From positions 34,658,001-34,722,000 of the forward strand of contig CM059426.1 in NCBI GenBank assembly GCA_030390025.1: a stretch of 64,000 nt of DNA, read 5' to 3'. Below are positions 1 to 64,000 of the stretch, one piece after another (position 1 is the stretch's first letter; each line of letters starts with the position of its first letter). This DNA is from Squalus acanthias. Taxonomy: Eukaryota. The notes below the pieces were generated by a model. The model had not been told where the DNA came from. It worked only from the letters and a program-made list of their open reading frames with translations, and searched no databases. The translations under genes were made by a program, and so were the position numbers.

Positions 1-133
1 TGCTGAAACAAACATTAAGTCATGGTCCTCAGACTTACAGATACTTTTCAAGAGGACTCTTCATCAGAAATGATACATGATAAATAGTCCTATCTGAAAT
101 GTTAACCTGTTTTTCTCTTACAGATACTGATTG

Positions 134-548
134 CTGAAGGCACAGCCGCCAATGGTGGGGCAAAGGAACTGGGGATGGGCAAGTGGCCCAAGTTGGAAGA
201 ACGCAGAGTTCTCAGAGGGTTGTAGGGTTGGAGGAGGCGACAGAGATAGGGATGGGTGAGCCCATGGAGGAATTTGAACACGAGGATGACAATTTAAAAA
301 TCGAGACATTGCTGGACTGGAAGCCAATGTAGGTCAGCGAGCACAGGGTGATGGGTGACTGGGACTTAGTGCGAGATAGGATACAAGCAGCAGAGTTTTG
401 GGTGAGCTTAGGTTTGTGGAGGGTGGAAGATGGGAGGCCAGCCAGGAGGTCATTGGAATAGTCGAGTCTCGAGGTAACAAAAGCATGGATGAGTGATTCA
501 GCAGCAGATGGGCTGAGGCAGGGGCGGAGACGGGTGGTATTACCCAGG
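134..548 (-). mobile_element. L2-clade LINE fragment (C-terminal part of ORF2)
   Basis: Minus-strand translation RLRPCLSPSAAESLIHAFVTSRLDYSNDLLAGLPSSTLHK...QNSAACILSRT...SPIT is the typical L2 ORF2 post-RT region. Confidence 0.85.
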
Positions 549-632
549 TCTCCCTTTTGCTCCCTCAGCAGGTTTTCATTAAGTGTATACTCCCATTCCT
601 TGTTTCTCCTTAATATATTAAAATAAATTATA

Positions 633-783
633 GGAACATAAGAATTAGGAGCAGGAGTAGGCCATTTGGCCCTTCGAGCCTGCTCCGCCATTCAGTAAGA
701 TCATGGCTGATCTTCTATTCAACCCCACTTTCCTGCACTATCCCCATATCCCCTGATTCCCTTAATATTCAAAAATCTATCGA
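633..783 (-). mobile_element. CR1 LINE 3' terminal fragment
   Basis: Similar to the 3' tails at 2796-2950 and 3716-3880 (GAACATAAGAA..AGGAGCAGGAGTAGGCCATT..CCTGCTCCGCCATTCA..GATCATGGCTGATC). Confidence 0.85.
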
Positions 784-1410
784 TATATTCAAAAATTATC
801 TTGCACTTACCTACATTAACTTGCATCTACCACCTGTCTGCCCATTTCCCTAACTTCTGTCTTCTTGAAGTATTTTACAGGACTCCTTGGTGTTTGCCAA
901 ACCCCTTACTATTACTCATTTGTCCTCCCCCCCAAAAAAAAATCTTTCTTCCCCATGCGTCAGGTCTAATTGTTTTGATCTTTTTTTTTGAAATACAGCC
1001 AAAGTAGTTCAAGTAACAACAAGCCTTTTTTTATTGAAACGCACTCAGGCATTTACTAAGAGTTCATTAATAAAATCCTTAAGCTTGCCGGGTAAGTAGA
1101 GAAACACTATTCCAGTCACATTCAGTTTGCAGCCGGGGAATGGATGGAGGCTGCGCTGGTGCAGTGTGTATGAGGAGTGTGGGGGTTTCACAGAGCAACG
1201 CGACGTATCACCAACGCAACCACCTACCATTTCTGCATTGCAGAATTTTGACTCCGTCCATTTTCATTTCATATATATAAACCAGAACAATAGATTGTCA
1301 ATATAATCGACTTACTTTTCTTTCTTCCCTCCCCACCCTCCCTCCCCATCTTGTTAAGATAAGCGAACAGATATGGGTCTGTTTTCGTTTTGCTGTTGAG
1401 GTGGTGCACG

Positions 1411-1589
1411 ATGAGGATTTGCAGGATGGTTCGTATGGCGAGTGTGCTGGGTTTGGTGATGTTAAGCGTCGCTCTGCTTATTCTATCATTGATCAGCTAT
1501 GTCTCACTCAAAAAGGACAACCTCTTCGCCACCCCGAGATATCTAGGCTCGGCCGGCCCTAGAATGTACATGTTACACAGTGGATTTCG
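1411..1589 (+). CDS. ST8SIA3: ST8SIA3 (alpha-2,8-sialyltransferase III) coding exon 1: cytoplasmic tail and type II transmembrane anchor
   Basis: ATG at 1411; MRICRMVRMASVLGLVMLSVALLILSLISYVSLKKDNLFATPRY...PRMYMLHSGFR; donor CG|GTAAGT at 1589/1590; 179 nt, phase 2. Confidence 0.95.
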
Positions 1590-2795
1590 GTAAGTTTGTG
1601 GGGGAAAAACCCCGCCCTTTTAAAAAAATGTTGGATCAAAGTCAATAGAATCTGTGGACAATTAGACGTTTTCTCAGTTGCAGCCCCCGGTGCCCGCCTC
1701 GCTTCCCCAATCGATTGGATCAGGCTTCAAACCACACCAAAAACAAAAGCCTGCATCATTTCTTTGTTTTTGTCAGAAAGTAATAATGGTATTGTTTGAG
1801 AAAAGGCACGCAGGCCCGTGCATCACCGCAGGCACACAGCATCATATGTGTGTTGTGATCCTGACATGTTCAATCTCTTGCCCCCCCCCCCCCCCCCCTC
1901 TTCAAGCACCACTATTTAATCGGCATATTTTAGATTCATCCCCCGCCTCCGAGTCGTTTCATGTAAAATAAAATGTCGGGTGGGGGGTGGGGGTTGATGC
2001 CAGATGTTTGCGGGATAAACGGATTGTAGTGGTTTGCTGAGTGATGTGCAGCTGCCTGCCGCTCTGTGAGTGGAAGCACGGTATCCGCACAGTGGTCCTT
2101 GCAGGGCCCAGCGGTGCTGCTGAAGCGGCAGCGCTCGCCGCCGGGGTCTGTGGGCTATTGACTGCTTCCCACAGCACCGTGCTCACGGCCATCCTTTATT
2201 TAAGGGGGGGGTTGGGGGGGGGGGTGGTGGAGGGAGGGAGGTGGTGGGGGGGGCGGGTGGTAAATGCTTCAAACGGAAGTATTGCTGTTGTTTACGTGTG
2301 TGTGTGTGTATAAACACAAATACAATTGTCCAAGTTTCATTGTGATAACAGATATGCCCAATGCTGTAGCTGTAAAACAAATAACATTTGGGTTTTTTTT
2401 GTGTGCAAAGGCCGCAGCATTGCTGGCCTTGGGAAGCTGTACGCGCACGCTTGGAAGAAGTGGTTGCCATTAAATAATTCAAATTTAAAGATGAAATCGA
2501 GAGCACGATAGAGAGGAGAGCATTATAACCAAATGTGCATGTTCCTTTTTTTTAAAAAAGCCAAGGGAATTGATACAGTGTCTTATTTTTTGTAATGCCG
2601 AGAGTGTAATTAATTGCCAAGGAACAATTCCCGAAACTAATTATTTCATGCCTTTCTTAAGACCTATTATCACATTGCAGTTAAAAAAAATCTTACGGGT
2701 AAACAACACAACTTTGTGCAAGCATTTCAGTCTACATGCATGTAAATAATACGGGAGTGGGTTCCTTTCTCTTACAATTGTTGGAATTGAGATGG

Positions 2796-3395
2796 TATAA
2801 GAACATAAGAAATAGGAGCAGGAGTAGGCCATTCGGCCCTTCGAGCCTGCTCCACCATTCAATGAGATCATGGCTGATCTTCTGCCTCAACTCCATTCAC
2901 CGGCCCTATCGCCATATCCCTTGATGCCCTTACTAGTCAGAAATCTATCGACTTCTGTTTTAAATATACCCAATGACTGAACCTCCACAGCCCTCTGGGG
3001 TAGAGAATTCCAAAGATTCACCACCCTCTGTGTGAAGAAATTTCTTCTCCTCTCAGTCCTGAATGGCCTACCCTTTATCTTGAGGCTGTGGCCCCTGGTT
3101 CTAGACTCCCCAGCTAAGGGAAACATTCTCCCAGCATCCATCCTATTAAGCCCTGTAATAATTTTGTGTGCTTCAATGAGATCCCCTCTCATTCTTCTGA
3201 ATTCAAGAGAATACAGGCCTAGTTTACTCAATCTCTTCTCATACGACAGTCCTGCCATCCCAGGAATCAATCTCGTGAACCTTCGTTGCACTCCCTCTAT
3301 GGCAAGTATATCCTTCCTTAGGTAAGGAGACCAAAATTGTACACAGTACTCCAGGTGTGGTCTCACCAAAGCCCTATATAATTGGAATAAGACTT
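2796..3395 (-). mobile_element. Young 5'-truncated CR1 LINE
   Basis: ORF 2887-3369(-) VRPHLEYCVQFWSPYLRKDILAIEGVQRRFTRLIPG...RRNFFTQRVVNLWNSLP is the CR1 ORF2 C-terminus, followed by an intact 3' tail. Confidence 0.95.
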
Positions 3396-3455
3396 CATTA
3401 CTGGAGTAAGACTATACTGCAACTCCTCAAACATGCTACGAATATTTGTCTAATG

Positions 3456-3476
3456 CAATATGTCCATGGTGCTGAT
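3456..3476 (-). promoter_or_regulatory. RE1/NRSE (REST-binding) element in ST8SIA3 intron 1
   Basis: Minus strand reads ATCAGCACCATGGACATATTG; the 15-nt core TCAGCACCATGGACA matches the RE1 consensus TTCAGCACCNNGGACAGCGCC, with a degenerate 3' tail. Confidence 0.7.
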
Positions 3477-3501
3477 TTAGAGTGAAGACCCCTTTGCACA
3501 C

Positions 3502-3715
3502 ACAACAACAACTTGTATTTATATATCGCATTTAAGACAAAAATTGTCACAGAGCCAAAGGAAAGATTAGAACAAACGTCCCAAAGCTTGGTCAAGGAGG
3601 TAGGATTTAAGGAGTGTCTTAAAGGAGAAGAGGTTTAGGGGAGAATTCCAGAGCTTGGGGCCTAGACAGTTGAAGGCACAGCTACCAATGGTGGGGCAAG
3701 GAAGTCAGGGATGCA
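3502..3715 (-). mobile_element. L2 LINE 3' end fragment, interrupted by the next CR1 copy
   Basis: ACAACAACAACTTGTATTTATAT tail. CAGTTGAAGGCACAGCTACCAATGGTGGGGCAA matches the L2 copy at 134-165. Confidence 0.75.
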
Positions 3716-4210
3716 GAACATAAGAACATAAGAAATAGGAGCAGGAGTAGGCCATTCAGCCCTTCAAGCCTGCTCCGCCATTCAATGAGATCATGGCTGA
3801 TCTTCTGCCTCAACTCCATTCACCGGCCCAATCGCCATATCCCTTGATGCCTTTACTAGTCAGAAATCTATCGACTTCTGTTTTGAATATACCCAATGAC
3901 TGAGCCTCACAGCCCTCTGGGGTAGAGAATTCCAAAGATTCACCACCCTCTGTGTGAAGAAATTTCTTCTCCTCTCAGTCCTGAATGGCCTACCCTTTAT
4001 CTTGAGGCTGTGGCCCCTGGTTCTAGACTCCCCAGCCAAGGGAAACATTCTCCCAGCATCCACCCTATCAAGCCCTGTAATTATTTTGTGTGCTTCAATG
4101 AGATCCCCTCTCATTCTTCTGAATTCAGGAGAATACAGGCCTAGTTTACTCAATCTCTTCTCATACGACAGTCCCGCCATCCCAGGAATCAATCTCGTGA
4201 ACCTTCGTTG
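3716..4210 (-). mobile_element. Young 5'-truncated CR1 LINE, near-identical to 2796-3290
   Basis: ORF 3860-4192(-) encodes the CR1 ORF2 C-terminus with one frameshift; tail GAACATAAGAACATAAGAAATAGGAGCAGG. Confidence 0.95.
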
Positions 4211-4485
4211 CCAGAATTGCAGCGACCTGAGCCTTACTGCACTCTAAGTAAAAGAGAGAAGATCCAACTAGAGGTAAATATTTTAACAAAGCCAGGAAAA
4301 CAATCCGTAATTTTAAGTAATCAAGTAATTTTAAAATTAACAACGATTAATAGAATAGATTATGAGTTCTACTGGTCATTGGTCAAGAAAAGAAGTGCAG
4401 TAGATAATATTAAATCCATTTTTATTGAGCTAACTAAATTAACGTAACTGCTCTGAGCACCGCGTGTCTCAAAACCCCTTCATAA

Positions 4486-4585
4486 GAAAGACCTGCATTT
4501 ATATAGCATCTTTCACAACCTCGGGACATCCCAAAGCGTTCACAGCCAATGAAGTACTGTACTTTTGTAGTGTAGTCACTGTTGC
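4486..4585 (-). mobile_element. 3' fragment of a Deu-type SINE
   Basis: Reverse complement of the 3' end of the full SINE at 58820-58920 (AAGAAAGAC(C/T)TGCATTTATATAGC..TTTCAC.ACC.CGGGACATCCCAAAGC). Confidence 0.75.
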
Positions 4586-4689
4586 AGGTCTACATCTGCA
4601 TAGCTATAATGAAGAGTGTACACCAGTAAAGGTAAATGTCAAAGAATGATTGCAACTGGCGAAGTTTCAGAATTAGAAGCTAGCAAATG

Positions 4690-5690
4690 TACTATATATT
4701 AAAAAGGGGGACAAATCGGACTTGGGCAACTGCAGGCCCGCTATCTTAATGTCACAAAAGGGTAAAATGATGGAAACCATTGGGTGGAGAAGTACCATAA
4801 AGCAACAGGTGAGTAAGAAACAGCCAGCCTAGATTTAGAAGGGGAGATCCTAGTTGCTGAATCTCCTGGACCCATCTGAGTAAGTTGCCAATAAAGTAGG
4901 TAGTAGAACTCTGGGTGATAATTGTTTATTTGGACTTTCAGAACGCCATTAACCCACATGAAGGTGCCACATGAAACACTGCAAATAAAACTGAAATCAT
5001 GGGAATCCAGAGTAGTACTTGGAACTGGATAAAAAGTTGGATAAGAAGTATAGAACAGAAAATACTCATGAGAGGTCTAGTGTCAGGCCGCAGGGAGGTT
5101 CTGAGGAGGGAGGGTAAGAATCAATAGTTGACAATATAGAAAAACAATTTTAAAAAACGAATAAAACTTTGGAATACCTAGCCGGGACCATGGATTCCAA
5201 GTCTACTGGGGCTGTAGAAATATACTGGTGAGACCATACATGGGAGTATGGAGTACAATTTTGCTCAACATGTTTCAGAAGATGCATATATTGGAGTGGG
5301 TGCAAAGGAAAACAATAAGATTGATCACAAGTATAAAGGGGATAAACTATCAGGAAAGATTAAAGAAAGTTATGCTGTGCAGTATAGAAAGAAAAGACTA
5401 AAGGTGGAACTTCACTGAGGTTTAAAAAGTGGTGCAGATAATGTGAACCAGAATATTTCAAGGTAAGTGAGATGAGTAGTGCCAGAGAACATAGATTAAA
5501 ATTAGTACATTTAAAACATTTTTTTGATACCGAAAGGCTGAAATATTTGGAATCATCTCGTTAAGTGGCAGAGTGAAAGATATTAGGGGCTTTCAAAATA
5601 CAGATGGGTGCAAGGGTGAGTGAGTTGGAGTACTGGAGAGAGGCGCATGGGTCGGCTGAGCAACCTTTCCATCCTTGGCCTTCTTACCTT
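4690..5690 (+). mobile_element. Old degenerate CR1-like LINE
   Basis: Decayed CR1 motifs (TATTTGGACTTTCAGAACGC..AAGGTGCCACATG; CTGGTGAGACCATACATGGGAGTATGGAGTACAATTTTG) with many stops and frameshifts. Confidence 0.7.
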
Positions 5691-6335
5691 CTTGTGACGA
5701 GCATTTAGTTGTGAAAAGATAGAGAGGGGCTCTCGGGATTCTACAGTAGCAAATTAGATAATGGGATCTGTAGAGACATCCGTCCTCTAGGAAAAGGCAT
5801 TGTTGCATGAAAACAGAAGCGACGGGGAGTTTACACGGGATAGCTCCGAGGCGAGGGACGGGAGTGGAAGTTACTGACAGAAACAATTAAATAGCCAAAA
5901 TAGTAAATATGCTCAACAGGCGGGGTAATCTTTTTATATATATTAAAAATAGTTTAATCATTATTTACTGGGATGCAGACAATGAGTTCGAGTTCTTGAG
6001 GCCTCTGAGCAAAACAATTTGTAGAATTCTCAGCTCTAACTTAGTTTTGATAAGTAACCTTATACGTGTACTTGGATAGTCGCACGGACGGCAGATGCTC
6101 ATGTTAATATAAATGGTCAAACAAATACTCTCGATAGGTTTAAATAACATTTATTAGTTATAATCAGTGAAAAATTGATAACGGATTCAGATCTTTTGCA
6201 CACACATGTCGGCTCACGAACCAATTAATTGGACTGAGCACTGTTAATTCATGAGTAGCATAGTTAAACCGACAGGGCAATAATACCGTGAAATCGTCAC
6301 TTCTAATTAAACCTTGACGGCGATTTTTCTTGCAG

Positions 6336-6458
6336 GTCACAGTTTGCTTTGAAGTTTCTGGATCCTTCTTTTTTGCCAGCTGGAAATGGCTTTAACGACA
6401 ATGCTCATGCCAAACCTGCAAAGTGGACTTTCAACACAACTTCATTTTTACAGCAAAG
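6336..6458 (+). CDS. ST8SIA3: ST8SIA3 coding exon 2 (stem region)
   Basis: Acceptor TTTTTCTTGCAG|G at 6335/6336; (R)SQFALKFLDPSFLPAGNGFNDNAHAKPAKWTFNTTSFLQQ(R); donor AG|GTAAGT; 123 nt. Too short for the ORF track. Confidence 0.93.
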
Positions 6459-6983
6459 GTAAGTCATTCTGCAAAGTATAGAAAGGGGCGAGAAACTTCT
6501 TTTATCTTTATTCCATAATTTCAGATGTTTTGGTTTTTATCTCTGCAAAGTACATCCTTACCATAAAAGGGGGAGCTTTCAAATAAAATCAGAGCCCTGG
6601 TACGGTTTTTAATATGTAGAACAAAAAGTGATATCACTATTAGAGATGGGTGTCACGAATTAAACAAAACAACTTAAGCGATGACCAACAGAGTCTCAAT
6701 GGGATGTGTCTCAATGGACTGGGATGACGTGATATCAGTAATGGGCATGGAGCCCAATTTCAAAGTTACAACTTCTCGAAAGCCAATCATTAGGATATGT
6801 TTTCCTTCTCAATGGCCCTTCTTGGTTCGATTATTTTCCCTACAAGTTTAAACCTTGTCGTTTTAGCACAACCTGTTTTTACTGAGAATGCTTTTTACTG
6901 CGCTGTTATAAGTATGTGTTCTGAATTCAAACCCATTGCCGAGAAGGAACTGAACTAACACGTTCTCTGTATTTTTGCTTCAG

Positions 6984-7541
6984 GAAGGACATCAGTCGCT
7001 ATGTCGACGTTTTTAAAAATTTCACATTGGTTAAGAAAAACGTGCGAGTGGGACAGTTGCTGCACTATGACTATTCCAACCACAAATACGTTTTTTCTGT
7101 AAGCAATAGTTTTCGATCATTGCTCCCCGAGGTGCCCCCGATATTAAAGATGCACTACAACACTTGTGCGGTTGTTGGGAACAGTGGAATCCTAACAGGA
7201 AGCGGTTGTGGAGCTGAAATAGATAAGTCCGATTTCGTGTTCCGCTGCAATTTTGCGCCAACTGAAACTTTTGAAAAAGATGTTGGGAAAAAAACGAATC
7301 TCACGACCTTCAACCCGAGCATCCTTGAAAAGTACTACAACAATCTATTAACCATCCAAGATCGGAATAAGTTTTTCCTAAATCTTAAAAAGCTTGATGG
7401 AGCCATTCTTTGGATCCCTGCTTTTTTCTTCCACACCTCTGCTCCAGTGACAAGAACTTTGGTAGATTTTTTTATGGAGCATAGAGCGCAACTGAAGATC
7501 CAGTTGGCTTGGCCTGGGAACATAATGCAACATATCAATAA
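6984..7541 (+). CDS. ST8SIA3: ST8SIA3 coding exon 3 (sialylmotif L)
   Basis: Acceptor TTTTTGCTTCAG|G; contains CAVVGNSGILTGSGCGAEIDKSDFVFRCNFAP (sialylmotif L); donor AA|GTAAGT at 7541/7542; 558 nt. Confidence 0.97.
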
Positions 7542-8189
7542 GTAAGTATGTAAGGCTCAAGGATTTTTTTACATGCCATTTATATAAATATTCATAAGAT
7601 GGTGCACAATAGTTATGCCAGTTATAGTCTTAATTGCACATATATATATATATCTTTATGATTTTAAAAACTGTGTGTTGTGGCCATTTAACCTGTCGAT
7701 TTTCTTCTTCGTTTGTCGACTGTATTGTTCCTCGTTGGTTACATGACTTTACTTTCCTCGTTTCAAATTGATTGGCTACCTTTGCATTCTCCAAACAAAT
7801 TTCTCCGAAATTTAAATTTTCTCCCCCTCGCAGATTGACCAAAAGGTCACAGACACAGCTGCCATCGTAATTCCTTATTGGACCCATGTATACCTCTAAA
7901 AGTGAAATGTATAACTTAGTAAGCACCATAAAGAATAAACAATTCTAAAAATAATCACAAACGTACACATAAAACGCGTTTCATCTTCCAATCTTTTCCC
8001 ACATGGTCCAGTGCATCCCATCTGGCCTCATGAACATTCCCGGCCTCGGGTACACGCTCCCTCTTTAGCCTGTTTGCCAGTCTGCCTTGGACCACCGGCG
8101 ACATTCTTCCCACCCTCTTGCTGTTTCCTACGCATTCCAGATGGCCTGAGCATCTTATGAGGTCCGGGTATCTTCACTCTCCTGGATGA

Positions 8190-8320
8190 TAAATTGACCC
8201 TTAGTGTTAGGGGGATTAAATACGTGGGGTTACGGGGATAGGGTGGGATATGTGTCGGTGCAGGCTCGATGGGCCGAAATGGCCTCTATCTGCATTGTGG
8301 GATTCTGTGATTCTGTGACT
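8190..8320 (+). mobile_element. 3' portion of an HE1-type (CR1-tailed) elasmobranch SINE
   Basis: GTGGGGTTACGGGGATAGGG...GTCGGTGCAGGCTCGATGGGCCGAAATGGCCT...GATTCTGTGATTCTGTGA, a CR1-type tail with terminal short repeats. Confidence 0.6.
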
Positions 8321-8739
8321 CACCGGCTATCCTCCATTTCAAAGTCCGAGACCTGCTTCTGCTCTGCTACCCGGGACAGGCTCTACTTTATTTCCCAGGA
8401 TAAAGCCAAGCCAATGCTCCACCCCACAGCCCATAGAACACCTGTGTTCCCCATTCTCTCTCCGACAGTTTCAGTTCTGAATATTGGAATCATTCAACTA
8501 TTGAGTATTTATTCAACGAATTAGTAATAGTCAAATCATTCATCTGTTGTAAATTTATAGAATAATTTATAATATTGGATTCAAAATTATGCTTATGCAA
8601 TAATTTGTATTTACTTAGGACCCCCTTCCCTCAGTCTCTTAACCCTAGCCCCAGCCTCAGACTCTGGCTTTCCACTCCTTCCCAAACCATGTCCACATCT
8701 ACCCCACTGCATCACACGGACACATGAAGACAAGATGAC

Positions 8740-9175
8740 ATACGCCCAGAGGGAGAGAGAGTGAGAATGTTACATCCACAGCTATCAGAGGTTTGGAATT
8801 CCAATCTATTTCCAAGCCTCCATGACGGGCGATAGGAAAATGTGGGAGTGTCAGATATTAAGAAAAGGATAAAGAGAAAGAGAGAAATGATTCGTATAGA
8901 GAAAGCCATGTATAGAGAAATCGCTGTTGTAGACATACTGAGAATGTAAGAATGCAGAAGATGGGTGGCAGGCTAGGAGAAACTCACACAAAGGGAGAAG
9001 AGTGAAAAATAGTACACTCCGAGATACAGGAAGAGAAAGCACTGGAGAGGCGTGCAGAGAAAGAGTGGAAAATAAATTGAAAGACAAAGTCTGAGAGAAA
9101 GAATAGAGTCGGAGAGAAGTAGAGACAGTTGCAGGAAGGGGGAAATGCTCTTCGTGAGAAAATCCACCGTAGATC
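8740..9175 (+). repeat. Purine-rich (GA) low-complexity tract in ST8SIA3 intron 3
   Basis: Strong A/G strand bias with repeated GAGAAA/AGAGA words. Confidence 0.75.
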
Positions 9176-9235
9176 GATGTTTCTTAATTGAAAAAATATT
9201 TTGTGAACCGTTTTTGTTGTTTTACCGTTGAACAG

Positions 9236-9521
9236 ATATTGGAAAACCAAACAGCTGTCGCCAAAGCGCCTAAGTACAGGCATCCTGATGTATACATTGG
9301 CTTCTGCCATTTGCGAAGAGATTCACTTGTACGGATTTTGGCCTTTCGCGTGGGATCCCAACACAGGAAAAGAATTGCCATATCACTACTATGACAAAAA
9401 GGGAACAAAATTCACGACCAAATGGCAAGAGTCCCATCAGCTTCCAGCAGAATTCAAGCTGTTGTTCAAACTACACACTGACGGCTTGACCAAACTGACT
9501 CTTTCACATTGTGCCTCTTAA
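9236..9521 (+). CDS. ST8SIA3: ST8SIA3 coding exon 4 (sialylmotifs S, III, VS; stop)
   Basis: Acceptor ...TTGAACAG|A; STGILMYTLASAICEEIHLYGFW (S), HYYD (III), HQLPAE (VS); ends LTLSHCAS-TAA. Spliced CDS 179+123+558+286=1146 nt, 381 aa. Confidence 0.97.
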
Positions 9522-9971
9522 TACGATGCTTTTGAAGTGCCAAGGCATTTTTTTTCATTCTTTGTTCGGTTTATGTTTCAAAATGCATTTTGTACCCAAT
9601 GCGTAAGCTCTCCATAGGCGACGCTTCGTGGAACACATCTCCAAGTAATTCCAACACTGTGTCACTGACGTGTTCATGAGTTTCCCTGTACTGTGGTAGT
9701 AAAATATTTTATATTTCAAAGTAGTCGGAAGCGCTTAGACGTGAATTTCGGGGCTTTCCTTTAAATACGCGAATGAATGTATTGAACCATAAAGAATCTG
9801 TTTATAGATGTCAATTTACGGACGGGAATAGCTGCATTACAGCGAACAGTGGTGGGAGAGAATGGGCTGGCGATATCAGACCGAGACAGGATGGCCGTGC
9901 CAATCTATCGACGACAATGTAGCTTTCAGAATTATTTAAGCCTGGTATGTTAGGTATGGCACCCAATCAGA

Positions 9972-10032
9972 TTAGGGATGGGCAATAAATGCTGGCTTTG
10001 CCAGCGACGCCCACATTCCGTGAATGAATAAG
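9972..10032 (+). mobile_element. LINE 3'-tail fragment in the ST8SIA3 3'UTR
   Basis: TTAGGGATGGGCAATAAATGCTGGCTTTGCCAGCGACGCCCACATTCCGTGAATGAATAA; a related copy lies at ~61925-61985. Confidence 0.6.
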
Positions 10033-13000
10033 TAACATTTTTTTTTTAATCCTTATGTTGAAACTGCTCAGATTGTTTTACAGGGTGCGGGTGAAAAACT
10101 TAAAACGAGAGAAAAAAAATCCCAGTGACTTCGCTCAGGCACGTTTATTGTCTGACCAATTACCTGTTTCAATGATGCCAATACAATAAAGCCACAGTCT
10201 GCATGTTTGATGTGCTCAGCACGGGAGTTGCTACAATCAACGTTATTTGAGACCCTCCTATTTTTTGTTGTTGAATTTTAGGTCAATTTCTTACATCTTA
10301 ACATGAAGCAGCTAGTGAACTCTGTGCATCCTGGCTGATTTTAAAAGGCCGAATAGCCCGTAAAATGAAATGCAACCCCACATAAATAATATTACCAATG
10401 ACAACGGTTCAAACAGAAGAGAGTGCAATCATTTTATTAAGCGCCTCAACACAACTCTTAATACAATTCAGTTGGAAGAGACGCCACGTTAGACTGAAAG
10501 ACACGGTCTTGAATAGTAGAATGTAAGAGTATTGCAAAATAATTGTTTATTTAAGCATATCCATAAATGGAAAGCGTCTGCTATCTCTCAATCCTGTTTA
10601 TATAGAATATCCTATATGGTTGTCAAAGTGGACATGCAAGTCTTTTGTATGTATGTGTCAATCTTTTTTTTATCATCAAATGAACGGTAAATGTATTACT
10701 TTTGTACCGGTATTTAAAAAAAAAGACTTGTTTTATTTCCTTCACAGTTTCAAAAGAGATCAAATGAGTTTTGAAGTTACAGTGAATGCGTTTTCTTTGG
10801 CTAGCTGCTATATGTCCCTGTCGCCGTGTTAAAGCAGGGTTTTCAAGGAGGGAATCTATACTTTATGTTGTAATGCGAAATTGAAGAATTTTGTTGATTC
10901 ATGTCTGTAAATATTTTTCTCATGCCTGCTATTGTTCATCTATATTAAATTACTTATTAACTTCTGTGAGAACTTCGTTTTAATGGCTTGACCGCATTGT
11001 TGGTAAATGTATAAAGATTTTTAAAACAATGTTTCGCAATCATTGGTGGTAACATCTTAAGAGCTCCACTTAAAACATGACAAAAAGTTATTTGCATTTA
11101 AAAAAATCATTTTTGTATTTATAATATCATGATAAAAAAATCAACTTTGCTTAAAGACTCCGGAGCATGCTACTAGTTGGCTTCAGTCTTGTGCGGTACT
11201 GTGAAAATGAACCGGTTGATATTTTTGAATTATAGACAGAAAAAGCCACGGCCGAAACGAATAATACTTGATTGCTGTATTAACAGGTTTCCTCGAAATA
11301 AATAACGCGCTTTAGGCTTAAAGAACACCACTCATCATCCGGATGTTCACAATGAGTTGGAGCACACCGTGTCTGATTGATGTCGGTGCATAATTAAAGC
11401 TACTATTTCATTTTGCCTTAACTAGCACCGTATAATTCCTCAATGTCGTCTTGAAAGATGAAAAGTCATGTTATATATTGAAGATAAATGCTTTTAAATT
11501 TGTGTCTGTCTATAGAGCTTCCGAGATAAAGCTTTCATATAAACCAGTAACTTGGAGATTTGGGGTTTTAATATGGTAGTTGCGTATTAAATATCAATAA
11601 AAACTAAGATGCAGTTAACTGTAAGCCAACTTTAGCCTATAAATTAATTATACGAATTACACACTCTATATATACACGGAATTATGCGGTTTTGTGAAAA
11701 TGTCGGTCGCATAATTACATTTCCCACATACGCAGCAAGCTTCTATTTGGTCGTCTCCTAAAAGTTGTTTAATGTTGTGCTGTAAAGTGAGACTCCTTAA
11801 TATTTTTATTTATTCCGCACTACACTTACACTTCCGGCCATTCTTGGTGAGAGAGGGAACAGGAGAATGCTGACTGTTGCTTTCCCTCAGCTGAATCTTT
11901 GGTTTACTGAGTCAACCACGGTTATTTGATCAATATTTTAAAAAATCCATAACATTAAAAAGGTTTCCGCCTACAACCACAGTGCCGACCTTCAGAAGGC
12001 ATGTCCCTTTCACAATTACACCTACACATCAAAATGGCCAAACCCGAGACTTTGAGGTAATTTTCCTTTCCTGCTTTATTAAAAACTTTTTGCCCGATCC
12101 CTCAAAATAAATTCTTATTATAGAAAGGATGAGACAAGGCCCATCGCACAATCCAAAGAAATACAACATTAATAGTATCAAATAACATTAACAATGAAAG
12201 CATTTTTGTAATCAAAGTCAGAACAATTCACACAACCTATATGCGCGTTAATTATGCTCAGTGTCCGAAAGATTTTTTTTTAAATTCAAATATAAATCTA
12301 AGTTTTATTTGTAAATTTGGCCCGTCTAGTAAAGACAGGCTTCCCTTCTATGATATTTAAATTATTATTAGAAAGTCTAATGATTATTTTCTACTAAAAC
12401 TATCACACCGTACAGGCAGGTATTTAAGAAAGTATCCGTCCATGAAACCTGTTAATAAAGATGCTGTAGATGCGTGTATTTTAATTAACTATACCTGTTA
12501 TGTTGTAATAACAAGTATACAGACGGCAAGGATACGGATTTCCTATTATTTCCGAACAACTAAAGACTAAGGCTGAAAGAATGTTCCATCTTGTATAACC
12601 CTAACTGTATCAACAAACTATATTTCACACATATTTCCAGATGCGGTTAGGTACACAGCTTGCAAGTGACAAATACTTAGTACTTGTTCAAGTGATCCGG
12701 TTGTACCTGTAAAACACACACCCCGTATTAGTTGGACCACTTGTCTCAGCAGAGTTTGGTTTAAGCTCCAATCCCTTTCACTGAGATTCATTAGCAGCCG
12801 TGCGTGACCGTACAAACTACCACTTGAACCGTTTAAAGCTGCAGCATGGGGGCAAGCATCGGGGAAGGTTCATATTGTTTGCGAATCGTGGAACTTTAAT
12901 GTCCTGTCGACAGCAATTTGAAGAGCGGGAGGGAGAACTACAGCACTCCGAGAAAGAGAAAAGTTATGCTGGCCGAATAGACTCTGCGAAAGTTTATACC

Positions 13001-15540
13001 ATTCAGGTGAAGCACTGAGAAACAAGTGAGCTACTTATTCAGCATTGTTCGGCAACTACCCAGCACACACACGTGTGTTTATTCAGTGTGACTGGTATAT
13101 TACACATCCATTAAAGCCCCAGCATCGATCAGTGCACACGGAAACTGTTCCTCAATACCTGCATTAATCCTAAATTACAACACTGTATTTCGTTCCTCGC
13201 ACAACTTCTAAGCACAAAATATCCCTGAATCTTGTAACTTCCAAGTTGCTAAAGAACTACATTTTCAGTCGATGTATTGCCTTTATATCACAAATTTAAA
13301 ATTCGCCCTCGGATTTACAGGAACACTGTTAATGGAGAATGCTTCTATCTATTTATGTAACACTTCCGCGTCTTTCCTTATTAATAAATGATGAGCTGTA
13401 TGTCAGTTATATGGCAACTAGGGTCAGCGTGTATTTATCTATACTCCAGCCAGTGAACAGGTGAACTGATCATGTTTAGAACAGTGCTCGGATAGAGGGG
13501 TCCAGTCTGTGCTTTCATCTGCGATTTCCCAATTTAAGAAGATGGTATAATAAATATACAACATACAGTAAATAATATATAAAACGCCGTTTTCAGAATA
13601 ATTCATCAACAACAAAAGATACAATTTTTAAATAATACAGTTCATGTCGAACAAGCTCCTGTTATTTATTCAGAGAGTTTACCGATTGAGGATTCGAGAG
13701 CTAAAGAATGACCTGCGCAGAGTGAGAACTGATACCAAAACCTTCAGATAAACTTCGATGTGTGCTTTTCACATACTCGCAAGGTACAGATAAAAGGACA
13801 TAGAATAGACTCGTTTTTCAAGTTATCTTTTGGAAATAATTTAGGGGAGAAATAATTGTAAGCTTTAGGACCAAAAATAATGGATAAATCAAGTTTGAAT
13901 TAGCGTGTCTCCAAATTAGTTCGGTATAGTTTGATATTTCAAATTAGTTTAATGCTACTATTTACTGCTCTAGCATTCGCATTATATATCTTAAGTTACA
14001 TTTTAACGGTTCGATCAGCAGTAAATTGCATTAAAATATATAATATAGCATAATTTCGTAATGTAAATTCAGGTTAAAATGTATTTACACCATCCCTTAA
14101 ATTAACCAAGTTGTGCAGATTGATATCAATAAATCTTAACATATATTTGCATTCGCAGTAACAATTATACGTTCATATAAAAATCATGGAAATCTATAGG
14201 CCCTTTCCGTAACTTTAATCCATAAATGGTTCATCCAGAAATAGTTATTAGGGTTACTTGGTGTATGCCATTTTCAGAACGAACCCCTTGGACATATAGT
14301 TCTGCACAGAACTGGATTATGTTCTGTGCTGTGATTTGAAACACTAATCGTATATGGATAATTACGATTAGCAACGAGCAGGATTTTCCAATAGGAAATC
14401 CTCTTAGTTGACAATGTACCACTCGTCCTGTAAAATACGTAACTTGAACACTGGTAGACGATGGTAAATGCTCCTAAAAGAAAATTGATCCAAGCCGATC
14501 TGTTTCTTAACAGTTGGTATATGTATATTACTTTTCCTACTGCAAAACTGTAACGCAACTATAAGCGATGGAACCTAACCTAAATATGGATTAGGAAAAA
14601 TGGCAAAGACCAGAGATGGTTAACAGTTATTGTACCCTGCACGAGTATGCTTTAAATTATATCAACCAGTATAGACATAAATGAGAATAATTAAGCACAG
14701 CGGCGCAAAGTACAGCGTGAGGGCAGAACTGAGCTAACTTGCAAAACCTTCCCTTTGATATATTGCAAGGAATTTGGTCCAATTGGGATTAGTCAAAGTA
14801 AATGTCTTATTCTGCATCTATTTAAAGGGAGCCTTTAAAACAAATTGCAAAATATCGCGCGTTATAATACATTCAACGGCATCAGTAGTCTCAACAGGAG
14901 TTCGTCACATATTCGTTGTAAATTAAGTTCTTTTTTTCATAGTTTCAATTCATTTTCATCACTTGATTTAAATGTATTTGAATAATATTTACCCCACATC
15001 ATTAAGCCGGTTGAATCCAAGCTTTAAAAAAAAGTCCACTAAAAAGAATGGAGTTAACTAGACGCCGGTTGGTGCTTGGCAATGAAAGAACTGCAACTCC
15101 TCCCTATTTTTCAAATTGCATCTGTCTTACACATTAATCGATAACATAAAATCAAAACTTATGATTAAAACAGGCATTGCTTCAGGCGTTAAAAAAATCA
15201 AACGAAATTGATGAGGGGCTTGATTCTGCATAGCGGTTAAATGTGAAAATGAATGAAAAAGGTCAAAATCGGACAGTTTTCGAAGTTTAATTTTTTGACT
15301 TCCTCCTGTTCTCCTTTTCCAACCAATGAAGTATTTTCTACTAAAAATAATACGGCGATGTCTTAATTTAGGCAAATAACGCAGTTGTACAGAGGGTTTG
15401 TGGAATACTTGTTACCGGGTCTTCCGTAAATTGTTTTAAAACAATCTCTTAATGCGTTTAACACCAGTGCTAATGATTAGATAATCGCATTACCAAGTAA
15501 AACCAAGCTGAAAGTTTAAAGGACAGCGTTATATAAAGCT

Positions 15541-15779
15541 CATGATGTGGAGATGCCGGCGTTGGACTGGGGTGGACAAAAATGAGAAGTCGCACAACAC
15601 CAGGTTATAGTCCAACAGATTTATTTGATTTTACAAGCTTTCGAAGCAGTTCGCTCCTTAGTCAGGTAAGTTAGCAACCTGACTAACTTACCTGACGAAG
15701 GAGCGAACTGCTTCGAAAGCTTGTAAAATCAAATAAATCTGTTGGACTATAACCTGGTGTTGTGCGACTTCTCATTTTT
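15541..15779. mobile_element. Penelope-like element remnant: inverted pLTR copies forming a 97-bp hairpin with hammerhead ribozyme motifs
   Basis: Arms 15578-15674 and 15683-15779 are reverse complements with one mismatch and an 8-nt loop. Flanked by direct repeat ATATAAAGCT (15531-15540 / 15780-15789). Contains a CTGACGA-stem-GAAA core. Confidence 0.85.
15688..15726 (+). ncRNA. Minimal type I hammerhead ribozyme motif
   Basis: TTAC / CTGACGA / A / GGAGC-GAACT-GCTTC / GAA-AGCT-T / GTAA: stem I TTAC:GTAA, stem II, palindromic stem III AGCT, cleavage triplet CUU. Confidence 0.65.
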
Positions 15780-18700
15780 ATATAAAGCTGCTCTAGGTCA
15801 TTCCTCCCATCTATCTGTAACTATTTCTAATATACCGGTGGGCAGAGCAATTCGTTATCTGTGAAGTTTAGATTGCGATAAAAATCACAATCTTCGCATT
15901 GGCCCTCCAAAATGGGTAGCGATTATTGATTTTGTACGTGAGCTGTTCTCAGAAGATTGGAGTTTAAGTCTGTCTGGGCCAACAAAGCGTAACCACTTTA
16001 GAAAGTGTCAAAGTTTTGCTTGTGCTCCTAACCCTTGCTTTCTTATCAACATCTGTTGTGTTAACTCTGGGGCGTCCGCGTGTCCTGGCCACACCCAACC
16101 ACTGGACCGTTTTTTGCACATAAATTCCATTTGTTTTTCCATCTAGTTAATAACAGCATGACAATCTAACAAAGAATGGTATAGTTTCATTCTGCAGGAA
16201 GCCACTGGGTTGTTGACGAGTACAAATAGTATTAAAAGAGCTATTACTAATAATATTGTAATAATCCTAACAATGCGCATTGAGTCAAGACTGACAATAG
16301 TGTAATGTATTAATCAGATTCTATTGCATTCTTCTATTGTGCCTGGGTAGAGTTGGACAGTCTTAATGCAAGCAAAAGGTATATAAAATACTTGAAAGGA
16401 TTACGAATATTTCAGTCATATAATGTATATTTAGTCAATCTAGATCTTGTAGAACAAAGACCTCGTTGTCATCATGTTTGTGTACAATCTGGACATACTT
16501 CCGCGATTAAAAATGAGATTTCAAACAATTTGAAAGTTCCTTATTTCTAATAGCGAGTGTTTAACCTAGATGGTGCAGGAGCTGTTGCGGGAAGTTTGAC
16601 TACTTCAGCAGGCGTCTGCCAGCAATACTTTGCACACAACTTGCACTTATTAAGTAAAATTGGAATTAATTGCGAAATATAACATGCAGCGATGATAATT
16701 TCGCAGCCCACGTGTTAAAAAGGAGGGTCCGTTTAATATAGTAACTCTGAATTTCATTTTAAGCGATTGTTAATCACCTGTCTTATAACAATATATCTCG
16801 GGGATGCTGCATAAAATGTTATATTGCTTTAAGAACTTCTCTGGAGTTTTTTGTTAGATGATAAAATAGTTTGTATCTTTTTGTCATTATTTATAAACCT
16901 TCGTAACTTTGGCTGAAATATTTACATGATATCTATTTTTAAAAGATTACTCTCTGGAACGATAATAACATGCAAGAAAACATAGTAAGAAACGGCAACG
17001 TGTTCTAAAAGGAATAGAATGAATAGGACGGAATAGACTCTTCCCTCGAATTCTTCTTGTTAACATCAAGATTAGTCAAAAGATTATAGAAGCTGCACAA
17101 ACACAAACTTCTGAATTTTGAGCTGTATGAATCTCACCAGAACAACAAACGCTGGCCGAAATTAAACTTTAATGGCACACATGGCACGTCACTCTTTGAA
17201 CACGGCAGCTCCAGATGTGAAACAGCTTTGCATTCAGACCCTTCTTTTAAATCAACTGCAACTTCTGCCTCCCTTTGTAAGGGACAATACAAAGATTTTA
17301 TGCGTAGCTGCCTTGCAACAAAGGTACCTCACGCCAGAGATTGTCTCCATTGCTTGACCTCTTAACAATGAATTGTTAGAAAAGCTACTTCGGTCTCAGC
17401 TCTGGAGATGAAAAGTTCTGAACTGCAATCGTAGAACTCCCTGTTATCTGCCTTTACAACAAACAAGCAGGGACACACGCAACACAACGTCCATTTATTT
17501 AACGAGCTTTAAAGTACATTTATTTTTTTTAAACTCAAAAACGTCTAAAATGTCACACATTTTGAAGGTTGAATTGTGCTATCTTTGGTCAGTGTAAATC
17601 GACTAAGACATATGTAAATATCTTATTACCAATGAAATAATGAAATAATTTATGGCCTTGTTTACTTTATATTTGCCTTAACGATCTTGGAGCTGCGTAT
17701 CAACAATTTAAGTCGAACAATGCTTCGTTATATGTGATTTAGTTAAAAAAAATAATGGAACACCTTTTAACCAGAAAAGGGTTAGACACGCTCAGGAATT
17801 GTGCATTGCAATTGACAGAAGAGAATTTGCAAGAGTTTAATCGATTCGAAACATTTTTTTTCCTGTTATCGTTTCCGCGTTACTGATTAAAAGGTAAAGT
17901 GGAATGAAGAGCTGGCCTTCCTGGCACTGCGGAAAGTTGGCCTGCACTTTCAATGTTTGCGGAATAAGAACACACATTTGATATCAACTGAACAACTAGA
18001 CAACGCAGAGAGATTTCAAAACACAAATAAGATTCTAGACACATGTACAAAGAAGTTAAATATATGTTTTTATTTAATAATACACGCGTAGTTGAATTAA
18101 ATTGTTTAAAGAGATTGAAAAAGAACGATTTGTTGTATTGCCTCAACGTATGCCTTCACCAGTTTACAATTCACTCGTGCGTATTTTACATAGTCCCCCT
18201 CCCCCTCTGTTTCCTACGCAAATGTTTTCACTTTAGAAAGGACAATTCTTGTATTTTGGGGCTGCATTCTCTTATATTGAATGATCAACATCGAGCAGTA
18301 CAATTGTAATGTTGATCAATTAATATAAACACAGGGTTTTTTTTCTGGAGATAGCGTTGGCCAGTTAGATCTGGCGACGTTACAGTTTAAAGTAGGATTG
18401 CAAAGGAACACTTACCGCAGATCTGTTCGTATAGTTTGAGCTGTCTTATTTTTAGTTCTTCGTGGCGGTGCTAGCACACAGATGCATGCATGGACTGACT
18501 GTTTGCAAGTAACGCTGGCATGGGGTCTGCGGCAAACTGAGCTCAATCAATACCCATTGCACTCACATGCCAGATGGTTTGTGAGAGAACCAAATAAAAC
18601 ATTTCAGATCGACCCACGAGCACTCATCCTTTTTTTAACTGTAGGACATTCTTCACTAACGCAATTCTCAATCGCTGTTAACATGTTCAAATGATACAAA

Positions 18701-19052
18701 ACTGCAAATGCTCAGTTTTACATTGTAGTCAGAGCTTTTAATTTTATAAAATAAACTATTTTAATCAGTTTTTAAATGTGCTGCAGATGGGCTAGATTTC
18801 GAGTAGGGAATCTCGTACAATTAAATATAGGCCTCGAGTGAAGTGGAGAAGATTAATCAGACTAATAGCGATTTTATCAAGAAGGTTTATCCGTTTTATT
18901 TGAGTCATGCAACAAAAAAGGTGTTTGGAGAATGGTCTATTCCTTATTTACCTTTTAAATATATGATGCACTTACAACTCACGCTCTGTTTGCCATTTAT
19001 ATATTTATATATTTATTCCACCAACAATCCTGCAATGTTTCACCACTGGGCT

Positions 19053-19180
19053 CTGATAGTTGAAGCGACCCACCTGAGATATGAACCTATTTTCTCCCTT
19101 TCAGATGTTGACTGGCCTGCTGGGTATGCCCAGCATTTCCAGCTTTTATTTCGGATTTCCGCATTTACCGTTTTCTCTTT
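19053..19180 (+). mobile_element. Degenerate Penelope-like repeat fragment
   Basis: Decayed version of 60265-60395 (CAGATGTTGACTGGCCTGCTGGGTATGCCCAGCATTTCC..TTTTATTTCGGATTTCC). Confidence 0.55.
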
Positions 19181-19582
19181 TCTATATTTTACCACTGTTT
19201 GCTAAATTTTAATTAAACAGAACTTTGTATTCGAAGCAATTAAAACAGTTCGGACAATCGCTGGAAACAATTCGGCAGTGTTTGTGCTTTATCGGTAAAC
19301 CTATAGCCAACATACAGGGAACTCTTTTCATTTTATGGATTGATTATTTAAACAAATCGAACCTCATTGACCGTATGCTAATTTTTCACTTCATATCGAA
19401 GTAGGATTTAACTTGCAAGCTAACAAACTAAGCAATGTAGAGTTAGGTTGCCAACAATAAATACGGCGAGTTCAGAGTTAATGTTAAACGCATCGGAAAT
19501 CTACTGGGTTTTAGCCACACGGAGACATGTTTGTTTTCGGCCTATAATCGTCACCCTGTTTCGGATTACTTTACATAACATA

Positions 19583-20245
19583 CTACACGGAGAGAGGATC
19601 CTGGAGAAAGAGTAGAGGGTGAGGTAGATAATTTGGAGAGAGCAAATGAGAGAATATGACCAAAGATGAAGACAGAAAAAATAAAGAGACAGGAATGGAT
19701 GTAGAGAAAGATAAAGGGTAGAATACGGAGAAAGAGAGAAGGGAGAATGTGGAGAGGGGGACATGAAGCAAGAAGGGAAGACTATAGAGAGAGGGGCAAT
19801 ATAGAGAAGACAGAAACGAGAATATAGAGAAAGTAAGAAGGGGGGATATGGAAATCGAGAGGGGAACATGGAGCCAGAAAGGGAGACTACAGAGAAAGGG
19901 AGGAAGATTACGCAGAAAGAGAGGGGAGATGTGGAGAAAGGGAGAATATGGAGAAAGAGGGGAAGACTGTGGAAAAAGAGAGGGGAGAATACAGAGAGAA
20001 ATTATAGAAAGAAAGGGGAGAATGTGGAGAGAGTATGGGAGTATGGAGCATGCGAGGGGATAATATAGAGAAAGAGAGGAGAATATGGAGAGAGATTGGG
20101 AGAATACGGAGAAAAGAGCAGAATGTGGAGAGAGAGGGGAGAATATGGAAAAAGTCATAAAGAAAGGAAGAAAGTGTGTGCAGAAAGAGAGGAAGAGAAA
20201 GAATATCGAGAAGGAGAATGTGGAGGGAGTGAGAGAGTCTGATAC
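19583..20245 (+). repeat. Purine-rich degenerate repeat (GGAGAATATGGAGAGAGAGG-like units)
   Basis: About 660 bp dominated by A/G with recurring GGAGAAT(A/G)TGGAGA; explains the spurious ORFs at 19501-20273. Confidence 0.85.
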
Positions 20246-22199
20246 AGTGTCAAAAAATAAGTTATTTAGTTAGGTGGGACAAATTTTTACTTTTAGAAAA
20301 CAAATATTTAAGTCTTAGCAATCCTATTATTTGAGCCGTGAAAAGATACCAAAACTGATAAGCATAAGACCTGGATTCTGATTCGATGTCGTGTATTTGC
20401 TGAAAGGTGTGGGTTTTTATTATGTATCTGTCCATCTCATGCTTTACCCTGACTTGCAAAGTCAAACTTAACACACACACGCGCCCGCCCACCAGCTAAT
20501 AAACTGCTGCACTCGTGTCATTATAAAAAGTTAGCCTGCCACAAGATGTCCGCTCCTCGACAGGGCCTGACTTTTAACTCTGACTAACACTGTGACTGAC
20601 GTCAGTCGCACAACGAGCTGCACTGAAATCTGTTTCAGACATTGGAAATGTTCGATTGTTGCAAATCAATTCTCTGAATAGAACAGGTACTCCCTACAAC
20701 TTCTCCAGTTTCTTACAAGTTTGCTAACAGCTGAAAGTCAGTGGAGGGATATTTATCCGTCAGACCCCGCTGCTCTTCCCTGACAGATGATCAAAAGAAA
20801 CTAGGTCACGCATTTCAAGCTCTTGTCCAGCCCCTGTCCTTAATTACTGCCCCCCAAACAATGGGCACATCTGCGCAGCCTCCCCACCTTCTCTGCAAAG
20901 TCAAAACCTAGAGGGGAAAAGAGCAGATCGCACAAATACTCGGCTACGTTTCACACTTGAGTTCATTTTCTTGCTTTCAGTCTCATCTTCCACACCCCCA
21001 CCCCCCCATCCCGCCCCTCGCCGATTGAAAAAAAATAATTCAATTAATTTGTATGAAAATAAACCAACTCATACAGTTGATTCAATAATCAATTTAGTTC
21101 AAATAATATATATTTTTAAAGTGTTGTTTTATCTTAATCAACAGTAGTAATACCTATAATTAAAAATAACTGGCTCTGTTTCCGTATCATTCACTTATTT
21201 TCAAGTCCTGACGGTATACGCGCATCATCAATAAGATGTTACTGTCTGATTTACGATTTATCTATGGCCCCCCTATAACTTGTATCATTTACATCTAGCC
21301 GAAATCTGACTACAGCAGAGGCTATCTGCATGTCAACATTACACAAAAACACGAGAAATGATCAAACGATAGATCTATATCGACTCTAATAAATAGAAAC
21401 GTCCAATCTGCTCTCTGCAGTTTTACTTGAGGAAACTCGTCCGTCATTTGCTTAATATATCGAGGCAAATTATTGTCAGTCGCTATCAGACCGAAGGTTG
21501 GGAAGAATCGGTTAAGCTGAATTGATCCCTCAGTGCGGTGGTGCGCCGAGCCCGCAGTCATTATTGAAAACAGTTGATTCTATATTTACAATAGAGATGG
21601 GCCATTTTACCCATTAGTTCACACGAGGAGTACAGTGAGATTGTTCTTGGGAAGTGTGCGGTGGTGAAAACAGGAGGTAACATGTCTGCGTTCAACAAAT
21701 AGCAATCGATCGTTAAAGTTTCTTTTTAACAGGAGAGCATTGTATGAAATTGAATTAATTGCGATTTTCACGGTTTTAGTTCAATATACCTTGGATATTT
21801 TCAAAAGAGGAAGCGCTTTTGAACCAACTGTGAATAACCCGCAATCAGAGCCAGAAAATATCTGGAAAAGCTTGTTTTAAAAATTAATCAAAATAGTTTT
21901 TTCAATAAAAACGCATAATTAAAATGATCTACAGACTCTGTAAAGTTGTAAATACTGGTCCAAGACTTCCAACTTGCATTTCGAAGTGTTAAATTAACAT
22001 AGTAAATTAACTAGCGGTTATCAAATTGATCAAAATAAAGGCAGAATAGATTGACAAAAAATAAATATTTATATTAAAATTACTTCGAATCAAACGTCCG
22101 GATCAGTAAGAAAATAATTATTGGAACAAGAGCAGGACAAAACTGACTTACTCGGAACCCGGAAGTTAATATAGTTTGGAAAAAAATGCTAAGGTCGGT

Positions 22200-22420
22200 G
22201 GCGCTGTGGTGAAGGCTGCTTGTGGATGGAGGGAGGGAGGTAGGAGGGGAGGCAGATTGTACACAACCCGTCAATCTAACCTGATAACGGACATCCCGCC
22301 CCCCGTCGCCGCGATTGGACAAACCTCCCCTAGGTCTCTCGACCCAGGCGGGTGGGAGGGAGAACGGGAGCCTCTCATAGGCTCGGGTCTGCTGTCCATC
22401 AGAAATATCCCCCACCCTTA
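22200..22420 (+). promoter_or_regulatory. Putative ONECUT2 proximal promoter
   Basis: GC/CpG-rich patch 300-500 bp upstream of the ATG, with GC box CCCGCCCCCC (22295-22304) and inverted CCAAT (ATTGG 22314-22318). Confidence 0.55.
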
Positions 22421-22601
22421 GGTTAGCAATTTAGGTTGAACCAGGAGCAAACGCGTCTCGGGCTGGCTCCAGCTGTCTAAACAGTCGACGTAGGAGGAGG
22501 ACAGGCTCGGACATGGCGAGAAACAGCACTGGCCCGTCTGAGTGTTATCGGTGATCTTTGCAACCCGTGAGGCCTTAACATTTTTATCTTTCTTTCTCTT
22601 C

Positions 22602-22675
22602 ATATATATATGTGTGTGTGTGTGTATATATATATGTATGTGTGTATATATCATCTATACATGCATATATATATG
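22602..22675. repeat. Compound (TA)n/(TG)n microsatellite in the ONECUT2 5' leader
   Basis: ATATATATATGTGTGTGTGTGTGTATATATATATGTATGTGTGTATATA... Confidence 0.9.
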
Positions 22676-22738
22676 TAGCAAAAAAATCCCCTTGATTTAC
22701 CAAGCCAAAAGAAACAATTATAATCTTTAATGGACTGA

Positions 22739-23840
22739 ATGAACAACGCGTATAGATGTATAGCCAAAGAGGTATATGGCATGAACCCGGAGATTACAAT
22801 GGACAGCATTGGGAATTTGCATGGTGGAATAAGCCATGAGCAATCCACGGGCGATCTGATGAACAGTCACCAGCGGCAGGCAGTTTCAGCAGCTCATCGG
22901 GAACTGACGACCAGATCTGCAATGGTGTCCAGTATGGCTTCCATTCTGGATGGGACTGGGGACTACCGTCCGGAGCTCTCTATCCCTCTCCATCCGGCCA
23001 TGAGCATGTCCTGCGAGTCTCCACCTGGCATGGGCATGAGCAGCACCTACACCACACTAACGCCACTCCAGCCCCTGCCTCCCATCTCCACCGTCTCGGA
23101 TAAGTTCCACCACCCTCACCATCACCACCACCACCACCATCACCACCACCAGCGGCTGGCGGGCAACGTTAGCGGGAGCTTTACCCTGATGCGGGACGAA
23201 AGGGGCTTGCCTGCTGCCATGAACAATCTCTACAGCCCGTACCACAAGGACATGCCCGGGATGACTCAAAACCTCTCCCCTCTGTCCAGCAACCCTCTGG
23301 GAAACGGCCTGGGCTCCATCCACAACACCCATCAGGGCATCCAGGGCTACGGCTCCAACAGCCACGACAAGATGCTCAGCCCCAACTTCGAAGCTCACAC
23401 GGCTATGCTGGCCAGAGGGGACCAGCACCTGTCTCGGGGTCTTGGAGCCCCGTCGGCGGGCATGATGCCACACTTGAACGGCATGCATCACCACCACCAC
23501 GGTCACTCAAGTCATCATCAATCTCACGGGCCCGTGTTGGCTTCAAGCCGGGATCGGCCTCCCTCCTCCTCGGGCTCGCAGGCTAACAGCTCGGGCCAGC
23601 TGGAAGAGATCAATACCAAAGAAGTAGCACAAAGGATCACGGCGGAACTCAAACGCTACAGCATCCCACAGGCCATCTTCGCTCAGAGGGTGCTGTGCCG
23701 CTCACAGGGAACCCTCTCGGACCTTTTAAGGAACCCCAAACCTTGGAGTAAACTTAAATCGGGACGGGAGACCTTCAGGCGGATGTGGAAATGGCTTCAA
23801 GAGCCTGAGTTCCAGAGAATGTCAGCCTTAAGGCTCGCAG
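22739..23840 (+). CDS. ONECUT2: ONECUT2 coding exon 1 (TP box, poly-His, CUT domain)
   Basis: MNNAYRCIAKEVYGMNPEITMDS (ONECUT2-type N-terminus); TYTTLTPLQPLPPISTVSDKF; His tract; CUT domain EEINTKEVAQRITAELKRYSIPQAIFAQRVLCRSQGTLSDLLRNPKPWSKLKSGRETFRRMWKWLQEPEFQRM; donor GCAG|GTAAGC at 23840/23841; synteny with ST8SIA3. Confidence 0.96.
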
Positions 23841-24871
23841 GTAAGCCAGGGGATAATGCTCGCACGTTGAGATTGTGAAGAGGGAATTGGTAGTGATGGG
23901 GGGGGGGGGGGGGTAAACTCACAATAACGGTGCAAAACAACCAAAAATCATTGCAATTGTTATTTGCTGTGCTCTAATTCATCGACAAGAGAATATTGAA
24001 TAGAAACTGCCTTTCTTTGTGGTTAGATGCACCCGTGCCACTATTGCGGGGAGACCCGGGTATTTTCCTGTTTTTCCCCATTCCACCCACTGCAGAGCTC
24101 CTTCAGGGTTCTCCTTAGTCCAGTGCTCGCACAATAGCTCCATCAGAAGACAATTCAATATTCCCTCAATGAAACGACACACCCACAATCGTAACGTGGA
24201 ACGGCATCAACATCTGATTACCATTCAATTAATGTACCTTAAAAACCCATTTAAGAATGCAGTGTTCAAATGCTTCCCCACCCCCCCCCCCCTGCTTGAT
24301 GACCATCAACAAATTCGCAGTTGCACTATCCAGAATCCTACGTGCTGCCAGCCTGTTTAACCCATGTCAGAATCTGAACTGCTTTTTTTTGTCTCCTTTG
24401 TAGCACAGTAATTCCCTTTACTAACGTTAACTTCAGCCCCCTGCTAGAGATCGGTAAGGGCTAAAATCGGACTATTGTTGTCCGCCCTTGCTCATGCCAG
24501 CTCTGCATTGGACAGAAGCAATTCGACCGATTTCTGTTAAGTCTGCAGCACTCGGTTAGTTCTCGGTTTCTTCATCTACAACGCCGTTATTTTTTTTAAG
24601 CAGAATTCTGCCACCGCTTTTTGTTGTTCTGTTTAGTCCGTGTAATATGTGAAGCAAAGAGGAAACATATAAAATGTTTTACGCTTTTCACAGGGTTGTA
24701 GGGTGCCGAGTGACAAGCCTTGAGCTGTTTTGCGTGTATTTAAACGAATAGGTAAGACTAGTGCAGTGCTATAAGTAAGCGATCGTTTTGTTGTGGTGAA
24801 TCCCAACGATTGAGCACTGAACGAGCTTCGGTGGTTGGCAGTGTGATTGGGAAATCGGAGGAATTGCTTTT

Positions 24872-24888
24872 CCGCCCTCTAGCGGCCG
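24872..24888 (-). promoter_or_regulatory. CTCF-like motif
   Basis: Minus strand CGGCCGCTAGAGGGCGG resembles the core consensus CCASYAGRKGGCRS. Confidence 0.5.
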
Positions 24889-27800
24889 TGTTGGTCCCTG
24901 GAATCCGAGCTCATCCCTATTGTGTGTGTTTGGACGCATAGAATTTTATTTGTCTGCAATTGGGGACTATTTAATATAATGTAATTAACATTTCCATTTT
25001 TGAAAGACTGTTCAATGCATTGCTCTTAAATCTTCTTTAATACCCAGTAGGCGCGATTATGGAATTCTACCCTACAAGACAAATAAGTCAAAGTAATCTT
25101 TGATCATATTGGGAGAGCTCATTTTATTTCAATATATATGGAAAAATACTCTTGCATTCCCTGGCAAATATGTAACTGTTGAAATCCATACGGCGCCGAG
25201 AGCCATAATTTAACCTTCGCACCTCAAAAGGACAATGGAAGCAACATCTATTACAATGTCTAATTCGATTCGATATATTTATTTGACTACGTAACGTGAA
25301 CTCGCTCGTAAATATGTAGATTTGGAGGAGATAAATTTTTTTTTCGCGCGTTGGGGCAATCAGTGATACGTGGCTATATTTCAATGAATTATCAGTATGG
25401 ATTAGAGGAAAAATATAGCTCGGGTTTGTACGATATTTCGCATTTATTTTAACATGCAAATATAAACTTTGTGTTGTGTTTGCTTTAAGTGAAAATATCA
25501 GCACCATTTATTATATACAATGTTTTCATCACTGCTGTCATTATCCGCTTAAACAAATCAGGGACGATGTTGTCAACCAAGGCCATGTGCTGTAATTGCT
25601 GTAATTACTTCTTTCAATTAAACTTGGCTTTTCCCTGCATTTAGTGGAGAAACTCTATCCTTATACAGTGAGCCACAAAAAACGCGGTGCACATCGTGTA
25701 TGTAGTAACCGACTGCGTGTATTTCGCTAACATTCTTTTAATTTTTTTTCTCAACATTTATGCTTTCACTTATCACACAACTTCCAGATTGATTAGGAAA
25801 TCAAAATTCTTAAAATTATAAGCAATTTGATTGCTTTTCATTTCTGGGGTTGCAACAGATATGAAAAAAATGCAATTATTTTAAATCATGTCACCATGCC
25901 AGAAAATACAAAACATGTTGAAATATTTGAGATCACAGGTTGCCAAGTTCGCGGGTACAACCGTACTAGAATTAAATCTATTCAATCGATATAGGTGATG
26001 ATCAGAGTAGGCCTATCTGAATCGTGTTGTAGCCATTAGCTTCTGAATTCAGCTGTGCTGCTGACCTGAAAGAGGTGGAAGAGACATTTTGAAAACGGCC
26101 TTGAAATAGTCACCCCGACTATCCGTCTGTTTGTCTGTCCCTGTATCTATAACATTATGTTCATGACTGTATTTTCGGTAAAAGCTGACAGTAAATGATT
26201 GCTGATTCAACAAAATTCAAAACGCAAGCAAAGCCACACAAGCAGGCTGACAGGAAAAAAAATAATGATGTTATAATTTGGTGTTTGCATTTAATGCATG
26301 TTTTATTTGATTGCATTATTATCAATGAATTTCACCCCACATCCCTCAGGTAGGCGATCAATTCTGATTTGAATAATTAAACTGTTTATTGCCCAGCTGA
26401 TTTGGTATTTACAAACACAATGCACAAAAAAAAGAACAACCTTGGCAATAAAGTAAACATTGAAAAAATAATCTGTTTTATATAAATCAACCCATTGTGC
26501 GGGCTCTGTGCATTACCCCATCTCTGCTGCGGAAAATGACTTCAGAGATTCGTACCGCACGCGCATGATTTCGGAAGGTATATATTCTTACAACACCTTA
26601 TTAACTCCAGCTAAATACAGACCAGGAGATTTTTAAAAAGACCAGAAGGACAACAACATTTCATCCAACCACTTGAGGCGAGTACAGTGTGGGTTTTCTG
26701 GTGTGAACGATATTGCTAATTTTTGAAACATTTTATTTGTTAAAAGATTTTTTTTTTAAATGTGCCGTAGCTGGATTCTCTTTCTTTATTTTGTCTGAAG
26801 ATATAATATGCTTACTGGCAGTGCTTTGAAAAGAAGCCCAGAAGCCGCAGATATGAATTATTAATGGAAATCTCTGCATGACCGGTTGCTTGCTGCAACG
26901 TCACCCTTGCCTCGGTTTTAACCAGGCAAAATCTGGGGACTCATTCGCCGCTGGAGCTGATAGCCTTGTCAACCAGTATCTTTCTCTCTCGCGACGGCTC
27001 CATAAATGATTTATATTTAGAACGCCCACTTGGAGAGAATGATAAATAAAAAGGAATCGCTTCTGAGATGCAAGAGCGTCTGAATGCCGAATGCCATCTG
27101 TAAAACCAATAAATTCGCTGCCATACCGACACCAGCGTGTCTCTGTTAATCCCGGAGTTTTATTTCCAGTCACTCGGATCAGTTGTTAGTTGTTGTTGTT
27201 GCTGCAATTGGCAAATTAATAATTGAAACCCTCCCGCACCTGATGTTTGCCTCTGGCAGCCCCTTGTGTGAGAGAGTAACACCTTCCTAATGTTCATTAA
27301 TATAAGAGGATTCCTAGGAGCACTGAGGGCAAGGAAAGATATACTGGGGGGGGGGGGGGGGGGTGAGAGTGGAAGGAAAGAAATGAAACAGTGGCATTTA
27401 TTTTTATCAACAGTATTTAAATAATGTGGTTATGTCACTATATAAAAAAATCTGTGTATATGGACGTGGATCGATGAGGATAATCTTTAGAAGATTAAAA
27501 GGGCATTAATGCTGGCAACAATAACATAAACCTAAGGACCCGGTTAGACATTGATTTGGAACCTGATCCGACGTTGTTCCAGTAAAGCTGCCATAGTCTT
27601 CCCGGCATTGTCGTCCACATTATCTTCCCTTTGTCTCCTGGTAGTTTGAGTTCCCTCCTCGCTACCATTTTAAAGAGATTTAGTTCACAGCCCATGACAA
27701 TGATAGCTCACGTGTTTTTTTTAAACAGTAGTACTATATTTTATTATCGATTTTTTTTTCCTTTTTGCATTATGACCAAAGGTGTAACGGTGTTATTGTT

Positions 27801-30800
27801 CATTTTGCTGATGTGGGCAGATAACGATTTAAAGAGTTCCTCTAAAACATTCTTAAAGTAAGTTTGTCAGCATGTAACATACAAATGACACAGGAAATTG
27901 ACGTATTTTTTAAATGTCCTTGAATCAGGTCTTACTGATGAATGTTTTTCTTTTGCGAGACTATGTTGATCTTATTAAGAGCCGACAATGATACTGACAT
28001 GTGACCTCAGATACAGTATTCCACTTTAACTCAAATTAATTCATTAAAGTTAGAATCAATGCCCCAGTATTGTCCACAAACAAAAACCGCCAAGAGGATT
28101 ATTTACTGTGTTTCTGTCTGAGGTACTAATATATATATATATATATATAAGGACTTATCTAGGTGGAAAACTTAATACGCATGCCAGAGACCGCGTGTTA
28201 AGTGACAGGAACCCAATTAGCGCAGCAAATTGCAATTCAAAACGATTGGGCATCTGGAGTGTGTAAACCTCGCCGGCACGGCGTACGTTCGACGCTTCAG
28301 CACGGTGAAGGCTGCATTCCAACATCCTTGTTTAAATGCAGATTCAGACGTGTCTCTGATGTAAAAGACCGTCAGTTAAAAAAAACTTCTTGCGTTTAAG
28401 CATTAATCACACACTCTTCTGGGACCTCGAAATAGGTATCATTAGGAATCAACGGCAGTGTAGGAAGAGATTATGTTCCAGTCCGGGGGGGGGGTGGGCA
28501 GACGCTGCCCTCCCATCATCCTATAATACTGAATACAGTTACAGCTTCCAAGTGCTGTTGGATGCAATTACCATTTAAAATTAGTGCAGAAATCTCAGCG
28601 AAGGCTTGAGTACATCTTTCTGATTATATTCACAGATACAATAGAAATCGTCAATCTCCTGGCAATTGAATATTTTGCTGTTAGATTCAACATTTACAAT
28701 AGACGTTATTTTGACTTGAATAGTATTTGTTTTAGCAACCCACTTAATACGAACCTAATCGGACTTGATGGTTACAGATTCTATGTCTGTTAGTTGAGCT
28801 CAGATCGTAATTATAGTCCCCACACCGGTAGCCCCATGTTTTGGAAAATATAATCCATTGTTTCTTATTTATTATATTTGCAACTATTTTCTTTTTTTAA
28901 ACATAACTTTATGTCTAGCTCAAAATGTGTGAATGATTCCTATTTCGTTAGCCAGGCACTGCAGTAAATACTGGCGCTGAGTTCACTCTTTCAGGACAAA
29001 GCACTTTCTAATGGTTTGAAATTCTTCCTAACATTTAACATCATCATGTTCTGTACCAATATATTAATTTGTCACGAAATACAAATAATTGTATTGTATA
29101 TTCTTCGGGAAACCTCGACGAATCTGCAAAATATATCAATTTAAATGTTAAAGAGCAAAATGTCCATGGAGACCACGTTTGGAAAATTATTTATAAATTT
29201 TAAAATCATCTAACTAAAGCTCAATTCGCAAACATAAAATGTATCTGTTCAGATACGGAGCAGATTTTTTTTTTAACCAAAGATTATTTTCGCTGCAGTG
29301 TTTGGGGGTTACTTAAGTACGAAGAGTGGAGCGATGTCAAACGTTATACATGTGGGCTATACATTATATACAAATTTTAATAACATAATTGTATATCGAT
29401 ATTTATTGTTCTCCTGGGATCTTCCCTTCTCACAAGGACATGTAACACAATCTGAGAAAATAACCGAGTGCAATGTACATGGTACCGGCATTTTGCTCAT
29501 GTTTACGAATAGTTTCTTAACTCTGGTCCAATAGAACTCCATAGCTTGACTTACACACAATTGGTGTCCTCTCTCTTGTTTGTGCACAACGTCCTTTTAA
29601 GGATGTATAATTAAAATATAATCCTAAATAAAAATTTATATTAAAAAACAATACAGTAGAGTCCCAAGTTAGTGTAGCGTGGAGTGAAGCCCTTATCATT
29701 GCCGTGACGATCACAATCTTTGCACTGTAAGTGATTTAAGATATTGCGGCTCCCCTTGTAAAATTCAGTTCTATCCTTGACATTGAGAATTTCTTGATAA
29801 GGATCAGCTCTCGTGTTTATTCTGACAAATTTGACAATCTTTTCAGGGTTGATTTATGTCGCATACAAGTAAAAAAAAATGTTCTTTTCCCCCACGCGCC
29901 TGCTCATTCTGAATGTTGCTGTTTTCTACCGATTGCTTATTTCTTAATTTCGAATTTGCTAGCGAAACGTGTTTCTGAATATCAATCCTCCTTGGGTTTA
30001 TTGGACGGAGCGCCGCGTTCTTCTGCTTTTTTTTCCTTCTTTCCAAGAGCTCTATCACAAAGAACTTTGCTCTCTCAGACCGCGGGTCAGTGCAAACAAG
30101 CCTTTGTTTTATTTGTGGTGTTAGTGACTCGCTGACATCGATTTTCATTTTGTCACAACCCGAGTAAAAAACAATGGAGAAGTCGCCCAGAGAAGCTCCC
30201 CATTTGAGGTTTTATCAGCAACGACATTCATTTGATATAGGAATAGGGAAAACCTTCGCCATCGATCGCATTGATCCAGCCTTTCCCTTTAAGGAAACCG
30301 CACGTTTAAAGAAGCTCTTGCATAGATTTACTGTTTACCCGGATGCTGTTCTTTTTAATACTGTATTGTCATTCGATTTGTTATTGCTGGGAAATACAAG
30401 AACACCTAAAACAAGTGTTCTACAAGCAGGAGGCACAGGGCAGACAATGACAGAGGGGCGTCATTACCACAAGGTTTTTGAGGATAGGGCAATGCACCAA
30501 TATACGCACCGTCCTAATATGCTTTGCTGTTGAAGTTGTAGCATTCTTATTACGTTTAATCTTTATATTATTTTACTTTATATTAATTCTATATACATTG
30601 TAGATTATAGACATGTATTATGAGTCGTATACTGTGTATGTCAGTTGCAATCAATATGCATTATGGATAATATACAGCATTTATACAATACACAGTATAT
30701 ATAGTATAATCATTAAATAATAGGTTATTCAATCATATATCGTGCACACTGTGTGTATAGTACAGATTACAGGCAGGATAAACACATATATGCGCTATCC

Positions 30801-33021
30801 GTTAGTTAACATCCATACATTATGATGGAACATATAGTGTATGTGCACATTATAGTTTAATATTCTATATGTAACATACGTTGTATATATTACATATTTA
30901 CACACGCACATTTCTATTTGCTGTATATTTCAGTAAAAGAATAATGGAAACGCAGCATTTAGTTACTCACTTTTATTCATTTTAAACTTATCTTCATCAC
31001 TTTTTGTCGAGGGAAATCTAACAGGCGAATAATTTAGAACTTAAAGTGGCGATGCAGTCAGCAAAAATATCAGAGCTAAAACTGAACACTCACGTCTGTT
31101 AATTATGTCCGCAAACTTTACTATAATGCCAGACATTTTATGGGTCGCTTATAGCTATGTGTCTAGATCAAATATAGGTGCAATATATACATAAAGATGT
31201 ATTTAGATATTAGTTTTAAATGATTTCTGTTTACAAAATACATTCCAATAAAACGTGGATGAAGAACACGTGATCAAATACTTAATACTTACTATTTCTC
31301 TATTTAAACATTGTGGAAAAGTCATCCGACACAGTGAAAACCCTGTTTGTATTAATGACCATATACCGCTTGACGCTGGTTGCTTTAAAGTCAAGCAAGA
31401 TGAATGGAGTTTAATGTAAACACAACTGCTTTGTGTAAATTTCGTATCATCGGTTCGTAGGGTCCTGGTTTCTTTTTCTTTTGTTCCACTCATTTAAATA
31501 AGAAGGTGACGGCCATAAAGTTTCGTATCTGCCGCGTTAGTTTTACCTATCGGTAGGAAAAACCAACACAGGTTTGATTCGAATTACAAATACACGCAGT
31601 CCTTGAACATTAAAAAGAGCGAGTGAGAGAGAGAGAGAGAGAGAGGAAGGGGGCGTCTGTGATGATCCCAGCCTGCGCTGTTTAACTTCACAGGTAATTA
31701 GAAGCCATTATTGATTTTTTCATTTGTAATCCTAATGGGATGCGTGGTTTTGCAATCCCCGTCTTCTGAACTCACGTATGGTTAGATAGTTATGCAACAG
31801 CAAAACGACATTGAAACACCACCCCCCTATAATAGCAGGTTAGAATGAATGTACAAGATAACCGAGCAAGGTAGAACATATCTTGCAAATACATATACTG
31901 AAAAGACAAAGAGACGAAGAAGGGGAGAGAACTACAGAGATCTCATAGATAGAGACAGAAAGCGAGAGGACCGACGCAGATGAACAGGAAAGACAGACAT
32001 GGCCGTATCACAGACAGACTTAGAGAGCTAGGCAGAAATTGGACAAGACAAGTGGTCTGACGAAAAAAAGCGATGGCTGTGCCGCTCTTGCAGACCAAGG
32101 GCAGAGACATCCAGGTAGCGAACTGAAACCCTGTTCATTCACCGGTGGGATTTTTAAATGTTGAAGGATTGGTGTTTTGCACTTTGGATTAGAAGAAAAC
32201 GTGCGGGCGGACGGGATAAAAATAACAGGTACCGTGTGTTATTTGTAAGATTTTAAAAGTTAGCATATTAATTATACATACAAATCCTATTTTTATTACA
32301 ACAGTATTATCAGTGCATTTTGTAAGTCTTTATTTTCCTTGGGTCTTTGACGTGATGTTTTCACAAACGAACCTCATCAAACTGACAGAATTGGAACAAT
32401 TTTACGAACTAATAATGTCAAAATGGGAGGCGATCTCGTTGTTTAACCTGGAATGAATGTGGCTGCAGCAAAATGCTCTCAACAATCACATCTCAGGCTC
32501 GGGGTTACCACTCTACAGCAGTGTGCCTGAGCACAACCACACCGTCTAAAGAGGAGCGTACAACCGCTTCACCAGTTTTAGATAAATAAGGAGAATTAAA
32601 AAAAATGCCTAGAAATTAAAATCCCTAGCGATCATTTTTTGTAAATGCTGTGGCTTGTTGGAAGGTGTCAGACCGAATGTAATAGACGGGGCCTTGTTTT
32701 TGTTTACGATTAAAGCGTCAGTATTCAAGATCTGACATTCCCAACTGAACCGTCCACCGAAACAATCCCACTAAAGTAAACATTGCGTCTCTCTGGTCTA
32801 TTTCGAGAATAAACGGCAATTGTTTTTTTTAAATACAGAACATAAAAACAATTTAAGGAGCACTGTGCGAGTTAATGGGTTTATTAGTCTGCTACTGAGT
32901 TCAAAGGGCAAGGTTCAACGATGGTGCAGGCTAATTGATTCATTTGCAACATGTTTCTATGGTTGCAAATTGTTGGAGAAATTGCAGGAATTACTGCTTT
33001 CACACTGGCATATGCAGATTG

Positions 33022-33052
<31 letters not shown>

Positions 33053-36000
33053 GTCATTAATCCGGCGTCTGACGTCCGTGTTTTTAACCCTTTACTGTTG
33101 TTATTCTAGTGCACAGGGGTGGATTGTGCAGGTGCTAGGCCTAGTTAGGAAGCAAGATGAATTAATCGCCACATTAGTGGATGTAATTAGCGTTTAAACA
33201 GCGTCATCAGATTGACTTGATTGACTGTTGAGTCTGACTGAGAAATGTGTGCTAGCGCGCTACCCGTACTGGGGATGCGTGTTATACCACTGGCATGTGT
33301 TGATACTGGTTTACTGCAGTTGTACTCAGCGATTTGCGTAACTGCGTTACATGTATTATAAATCATTTTAAAACATATAATCCGGAATAGAGGATGGAAA
33401 TAAAGGATGGCAATAGCAGGATGCTGCATTTCCGAACACCGATTCTGAATTTGAGTGAAACTGTTCAAAATATGTAGAAAGCCAAAGTAAATAAACAAGT
33501 TCAGAATACATATGTAATGGAATAATACCAATGGTGAAAATGTTGCAGTATTTGACTTATAGACAACTTTACTCAAACACCTTCCAAACAAATAATGCAG
33601 GGAACAGGGTAATAGGAGGTTGTTTTTTTAAAAAAAAACGAGATCCTTGTTCTGGCTGTAGGATATGTTTAAAAGCGCCTGTCATTCCAACAGCAATTAG
33701 AGCCCAACAATTGCAAATATTTGTGTTTAATTTGTTCCGGTCGATTTAAAAGACATTTTCAAATATATTTTGCCATTCACATCGAATTAAATCACATTCT
33801 AGTTATAGGCTATGTCACATCAGTGCATCTTTCCGGGTTGGGATGGGAGGGGGAGGAGGTTCAATTGTAAAAATTTGCAAAATTACTTTCATGGAAATAA
33901 TACGTGACCTCCTCACATGATTTCCAACTGTTAGATATTAGTTATTATCTGATGGTCAGTCTCTGCGAATGTGTGCTGGGCATTGTGCCCGGCCGGGGTT
34001 CGTGTCTGTACTTGATAATGACTAGAGTTTCAACTGAGAAATAAAACGCAGCAAACTATTTTTAATGTCGTATTTAGCAATACGCTCGCGCGGAAGTCTG
34101 AGTAAAACTAAAACCAGGTCTTGTAAAATCTCATCCCGATACGCGAAGAGCTCGTGTCTGACAGCTAAAGCGTATAATTAATCGACTGACTGATTGATTA
34201 ACTGATTAATTCGATGGCGTAACGCGAGCTATCTTTTTATTAGCATTCGTGTTAATGGTGCTTGTTGACATGTCTAACGGTTTAGTTTGTTTTGGAAACT
34301 GGTTACATGCGTGTGGCTTTATTTTTCGTTTGGGTTCCGTTCTTTGGATTAGAGGAATGGCCATCGACAGCTACTTTATTGTGACACTGGCGGTCTTCCT
34401 GTGACGCAGTTGTTGGCATGCTTGTTTGCCACCACTGAGGTCAGCAATTTAATGGATGGATCCCGAAAGGGTCAGAGCCCAGTCCTGACATTAGTTTTCC
34501 CGGAGAGAATTGTCCCGGGTCAAGTCAAAATGTCCTGAGTTTTAAAAAAAAATAAAGCCTTGACATTTCCGGCTCTTTGAGAGCTTTGAAAAGATATTGC
34601 AAGCCCGCGACAGAATTAAGCACCGCTTCCCATTCCCCGCCTCGTCCCGTTGCATTTTTTTGTGAATTTTCCCTCTCTCCCGCAAACAAAACTGACATTC
34701 TGTTTGACACACTTTAAATTGCGAACTGCGGTGTTTGACCTTTGCAAAATCTACATTCATTGTAATAATTAGGGAGTGCAGAAATCGCCACGACTAGGAA
34801 ATCTTTCACAACTTTCTCCAATCATAGTCTCCAGACCCCAGCTTGAAGGATCTTTGGAACTATTTCATCTTTAATTCCACTCTTAAATATCTACTGGAAT
34901 GGATCTGTTTTTTTAAAAAAAAGTGTTCCTACCAATAAATTAAACATAATTGCCACGGCTAACCTGGCGTGAAGGCAGTGAGTAGCTTAGCAATAGAGAC
35001 CAGGCCGATCCGAGTCTCCATCCCTGATCTGTGCTGAGTTAGCTGTTTCTCAGCTGAGGCCGCAGTACTGATGAAGCTACGGTTGACTTCCGTGCCCTTG
35101 AGTTTGAAAAGAAAAAAAAAATTCGGCCAGAGTTGCCGCTCTTCATCACTACCCAGTGCCCCTTGCTGGAAGTGTGAATGTTGGGCAAGGACAGGATTGA
35201 GCACAGCAGTGATGCCACCCAAGGCTCAAACATGAAGATTGAGGTACCATGATATCATGACACTGTACCCAAGTCAGGAATCAATGCATTCAGAAGGAGG
35301 AAGAGAGCTTAAAAATGGCCGATAAAGGAGATTTTTTCTCTAACACACACACACACACACAATCACTGAGGACACAGAGCTGTGGTATTGTATTCGTTCC
35401 TGTCTGCTGTCCACGATAGTCAGCTTGTGCAATTCATACGGTGACAACTTGTGTTCATTAACGAGTTGGATAAATGTTGATAACTAGCACACATAACCTA
35501 CAGATAGCCCCTGCTTTCTGCTACTGTCAGTGCAGTTTAGTCTATCAGTGATGGCAGTAGCTGATTTCCGAGGCCCGTCCATGCTGAATAATAATTACCT
35601 CTAATATTTACTCACTGCCATCGGATCATGTTAGGAATAACTTATTGACCAATTGGAGTTACGCCATCGCCGAACTTTACTCGTGGAGTTGATCAATAAC
35701 CAAGAGCCGATAACCATCTTGATTAGCCGACCAGTGTTGACATTCCTAATGTATGGATACTGATACAATTCTTCTTTTAGTTAATCATATTCTTAAAAAA
35801 TAATATTGCCTAATTTGATGCAGCACAATGCATTTATATTCTTCATTGAAATTCAGTTCAGTCGAGGTTTGGGTAAAGTGATAACATTAGACGGGAGTCA
35901 ATGCTTATATAGGCCGCTCGACCGTATTTATGATTTTCATCTATATTATTCATGGCGATTAGTCATTCAAGTCCTGCTTTTACATTTTTCAGGTGCGGTT

Positions 36001-36244
36001 TCTGTGGGAAACTGCAGTAAGGATTTGTGTGTTATTACCTTCCCCATCTTCGTGGTTTATTAGTAATGACGATAAAATCTGAGGCGGCCCCTTGATCCTC
36101 GGTTGATTATTCACAGTGCTTGTCAATCATTAGTGATAGAATAAGCTTTTGTAGTTATTCTACAGTGTATCTGAGATCAGTTTCGCTTGCATGGTAACAC
36201 TGCAGCGGGACACAGAGCTGTCCATGAGAATTGCGTGTACAACA

Positions 36245-36260
36245 CTGCCATCTTCTGGCC
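36245..36260 (-). promoter_or_regulatory. CTCF-like motif
   Basis: Minus strand GGCCAGAAGATGGCAG(TG) resembles the core consensus CCASYAGRKGGCRS. Confidence 0.5.
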
Positions 36261-36455
36261 AGAGACCCTTGACACATCGCGGGGGCAATAAAATATTACT
36301 TTTCTAACATTAAAAATCAATAGTAATTACGTTTTCTGGAAGCTTCACAGATATGGTATTTAACATACAGCGTGGAAAGATATATGTACTGTTAACACAA
36401 TTTCAGAAAAAAGGAAGAGATAAAACGAACAATTGCTCCCAATTACAGCTGTCAG

Positions 36456-36476
36456 TTCAGCACCGCGGACAGGTCC
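36456..36476 (+). promoter_or_regulatory. Canonical RE1/NRSE (REST-binding) element in the ONECUT2 intron
   Basis: TTCAGCACCGCGGACAGGTCC versus consensus TTCAGCACCNNGGACAGCGCC. Confidence 0.8.
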
Positions 36477-37019
36477 TCGAAGAGTGTCCGGATCCCGGAA
36501 AATAGCTGATCCACAGGGCGCTGTGAAACTGTATTTGTAAAAGAATGGTGATGGCATCTCAGTTGCTCATAGCTTCATAAAAAAAAGATAGTCTGGTCTG
36601 TTGTGCATTAAGTCTATATTATATCTGATTGTTGTTAAGGTGAATTGGAATAGGTGCAGAAATACCCTTCAAAACGATTCACTTCCCCCTACTTTCTCCA
36701 TTCCTCTTCTGAAAGCGTTGCGTAATGCTGGAACATATTTAAATGAGTGTTGGCTGCCTGGTCCAAGTCGCCATTCTGCACCCGTAAACACTGTCAGTGT
36801 GCGCCCATTTATGCCATTCGACCAGGTCACAGCAGAAGATAAGCCTTACTCACCGCAAACTCTCCCCGGCAGAAGTCGGTGTATAGGAACAGGAACGCCA
36901 AATTATTTTACCCATTCCAAACCCAAGAGCACTGAGGCCAGTAAAGCCTCTGCTGCTGATCCGGATCAGACTCCGGATCCAATCTAAGATACTCTCTGTT
37001 TTTTCTTCCTCCTCTCTCG

Positions 37020-37140
37020 GGATACTTGGCTGCCAGGGGGTTAGGAAGTGCCCAGTCATGATGCTCCAGCCATCATGAGTGTGGAGCAGGCTTGATGGAC
37101 CAGCTGGTATTTTCCTGTCCGTCATTTTCGTATGTTTCGT
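37020..37140 (+). mobile_element. CR1-type 3' tail fragment
   Basis: GTGTGGAGCAGGCTTGATGGACCAGCTGGTATTTTCCTGTCCGTCATTTTCGTATGTTTCGTA resembles a CR1 hairpin and tail. Confidence 0.5.
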
Positions 37141-37564
37141 ACATCTTATTGGCCCATATCCAAGAATGTGCAATCCCAGCAGATGGGAGCCAGCGTTTTC
37201 ACATGACACCACTTGACTTCCCAGTAATGCTGGTAGGCTGCAGCCCAATTAAGGCCAATCTTTTGTTCAAAGAGATCGGTCATCTAAAAAATTATTGGAA
37301 GTTATAGGATCTGATCCACGTATCCCCTGGGTTCAAAACATTAACTGGACCCTGGACCCTACCAGAACTAGCTCGGATGTGGGGCGGCGGTGGAGGCAGC
37401 CACATTACCCGTTCACGGTAGCTATCCAGTGATTCTTGGAAATTATACACATGGGCATCAGGGAAGAAGAGGTGGAAAAGCCAACCAATGTTAATGCTTA
37501 CACATTAATAATGGTTAGGGTACCAGAGGGCACACAAATGGCAGAGAAATTAAACAAATACTTT

Positions 37565-38270
37565 GGGCTGGATTTTGATACTGGGGCGGGTTGGGATCGT
37601 GTCATCCACTTTTCGTGTTATCCACCCGACTGCAATTGGATGTGGGAGATTGATGCAATTTTCACCTAATTGGGCAATTGAGTTCCAGCATATGGGAACC
37701 CATGAACCAATTAGTGTTTTCAGTCTGAAAGTCGCCTCTGATGATGTCATCATTGCTGCTGCATTGAAGGTCTTCAGAGACTGCCTGGCCTTTGCTGTGA
37801 GAGGACCTGCAAAATGAGCAGCAGCAGCCCTAAGTCTGCTCCCAGATATTTTAATTTTTACACCACCACTCCCAGATATGTCTCCTCTCCATCCATCCAT
37901 ATATACATCCATCCACATAGCTATCCATATATGCATAGCCAGCCAGCCAGCGTGCGTCAGCTATCGAAATGTGCTCCCGCTAAGTTTCACATTCATGGTT
38001 CAGAACAGGCGTGCTTCACGTAGAAAAAGGGTTAAAATCACAAAGGCCTTTCAAAATGGCATTATAGAGGCAATTTAGTGCTTGTTAAGGGCCTTAACAG
38101 CCTATCCCGCCTCTTAGAGGCGGGACGGAGTCGGGACCAGCAGACACGATTTAATGAAAATTGCGTGGAGGCGGGATGGAGGTGGACTTGTGCCCACCCG
38201 CCAGTTTTCGCAATTTTAACCCCCCACACGCCTCCAAACCCGCCTCCACGGGTCAATGAAAATCCAGCCC
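37565..38270. mobile_element. Non-autonomous DNA transposon (MITE, PIF/Harbinger-like) nested in a CR1
   Basis: Perfect 12-bp TIRs GGGCTGGATTTT (37565-37576) / AAAATCCAGCCC (38259-38270), flanked by TTT on both sides; the flanks rejoin into CR1 sequence. Confidence 0.8.
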
Positions 38271-39290
38271 TTTGTGTTTGTCTTCATGGAAGAAGATGCA
38301 AAAAACTTCCCAGAAATAGTGGAGAACCAAGGGTCTAGCGAGAATGAGGAACTGAAAGAAATTAGTATTGGTAAAAAATAATTCCCCTGGACCTGGACCT
38401 GATGGCCTACATCCTAGGGATTTGAAAGAGGTGGCTATAGAGATAGTAGATGCATTGGTTGTCACTTTCCAAAATTCCATAGATTCTAGAACGATTCCTG
38501 CAGATTGGAAGGTAGCAAATGTAACCCCACTATTTAAGAAAGGAGGGAGAGAGAAAATAGGAAACTACAGACCAGTTAGCCTGACATCAGTAGTAGGGAA
38601 AATGCTAGAATCTATTATTAAGGACGTGGTAACAGGGCACTTAGAAAATAATAATAGGATTGGGCAGAGTCAGCATGGATTTGTGAAAGGGAAATCATGT
38701 TTGACGAATCTGTTAGAGTTTTTTGAGGTTGTAACTAGCAGAATAGATAAGGGGGAACCAGTGGATGTGGTGTATTTGGATTATCAGAAGGATATACTTG
38801 CCATAGAGGGAGTGCAACAAAGGCTTACCAGACTGATTCCTGGGATGGGGGGACTGTCCTATGAGGAGAGATATGCCTATATTCTCTAGAGTTTAGAAGA
38901 ATGAGAGGTGATCTCATTGAAACATACAAAATTCTTACAGGGCTTGACAGGGTAGATGCAGGGAGGATGTTTTCCCCTGGCTGGGGAATCTAGAACCAGG
39001 AGTCACAGTCTCAGAAGAAGGGGTCGGCCATTTAGGACTGAGATGAGGAGAGATTTCTTCACTCAGAGGGTGGTGAATCTTTGGAATTCTCTACCCCAGA
39101 GGGCTGTGGAAGCTCAGTCATTGAGTATATTCAAGACAGAGATCGATAGATTTTTTGGATATTAAGGGAATCAAGGGATATGGGGATAGGGAAGGAAAGT
39201 GGAGTTGAGGTAGAAGATCAGCCATGATCTTACTGAATGGCGGAGCAGGCTCGAGGGGCCAAATGGCCTACTCCTGCTCTTTTTCTTACA
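38271..39290 (+). mobile_element. Internally deleted CR1 LINE (its 5' part begins ~37536, before the MITE)
   Basis: ORF 38368-38889 PGPDGLHPR...WKVANVTPLFKKG..NYRPVSLTS...QHGFVKGKSCLTNLLEFF..VDVVYLD is fused directly to the C-terminal KDILAIEGVQ; 3' tail ends ~39290. Confidence 0.92.
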
Positions 39291-39613
39291 TACATACAAG
39301 ATGAAAATAAAATACACAGAGAAGGAACGTGAAGTAATTATTGCACAATTTTATTGGTCAGGTTTTGTTTTAGTGTAGGCGTGTTCTGTAATTAAACGGT
39401 TAGAACACTGCTCAGCAAAATTAACGGTTTGGGTTATTTCCACATTTATTGCCATCAGCTGATTTCCCCCCCCCCCCCCCCGTCCAGTAACTCGAAACCT
39501 CAGGTAAAACAAAGCGATATTTTAAGCAAGATTCGTTATTGTGCAGACGAGGATAAAGTCAGCCCGTTTCTATAAATCCTCAATATTATTATTTTTTTTC
39601 TTTTCCTTCCCAG

Positions 39614-39906
39614 CGTGCAAACGCAAAGAACAAGAACAGAACAAAGAGAAGAGCAATACACCAAAGAAGCCACGGCTAGTTTTCACTGACCTCCAACGCC
39701 GAACTCTTTTCGCCATTTTCAAGGAAAATAAGCGCCCTTCCAAGGAGATGCAGATCACAATCTCGCAACAGCTCGGTCTGGAGTTGACCACCGTCAGTAA
39801 TTTCTTTATGAACGCCCGGAGGCGAAGCTTGGACAAATGGCAGGACGAAGCCATGTCGAGCCCAGGCGCTTCATCGTCGACCTCAAGCACTTGTACCAAA
39901 GCATGA
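39614..39906 (+). CDS. ONECUT2: ONECUT2 coding exon 2 (homeodomain, stop)
   Basis: Acceptor TTTTCCTTCCCAG|CG; (A)CKRKEQE...KKPRLVFTDLQRRTLFAIFKENKRPSKEMQITISQQLGLELTTVSNFFMNARRRS (F48/M50 ONECUT homeodomain)...STCTKA-TGA. Spliced CDS 1102+293=1395 nt, 464 aa. Confidence 0.97.
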
Positions 39907-42900
39907 TTGAGGACAGTGCACCTGAACTGGGCACAACTCAACACCTTTTCTTTCTTTTATTTTTTGCTTTTTGAAGAGGCTGTTCAGTGGTGAGTGCATA
40001 AGCACAATCTTCATCAACACACTTTTTTTTTAAAAAAGGGATGGCACATATTTGAAAGTGTCTGGCATTTAAGATTTCTCCCTAAATTATTTGAGCCCTT
40101 GCTGTAAACTGACAACGAAGCTGAGAGTCTATTTGGTGAATTTTCCGACGTTATCAGGCAGGGCACATCGAGCTATGTTGCTGAGCAATATGTCTAGTGC
40201 TTTGTCTGAAGATAATTGTGACACAATAAGTTCAGTTGTGAGTTGCTTCAGTTGTCAGTTTCTGGCAGCTACACAATGATTTTTGATGCGGTGAAACTGG
40301 CACAGACACTGACAGTAAGTGACGTCCATTTTGAGCGTGTTTTTTTTTTAAAAAAAGGAACCTCAATAGAATTATTGGAGAACATTTGTACAATCATGCT
40401 ATCTCATCACTAACCAGGCTGTTTAAGAATGGGCTGCTAGTGGTGAGTAGGCAAGCACAAAATATCAAAGGCATTTCCGGAGATTTTCAGTCCTGCGTCC
40501 ACGCAACACGATACGAATCTTGAATGATGCTAGTAAACGTGCCCTCACCGCTAGAGCCACCCTTTGGGTGGAGCTGCTAGTGGTGGGAATGCAAGCACAA
40601 CCTTCAAGCACATTCCTCCCAATCACCAAATCCGCGACATTCTGTAATGTCCAATCATATGGTCTGTTTTGTTTTTGTTTCCAGAAGATATCAGGAGCAT
40701 TCAGTCGTGAAGGCAGCTGTTTGCTGCAGGAAGAGTGCATATTGTTTGTCTTATTAGTTGTAGATTACTATGCATTCATACACTTAGATTCTATTCTTGG
40801 GCAACACTGGTTTAGTACTGCAAACGCACTGAGTAGCCCGTGTAAAGGGGGCTGCCCATGGTGAGTGCAGAAGCACAAACATTAAATAGTTTTATTTTTC
40901 CTAAAACTAGGCATCAATACACCTTCTTCCTACATGTGCACATTCACCACTGAACGGGCCCTTTAAGAACACCATTGACGTGTTCAAAGGCAAGCCAAAG
41001 GCTTTAAAGACTCTCGTGAAGACACTTGATACTTTTTTTTCTATTTATTATTAAATCGAAACCAAAGAAACTTTTTTCTGCACCTAATTGTTCTGCAACA
41101 AACTTGTAAACAAAAGAAGCACGTCAGGAAACAACGTACGCACTGTGTTTCAATGGATGTCTTAGTCGTTTTGGGAAGCAGAGTTACGAAAGGGTTAACA
41201 AGCAAAGTAGCAACAACAAGGGAGCAATGCCACGGATCATTGCTGCTTCATTTGACGACACTCTCCGCCTCTTAAAGTTGAATATTGTCTTTAACGTGTG
41301 CCTATGCAGTTTTTGAGAAACGTTGTACAGAACAACAGAAAACCTCTTCCGCTTCAACCAAAGTCAGCTTCACAGAGACATGGATCTGTTTTGTAGTTTT
41401 TATGCATTACAGTTGAGTGCTGTTGGCACTATTGGCCTGTCTTTCAATGTTCGTCTTATTGAGAGAGGGAAATGCCCACTCAGTTTCACAATTTCCTCCT
41501 AATTAGCAATTCCAATGGAACAGGATACCAACAAATGGATCCAAATGGCTCCAAGCACAAGATGTTAGGGTGCAGATTAAACACCTCTACCAAAGATAGC
41601 AACCCATTCCCATAGCTCGGTAAAGGTAACTAAATATGGGAGTGTTTGCAAACTGTATGTTGCATTACATTAGTTACTAAGCATTACTGTGGTGTCTGAT
41701 TTTAGCCATATGCATTTAACAAGCATTCAACATAGCCAATGGTTCTTACTCAAGTCTCAAGTTGGATAATTTAAGTGAACTTTAACCTTTCATTAATAAT
41801 TTTGATGATTAGTCTATCATAAATTAATGCAGTTCATACAATATTAATATATTCCAAATTATTTTATTTGTATTGTATATCTAGTTTAAAATGTATAAAC
41901 TTTTTATTTTGAAATGTTGACATGATAATTATTTATTTTAAAAGGTCAGATTCAATTGATCCATAGATTTTAAAAAGTTCACTCTTCATCTTAAGCACAA
42001 AAGAGTCCATTGGTTATGTTTGTTGGTGAATTTAGTAAATGGTTACAGTCGCTAGTTTATCATTTACACTTTAACCTAAGTATCCTATGAGTTTCTTATT
42101 CATTGTGTGTCGATAGACGTTTAGCTCAGCATCTTGTGCATGGAGTCCCTGCGCACGTCCAAGACGAGTTCAACTTTCAAGAACATCAGGAAATCTACGA
42201 TAATTTTACAAAAAGAAGACAGTGCAGTATTGGTATACTGTAGTCCAATAGCTTTACCCAGGAATGTGGAAGCTTTTATCCTTAAACAAAGCTATATCCA
42301 AAGAAACCAAACCAATTGGACCAGCAAACTGAAGGTTGACCCTCACAGAGAGAATGACAGTACTTTCCCTGTGTGGCTCTTATTGTTTTGTATTAACTCA
42401 GATGTTAGAAATATGCCGTATTGTGGTAACAAGTTCAGACAGTTGACAGTGATATTTTCATTGCTAGTCACAATACCCATATGCCATGTAAGTGATTTAA
42501 TTAACAAAAGTTGATTTCTAAACAAGTTTGTAATTTTTAAAGTGCTTTTGACTAGTTTAGAAATCAAAAAGCTATATTAGCTTTATTATTATTATTTGTA
42601 TTATTTTGGGTATTTATTGTGAACTATATATTTAAACGGTGATTTTTCTCTTATTTATCAAATACTATAAATGTATTTAAAATGAAAGATGCAGTGCTTC
42701 AAATGGCCTCTAGTTATCACATTGTCTGCTTATTTTATAAAGCAGAAGAAGTTAATTCCTTTAACTTTGATTGATTTTCTTTTGTATTTTATTAGAACAA
42801 ATACAAATTACCGCTGGGAGTAAAATTGCAAGTGCATAAATATACATCTAACACAAGTCCAATTCTGCATCCTGTAAATTCATAGAAGAGAATTGGAGAT

Positions 42901-45900
42901 TTAGATTTTCTAAATTGTACTAATAGGCATCCTGTAATAGTTGAACATTATGCTTTCTGTGCAGAAACTACCTGAGCCAATATCTCAACATGTTTTCATT
43001 ATCATTATCTATTTTTGGATTTTAGCACCTTTAAGCACTGCATCTTTTATTCTCAATTTTCAATGCCAAAGAATTATCCCACTATAAGCACTGAAAGATA
43101 TCCCTTCAGTCTTATTAGTAATAACATGGACAAGCAATGATTTTATATGGAACAATACAGCATGTACTGATGGGAAAGTGAATACACAACAGGAAATACT
43201 TTAATGATCTTTCCACCATTGTTTAGCCCTGTGTCCAAATGGCTTTAGACAGTTTCTTTCGATTGTGAAGAAGTCTTTAGCGTTAGTGACAAGAGACAGA
43301 AAAAAAACCCTGAACTCGCTGCTTCCAGGTATGAACTATGTGTAAAAGCTCTTTCTACTTCTAGTGAGAACCAAAGAGGCTACCTCACTGAATTTTTCCA
43401 TTTGTAATTTTAATCGCGTCGATGATACCAAAGATACCAAAGATTTCTTTCTCTGCACGGTCTGCGTTTTGCTCCTGCTCATGTATAGACTGTCTCCTAA
43501 ATACAGCTGCAACTCAGATACCCCAAAGATCTAAATGGTGGTCTGCACTCATTCTAAATGTGTGTTTTTTCTGTGCTGTAAAAAGACAATTTCCTTATTA
43601 GAATCCATCATCAAGAGACCAAATGTACTATGTTCAGTAATTTTTGTACTTGTGGTCAACTATTTTAAAAAAAAGCTAATGTCACCAGCATTTCGCTGTA
43701 TTGTGTTTATTGTGATAAATATAGATCTAAAATATGCAGCAGTTTTGATTGGAGTATATTTAAAATAATTAATATTTCACTATATGGAGATGCTGTTTTA
43801 CAGAATTCTGTCCTTTCTAAACTAAAATGAGTAAAATCTACTAACAGGACCCAGGAAACACATAATTAAAGAGAATAATTGTTACCGCAATATAGGGGGT
43901 GTTAATATTCTCATATATTAGCAAGGTGAGTTGGTAAACATGGCAGATTCAGTTGCTATGGTGCCACTCAGATTGTTTCATCTAGCACTGTCTAACGCAC
44001 AGCTCTTTTCACTCTTCTAAATGCAAACATCGCCCTGTCTAAAGTTAGTTCAGTCATTATAATATGGGGCCTGATTTATAGTTAATTAGTACAATGTCAA
44101 TTTAAATCCTAAAAAATCTGAGATTGGTTGACCAGCAATTATTTAGGTCCTGTTAAAGGTCTTTAGATTGAAGAATACAAATTCTTGAAAAAAAATCTAG
44201 ATGAGAAAACAATAATACTCAGTGAATAAATCTCAAATTTCAGCAGGAAAAAAACCCCTGAAATGAATATTAAAAATTTCATATAGTGAACCAAATACCA
44301 CTGCCTAAAGTGAATCTTCCAGCAGTTCCTTATGATCTAATAGGGAGCTTTGAGTTAATTAAAGCACTTGTGCTTTGCTTGCTATTTTAAATAGCACTCT
44401 TCTCCCTATACTTATATAAAACCTGCTGGATCAATAATTACAGTGGTACTAATAGGTAATTCAAGTTTACTTCATAACAAGCTACGCAAGGTTTTTTTTA
44501 GTGTAATAAAATTTCTTTCAATCTATTCGTATAAAATGTACTCGCGCAAACTTTAGTTAATCAGTTTATTTTTGCAGCCCAGGGGGAGAAAAAAAAACTC
44601 TGCCATGTAATGTTACCAAAGTCATGACATTTTTACTGATATTTAGAGAAGAAGGCTGGAAAGATTAATTTGCATTCAGTTGAATTTATATGTACTCAGA
44701 TTATGTCAAACCAAACCAGTGCCTAGATTGTCTGATGTTTTAGGTCTTTGGTAGCTGTAATATGCCCAAATCATATCCCATTTATGAATGCACAGAAAAA
44801 ATAAATAAATACACATCCTGAATCAGTGGCCACCATTACCAAAATACCTGTACTTAAAAAAAAACCTAAAATCTAGATGCACGCTTTAGTTGCAAAGTGT
44901 GATAAACCACGGGACGAGTGCCTTGCTTGAACCAAAGCGGTGTTTCTTTCCAGTTTCTAGACCTCTGTGCATTTTTTTATTCCTGTGAATACCTCAGCTT
45001 CGAAAAGGCCACCAATTTTTTATTGCTGGTGAGCCGCTATACTGTGGTGCTTTGCAATGCAACCATGCAAAGAACTAAACAAAGATACCAAAGTTTTCTC
45101 TCTATCTCAATCTCTATCTTCTCTTTCTCTTAAAGATACCAAAGCTTTAAAAAAAAAGAATTGATTGAGTAGGTTGGCAGCGCAGACCGTGCATTCCTTA
45201 CCGAATTTTCTCAGATATACCTCATAGATAATAGTGTCTAGGGTGATGTTATTATAGCATATGTAATAAATTATTCACTCGTTTTTTGGTAACTGTAACT
45301 ATGATATAAAAAAAAGCTTTATACGTTTTAAGTTGTGATTTTTGTAATAGGTGACAGGTGCGCTTATGGAAGGATTGTAAATGTTTCATGGAATTTGGGG
45401 AAGTTGCAGAACGAGCCCAAAGTTTACAGTTTTCATATTCTGAAGAAACAATCCGTTGTTTTTTTTCCTTTGTGTGTGTGTATGTGTGTTTAAAATGCGT
45501 TTATTTCCACATTGTCCTACATAGACTTATTGACTAATTGTTATGTGTTAAAAGTGTAGTGTTAAAATTAGCAACTGCCAAACAGTGCTATAATTTTATG
45601 CATGAGGTTGTAAAAATTTAGCAAAGGTGATGCATTGTGATTATCGAGAGTAATATTTTTTAATTTAAGAAAATAGATTTTTTTTTCTTTTTTAAAATAG
45701 ATTTTATTTATGCATGAGAGCCTGTTATTTGTTAGACATTGTGGAACAGTTGTGTATATATTGGACTGTGAAAGCAAACGCAGTTGAATTGAATACACTG
45801 GAAAAGTTGGCGCACAGGGATTGGGATGGGTTGATGTGTCAATTTAAAAACAAATCAAAAATAGGACTTAGCGTAAACAAAAAGTCAAATCCTGCACACA

Positions 45901-46651
45901 ACTAATAGGATCCTTCAAACCACACTACTGCCACTTACAATGGCTTTCAACAGTTTGACATTACTATAGTGAGAGAAAGCATTTTCCAGATCAAGAAAAC
46001 ACCCAAACGGAATTAATTCAGTTATAAGGTAGAATTTCTGATGTGTGGATGTTTATAGCTAGAGCTCTTGGTCGATCTGATCAAGAGAGAGGTGACTTTG
46101 TTTTGTTATTTATTTGCCAAAGATGAGGATGGGGTACATAAGTTTGGACCAGAGGAGAGACAGTCAGCAGATGTTTGTTCATATGTATGTTTTTTTCTCT
46201 TCCAGAAAGCTATTAGTGTTCTTCCATAGGACAAAAGAGTGACTCAGTGTATAAAAAATACATTTCTGATACTTTTGTTTTTCAAATTTAACTTGGGACA
46301 AGATTTTGGTTTCAAATCTCACTAAATGCTTTTAAACCAAAAGGTTTGGTTGTTTTCCTTATAATTTTAAAGGTATGAAGAACATAATAGGAGATGTGAG
46401 TTGATGCAAAGGTTGTTTGTGTATTAATCAATACCGAGTGAAAGGGAGTTAATTATTATTGACTAATGCATGCCAGGATTAGTTTTTTGCATTTTGCTTA
46501 AATCCAATTCTACAGGGCTTCAGTAAACAATATGTGACAGTTGTTGAGAATGCTGGTGTTCTATTGCTCTAACACTTACAAGAATGGCTGATTACAACGC
46601 ATTCAAAGGCTGGGGTGATGGCTATTTTTCAACCTCTCAGGGAAACACATT

Positions 46652-46836
46652 GGGGGCAGCTTTAATCTAACTCGCCCATAGGGAAACTGGCGGGATCGGG
46701 TGCAATGCTAGTTTTACACCCAGCCCAATTTTACTCTCCATTGTAGTCAATGGAGTAATATTGGGCAGAGTGTGAACTGGTGTTCCATCCAATCCGGTGG
46801 GTTTCCCACCTTATGGGATAGATTAAAATTAATCCC
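46652..46836. mobile_element. Degenerate palindromic MITE
   Basis: Imperfect fold-back centred on CTCCATTG-TAGT-CAATGGAG; ends TTTAATCTA / TAGATTAAA. Confidence 0.65.
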
Positions 46837-47754
46837 ATTGTGTCCCTACTAGGTATGGTTTTCTGTGCCTTGATCACTAATATGCTCACTTATTGTACTT
46901 ATTTTTCCTCTCTTGTCAGTTTAAGACACATGTAATTCCCTTCACTGTTTTCCCAGTTTCCTTCCTTCCTCGAAAGGTGCTGACTCATGTTGTGGCACAG
47001 TTGCCCTCCAGGATGCCCAAATGCCATTCTTCATGAATGAGTCTAGATAGTGAGGCAGACTAATAGACTGTGCCTATGATACTGTACCTGGCCAGGAGGA
47101 GAGTATCTTTTGGTACTAAACATAAATTTGCTATGACTGGTTCTTCTAATACCTACACATGTGTCAAGATGGTTTGCATGTTTTCTTCATCCTTCATAGC
47201 ATCTTGCCTGTGTTACTGTTTTCTGTTGTTCTTGTATCATGCTTTCTACTTCAATTTCTGACATCTGTTCTACCTATCTGATAAAATCACTAAAACAGCT
47301 GTGGGATAGGGCTACATGTTGCAGTCCGGTTCTGTCTTTAATGGGACAGTGAGAGTAGTGCCACAGACCATTTAAGATTCATGAGACAAGTCTAATGGGG
47401 GTAGCACGATACTTAGCTGAGCACCCAGGGAATTCTGTTTCTCCATCACAACAATGTGGGATAAGGAGTATGATTCTCATGATACACTGAACCTTTTGTG
47501 CATGATCAGTGGAATGAAATAAAACAAAACCTTCTTTAGCAATTTTACAAGTGCCATTTTGCAATGAAACACATAATTAAAGCAAATTGTCCAATTCGTG
47601 ATGTGAAGAGACCACTTTTGAATTGCAGTTGTTATGATTTGTTGCAATATGTACTTTAATGCCAAATTATAATATTAAAAATATTTTCACTCGCTGACTC
47701 ACCCAAATAAACAGAACTGTATTTTCTAAAGTGAGCATTAAGCATTATCCTGCT

Positions 47755-48110
47755 GCTCTCCTGGTGGCTCAGTGAATAAACCTGGTATAGGAAGATACTG
47801 GCCAGGAAGATCCCAGTTCAATCTCTGGTCTGTGCTGAATTGGCTGATCTCAGCTGGGGGAGCAGTAGAGAGTGCCAAAATGAGCACCACATCAGCCAGT
47901 TCCCACTCTTAATTGCAGCCTAGTAACCCCTGCTGGAAAGCACATGTGTGTGGATGTCAGGTGAAGGCAGAATCAGACTTGGCTACAATGCATCCCCATG
48001 ATCATGTAGCATACCAACATGAACTGCCTAAGAATAGCCACTTGTGTGAGGTACCAGGGGGAAGCTAGGAGCCGTTGAACTGTTTCGCAGGGTGAATCAG
48101 CCTTCAGGAG
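47755..48110 (+). mobile_element. Old tRNA-headed SINE-like repeat (unclassified)
   Basis: GGTGGCTCAGTG head, then TCTGTGCTGA(A/G)TT(A/G)GCTG.TCTCAGCTG. Related copies at ~35010-35300 (+), ~58940-59290 (+), ~46950-47070 (-) and ~53465-53600 (-). Confidence 0.55.
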
Positions 48111-48329
48111 TGGAGGGGAGGGGAGGGGAGAAAAGTGGCGGTTTGTTTCCTCCTAAAACAGAAGTTTCCATAAAATCCTCAGTTCTGGTTAGACAGATCA
48201 CACAGAAAATCTAAAACCAGTGACCGCCTCTCAGGTTAAAGCAAAACAAAAGGAGGAAAAGTTAGTTGAGTCTAATAAACAAAACTGGCTAAGTTTTCTG
48301 ATGAGACCAGACTGGGGGTTGTAAATAAA

Positions 48330-49270
48330 ATGGAACAATAACAAAGGGCTTTGGATATATTAAGAAATTGACCTGACAAGTAGTAGATGTTGTTTAATAT
48401 GTATAAATGCAAAGTGATGAGACTGAGGAAGGGGAATACGGCGTAGGGCTATATGCTAAATGGTATTATTCTAGGCAATGCAGGAGAGGGATCCGGGGCT
48501 ACTTGCGGTTAGCTACCTAAAACCATCGGCATAGTGTGTGGCAACAGTAAAGAAAGTAATCAAAACTTTAGGTTATAGAACCAGAGGGATAGAGCATAAG
48601 TCTTAGGAAGTGATAACAAATGTGTACAAAGCACGTAACTAACTACATCTGGAATAGTTTGTACAATTCTAGTTACCATTCTTCATTGGAGAGGGTGCAG
48701 CGAAGGGGAATTGATACCTTGGATTAGGTAACCTGAGTTTTAAGGAGAGGCTACAGAAACTGGAGACCTTATTGAGGTGTTCAACATTCTAAAGACTATC
48801 GAGCGTTGAAATGACTATAGGTGATATTAGCAGATGAATGCTTAGTACGTTAATATAATCTTCTCAGTGCTATTTTAACAGAGGCGTTAACATGTTTTAA
48901 ACAGGTTAACATATGCATTAAAATGGTGGACAGGAGAATGTCATGGGAGCATGTTAAATCGTTGTCCATTAATATCACTAACAGTAATTGGGTAAGTTGA
49001 ATCCTCATGATATGTTTGACATAACCACAAACACGACAGCAAAGGTGGCATGAACTCAAGCTCAGGGTAAAGAGACAGTTTAGATTGAACTACTTTACCC
49101 AGATGGTGGTGAATATGTGGAACAGACTGCCCAGGGACAATGGAGGAAGATAGTGTTGTAAATTGAAGAAGAAACTGGTTTTATGTGACAGAGAAAGTGA
49201 TTGAAGGGTATGAGAGATAGAGTAGTATATGATATTTTGGGGACTGGCTAGATGGACCATAATGGACCAT
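48330..49270 (+). mobile_element. Old degenerate CR1-like LINE
   Basis: Decayed motifs TTTAATATGTATAAATGCAAAGTGATG, CATCTGGAATAGTTTGTACAATTCT and TACTTTACCCAGATGGTGGTGAATATGTGGAACAGACTGCC. Confidence 0.65.
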
Positions 49271-49281
49271 AACTTAGTCAA

Positions 49282-49410
49282 AAGCAAAATACTGTGGATG
49301 CTGGAAATCTGATATAAAAACAGAAAATGCTGGAAATACTCAGCAGGTCAGGCAGCGTCTGTGGAGAGAGAAACAGAGTTAACATTTCAGGTCGATGACC
49401 CTTTGTCAGC
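49282..49410 (-). mobile_element. Penelope-like repeat fragment (hammerhead core decayed)
   Basis: Reverse complement of 60265-60395; core reads CTGACAAAGGGTCATCGACCTGAAATGTT (CpG-type transitions). Confidence 0.75.
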
Positions 49411-52400
49411 TTTGTTTCTTAGACTCAGCTAACTTTTCCTCCTTTTGTTTTACTTTACCCTGAGTAGAGGTCACTTGTTTTAGATATTCTGTGTAATATT
49501 AGCAGTCCTGCACATTACAATGTTCCTATGATACCTGGTTCGCACTGTAACATGATTGACAGGCTTTGCTGTGAGCAGCACAGATACATGATATAGAGGA
49601 ATACACTAAATTCAATTCAACAGAATATATTTTTTTATATATCAAAAACTGATTTAAGTTATGACAGAGGTAAAGACTTTGAAAACTGGAAACCTGAAGT
49701 GTGAACAGAAAATGCTGAAAATGATGAAACATTACAACTAAAATGATATCCTGTCTTTCTGCTTCAAATGCTGATCCATTTGCTGTGTATTTCCCACATT
49801 TTCTGTTTTTATTTAAGTAATTTAAGGTTTATTGAGCAGCTGTTTATTTTTGATGGGCCATTGACCACAATAAAACTAATTCTGGAGTCATAGTTCTATT
49901 AATACAATAGGATTCCTTAAAATGGTACAGTCTCTAGCTCCACAATAGTACCATGTATGGATATCACCCTCATAACTATGACTACAGAATACAGCCAGAG
50001 GAAAAGAGATGCATTGGGTTAAGAATACCTTCAAACCAGTTATACTAAAATAGATATTTTCTTTCTAAATTTTAAATAAAACAGTCCCAGCTCTAATTAT
50101 AATGGCTTAGCTTTAAGTAAAACGGTATAATGTTTCTCAGGGGGTCAGTCCGGTAGCTTCGGACAAGCAGTTTGCCTCGAAGGTCAAATAGGTACAAATT
50201 GGCACTGGCATTCTTATTACGTCTGCAGAAAATTCACTGTAAAAACCTAAAGGGTATAGACTTGACTAGCAGGAGCCAGATTTTCACAAGGGTCACTGCT
50301 ACCTCTAAAGCAGATGTTAGTGACTGACAGTAGGCAAGGAAAATGATTGCAAGACTTTCAGTGTCACAAATGATGATGGAATAATGTCCGAGTCATAACC
50401 AGTCCTTAAGAACAAGCATTTCTGTACTGAACAGTGTCCCTTTGAGGACTATTTTTCACCTTTCAAAAAGCTTGTGTCTTCGTTCATTTTTAATATCTCC
50501 AAAGACAGATATTTTGTAAACATCTAATGGTGAATGTTATACAGTAGAAATATACGAATGAGCAGAACCAAAGAGCATTTTTAAAGCGTGTAGTGTTCCT
50601 CAGATAAACATTTATTTACTTTGCATATTTCTTATTTGGAAATATTATTGCAATCCTCAGAGTGGTAAAAATTGGACGTTTTTATTAATAATTAATATTT
50701 AAATAAATTTATGTAGAGATAAAAGAAGAAAAACTTTGGAATTTCTGAAAATCTGAATAGGAATGCTGGAAATGTACGGCAGCTTCATCAGCATCTGACA
50801 GGTTAGCATTAGAGGGGTATCCTGTTCATCAAACTGGAAACGGGAAGAGAAGCAACTCCCTTTGTTAGAGTAAACAAATAAAATTGAGAGGGAAGAACAA
50901 CAGGGAAAAGTTGACAGTCAGGTGTGTAACTAGTATCACAAAGGGACAGTAAATGGGCTCAATAACTGTGAACAAATATTTAAAAAATCTGGAAAAAGGT
51001 GAAAAAGCATTGGATGTTCCAAAAAGACCATACAAACTCATTGGGGGGAGTTTTCACAGGAAACAACGGGTGGGTTGGAGGCGGGGGCGAAGTGAAAGTT
51101 GGAAAAATCATTGTGTGCTTCTTAGGGATAGTAATTAGCATAACTGACCCTTGACCTTTGTCCATTCTCTTGTCTCCTCTTTGTTTACTCCTATAGAGGA
51201 GCTCCCCTATCTTCTAGCTTCCAATTCTGAGAAGGATCTATAGCTGAAATGCTAACTTAGCTTTTTTTTCTTTTCAAATACTACAAAGACTTGCCCTGTA
51301 CTTGAAGTATTTTTCACAATATAATTAAAGTTACTTGCGAATGATAGAACAGGACTAAGATGTAGATTATTTACATTGTTTTCATCGTCAGTCAGTGTAA
51401 GTTTACAAACTAGCTTATCATATTTCTGAAAAGTTTTGAAAACCTAGATCATAACAACCTTGTGAAAATAGGCTGCCAACCGCAGGTCACTGTGGACCTC
51501 AGCATCCATCTCAGAAGACGCATTAATTTGGTACTAAACTTTAACTTGTTTAAATTCTATGAGTAATATTAAATCTAAAAATAAGTTCAACCTAAGAAAT
51601 GGCAGGTTATGTTGAAAAGTTAAATTAACAAGTGTTTTGCCAAATCTTTTGGGACTTACAGTAAATTTAGTCTTGTGACATCAAAAGCCGTGGTTATTGA
51701 CACTGTTACCCTTTGATGTCACAATTCTCATTTCTGGACATGAATCATGAATTCTTGTTATATCCCATAATGACATTTTAGTTTCATACATTCCCAGGTT
51801 CTAATCCAGTTCTCTTCAAGCTCATTGCTGTTATTATCTGATGTTATGAAATATCGAAAATCATCTGAAATATATTAAAAATACAATTACACATTTAATT
51901 GGTGCTAAAACGTTTTGAAATTCTGTTAGGTGATGGGTCGTCACTGATGTTTTGATGGAGTCTGTAATGTTGTAATTCAGTCCATTATCACCCCCTGGTG
52001 AGCAAATTTTTAAAGGCTGTGTTTATGTCTACACAATGGGAAGGTGCGGCAACAGTTTTCCTGAATTTAATTAATTTCAAAAACAAAAGAGAACCTTTAG
52101 CTTTATGTCACAGATTTGGCATCCTATTTGCTTTTGTGGTTGCATTGTTTTCTTTGATAAAGGAGCATTTCTTCATCAAGACTTCTTAGACACTAACAGC
52201 ATTGCAATAGAAATTTAGAAGCAACTCTCAAGTATAATTCAGCAGTAGGATACTTTCTGTGATATCTACTATATTTCCAAAAAAAATAAACATAATTTTC
52301 AAAGCTGGCCAAGCCTGCTATTCAGGGATTTGGATGTGCTGAGTGAGAACTTGTGTAGTGACATGATGTCCGGTTTATTAGGCCAAGTACTCACTAAGGA

Positions 52401-53708
52401 TTCTGTTTAATCACCGCAACGCTTCCCATTTAGACAAAATGTGGGAAATTATATTTTTTTGAGACAAATGAAATAACTACATGTCTTTATTCAAAGTCTT
52501 TCAGTGATAAATTAGATCTATGTTCTTGAAAGAGTTATACATGGAAGGAATGCTCCTTTAAAAGTAAGTCAAGTGGGAAGACAGTTTTCAGCCTCAAAAA
52601 TAGGCAAATTATTTATTTCAAATTGTAATCAATTTATTAAATATTAATCTGGTGTTATGTTGTAATTTTGTTCCCATTTATCTGCAAGCATTAATTTCAC
52701 AATTTGAGAAGATAAAGGCACACACATAATGGCGGACTTATTGAAATGGGTGATTAATCACAGCTCAGCCAGTCGAGTTTTGAGTGGACTGTCCATGAAT
52801 TTCTAAAATGTCCCCATGTTTTTGGTCAAGAGCAAAATGTGGCAACCCTATGCACAATTTTTCTAACTTTGGGCCATAACATAACAACATTACTTGTAAT
52901 CTTCTAACTTTGGGCTCAAGCACCAGTACAGGCTTTTTCCGAGCTAGTATCCCATGCTGCAAAGCTTCAAGAGCTTCAAGAGAATGATGCCAAAATGGGG
53001 AGAATTTGTACATCTTTAGAATGTTTCTGGTAGCTGAGCGACTGAAATAGGCTGAGAAAGCTGCGGGTTGAGCAACTTGAGAGAGTATCTAGTCGCTGTG
53101 AGCTCTGGCAATTTAAATCCTTATATTTTGGGTGTCATATACACAAAGACATCTCTCTGCGGATTTGAAAACATACTCATTGTATATCTTTGCGACGAGT
53201 TCAGGAAAGCATTCAGAGTTTAATAAGATATAGTGAAACGTGTTATGCAATCACCCCATGAACTCAACCAAATTTAAACCAAGGATAAATCCAGGGAATA
53301 AATACTGAAATTTTATTCACTAACTCATTTTTATTGTGGTTTCTAACGATGATCCAGATGGTTAAAGGTTTACTCTGCGTGCATGTTTTGGTTTTCAATT
53401 TTTCCCTCCTCTCCTGAAAGCAATAATGACTCTTGCTGGGATATAGTTCAATGGGCACCACCAGCTTTCTGATACCTCAGCCAAAGGCTGCTTGAGACTA
53501 GTTCTGCACAGACCAGAGATTGAACTTGAGATGTTCTTGATTTAAATGGCTCAGTAAATACCAGGTGGCATCTTTACCAACTAAGCCATCAGAGGAGCTC
53601 CAGGTGTAGATTTGTGTCAATGATGTCACTATACAGCAATTTGTACCAGTCTCTTGTAACTGGGTTAAATCAAATGTCTGTCTTGTTGGTTTCTGGAATT
53701 CAAAATAA

Positions 53709-53845
53709 TGGGTGTAATTTTTGACTTCGGTGGGGATGTAAAACGGGTGATATTGATTGGCCGCCCGCTATACACCTTGCCGGATTTTCCTTTCCGATCC
53801 AATATCGCCTGTTTTACATCCCTGCTGAAGTTGAAAGTCCCGCCG
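53709..53845. mobile_element. Palindromic MITE
   Basis: GACTTCGGTGGGGATGTAAAACGGGTGATATTG ... CAATATCGCCTGTTTTACATCCCTGCTGAAGTT fold-back; a related copy lies at ~59317-59442. Confidence 0.7.
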
Positions 53846-56800
53846 ATTGTGTTTATGAGACTTTGGCAGTTTAAAGATGACTGGGTTTCACTATATAACC
53901 AAGGCTTCTAGAATTTTAATTAATTTTCTCTGACTTTTGCTGCACTTGGTAAATCTGAATCAAACTGTTACAACTTAGATATAACTTTCAAAGTTGTCTA
54001 TCATGTTTAAAGGATGACTTAACCAATGATAGGCCAGTCCTACTACATAAATGTGATTTAACATGATGCTTGTTCAAGTCCAATTGTAAAACATCAAAAA
54101 GCTGAAATGAAGCAAGAAAAAGTCCCCTTTTCAAACACTTGAGAACAGAGGTCACCAGAATTTTTTTTTTAAAACTTGTTTTAAATAAATGTTTAGAAAT
54201 ATGTTTTAAAGGTATTGTTAGTGATACCTTTTTAGATAATCTTTTAGACCTGCAAAACATTGGATGTAGTTATGTGTATGAAAGATAAAGCCCATGTTAA
54301 TTTACAGTGCATTTCATAAAACGCAAACCTTCATCATTTAGGTAATAATCATGCAAACTTTCTGAAAATGAACAGCTCAGACATGATAAGTATAAAATGA
54401 CTGTCGAATATTGCTTTTGTCTGTTAATTAGTGCTAACTTTTTTAAGAATCTGACCAATGTTTGAAACTGGGTTCACTACAGTCAAGACTGCGTTATTTT
54501 TTATTGCATTTGATTATCTCACAGCAAAAAAAAAGTTAGCAATGCAAACAAACTGTTAACAATAACAGCTTCCTGTGTGCATTTTGTTAAAACCAAAATA
54601 TAAGGGTAAAAAAAAACTATAGGCTAATTATATTGAACAGTTTGCTTTGCATTGCACAGCATTACAAAATATGCAATATAACTAGAGGTTTGGGAATTTA
54701 ATTCTAAATTCATTCTATTTCCAGTATAACTGCAACCAATGCAAAGCCATTTTAAAATTTTGATTTCTAATTTATCAACAAGACACTTGGCTCTTTCAGC
54801 AGCATTTGGACAGCATGTAGCAGAATACTGCTTGTGTTTTAAGTATGTATATGCAGACATCTGCTTCCTCCCACATTTGAGAGTGGAGTGGAACCAGCAA
54901 TATAATTGAATGCTGCAGACTCACACCACTTTAACCCAGTTACTGCTGTTAAACCAATACCTGAAGTACGTCTGTGTGCCACCCCCTGAAATCAAAGATA
55001 CACTGAATTTGAAAAATAAGGAAAAGTTGTTTTTTTCAATTGTCCAGCTATCCTCTGCTTGGAATAGCTGTATGCAGGAAGCCCATTATTGGTATTCAAT
55101 TGTTATTTTACAAGAATAACTCAGAATAAGTCTGCATTCACCATTTCTTGAATTTCTCCTTGTTACATTAATACACCTTTTTTTCTTTCAATTATTTTGC
55201 TTATGGCATGATGAGAATGTTATTCTCTTTTCATGAAACTCATTCACTTGCAGCGGTTATCACTACATCGGAACACTTGGCCCAATGTCTCCAGCCCTTC
55301 TCCCATCTATTAACTATATATGCACACTATTAACTGTTCTCCAGACAGGGTGGAAAAATTAGTTAACAAGAAGTATGTATTCTGGTCCATCTATTCGAAC
55401 TTAAAGAAGGAAAGCCCATAAAGAGTAATTTCAGTTCAAGTTACTTCCCTAAAGAAAATAAATTAGACTATGCATTTCTTTCCTTGTTGTATAACATAAT
55501 TTTGATTTATTGAATTATTTTTCCTCTAATGATTTCAGGTCTCTACTCGCATCCAAAGCTGCTCTAATGGTGTAAGCTATGTATTCATTCCAAAGTGATT
55601 TTATTCGCTTATGTGGAAGTCATCACTTGGGCTGGCCAGGATGCCAATCCTGAGATTCCCGAGCTGGGAGACGTTAGTTCCTCTAGGCATCTCCAGATCA
55701 GCATCCAAGCTAGTTCAAAGTCTCAAATTCCATGTAAGTGAACGGAGCCACACCAGAATACATCTGTTCCACTCATTTAATCTACATCTTCAGAACAAAT
55801 GGTGGGTCTGCAGGGGAGGAGACGACTCCCTAAATCAATGTTATCTTGTACAAGGTAGGAGATACATTGTTCATTTAAAAAAAAAATACACGTGGGGAGT
55901 ACTCGGCTTTCTTTTAAATTTCTGCCACAGGTTTTAATCAGTTAGTGGCTGAGAGACATTCCATTGAATGAAGAGTGCGTCTGGCTGCCAGTTGGTGTGG
56001 GGAATGGGCTGAGGGACTTTGAACATTGCATTATACGCTGGCAAATAATACCTCAGGGTCTCAGCATCCATTTAAGCCAAGAAGTAAAGCAAAAAGTGGA
56101 GGGTCCTATGGGTACAGGCTCGGCCATATTTCAAATTACTTTTGAAAAATCAATTTCTCTCCTTGAAATGAACAAAATAATAAAACAAAAACAATTGGTC
56201 ATTGAAATAACAGGAATTCTCTAGGATAGAGCTGCTTAGAGTCTGGAGCATTCCTTAGATACATTTATTTTTGTATTTATTATTGTTCCAATGTTTTTTT
56301 GGTATCAAAATTCATTCACACTTTCTTTTACCAAATACTATGCTGCTTACGTAGCACCCCCGCCCCCTCACTATCTGTGGAGTGCATCTACTATATGTCC
56401 AGAATCTTATACTGCAGTGATGTCAGTGTGATTCATGCTGACAGAAGCAGTGTGAGACCATCTCAAGGAGGTCCTCTGACATTGTTTTAGCTTCGCACCC
56501 GCTGCAGTCTATTTAAAAGCTGAAAAATAATTTAATTACAAAAAATCTTTTAACATTTTAGTTCTTTGTTTAATGCTAACAAAGTGGCAACTGTCCCATC
56601 ATTCCATTTCCAGAATTAAACATGTCACTGGCGTTTGGATGCTGGTAAGCAAAGTTCTGTGTAGCAACACCAAGCAACACAGAGGAGCAGTGTGGCAGGG
56701 GGAGGGGGAAGGGACGGTTGGTGGGTGGTCAGTGAGCACTGCTCTAGTCAGCGTGGGGTTGATAATATGATGGCAGGCGTCTGTTATCTTGAAGCGTTTG

Positions 56801-58244
56801 GAGTCCAGTCCCAGGAAAATTGGAGATGGATATCTGAGGCCTGCAAAGCACTGAGGTGCCCAGCTTGCCCTAACGTAGCCGACAAGTGCAGAGTTCGGCC
56901 AGGAGCCTGCACACAAGCTGTGTGTTAGGCTCGTGAGGTCCCCAGTCTCTAGGTTAATTAGGTGGCTGCCCTATTGCCATACCACCTGTTCAGATTGGGC
57001 GCTGAAAGGGAGGCTGGTGTTGATTTTTTTTTAAAATAATCGGACGCCTCTGCCCTTTCTGCCCCCTTGGCAACCCTGGTTCCCTGGCACTAGTGCTTCC
57101 ATGCTCCCTGCGCCCCTCTGCCCTCCCCACACACCAGGAAAGTGCCCAGTGCACAAATGGCAATGCTTCACTGGCTGCTCGCATCGATAATGTGGCCTTC
57201 GAGCTTCCGGGCACATTGAGAGAGATGCATCCAGAGCACCAGTAAATAATACTAATGGTCTGACCTAACATTATCTGGTGAAGTTAGCTCATTTTGCATG
57301 TAGCACCAGCACCAACAGTGCTCAGGTACTCAGGCCACATTATCTGCCCCAATATTTACCAACAGCTTAAATGATTTAAAAGGAACATATTAAGAATGTT
57401 ACTTCAGGTAGTGACCAGAGCAACCCTTCCCCAGTTCTAAAGCTGGTAACAGTGTCAAACTGGAGCATCATTACATCACTGTCACTATAGCAGCCTCCTC
57501 AATGGACATCCTCAGTCCATGCTAACTTTGAGCTGTTCACCTTTCAGTATTTAAATAGGTTTTAACTGAATTTCATAGTTTCATCCAGATGTGAATGTTA
57601 TAGTGCAAGGGATCACAAACAACATATTTAAAGCGTGTTTTTAAAGACTATGCAAAGGAAAAGGTTTTTAATTAAAAATCGTGCGAAATTCTACTGCGTT
57701 CCTCCTCCTGTCAGTATTTGAAAGAAGTGGATACTTACAAAGCAAATTTTGACAGTAACTTTTCTTTCCTCCAGTTGCGTGATTAGGGTTACAATTTTTT
57801 GCGTAAACTCACATACTCCTTTAATTGTATTTTTAAAAAAAACACACAATGCTCATTGTTAGTTAGGTTCTTCTTCTCATGTTTTTATTATTTATTAAGC
57901 TTAATGTCTGCGCCTGACGCCGTGCAATATCCGTAGCTGTGTAAAACGCGAGTTACAACCTGCTGTATCAGTGTTACGTGTTTCAACTATTGCATAGTTT
58001 AAGCTTTTATTGTCGTTGATGTTGACGTATCCGGGCACTTTAAAAACCTTTGCAAGGTTCCCAGTCCTTTCGAGTTTCAGTTGCTTGTTTGTACACTGTT
58101 TTCTTGCTGTTTAAACATATGCCCTCCATCAGGCGCATAAAGGTGTTTTGTCTGCATCATGCTGGAATATGTTTTTCTTTAAATTATTTTTTAAATTTCC
58201 GCTATCATCAAATGGTAGTGCTGTAAATTCTGCAATTAATGTCC

Positions 58245-58250
58245 AATAAA
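58245..58250 (+). terminator. Candidate polyadenylation signal
   Basis: AATAAA with upstream TGTA (58222-58225) and downstream U/GU-rich sequence (GTAGTTTGTTAATCGCTTTCCTGTCTGTT), at the end of a repeat-free UTR-like block. Confidence 0.45.
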
Positions 58251-58459
58251 CTGCTTTTATTCATTCCAGACTGAATTTGGAGTAGTTTGTTAATCGCTTT
58301 CCTGTCTGTTCACTGCTCCACCAGCAATTATATTGTTGACTGTTGTGAAATTGCATCCAGATTTATCTTTGGAGGAGGGTGGGAATATGAGATTTGCTGA
58401 TTCATTGAATATATCTTGTTGTAAAAGCCTTTATTAAGTTCATCTGAATGCTTAGGGAG

Positions 58460-58925
58460 TCTGTCAGCTGTGGCTCAGTTGGTAGCACACTCGCCTCTGA
58501 GTCAGAAGGTTGTGGATTCAAGTCCCACTACCAGGGACTTGAGCACAGAAAGCTAGGCTGATGCTGCAGTGCAGTGCTGAAAGAGTGCTGCACTGTCGGA
58601 GGTGCCGTCTTTCGGATGAGACGTTAAACCGAGGCCCCGTCTGCTCTCTCAGGTGGACGTAAAAGATCCCAAGGCACTGTTTCGAAGAAGAGTAGGGGAG
58701 TTATCCCCGGTGTCCTGGCCAATATTTATCCCTCAACCAACATAACAAAAACAGGTTATCACATTATTGTTTGTGGGAGCTTGCTGTGCGCAAATTGGCT
58801 GCCGCGTTTCCCACATTACAACAGTGACTCCACTTCAAAAGTACTTCGTTGGCTGTAAAGTGCTTTGAGACATCCGGTGGTCGTGAAAGGCGCTATATAA
58901 ATGCAAGTCTTTCTTTCTTTCTTTA
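58460..58925 (+). mobile_element. Full-length tRNA-derived Deu-domain SINE (SacSINE1-like)
   Basis: A box TGGCTCAGTTGG, B box GGATTCAAGTCC, Deu-like core GCTTGCTGTGCGCAAATTGGCTGCCGCGTTTCCCACATTACAACAGTGAC, and L2-like tail GGCGCTATATAAATGCAAGTCTTTCTTTCTTT. Confidence 0.85.
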
Positions 58926-60264
58926 GGTTTACTATGGTACTGAGCCATTCGGACCAGGAAATTCCCAGGTTGACTCTTTGGCCTGTACTAAGTTACCTGA
59001 ACTCAGCTTCAATGCCAGTTAGGGCTGCACAAGTGGCAATCCTGGGCTGGGAAGGAGACAATCAATCAGGGTTCCTATTCCAGATCACCAACCAGCGATC
59101 CCTGTTGGAAGTACATGTGCGTGTGGGTATCAGCTGAGGATAGAATTTGTCTCGGCTGTGATGGCCCAGTGGCTGAGTAGCCTGCTAACCCTCACCACTA
59201 ATACACAAGATACTGGAGGCAGAGCTTTGCCCCTGGAATCATATTCCAACAAGGAGTCAACACTCGCAGGAGATGAGAGGAGAAAAGAAAACTGTACAGG
59301 AAAGTAAGCTGCTTCACCTTCGTGGGGACGTAAAATGTGCAATATTTGATCGGCCGCCCGTTATACACAAAGAGTAATCAGGTTGAGTGTATGACAGGTG
59401 GTCGATCCGATATCATCTGTTTTACACCCCTGCCAAAGTTGGCGGTTCTGGTGATTGTTTCTATTTCAATATTTCTACAAGATTACCCATAAGCAGGCAG
59501 CAACCCATGTGATCCGATGGGTAGGTCTTAGGTTACACTGTTCAGCAGCACAGCTGTACACAAATCATTGACAAGGCCATCTCTGATCACTACCTTGTCT
59601 CCCTCACTCTTTGCCCATTTCGTCCCCCGCCCCCCGCCCTCCTCCCCCAACCTCACTACCCTCTCCTTCTGTCCCTGGCAAAACTTTATTCCAGGTCAAT
59701 CATTAATACACTATCTAACTCCCTTCCACTGGCCCACCATAATAGCACTGCTGCTGTCACATTACCTAACAGCTTCCTTGGTTCTGCTTTTGATGCCTTC
59801 ATCCCTTCTGAGTCACACATGCTCCCTTGCCCCTGTTGTTCCCTTGGTACAGTTTTTAATTCTGCACCCTTAAGGTTGAAGTCTGCAAACTCAAGCACAC
59901 CTGGTGTATGACCAGCCTAGTTGTCCACTACCTGACTTGACTAGTACACGGCAAGCAAGACCAAATCTCCCTCTTCACAGGATCATCTTCAAAAGGTAAG
60001 GATGCTTCTTGACTCCTCAATGGCCAAACACCTCCCCTAACCTCCTACCTCCATCTCCCCCATTCTCGCCTCCAAATTCAAATACAAGCACCTTCTGGAA
60101 TTCCTCAGCTCAAACTATCTGCACAGGTGCCTCAGCAGCCACCTACTCCTCCGTCTTGCTCCTGTCCCCAGTAATTTCCCTACCCCATCCTAAGCCCCCT
60201 ATCACTGTAACTTCACCCCCGTCTTCCCCAGCTCTCACAAGGCTCATCTCTATGTGACATATTA

Positions 60265-60395
60265 CCTGACGAAGGGTCATCGACCTGAAACGTTAACTCT
60301 GTTTCTCTCTCTACAGATACTGCCTGACCTGCTGAGTATTTCCAGCATTTTCTGTTTTTATTTCAGATTTCCAGCATCCACAGTATTTTGCTTTT
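60265..60395 (+). mobile_element. Penelope-like repeat fragment with hammerhead core
   Basis: CTGACGA-A-GGGTC-ATC-GACCT-GAAACGTT followed by TCTCTCTACAGATACTGCCTGACCTGCTGAGTATTTCCAGCA. The 5' strand of stem I appears lost. Confidence 0.75.
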
Positions 60396-60499
60396 GACAC
60401 AATACCTGTTCTCTAATCCTATCCTCATCTAACAACTTCTCGCACCAGTGTTCACTGACAGTGTAAATTATTCTCTTAGAATAGACATAATTTCTTTCT

Positions 60500-61860
60500 C
60501 CTTCAAAACCACTGTCATTATCCTCCCCCTTTAAAATTCCTACCTTCAAGCTCTCCATCTTCTCTAACTACCATCCCATATCTAACTCCCTTTCCTCCCC
60601 GGTATCCTTGAATTCACCATTACCCAGCTCCATGCTCAACTCCACCAAAAGTTTTCAAATCCTTTAATCTGGCTTTCACCCTGCTTAGGGCTCTGGGCCA
60701 AAGTCATCATTGACATTCTCTGACTGCAACCGTGCCATGTTGTCCCACCTTGACCTCTCCACGACATTCAAACACAATTAACTCCTCCATTCTCTTCTGT
60801 TGCCTCGCCTCCATCCCTCTCATCTGATTTCATTCCTATCTGTCCCAATGCAACCAGCATATGGCTTAACATGGGGTTAGGTTCCACATGTACACTGACA
60901 ACACCCAGTTCTTCCTCTCCACCACCTCTCTCAACATCCTGTGCCTCTCCCATTCCCTACGCCCTGCTGGATATGCCTTCAGCTGTCTAGGCCCCATGTT
61001 ATGGAATTCCCTCCTTAAACCTCTCTTCCTCCCTCCCCTCCTTTAAGACTCTCCTTAAAACTCACCTGCTTGACCAAGCTTTTAGTCTCCTTACCTAATA
61101 TTTCCATCTTTGGCTTGGTGTCAATTTTTATCGATTACGCTTCTGAGAAGCACCTTTGGATATTTTTTTTTCTATGTTAAAGATCCTATATGAATGTAAG
61201 TTGTTGTTGCTCTCGTTGTTACCATCCCCTCATGGTCACCTCTGGAGTACCTCAAGGTTCCATCCTTGACCCCCTATTCTTCTTTGTTTACATGCTGCCC
61301 TCAGAGACATTACTCACATGCAGGCATCAGGTTTCATAAATATGCTGATAACACTTAGCTTTATCCCTCCACCCTCACCCTCAATTCCACAACCATCTCA
61401 GTTTTGTCAGATTCCATCTGATATCAAATCATTGATCAGCCAGAAATTTCTCCAATTGAATATTGGAAGAACTAAGTCCATCTGACTTGGCTTCCACCAA
61501 AATCTGTGCACTCTTTCCCCATCTCCATACTTCTTCACAGCTGCTCATTCAGGCTGAACCAGATAGGATACAACCTGATTGTCCTGTTCAACCCTAAGCT
61601 GAGATTCAAATACCAATCCTATGCATCACAAAGACCACCTGCTGCCACTTCAACAACATTACTTACCTCCATCCCGACCTTAACACACCCACCACTAAGA
61701 CACTGATCTGCTTTTGTTACTTTAAGACTTGACTTCGCCAATGCTCTCCACACTGATCTCCTGAACACTACCCTATCAAATGCCAACTCAACACTAATGC
61801 TCTGTCCTCACTAAATCCAATGCACTCCTGTCCTCAGTGATCTGCATTTACTCATTGGAA
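60500..61860 (+). mobile_element. Cluster of degenerate L2 LINE fragments
   Basis: GGAGTACCTCAAGGTTCCATCCTTGACCCCCTATT (GVPQGS..), TATGCTGATAACACT (YADD-like) and L2 3' tail ...ATATGAATGTAAGTTGTTGTTG at ~61190-61210. Confidence 0.7.
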
Positions 61861-62431
61861 CGACCTCCCTAAACCTCTTCATGTTGTAACTTCTCTTCTG
61901 CCTTTAAAACTTTCTCAGGGCAACTAGGGATGGGAAATAAATGTGGCCTTGCCAGTATCGCCCATATCCTGTGAACAAATTCAAAAAACTACTTCCAGTT
62001 TTTTTTTGAACAGTTTCTTGGGGTGAAATGTTATGAGCCTTCTTTTGGCCCTTGATAAACAGAAAACAGCCTTGAAGTGAATCCTTCAGGTACAGGTGTG
62101 AGCCCAGATATTTACGTGAACAGATATCAGCTGCTACATATGAAATGCTGAGCATGTTTTCTCTGCTTGATTGCTTTGAAGACAATACCATCAATCATGA
62201 TCAAAGAAACAATACCACAATTTTTTGTAATGTTCATTTACATGAGGAACATTCTGTGGAATGTTAATAAGATGGTACACGCACATTATTGGGAATCTTA
62301 GCTATTTTTACACTTCCATGTCACCTGGTGACTTTCATGCATACCGTCCAGTGTTTAGTGATCCAACACAATTTGTCAACAACTTTCTTAGAAACAACAT
62401 TCCACATTCAAAAAATTGTTAACTGTGATAG

Positions 62432-62666
62432 TGTGGCGGATCGCCACCTAAACGGGCGCAATCCACTTTTCCGTCCGTGGACAATAAATCGGGCACCTTG
62501 CCTTTAAGGCACCTTGCCTTTAAGGCAGGAGAAAAGGAGTGGGCGGGTTCTCAGAACCTTCCAGATTCTAGTGTTAGCAGCCATCTTAGCAGGCAGATGT
62601 AATAAAAAGCTTTTGTGTTCCACACATGGACTCGGCCTTAATTCGTGTTTCGCGGCAGCCACAACA
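62432..62666 (+). mobile_element. 5' LTR of a Ty3/Gypsy retrotransposon
   Basis: TGTGGC...GCCACAACA termini, AATAAA at 62601-62606, internal 16-bp tandem duplication (GGCACCTTGCCTTTAA)x2 at 62492-62523; immediately followed by the PBS. Confidence 0.8.
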
Positions 62667-62667
62667 T

Positions 62668-62681
62668 TGGTGACCCCGACG
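62668..62681 (+). promoter_or_regulatory. Primer binding site, tRNA-Trp
   Basis: TGGTGACCCCGACG is complementary to the 3' end of vertebrate tRNA-Trp (...CGUCGGGGUCACCA). Confidence 0.85.
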
Positions 62682-62706
62682 CTCAGAACGTATTCCGAGC
62701 ACTGCA

Positions 62707-64000
62707 ATGGCGGACACGAACGCAGTTTCCGTGAAACTGCTGGAGTTTTGGGAAAACCAGCCCGAAGTCTGGTTCCTTCAAGCTGAGTCACGTTACTGGC
62801 TGCAAAACATCACCACAGATGGGACGAAGTACGACTATCTCGGCACATCACTCGGTAGCTCCACAGTTACGAAGGTCTGGACAGCGCTGCAGAACCCACC
62901 AGGGGAGGGCAAGTATGCACATCTTAAGGCCGCGCTCCTTAAAAAATTTACAGCCTCGGCATACCAGCGAAACTGCCACCTCCTCGACCTTCCAGGCCTC
63001 GGTGATGACTCACCGTCAGACCTCCTCTCCCACATGCTCTCCCTCACCGACGAGAGCCCACCCGATCCCTCTTCCGCACGCTGTTCATCCGCCAGCTACC
63101 TCTCAGCATCCGCCCAGCGATCGTGGCGTCCGGCCTCACGGACCTGGAAGCCCTGGCCGATGAGGCCGACAGACTGCTGTCCGCTCACTCCAGCCGCGAC
63201 GTCACTCCGGACCTGGCAGCCATTGCCTGGGCGTGCCCCTCACCGGCCACCATGCGGCCACAAGGCCCAGCCACCGGGCTCACGGGGCCTTCGCGCCCCA
63301 CTAACCCGGGCCACTGTTACTACCACGCACGGTTCGGCGCCAGGGCACAACGGTGCACACCTCCCTGCTCTTTCAAGTCCGCCCCCGTACCAGCCCCCGT
63401 GATGGCCGTGGGCCACGCAGGCTCCCTGCTGTACGTCACGGATGAGAAAACCGGCCGCCGGTTCCTGTGCGACACTGGAGCTCAGCACAGCATCATCCCG
63501 GCCTCCTCCCTCGACATCCAAAAGGGCAAATGAGGACCGGCGCTGGCTGCTGCTAACAGCTCGGACATTCGGATGTACGGCACCTGCACAGTCACCCTCG
63601 ACCTCGCTGGTCGCCACTACCGATGGGAGTTCATCACTGCCAAGGTGCTCTCCCCTCTCATCGGCACAGATTTCCTGTGCGCCCACGGCCTACTGGTAGA
63701 CATCCCTCGACACCGCCTCGTGGACATGAAAACCATGTCCCCCATCCTGGGCACCATGGCCCCCCGTCAACCCGCCGACATGGCGTCACAGTGCCACGCC
63801 TGGGCCACGGATGACTACTCGGCACTCCTGGCCGAATTCCCGGCCCTTACCAATCCGACCTTCTCCGCGGAGACTGCCAAACACGGGGTGGAACACTTCA
63901 TCCCCACCACAGGCCCCCCAGTGTACGCCCACGCCCGCAGGCTGGACCCGGCCAAACTGGAGATCGCGCGGACTGAGTTTGCCACCATGGAACAGCTCGG
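62707..64000 (+). pseudogene. Gag-protease-(RT start) polyprotein of a CsRN1-like Ty3/Gypsy element; disrupted and truncated by the window end
   Basis: Gag FWENQPEVWFLQAE; frameshift near 63067-63070; CHCC knuckle CYYHARFGARAQRCTPPC; protease FLCDTGAQHS and IGTDFL; in-frame TGA at 63531-63533; then HGVEHFIPTTGPPVYAHARRLDPAKLEIARTEFATMEQLG leading into RT. Confidence 0.9.

Follow-up and report, generated by a model that had tools for sequence, protein, structure and literature searches.

The window, that is, the whole 64,000-nucleotide (64-kb) stretch of DNA that we analysed, contains in its positive strand the first coding exon and the last exon of ONECUT2, the latter continuing into a 3'UTR with an array of miR-218 sites (Table 1). 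The first-pass annotation had named the gene ONECUT2, and its domains, its neighbour and its residues agree on this: Pfam searches revealed a CUT domain and a homeodomain, a sialyltransferase exon lies upstream, and the homeodomain core presents ONECUT2 residues at all four positions that distinguish ONECUT2 from HNF6 chains. The top bit score of the homeodomain-region protein was to HNF6 and not to ONECUT2, a result attributable to the linker. Contigs of runs X3 and X10 splice the end of the first exon to 39611/39615. An extra exon within the intron has a CAG/GT donor at 32228/32229 and a 5' start that the contig does not define, and the frame leading into the homeodomain exon holds a stop codon and no ATG. 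The CpG profile gives no promoter mark at this exon because the whole intron is CpG-rich.

The array had been placed in the proximal 3'UTR of the mRNA, and the transcript data bear this out: an organism F contig spans from the coding exon to past 42100, and an overlapping contig joins exon 1. Contigs from organisms B, C and D each cover single copies. The organisms compared are close relatives, about 90-96% alike. The sequencing runs were taken as RNA by guess and by their splice joints, and the own-species run gave zero UTR contigs. Runs X9 and X12 cover only places beyond 41590, X1 contributes one contig at the exon start, and X20 yielded only two short off-target pieces; missing cover was not counted as absence.

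Table 1 Features of the ONECUT2 locus, with positions in the 64-kb window
Feature	Position	Strand	Description
ONECUT2 first coding exon (CUT domain)	22739..23840	+	ORF, Pfam CUT; donor after 23840
Extra intronic exon	32085..32228	+	Spliced to last exon; one contig, one run (X1)
ONECUT2 last exon, coding part (homeodomain)	39615..39906	+	Stop codon 39904-39906
Copy 1	39978..40007	+	Predicted helix strand 39978-39999 and miR-218 8mer 40000-40007
Mirror arm A1	40397..40423	+	5' side of predicted copy 2 hairpin
Copy 2	40432..40460	+	Predicted helix strand and 8mer 40453-40460
Mirror arm A2	40539..40562	+	5' side of predicted copy 3 hairpin; strong copy 2 partner too
Copy 3	40572..40600	+	Predicted helix strand and 8mer 40593-40600, then 7mer-m8 at 40606
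Mirror arm A5 (weaker)	40696..40720	+	Alternative copy 4 partner (predicted)
Mirror arm A3	40818..40839	+	5' side of predicted copy 4 hairpin
Copy 4	40850..40878	+	Predicted helix strand and 8mer 40871-40878
Mirror arm A4	40935..40960	+	Inverted repeat; predicted to close long-range helix with copy 1, enclosing the whole array
Distal miR-218 8mer without module	41553..41560	+	Predicted buried, long-range helix with 42127-42146
Distal miR-218 8mer without module	41993..42000	+	Immediately 5' of predicted helix arm

Four copies of a miR-218 module and their mirror arms

All four copies reported by the first-pass annotation were recovered at the same coordinates, where they make up the top direct-repeat family of positions 38500-43500 (n = 4, 28 nt, 64-89% to the reference), with spacings of 453, 140 and 278 between successive copies. 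Each consists of a miR-218 8mer preceded by a shared 20-nt block, which comprises a GCTG leader and TGGTGAG. The identity of the sites as miR-218 8mers was confirmed with the mature miR-218 sequence, read from two mir-218 loci of the same genome, and the additional sites at 40606 (7mer-m8), 41553 and 41993 (both 8mers) are likewise present. Six of the seven plus-strand miR-218 8mers in the 64-kb window fall between 40000 and 42000. A helix 41527/42003 linking both distal 8mers was considered and rejected: the predicted fold prefers other partners and buries the 41553 site.

The pattern TGGTGRG-N5-AAGCACAA, which was selected after the copies had been seen, gave 48 matches in the 3.7-Gb genome against 3 for the reversed control, and four of the 48 correspond to the 0.9-kb ONECUT2 cluster. 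The leader was absent from the 11 that were inspected among the other 44. Searched without the seed, leader plus TGGTGRG had 9,712 genome-wide matches, many of them in repeats. The region 39960-41150 is single-copy in the genome, matching only itself in a search that skips very common words, which speaks against a transposon-derived repeat.

The sequence between the copies had been described as unrelated, which is incorrect: reverse-complement arms of the module are located there. The order along the array is copy 1, A1 and copy 2, A2 and copy 3, A3 and copy 4, and finally A4. When the four blocks were compared with 12,795 windows from the plus strand of the 64-kb stretch, A4 ranked first as a complement, A2 second and A3 eighth, with A1 and A5 outside the best 25 of the 12,795. 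In the predicted fold, copy 1 pairs with A4 over 944 nt and copies 2-4 close local hairpins; predicted pair probabilities are 0.95-1.0 at 39982-39993 of the copy 1/A4 helix and in the cores of copies 1-3, those of the copy 2/A1 core being 0.98.

Predicted stability was above that of shuffled controls, most strongly for the copy 1/A4 helix and the copy 2 hairpin. The copy 1/A4 duplex (-34.7 kcal/mol) was equalled by 0 of 200 shuffled queries and was the strongest of 1,093 22-mer duplexes tested in 39907-44300. The local hairpins, in windows picked after the fold was seen, had z values of -3.73 for copy 2 (0/200 shuffles), -2.45 for copy 3 (4/200) and -2.34 for copy 4 (3/200). In the long-range test, shuffled queries did as well in 41 of 200 cases for copy 3 and 12 of 200 for copy 4, so that neither is clearly above shuffled. 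Copy 2 pairs better with A2 than with its cognate A1 (-30.1 against -22.3 kcal/mol), and the copy 4/A5 duplex has -27.3 kcal/mol. Rfam gave zero matches at gathering score within the 64-kb window, i.e., no described RNA family. Drosha-type hairpins were discarded, the stems of ~24-26 bp being too short as judged by eye; pri-miRNA stems measure roughly 35 bp. Structure alone offers no explanation for one sequence being common to four helices.

The seed matches and the blocks differ in predicted accessibility: opening 8 nt would cost 1.8-2.6 kcal/mol at the seed matches (14th-24th percentile) and 6.9-17.0 kcal/mol at the blocks (75th-100th percentile), with a per-base unpaired probability at the seeds of only 0.44-0.67. 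The predicted opening costs of the blocks of copies 1-4 are 18.6, 10.8, 9.3 and 7.9 kcal/mol, copy 4 being the least buried, and the corresponding gains from pairing with the miR-218 3' half are 7.0, 8.4, 8.6 and 9.6 kcal/mol. The blocks are GC-rich and the seeds A-rich, and composition alone would give them different accessibility.

Conservation of the array and its potential pairing with miR-218

Six substitutions are located in copies and arms among those listed in the four organisms, none of them in TGGTGRG or in a seed match. Three affect predicted unpaired positions (40418, and 40437 twice), that at 40450 sits at a stem end, and C40955T in A4 of organism B turns a G-C pair into G-U, which keeps the pair. 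The remaining one, G40836T in A3 of organism B, breaks one pair and weakens the predicted copy 4 hairpin from -25.8 to -18.7 kcal/mol; the organism C changes cost the copy 2 hairpin 2.6 kcal/mol of its predicted stability. None of the six listed substitutions is a compensatory base-pair change, and the helices are therefore predicted and not proven. Among the listed differences the seed match is unchanged in copy 1 (organisms D and F), copy 2 (organism C) and copy 4 (organism B), and zero substitutions are listed in the whole of copy 1 in D and F or of copy 4 in B; copy 3 has no cross-species row among those listed. Divergence was 6/207 in copies plus arms versus 51/795 elsewhere, which is lower but not significant (p 0.06). 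Organism F is represented by 40 of its 206 differences, readable up to 40437, and its zone 40365-40437 presumes that they follow the order of place; differences less than 30 nt from contig ends, 6 in organism C that may fall in A1 or A2 and 2 in organism B, stand outside the list.

At the last exons of three other onecut genes (~10 kb each), which contain 1-4 miR-218 7/8mer matches or none, no TGGTGRG block was found before miR-218 matches. These paralogues, being without the block, give no support to an origin that predates the onecut duplications. A search of metagenome contigs for vertebrate orthologues gave 62 loci (<=83% identity), which look invertebrate by protein; in none of them is a seed match preceded by TGGT at a distance of 5-11 nt. 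Mammals presumably keep a similar closing helix and a block after A4, an assumption given no weight here.

The first-pass annotation had also proposed pairing of the blocks with the 3' half of miR-218, and all four copies can indeed pair nt 12-13 and nt 15-18/19 at a constant +2 offset. The longest Watson-Crick 3' runs of copies 1-4 are 4, 4, 4 and 6, copy 4 having the best match (nt 15-20), and nt 14 is mismatched in four of four. Judged by energy and with the four copies taken as one event, 3' complementarity as good arose in 458 of 3000 shuffles; the common register was equally good in 99 of 3000, and the copy 4 match by itself in 6 of 1000. None of the four copies presents 3'-supplementary pairing in the sense of contiguous Watson-Crick pairs centred on nt 13-16 (PMC8940178).

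As had been observed before, the GCTG leader lies outside the miR-218 pairing; of the explanations then offered, a miR-15/16 co-site did not stand in copy 2. The leader is best accounted for as helix strand, because each leader plus TGGTGAG block forms a predicted strand of a helix. With the miR-15/16 family seed taken from that annotation and from the miR-15a line in the Li et al. data, a 7mer-A1 match occurs in two of the four copies, and C40437T removes the one in copy 2 in organisms C and F. The substitution affects a predicted unpaired position and leaves the central stem of copy 2 unweakened.

A probable folded scaffold for miR-218 sites and competing readings

The factors concerned, miR-218 and the ONECUT proteins, both act in neurons. 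On balance, we regard the array as probably four miR-218 8mers on a folded helical scaffold that work by ordinary multi-site repression, the 3'-pairing block being kept shut. Each 20-nt block would form a helix with a mirror-image arm, and the copy 1/A4 helix would enclose the entire array across 944 nt. The scaffold would offer its seed matches to miR-218-loaded Argonaute while the blocks stay closed. The limited complementarity to miR-218 nt 12-20 would be latent and count only once a helix opens, most easily in copy 4, and the unit may have arisen by an old local duplication plus inversion and been kept by selection.

Mammalian ONECUT2 is regulated by miR-218 according to Simion et al. 2010, cited in PMC7961372, who dealt with the same microRNA and target (ONECUT2/OC-2, together with HNF-6) and with several canonical 3'UTR sites; as cited there, their account is without a shared block, mirror arms or a long-range closing helix. 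That repression would be seed-driven is suggested by likeness to the miR-34a design of Kosek et al. 2023 (PMC10639062), an engineered open seed with its 3' site closed off by an upstream hairpin, which gave no gain over seed-only repression. The architecture of their structure 3 is the same as that predicted for copies 2-4, but it is a single artificial site, whereas ONECUT2 has four natural copies, interchangeable arms and a predicted 944-nt helix. The array would be a natural four-fold example of an open-seed/locked-3'-site design otherwise found only as an engineered construct.

The array could instead be a latent switch, in which Argonaute-miR-218 lands on the open seed, which serves it as a toehold, and the mirror arm is driven off by the 3' half of the microRNA or by a helicase; this we consider unlikely, and just as doubtful is the outcome it would have, namely 3'-supplemented sites and refolding of the 1-kb domain, with a dose threshold or exposed elements. 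The constant offset and the nt 12-13 and 15-18/19 pairing of all four copies speak for it, as do the shuffling results for the common register and for copy 4 alone, and copy 4, which has the least buried block, departs towards better pairing (nt 15-20). The arms are interchangeable, and therefore several folds exist. In the p27 Pumilio/miR-221-222 hairpin switch a microRNA competes with an intramolecular stem. MIMOSAS likewise sets microRNAs against intramolecular stems, which they are reported to open in pre-mRNA (PMC13092977); these two systems affect the splicing of pre-mRNA or conceal the seed, whereas here the seed is predicted open and the 3' block hidden. Against the switch, block opening costs more than pairing returns in copies 1-3, the 3' match is not significant by energy as one event, and the same design gave only slight competition in Kosek et al. 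2023 (PMC10639062). With no greater confidence, the first kilobase of the 3'UTR might be a conserved miR-218-operated switch of four caged sites, each combining a free seed as toehold with an inbuilt arm that imitates the 3' half of miR-218; above a threshold of miR-218 the helices would unzip cooperatively and the domain closed by the 944-nt helix would refold. A non-coding isoform from an intronic exon may carry this device too.

Less likely still, the array could be a relic of old duplication and inversion, with selection on the seed matches only and helices that are neutral or bound, independently of miR-218, by a double-stranded-RNA-binding protein of the Staufen/ADAR type. The weak conservation signal and the one pair-breaking change would fit, as would the strong long-range helices found without the module elsewhere in the UTR (41547/42127 and 42679/43031) and the genome-wide abundance of leader plus TGGTGRG, much of it from repeats; yet block, offset and seed were kept in four copies whose spacers have nothing in common, the region is single-copy, and the copies covered show zero core changes. 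We know of no Staufen-bound duplexes that recur as units around the seed match of a single microRNA. Staufen hiCLIP duplexes (PMC10164587) likewise include a ~20-bp helix across ~1 kb of 3'UTR, but they are protein-bound, whereas the ONECUT2 helix is a predicted one.

That the copies hold miR-218 as a sponge, or destroy it by ZSWIM8-dependent decay (TDMD), through sites of seed, loop and 3' helix had been suggested by the first-pass annotation and appears distinctly improbable. The suggestion is unsupported because the 3' runs amount to only 4-6 pairs, every copy has a mismatch at nt 14, the predicted fold shuts the block away in intramolecular helices and the 3' match is marginal. The geometry does resemble that of the miR-218 triggers in TRIM9 and SSR1 (PMC8653786), which likewise combine a seed match and a central loop with pairing across nt 15-18; these triggers have 8-9 consecutive pairs to the microRNA end, whereas the present 4-6 are interrupted by the nt 14 mismatch and lie in a block predicted to be closed. 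Set against the TDMD features of Li et al. 2021 (PMC8653786), the copies have a paired seed and a central bulge of <7 nt, but their runs towards the 3' end of the microRNA reach 4-6 consecutive pairs, whereas >8 are required there. The 671 CLASH candidates in Table S1 of that study, from human and mouse data, do not include ONECUT2 and give only SSR1 and TRIM9 for miR-218-5p. On the favourable side, TDMD work can be divided among several sites (PMC13041716), one viral trigger makes do with six 3' pairs (PMC8940178), the human UTR has been proposed as a ceRNA (PMC10356556), and the extra exon could yield a non-coding transcript carrying the array. Complementarity alone can give wrong TDMD or sponge calls when one strand of an intramolecular stem supplies the 3' match.

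Three of the four copies read G/GTGAGT, the 5' splice-site donor consensus. A U1 snRNP motif serving 3'UTR splicing or suppression of a proximal poly(A) signal is nevertheless the least credible reading: the G that mismatches miR-218 nt 14 would be its +3 purine and the first of two ATTAAA (40881 and 41050) lies 2 nt after copy 4, but copy 3 is without the consensus and keeps its miR-218 pairing, zero joints use these donors in the contigs of organisms B, C, D and F (contigs drop rare forms), one contig reads through the whole set of copies, and the predicted fold buries the motif. A transcript ending at the ATTAAA of 40881 would be without arm A4.

The folded scaffold that we favour has published context in the human ONECUT2 UTR. 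Steadman et al. 2023 (PMC10356556) describe it as a ceRNA that is structured and acts on miR-9; it is reported to resist microRNA silencing, folding being suggested to let microRNAs bind without strong silencing. The main text of that study mentions miR-218 zero times, and we found no defined helices in it. Candidate helices are now named, which permits exact compensatory-mutation tests. Our literature search found no published miR-218 site array or defined ONECUT2-UTR helices, which supplements of hiCLIP or bioRxiv studies (e.g., the 2026 RLMHelix) may list. PMC12728496 concerns m1A in ONECUT2, and RNA structure is mentioned once in its available text.

Host gene and the repeated module

A repeat search ranked the proposed four-copy family as the top repeat of the region, and all four strings were recovered. 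Each ~29-nt copy combines a GCTG leader, a TGGTGRG block and a miR-218 8mer; 6 of the 7 plus-strand miR-218 8mers in the window lie within 40000-42000. The block-plus-seed pattern had 48 matches in the 3.7 Gb genome, 4 of them in this array, and the 39960-41150 interval was single-copy and had no match in an Rfam scan. The pattern, devoid of the leader, was also seen in a dispersed repeat family and likewise in one 30-nt tandem array of the source genome, G000 (family and array jointly, e.g., loci L016, L022, L027 and L010-L015).

Coordinates of the module copies, mirror arms and host-gene exons
Feature	Position	Strand	Basis
Copy 1	39978-40007	+	string present
Copy 2	40432-40460	+	string present
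Copy 3	40572-40600	+	string present
Copy 4	40850-40878	+	string present
Arm A1 (copy 2)	40397-40423		reverse complement
Arm A2 (copy 3)	40539-40562		reverse complement
Arm A3 (copy 4)	40818-40839		reverse complement
Arm A4 (copy 1)	40935-40960		reverse complement
Arm A5 (copy 4, alternative)	40696-40720		reverse complement
CUT exon, host gene	22739-23840	+	domain content
Homeodomain exon, host gene	coding end at 39906	+	domain content

The host gene lies downstream of a sialyltransferase exon. Its homeodomain core has the ONECUT2 residues at all four positions distinguishing ONECUT2 from HNF6 chains, and the HNF6 residues are found in a separate locus (L004) of the same genome; the overall protein score was slightly higher against HNF6 than against ONECUT2. 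The module was absent from three paralogous onecut UTRs of this genome, in which two mir-218 hairpins supply a mature miR-218 equal to the human sequence printed in the excerpt of Li et al. 2021 (PMC8653786). In the related organism F, a single contig spans the coding exon, all four copies and on beyond 42100, and a second, overlapping contig joins exon 1; the array therefore belongs to the mRNA tail of a relative, as its assignment to the 3'UTR had anticipated. A fourth, more divergent onecut gene (L006/L009, contig C24) showed 66% over the last exon, an open frame of 280 aa and no miR-218 7/8mer within the 10 kb read. Together with genome size and protein divergence, the presence of four onecut genes suggests a cartilaginous fish.

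Mirror arms and predicted fold

The spacers, previously described as unrelated sequence, contain reverse-complement arms whose reverse complements can be aligned to the copies. Copy 1 forms an inverted repeat (I3) with 40941-40969, 944 nt apart; in the predicted fold of 39950-41000 this helix closes the domain, and copies 2, 3 and 4 are the 3' strands of local hairpins (z-scores -3.7, -2.5 and -2.3; 0, 4 and 3 of 200 shuffles as good). Predicted core-pair probability was 0.95-1.0 in copies 1-3. The first-pass annotation rightly left the leader unexplained by miR-218 pairing: the predicted fold pairs it in every copy, firmly in copy 4, where the TGGTGAG part is only partly paired. When 12,795 plus-strand windows were ranked as complements of the four blocks (the ~20 nt 5' of each seed match), A4 came 1st, A2 2nd and A3 8th, with A1 and A5 outside the top 25. 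Shuffled queries equalled the best UTR partner of copies 1-4 in 0, 4, 41 and 12 of 200 cases. Arms are partly interchangeable, copy 2 forming a better duplex with A2 than with the adjacent A1.

Of the contigs from eight sequencing runs compared with the window, those of four related organisms (B, C, D and F) covered parts of the array; the differences listed, 40 of 206 for the organism F contig, bear on copies 1, 2 and 4. In completely listed zones, substitutions numbered 3/125 in copies, 3/82 in arms and 51/795 elsewhere (copies plus arms versus elsewhere, p 0.06, counts being non-independent among related organisms). Among the listed differences, none fell in TGGTGRG or the seed matches. C40437T, in organisms C and F, removes the copy 2 7mer-A1 of the suggested miR-15/16 co-site, which argues against that proposal for copy 2; alone it improves the predicted hairpin from -25.9 to -28.2, and with the other organism C changes gives -23.3. 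C40955T retains its pair as G-U, and G40836T breaks one pair of the copy 4 hairpin (-25.8 to -18.7). Given that the listed differences in the arms and in copies 1, 2 and 4, with 40 of 206 rows for organism F, held no compensatory change, and that the search reached no distant vertebrate, we regard the fold as a predicted rather than a demonstrably conserved structure.

Other strong long-range helices were predicted at 41547-41566/42127-42146, which would bury the 8mer at 41553 completely, 41727-41750/42000-42027 and 42679/43031; the 41480-42180 fold had z -3.9 (20 shuffles). Variant poly(A) signals occur at 40881-40886, 2 nt past copy 4 and before A4, and at 41050-41055; AATAAA first appears at 44225. 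For an mRNA ending near 40905, the prediction is that the copies take other arms as partners and remain largely closed.

Pairing to miR-218 and alternative readings

The claimed 3' pairing stood in part: miR-218 nt 15-18 and 12-13 are pairable in all four copies at offset +2 (nt 19 as G-U or A-U, nt 14 mismatched throughout), reaching nt 20 in copy 4, but chance did as well in 458 of 3000 shuffles of nt 11-21 by energy, and in 99 of 3000 by common-register count, the related copies being tested as one event. Singly, 201, 225, 68 and 6 of 1000 shuffles equalled copies 1-4. We thus take the match as no more than suggestive overall, copy 4 being the one clear case.

In naked-RNA energies, predicted opening costs were 1.8-2.6 kcal/mol for the seed match versus 6.9-17.0 for the block; making the 14 nt upstream of the seed accessible costs a further 18.6, 10.8, 9.3 and 7.9 in copies 1-4, against gains from 3' pairing of 7.0, 8.4, 8.6 and 9.6. 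We lean towards a folded scaffold that would present four open 8mer seeds to miR-218, which would repress ONECUT2 in the ordinary, seed-based way, the 3' block probably being kept shut and latent. The same design with miR-34a gave seed-only repression and slight competition, according to the excerpt of Kosek et al. 2023 (PMC10639062). A switch in the RNA opened by miR-218 itself seems rather unlikely, and it is less likely again that the array is a relic of duplication whose helices are neutral or bound by protein.

Open sponge or TDMD sites, the design first proposed, are improbable: consecutive 3' pairs number 4, 4, 4 and 6, whereas Li et al. 2021 (PMC8653786) require more than 8 and describe 8-9 for the miR-218 triggers TRIM9 and SSR1; their 671 candidates do not include ONECUT2. 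In favour, the excerpts cited report that several sites can cooperate in TDMD (PMC13041716), that six pairs suffice in one viral trigger (PMC8940178) and that the human ONECUT2 UTR was proposed as a ceRNA (PMC10356556). That the block is a U1 motif is most improbable, since the donor consensus of three copies is spliced in no contig of B, C, D or F and copy 3 lacks it yet still pairs with miR-218.

The miR-218/ONECUT2 target pair is already known (cited in PMC7961372). For the repeated block, its arms and the closing helix we found no prior description in literature searches, though supplements and subscription papers may hold some.

Other features of the locus

The 41016-41224 interval, a short way past A4, differs little in organisms B and D and includes a miR-9-type site at 41061. 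ACCAAAG, which we take to be the miR-9 seed match, occurs nine times in the UTR (41061-45144), among its most enriched 7-mers, and twice in the last coding exon. This abundance agrees with the excerpt of PMC10356556, which counts 13 conserved miR-9 sites in human ONECUT2. Across 21000-36000, an interval that takes in the first exon completely and the greater part of the intron, CpG observed/expected was 0.55-1.06, suggestive of an extensive unmethylated domain. One contig of sequencing run X1, a run that contains 94% of the window's words, splices an intronic exon (32085-32228, donor CAG|GT) to the last exon at 39615. Because this intronic exon contains a stop but lacks an ATG in the homeodomain-exon frame, it would act as a poison cassette exon or, alternatively, as a non-coding first exon, in which case its transcript would carry the UTR minus the CUT domain.

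Follow-up and report, generated by a model that had tools for sequence, protein, structure and literature searches.

The onecut2 locus and its array of miR-9 sites

The window, the whole 64,000-nucleotide stretch of Squalus acanthias DNA analysed here, contains a onecut gene on the plus strand. Its first coding exon (22739–23878, +) is an open frame with the CUT domain, and its last coding exon (39526–39906, +) is an open frame with a homeodomain, the stop codon ending at 39906. The homeodomain displays the ONECUT2-type residues of PDB 8t0f (DLQ, LFAIF, KEMQ and LTTV). By bit score the exon is slightly nearer to HNF6 (142.8) than to ONECUT2 (137.6), because of the linker. Read from these exons, the gene is onecut2, which bears out the name given in the initial annotation. 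An ST8SIA3-like gene lies upstream of it in the window, an arrangement that we take to be the synteny of ST8SIA3 with ONECUT2. Retroelement-like frame fragments locate at 2887–4243, 38356–38889 and 62674–63699; judging by their motifs, they are presumably LINE-like and LTR gag/protease-like.

Four onecut homeodomain exons are present in the genome. The paralog on C23 has HNF6/ONECUT1-type residues (onecut1), and the paralog on C19 is presumably onecut3-like, as we assume from its residues. The fourth exon (L007, G000:C24:51340403-51340696, minus strand) is more divergent, with 66% identity; the 10 kb downstream of it holds only four miR-9 8mers and neither arm of the helix described below.

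The focal site, 29 letters at 43501–43529 on the plus strand, locates in the predicted onecut2 3' UTR, 3617 nt (3.6 kb) downstream of the stop codon. The first AATAAA past the stop codon is at 44225, downstream of the focal site, and three ATTAAA precede the site. UTR blocks conserved among the paralogs flank it on both sides, and the human ONECUT2 UTR is given as 14,575 nt long (PMC10356556). The focal site is thus predicted, and likely, to be part of the onecut2 mRNA.

As the query in every script we used the 23-nt miR-9-5p of this genome, which is identical in the 5p arms of three mir-9 loci (L001–L003, Rfam RF00237). The stretch from 39907 to 51000 holds 18 seed matches; of these, the 7-8mers number 16 and span 41061–50574 (+). 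The 8mers start at 41061, 41589, 43370, 43427, 43436 and 50567, the 7mer-m8 sites at 41357, 44615, 44931, 45087 and 45138, and the 7mer-A1 sites at 42298, 43066, 43523, 46117 and 50499, all on the plus strand. The 7mer-m8 word occurs 11 times past the stop codon against 1.1 expected (about tenfold) and once on the minus strand, and it is enriched 6–9-fold in the onecut1 and onecut3-like paralogs. This enrichment therefore argues that the miR-9 site array is selected.

Within blocks common to onecut2, onecut1 and the onecut3-like paralog lie the 8mer that starts at 43370, the tandem pair at 43427 and 43436, and the site at 44931. The tandem 8mers (43427–43443, +), whose seeds are 2 nt apart, also occur in onecut1, are a single site in C19, and match the arrangement of human ONECUT2 sites 7 and 8. 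Each of these ancient sites has at most five contiguous 3' pairs. A shared word locates about 10 nt past the first ancient 8mer (UTR position 3474 in onecut2, 3433 in C23 and 1191 in C19); we take it to be a let-7-type seed.

Several further features of the array are listed here as observations in their own right. Four 7mer-m8 or 8mer sites (in 43427–43443, 45083–45093 and 45134–45144) are preceded by an identical set of three letters, potentially able to pair with miR-9 nt 10–12 if one miRNA base is bulged. The 7mer-m8 word of miR-9-3p is also enriched, with 6 occurrences against 1.5 expected in onecut2 (42250, 42579, 45143, 45315, 46658 and 50109) and 5 against 1.2 in onecut1, compared with 1 against 1.1 in C19; the antisense control gives 0, 0 and 2. 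Sites for miR-9-5p and miR-9-3p overlap at 45138–45150.

The array resembles that described for vertebrate ONECUT genes (PMC10914762; PMC10356556; bioRxiv 10.64898/2026.10.02.755877) in gene, miRNA and tandem 8mers 2 nt apart, with 16 7-8mers here and 13–14 conserved in human and mouse. It differs in that the available portions of those papers describe no 3' pairing at any site.

Pairing of miR-9-5p with the focal site

The pairing proposed in the initial annotation (nt 2–7 plus A1, possibly nt 9–13, a 7-nt bulge and nt 14–21) is reproduced with the genome's own miR-9-5p. The seed match is a 7mer-A1 (43523–43529, +), in which 43523–43528 pair with nt 7–2 and an A at 43529 stands opposite nt 1, the canonical pairing of a miRNA target site. 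Nt 8 is indeed mismatched, but not by a single mismatch: two C's (43521–43522, +) face it, forming a 1x2 internal loop. Upstream, 43516–43520 (+) can pair with nt 13–9, 43509–43515 (+) forms the 7-nt target bulge, and 43501–43508 (+) is complementary to nt 21–14 over 8 bp, all Watson-Crick in a pair-by-pair check. The offset is +8, so that 14 target nt bridge the seed and the 3' helix if the centre is unpaired.

The 3' helix has an energy of -11.3 to -12.0 kcal/mol, and the whole duplex, at -20.3 kcal/mol, is the lowest among the sites past the stop codon. For two seed matches in the coding exon, at 22764 and 23616, the duplex energies are -20.4 and -19.2 kcal/mol, on par with the focal site. 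Fold prediction gives an opening cost of 0.5–0.6 kcal/mol for the focal seed, which is predicted to be accessible, and of 2.2–4.2 kcal/mol for the 3' block at 43501–43508, which is predicted to be partly paired inside the UTR.

The focal site was not found in the onecut1 or onecut3-like paralog. It belongs to a stretch (about 43470–44890) that has no blastn match in three paralog regions of 20, 20 and 10 kb. By this comparison, the focal site looks onecut2-specific or younger. Since the ancient sites have so few 3' pairs and the focal stretch is unmatched in the paralogs, the ancestral regulation looks seed-based.

Of 24 public sequencing runs listed, 20 contain part of 42900–44100, with no RNA run recorded among them, and four runs compared with 43450–43660 placed no contig there, a null result that may be false and weighs neither way. 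In the papers searched, we found no human or mouse sequence of the focal site. Among five published primers aligned to the UTR, one (mouse forward) beat all 100 shuffles, at 43341–43369. The mouse mutagenesis primer has no significant alignment to the UTR, which says nothing about the focal site.

The 3' helix compared with chance

None of the other seed sites, 18 in all with the focal one, has a 3' helix as long or as strong as that of the focal site. In 2000 shuffles of the miRNA 3' part, a 3' block of at least 8 bp appeared at any of the 18 sites in 2.75% (p = 0.028), and a Markov estimate for the 8-bp block gives p = 0.034. The focal 3' energy yields p = 0.026–0.047 by shuffling (2.55% of 2000). 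These tests are post hoc, concern one gene and one miRNA, and leave the complementarity of nt 9–13 uncounted. We consider the 3' helix modestly above chance, with p of about 0.03–0.05 chosen after the fact, which is suggestive and not exceptional.

It is accordingly a possibility of some weight, though not the one that we prefer, that the 8-nt 3' match arose by chance, and that the focal site, one of many, is a 7mer-A1 acting through its seed alone. With a penalty on the offset, the focal trigger score is matched in 55.7% of shuffled miRNAs, with p = 0.42–0.56; this score is an ungapped version of that of Lin et al., which penalises offsets above 3, and it thus penalises the +8 offset here. 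Across the genome, the pattern of 8+7 letters with a 4–18 nt gap is found 89 times; three of these are the mir-9 loci, and some are copies of one repeat. The 86 other places compare with 46 and 45 occurrences of permuted controls, and the pattern alone is therefore not rare. Permuted controls were used instead of a reversed pattern (11 matches), which was dropped because the reversed word contains CpG. The lack of a counterpart in the paralogs also fits a chance match. Against it, no other 8-nt block in the 11 kb UTR is complementary to miR-9 nt 11–23 and the focal one adjoins a seed, nt 9–13 are complementary as well and lie outside the chance tests, and onecut2 is a top miR-9 target.

Comparison with triggers of miRNA degradation

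The initial annotation saw in the focal site the architecture of a trigger of target-directed miRNA degradation (TDMD), and suggested that the onecut2 mRNA might in turn degrade miR-9. Under such a mechanism, the mRNA would recruit ZSWIM8 to AGO-miR-9 and lower miR-9-5p in cells with high onecut2 and low miR-9, such as early-born neurons or liver, forming a double-negative loop. We judge this improbable at the focal site, on the grounds set out below.

The architecture agrees in part with that of validated triggers. Like Cyrano/miR-7, Nrep/miR-29b, m169/miR-27 and Kah/miR-9b, the focal site is likely to lie in a 3' UTR, and it combines a seed match with at least six contiguous 3' pairs in a comparable energy range (PMC10899785; bioRxiv 10.1101/2024.12.11.627053). 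Of 13 validated triggers, 12 have at least six such pairs, with energies of -9.6 to -17.1 kcal/mol (PMC10899785); the eight focal pairs at -11.3 to -12.0 kcal/mol fall inside this range, with the energies coming from different folding programs. The Drosophila trigger Kah:miR-9b, for a miR-9-family member, has its seed exposed and its 3' site structured, as is predicted for the focal site (bioRxiv 10.1101/2024.12.11.627053).

The seed and the centre of the site agree less well. Validated triggers have mostly 8mer seeds and 3–11 unpaired nt, the counting of loops being unstated in the available text (PMC10899785), and the focal seed, a canonical 7mer-A1, is weaker than most of them. A 7mer-A1 mutant of Cyrano was 75% less active, but for HSUR1 a 6mer suffices (PMC10899785). 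The focal centre either leaves 14 target nt unpaired, a longer bridge than any listed, or pairs nt 9–13 and bulges at 13/14; the TDMD conformation is described as not accommodating pairs at the centre (PMC10899785). The energy ratio of 0.69, obtained by RNAduplex and not by the program of TDMDfinder, is below the cut-offs of 0.7 (predicted, here borderline) and 0.8 (high confidence) in the available TDMDfinder criteria. The trigger architecture thus holds for the length and energy of the 3' helix, and it does not hold for the usual 8mer type of seed, the bridge or the ratio.

Published ZSWIM8 data also weigh against degradation. In the available Table S1 of PMC10620050, miR-9-5p is absent from the sensitive and secondarily sensitive lists for 12 mouse tissues, MEFs and iNeurons, and its sole row is in the expression sheet. 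We computed knockout/heterozygote ratios from this sheet, taking the second column as the knockout, a column order inferred from miR-7a-5p and miR-154-3p. At E18.5, miR-9-5p has ratios of 0.97 (forebrain), 0.88 (hindbrain) and 0.96 (eye), and it falls within 0.76–1.06 in 10 of the 12 tissues; for miR-7a-5p, brain and eye give 2.9–6.8. The 5p/3p ratio of miR-9 changes by only 1.15-fold, 1.05-fold and 0.87-fold in forebrain, hindbrain and eye. Skin shows a threefold rise in both arms. Liver gives the one result in the direction of TDMD, a rise from 4.3 to 11.6 CPM (2.7-fold) at the detection limit, where the control is under the paper's 5-CPM threshold and there is no 3p value. In the same dataset, miR-9-5p makes up 10–15% of brain miRNA reads, which by our reckoning of stoichiometry would be a heavy load for a transcription-factor mRNA.

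The available main text of Jones et al. (PMC10499020) does not name miR-9-5p. Ten miRNAs are reported to rise in ZSWIM8-knockout brain (bioRxiv 10.1101/2024.01.27.577548), a result set aside here because the available text does not list them. ONECUT2 has no match in the supplements searched of PMC8653786 and PMC13369745 (CLASH chimeras), including the 14 supplement files searched of the CLASH trigger screen, a search that excluded files 1, 13 and 14. The ZSWIM8 data come from bulk mouse tissue at E18.5 and Onecut factors mark neurons born at about e9.5 (bioRxiv 10.64898/2026.10.02.755877), so an early or cell-restricted effect, which bulk tissue could mask, is compatible with them. Moreover, the mouse data bear on the focal site only if the mouse has the site. 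Taken together, the case for TDMD at the focal site is weak: the proposal that onecut2 degrades miR-9 is left unsupported by the geometry of the site, by paralogs without the site, and by a mouse miR-9-5p that is not called ZSWIM8-sensitive.

A human prediction for the same miRNA and gene favours the trigger reading. In Table S1 of TDMDfinder (PMC8887481), ONECUT2 takes one of six human miR-9-5p rows, and there is no mouse miR-9-5p row. The ONECUT2 entry (row 2028, hsa-miR-9-5p_ONECUT2_2033_2040) is an 8mer with seven contiguous 3' pairs, a bulge of 2, a ratio of 0.74 and a phyloP of 7.14 on the 3' block, and it is classed as 'Predicted', not as high-confidence. Like the focal site, it combines a seed with 7–8 contiguous 3' pairs, and two of the four terminal miRNA bases are paired. 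The human site, at UTR position 2033, has an 8mer seed and bulges by 2 nt; the focal site, at UTR position 3617, has a 7mer-A1 seed and bulges by 7 nt, and the two are probably different sites. By position and geometry, a candidate counterpart of the human site is the 7mer-A1 with its seed at 42298 (42286–42304, +; UTR position 2392), the second-best 3'-paired site of the array, which has an offset of -2 and pairs nt 13–17.

The initial annotation named no earlier description of the focal site. In the literature searched, we found neither a tested vertebrate miR-9 trigger nor the focal site itself. The general idea, on the other hand, is partly in print already, both as the human TDMD prediction, which probably concerns another site, and as a model of the ONECUT2 UTR as a structured miR-9 sponge (PMC10356556). 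The sponge resembles the trigger proposal in that the mRNA acts back on miR-9 and UTR structure matters; it differs in invoking sequestration rather than decay, and the available text names no specific site or conserved helix.

A predicted long-range helix encloses the focal site

Folding of the UTR predicts a long-range helix whose 5' arm (43454–43480, +) is conserved in onecut1, onecut2 and onecut3-like and whose 3' arm locates at 45167–45193 (+). Thirteen perfect pairs join 43454–43466 with 45181–45193 at an ensemble P of 0.96, and in onecut2 the helix extends to about 25 pairs with a span of 1740 nt. It starts about 10 nt past the tandem miR-9 8mers and encloses the focal site. Corresponding helices are predicted in onecut1 (L008, 3846–3872 with 4186–4213, span 368 nt, P 0.94) and in the onecut3-like paralog (L010, 1584–1600 with 3501–3517, span 1930 nt, P 0.92).

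The onecut1 helix keeps 13 of the 13 core pairs, with compensatory double changes at pair 8 (U-A to C-G) and pair 11 (G-C to U-G), and that of C19 keeps 11 of the 13, two being broken. The partner lies 6.7 SD (onecut2) and 5.7 SD (onecut1) below the mean of UTR windows. In C19 a 30-nt scan favoured other partners, the core being among the best few of 9803 windows. An Rfam search over 39900–52000 returned only two sub-threshold chance matches, and we found no description of a onecut long-range helix in the literature searched, a search that did not extend to genome-wide structure catalogues. Considered alone, such a helix in the onecut mRNAs is, as a model, quite probable; the comparison draws on a small sample, the three paralogs of a single genome, and a fold that spans 2 kb is only predicted.

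Additional helices are predicted just 3' of the focal seed, where 43534–43576 (+) pairs with 44790–44837 at P 0.94–0.97. A predicted outer helix of 43426–43437 with 45234–45245 (P 0.81) would run across the tandem miR-9 8mers, with the potential to gate them; it is absent at P above 0.4 from the onecut1 fold. On the minus strand, 44745–44759 reads as a miR-9 8mer site with a 7-bp 3' helix, at -18.3 kcal/mol.

The structure raises a further explanation, in which the 3' block serves pairing within the UTR and the match to miR-9 is secondary. Its partner would be 44848–44856, or else 44745–44759 (+), a sense stretch equal to miR-9-5p nt 1–7 plus nt 13–20 that is complementary to the focal site and would mask it as a built-in mimic. 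We hold this to be unlikely, slightly more so than a trigger. The focal site does form part of the 5' strand in a long multi-helix stem given by the fold prediction, and the best partner for the whole site in the 11 kb UTR is 44722–44780, at -21 to -22 kcal/mol. However, another window reaches -21.7, so that this partner, like the mimic, is no better than the best chance match. In addition, the helix of 43498–43506 with 44848–44856 has a P of just 0.45, and the mimic pairing would cross the helices with P 0.94–0.97.

Discussion

The sequence itself shows the pairing, the gene, the array of 16 sites and that the paralogs lack the site. As to function, we lean, by a little, toward the focal site being an ordinary repressive miR-9-5p site, whose 3' pairing likely strengthens a weak seed and is not a decay trigger. 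In this mechanism, AGO-miR-9 would begin its pairing at the seed, which is predicted to be exposed, after which nt 14–21 would pair across the loop, with 2–4 kcal/mol paid to open the local structure. Together with 15 other strong sites, the focal site would add to the repression of onecut2, and it may contribute as rising miR-9 shuts off onecut2 after early neurogenesis. The site would do so from within a onecut2-only stretch closed by a predicted helix common to the three main onecut paralogs.

The repressive reading is likely on several grounds. In reporters and cells, miR-9 acts on the ONECUT2 3' UTR to repress the gene (PMC10914762; PMC10913399; bioRxiv 10.64898/2026.10.02.755877), the array is enriched, the site has the best 3' helix of the 18, and its seed is predicted to be open. 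Against it, the benefit of 3' pairing at an offset of +8 may be small or nil, and the helix may be chance, as the p-values are post hoc. Full-length ONECUT2 mRNA is also reported to be resilient to miR-9, while short reporter fragments are not (PMC10356556).

We further considered a joint model, in which a helix predating the onecut1/2/3 duplications organises the miR-9 cluster and the enclosed focal site acts as a ZSWIM8 trigger in early-born neurons or liver. This combination is very unlikely, the least probable of the proposals considered here. If it were true, the miR-9 timer of neurogenesis would gain a double-negative switch overlooked by bulk late-embryo knockouts.

Should the focal site contribute no more than 3' pairing, it is a further detail of the known control of ONECUT2 by miR-9. 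As a trigger, it would have no vertebrate miR-9 precedent in the literature searched, and the clock that miR-9 provides for neuronal birth order would gain feedback. The predicted conserved long-range helix is the newer and more promising lead. Lying beside the tandem miR-9 sites, it would offer a testable structural basis for the resistance of full-length ONECUT2 mRNA to miR-9 described in the available text of PMC10356556.
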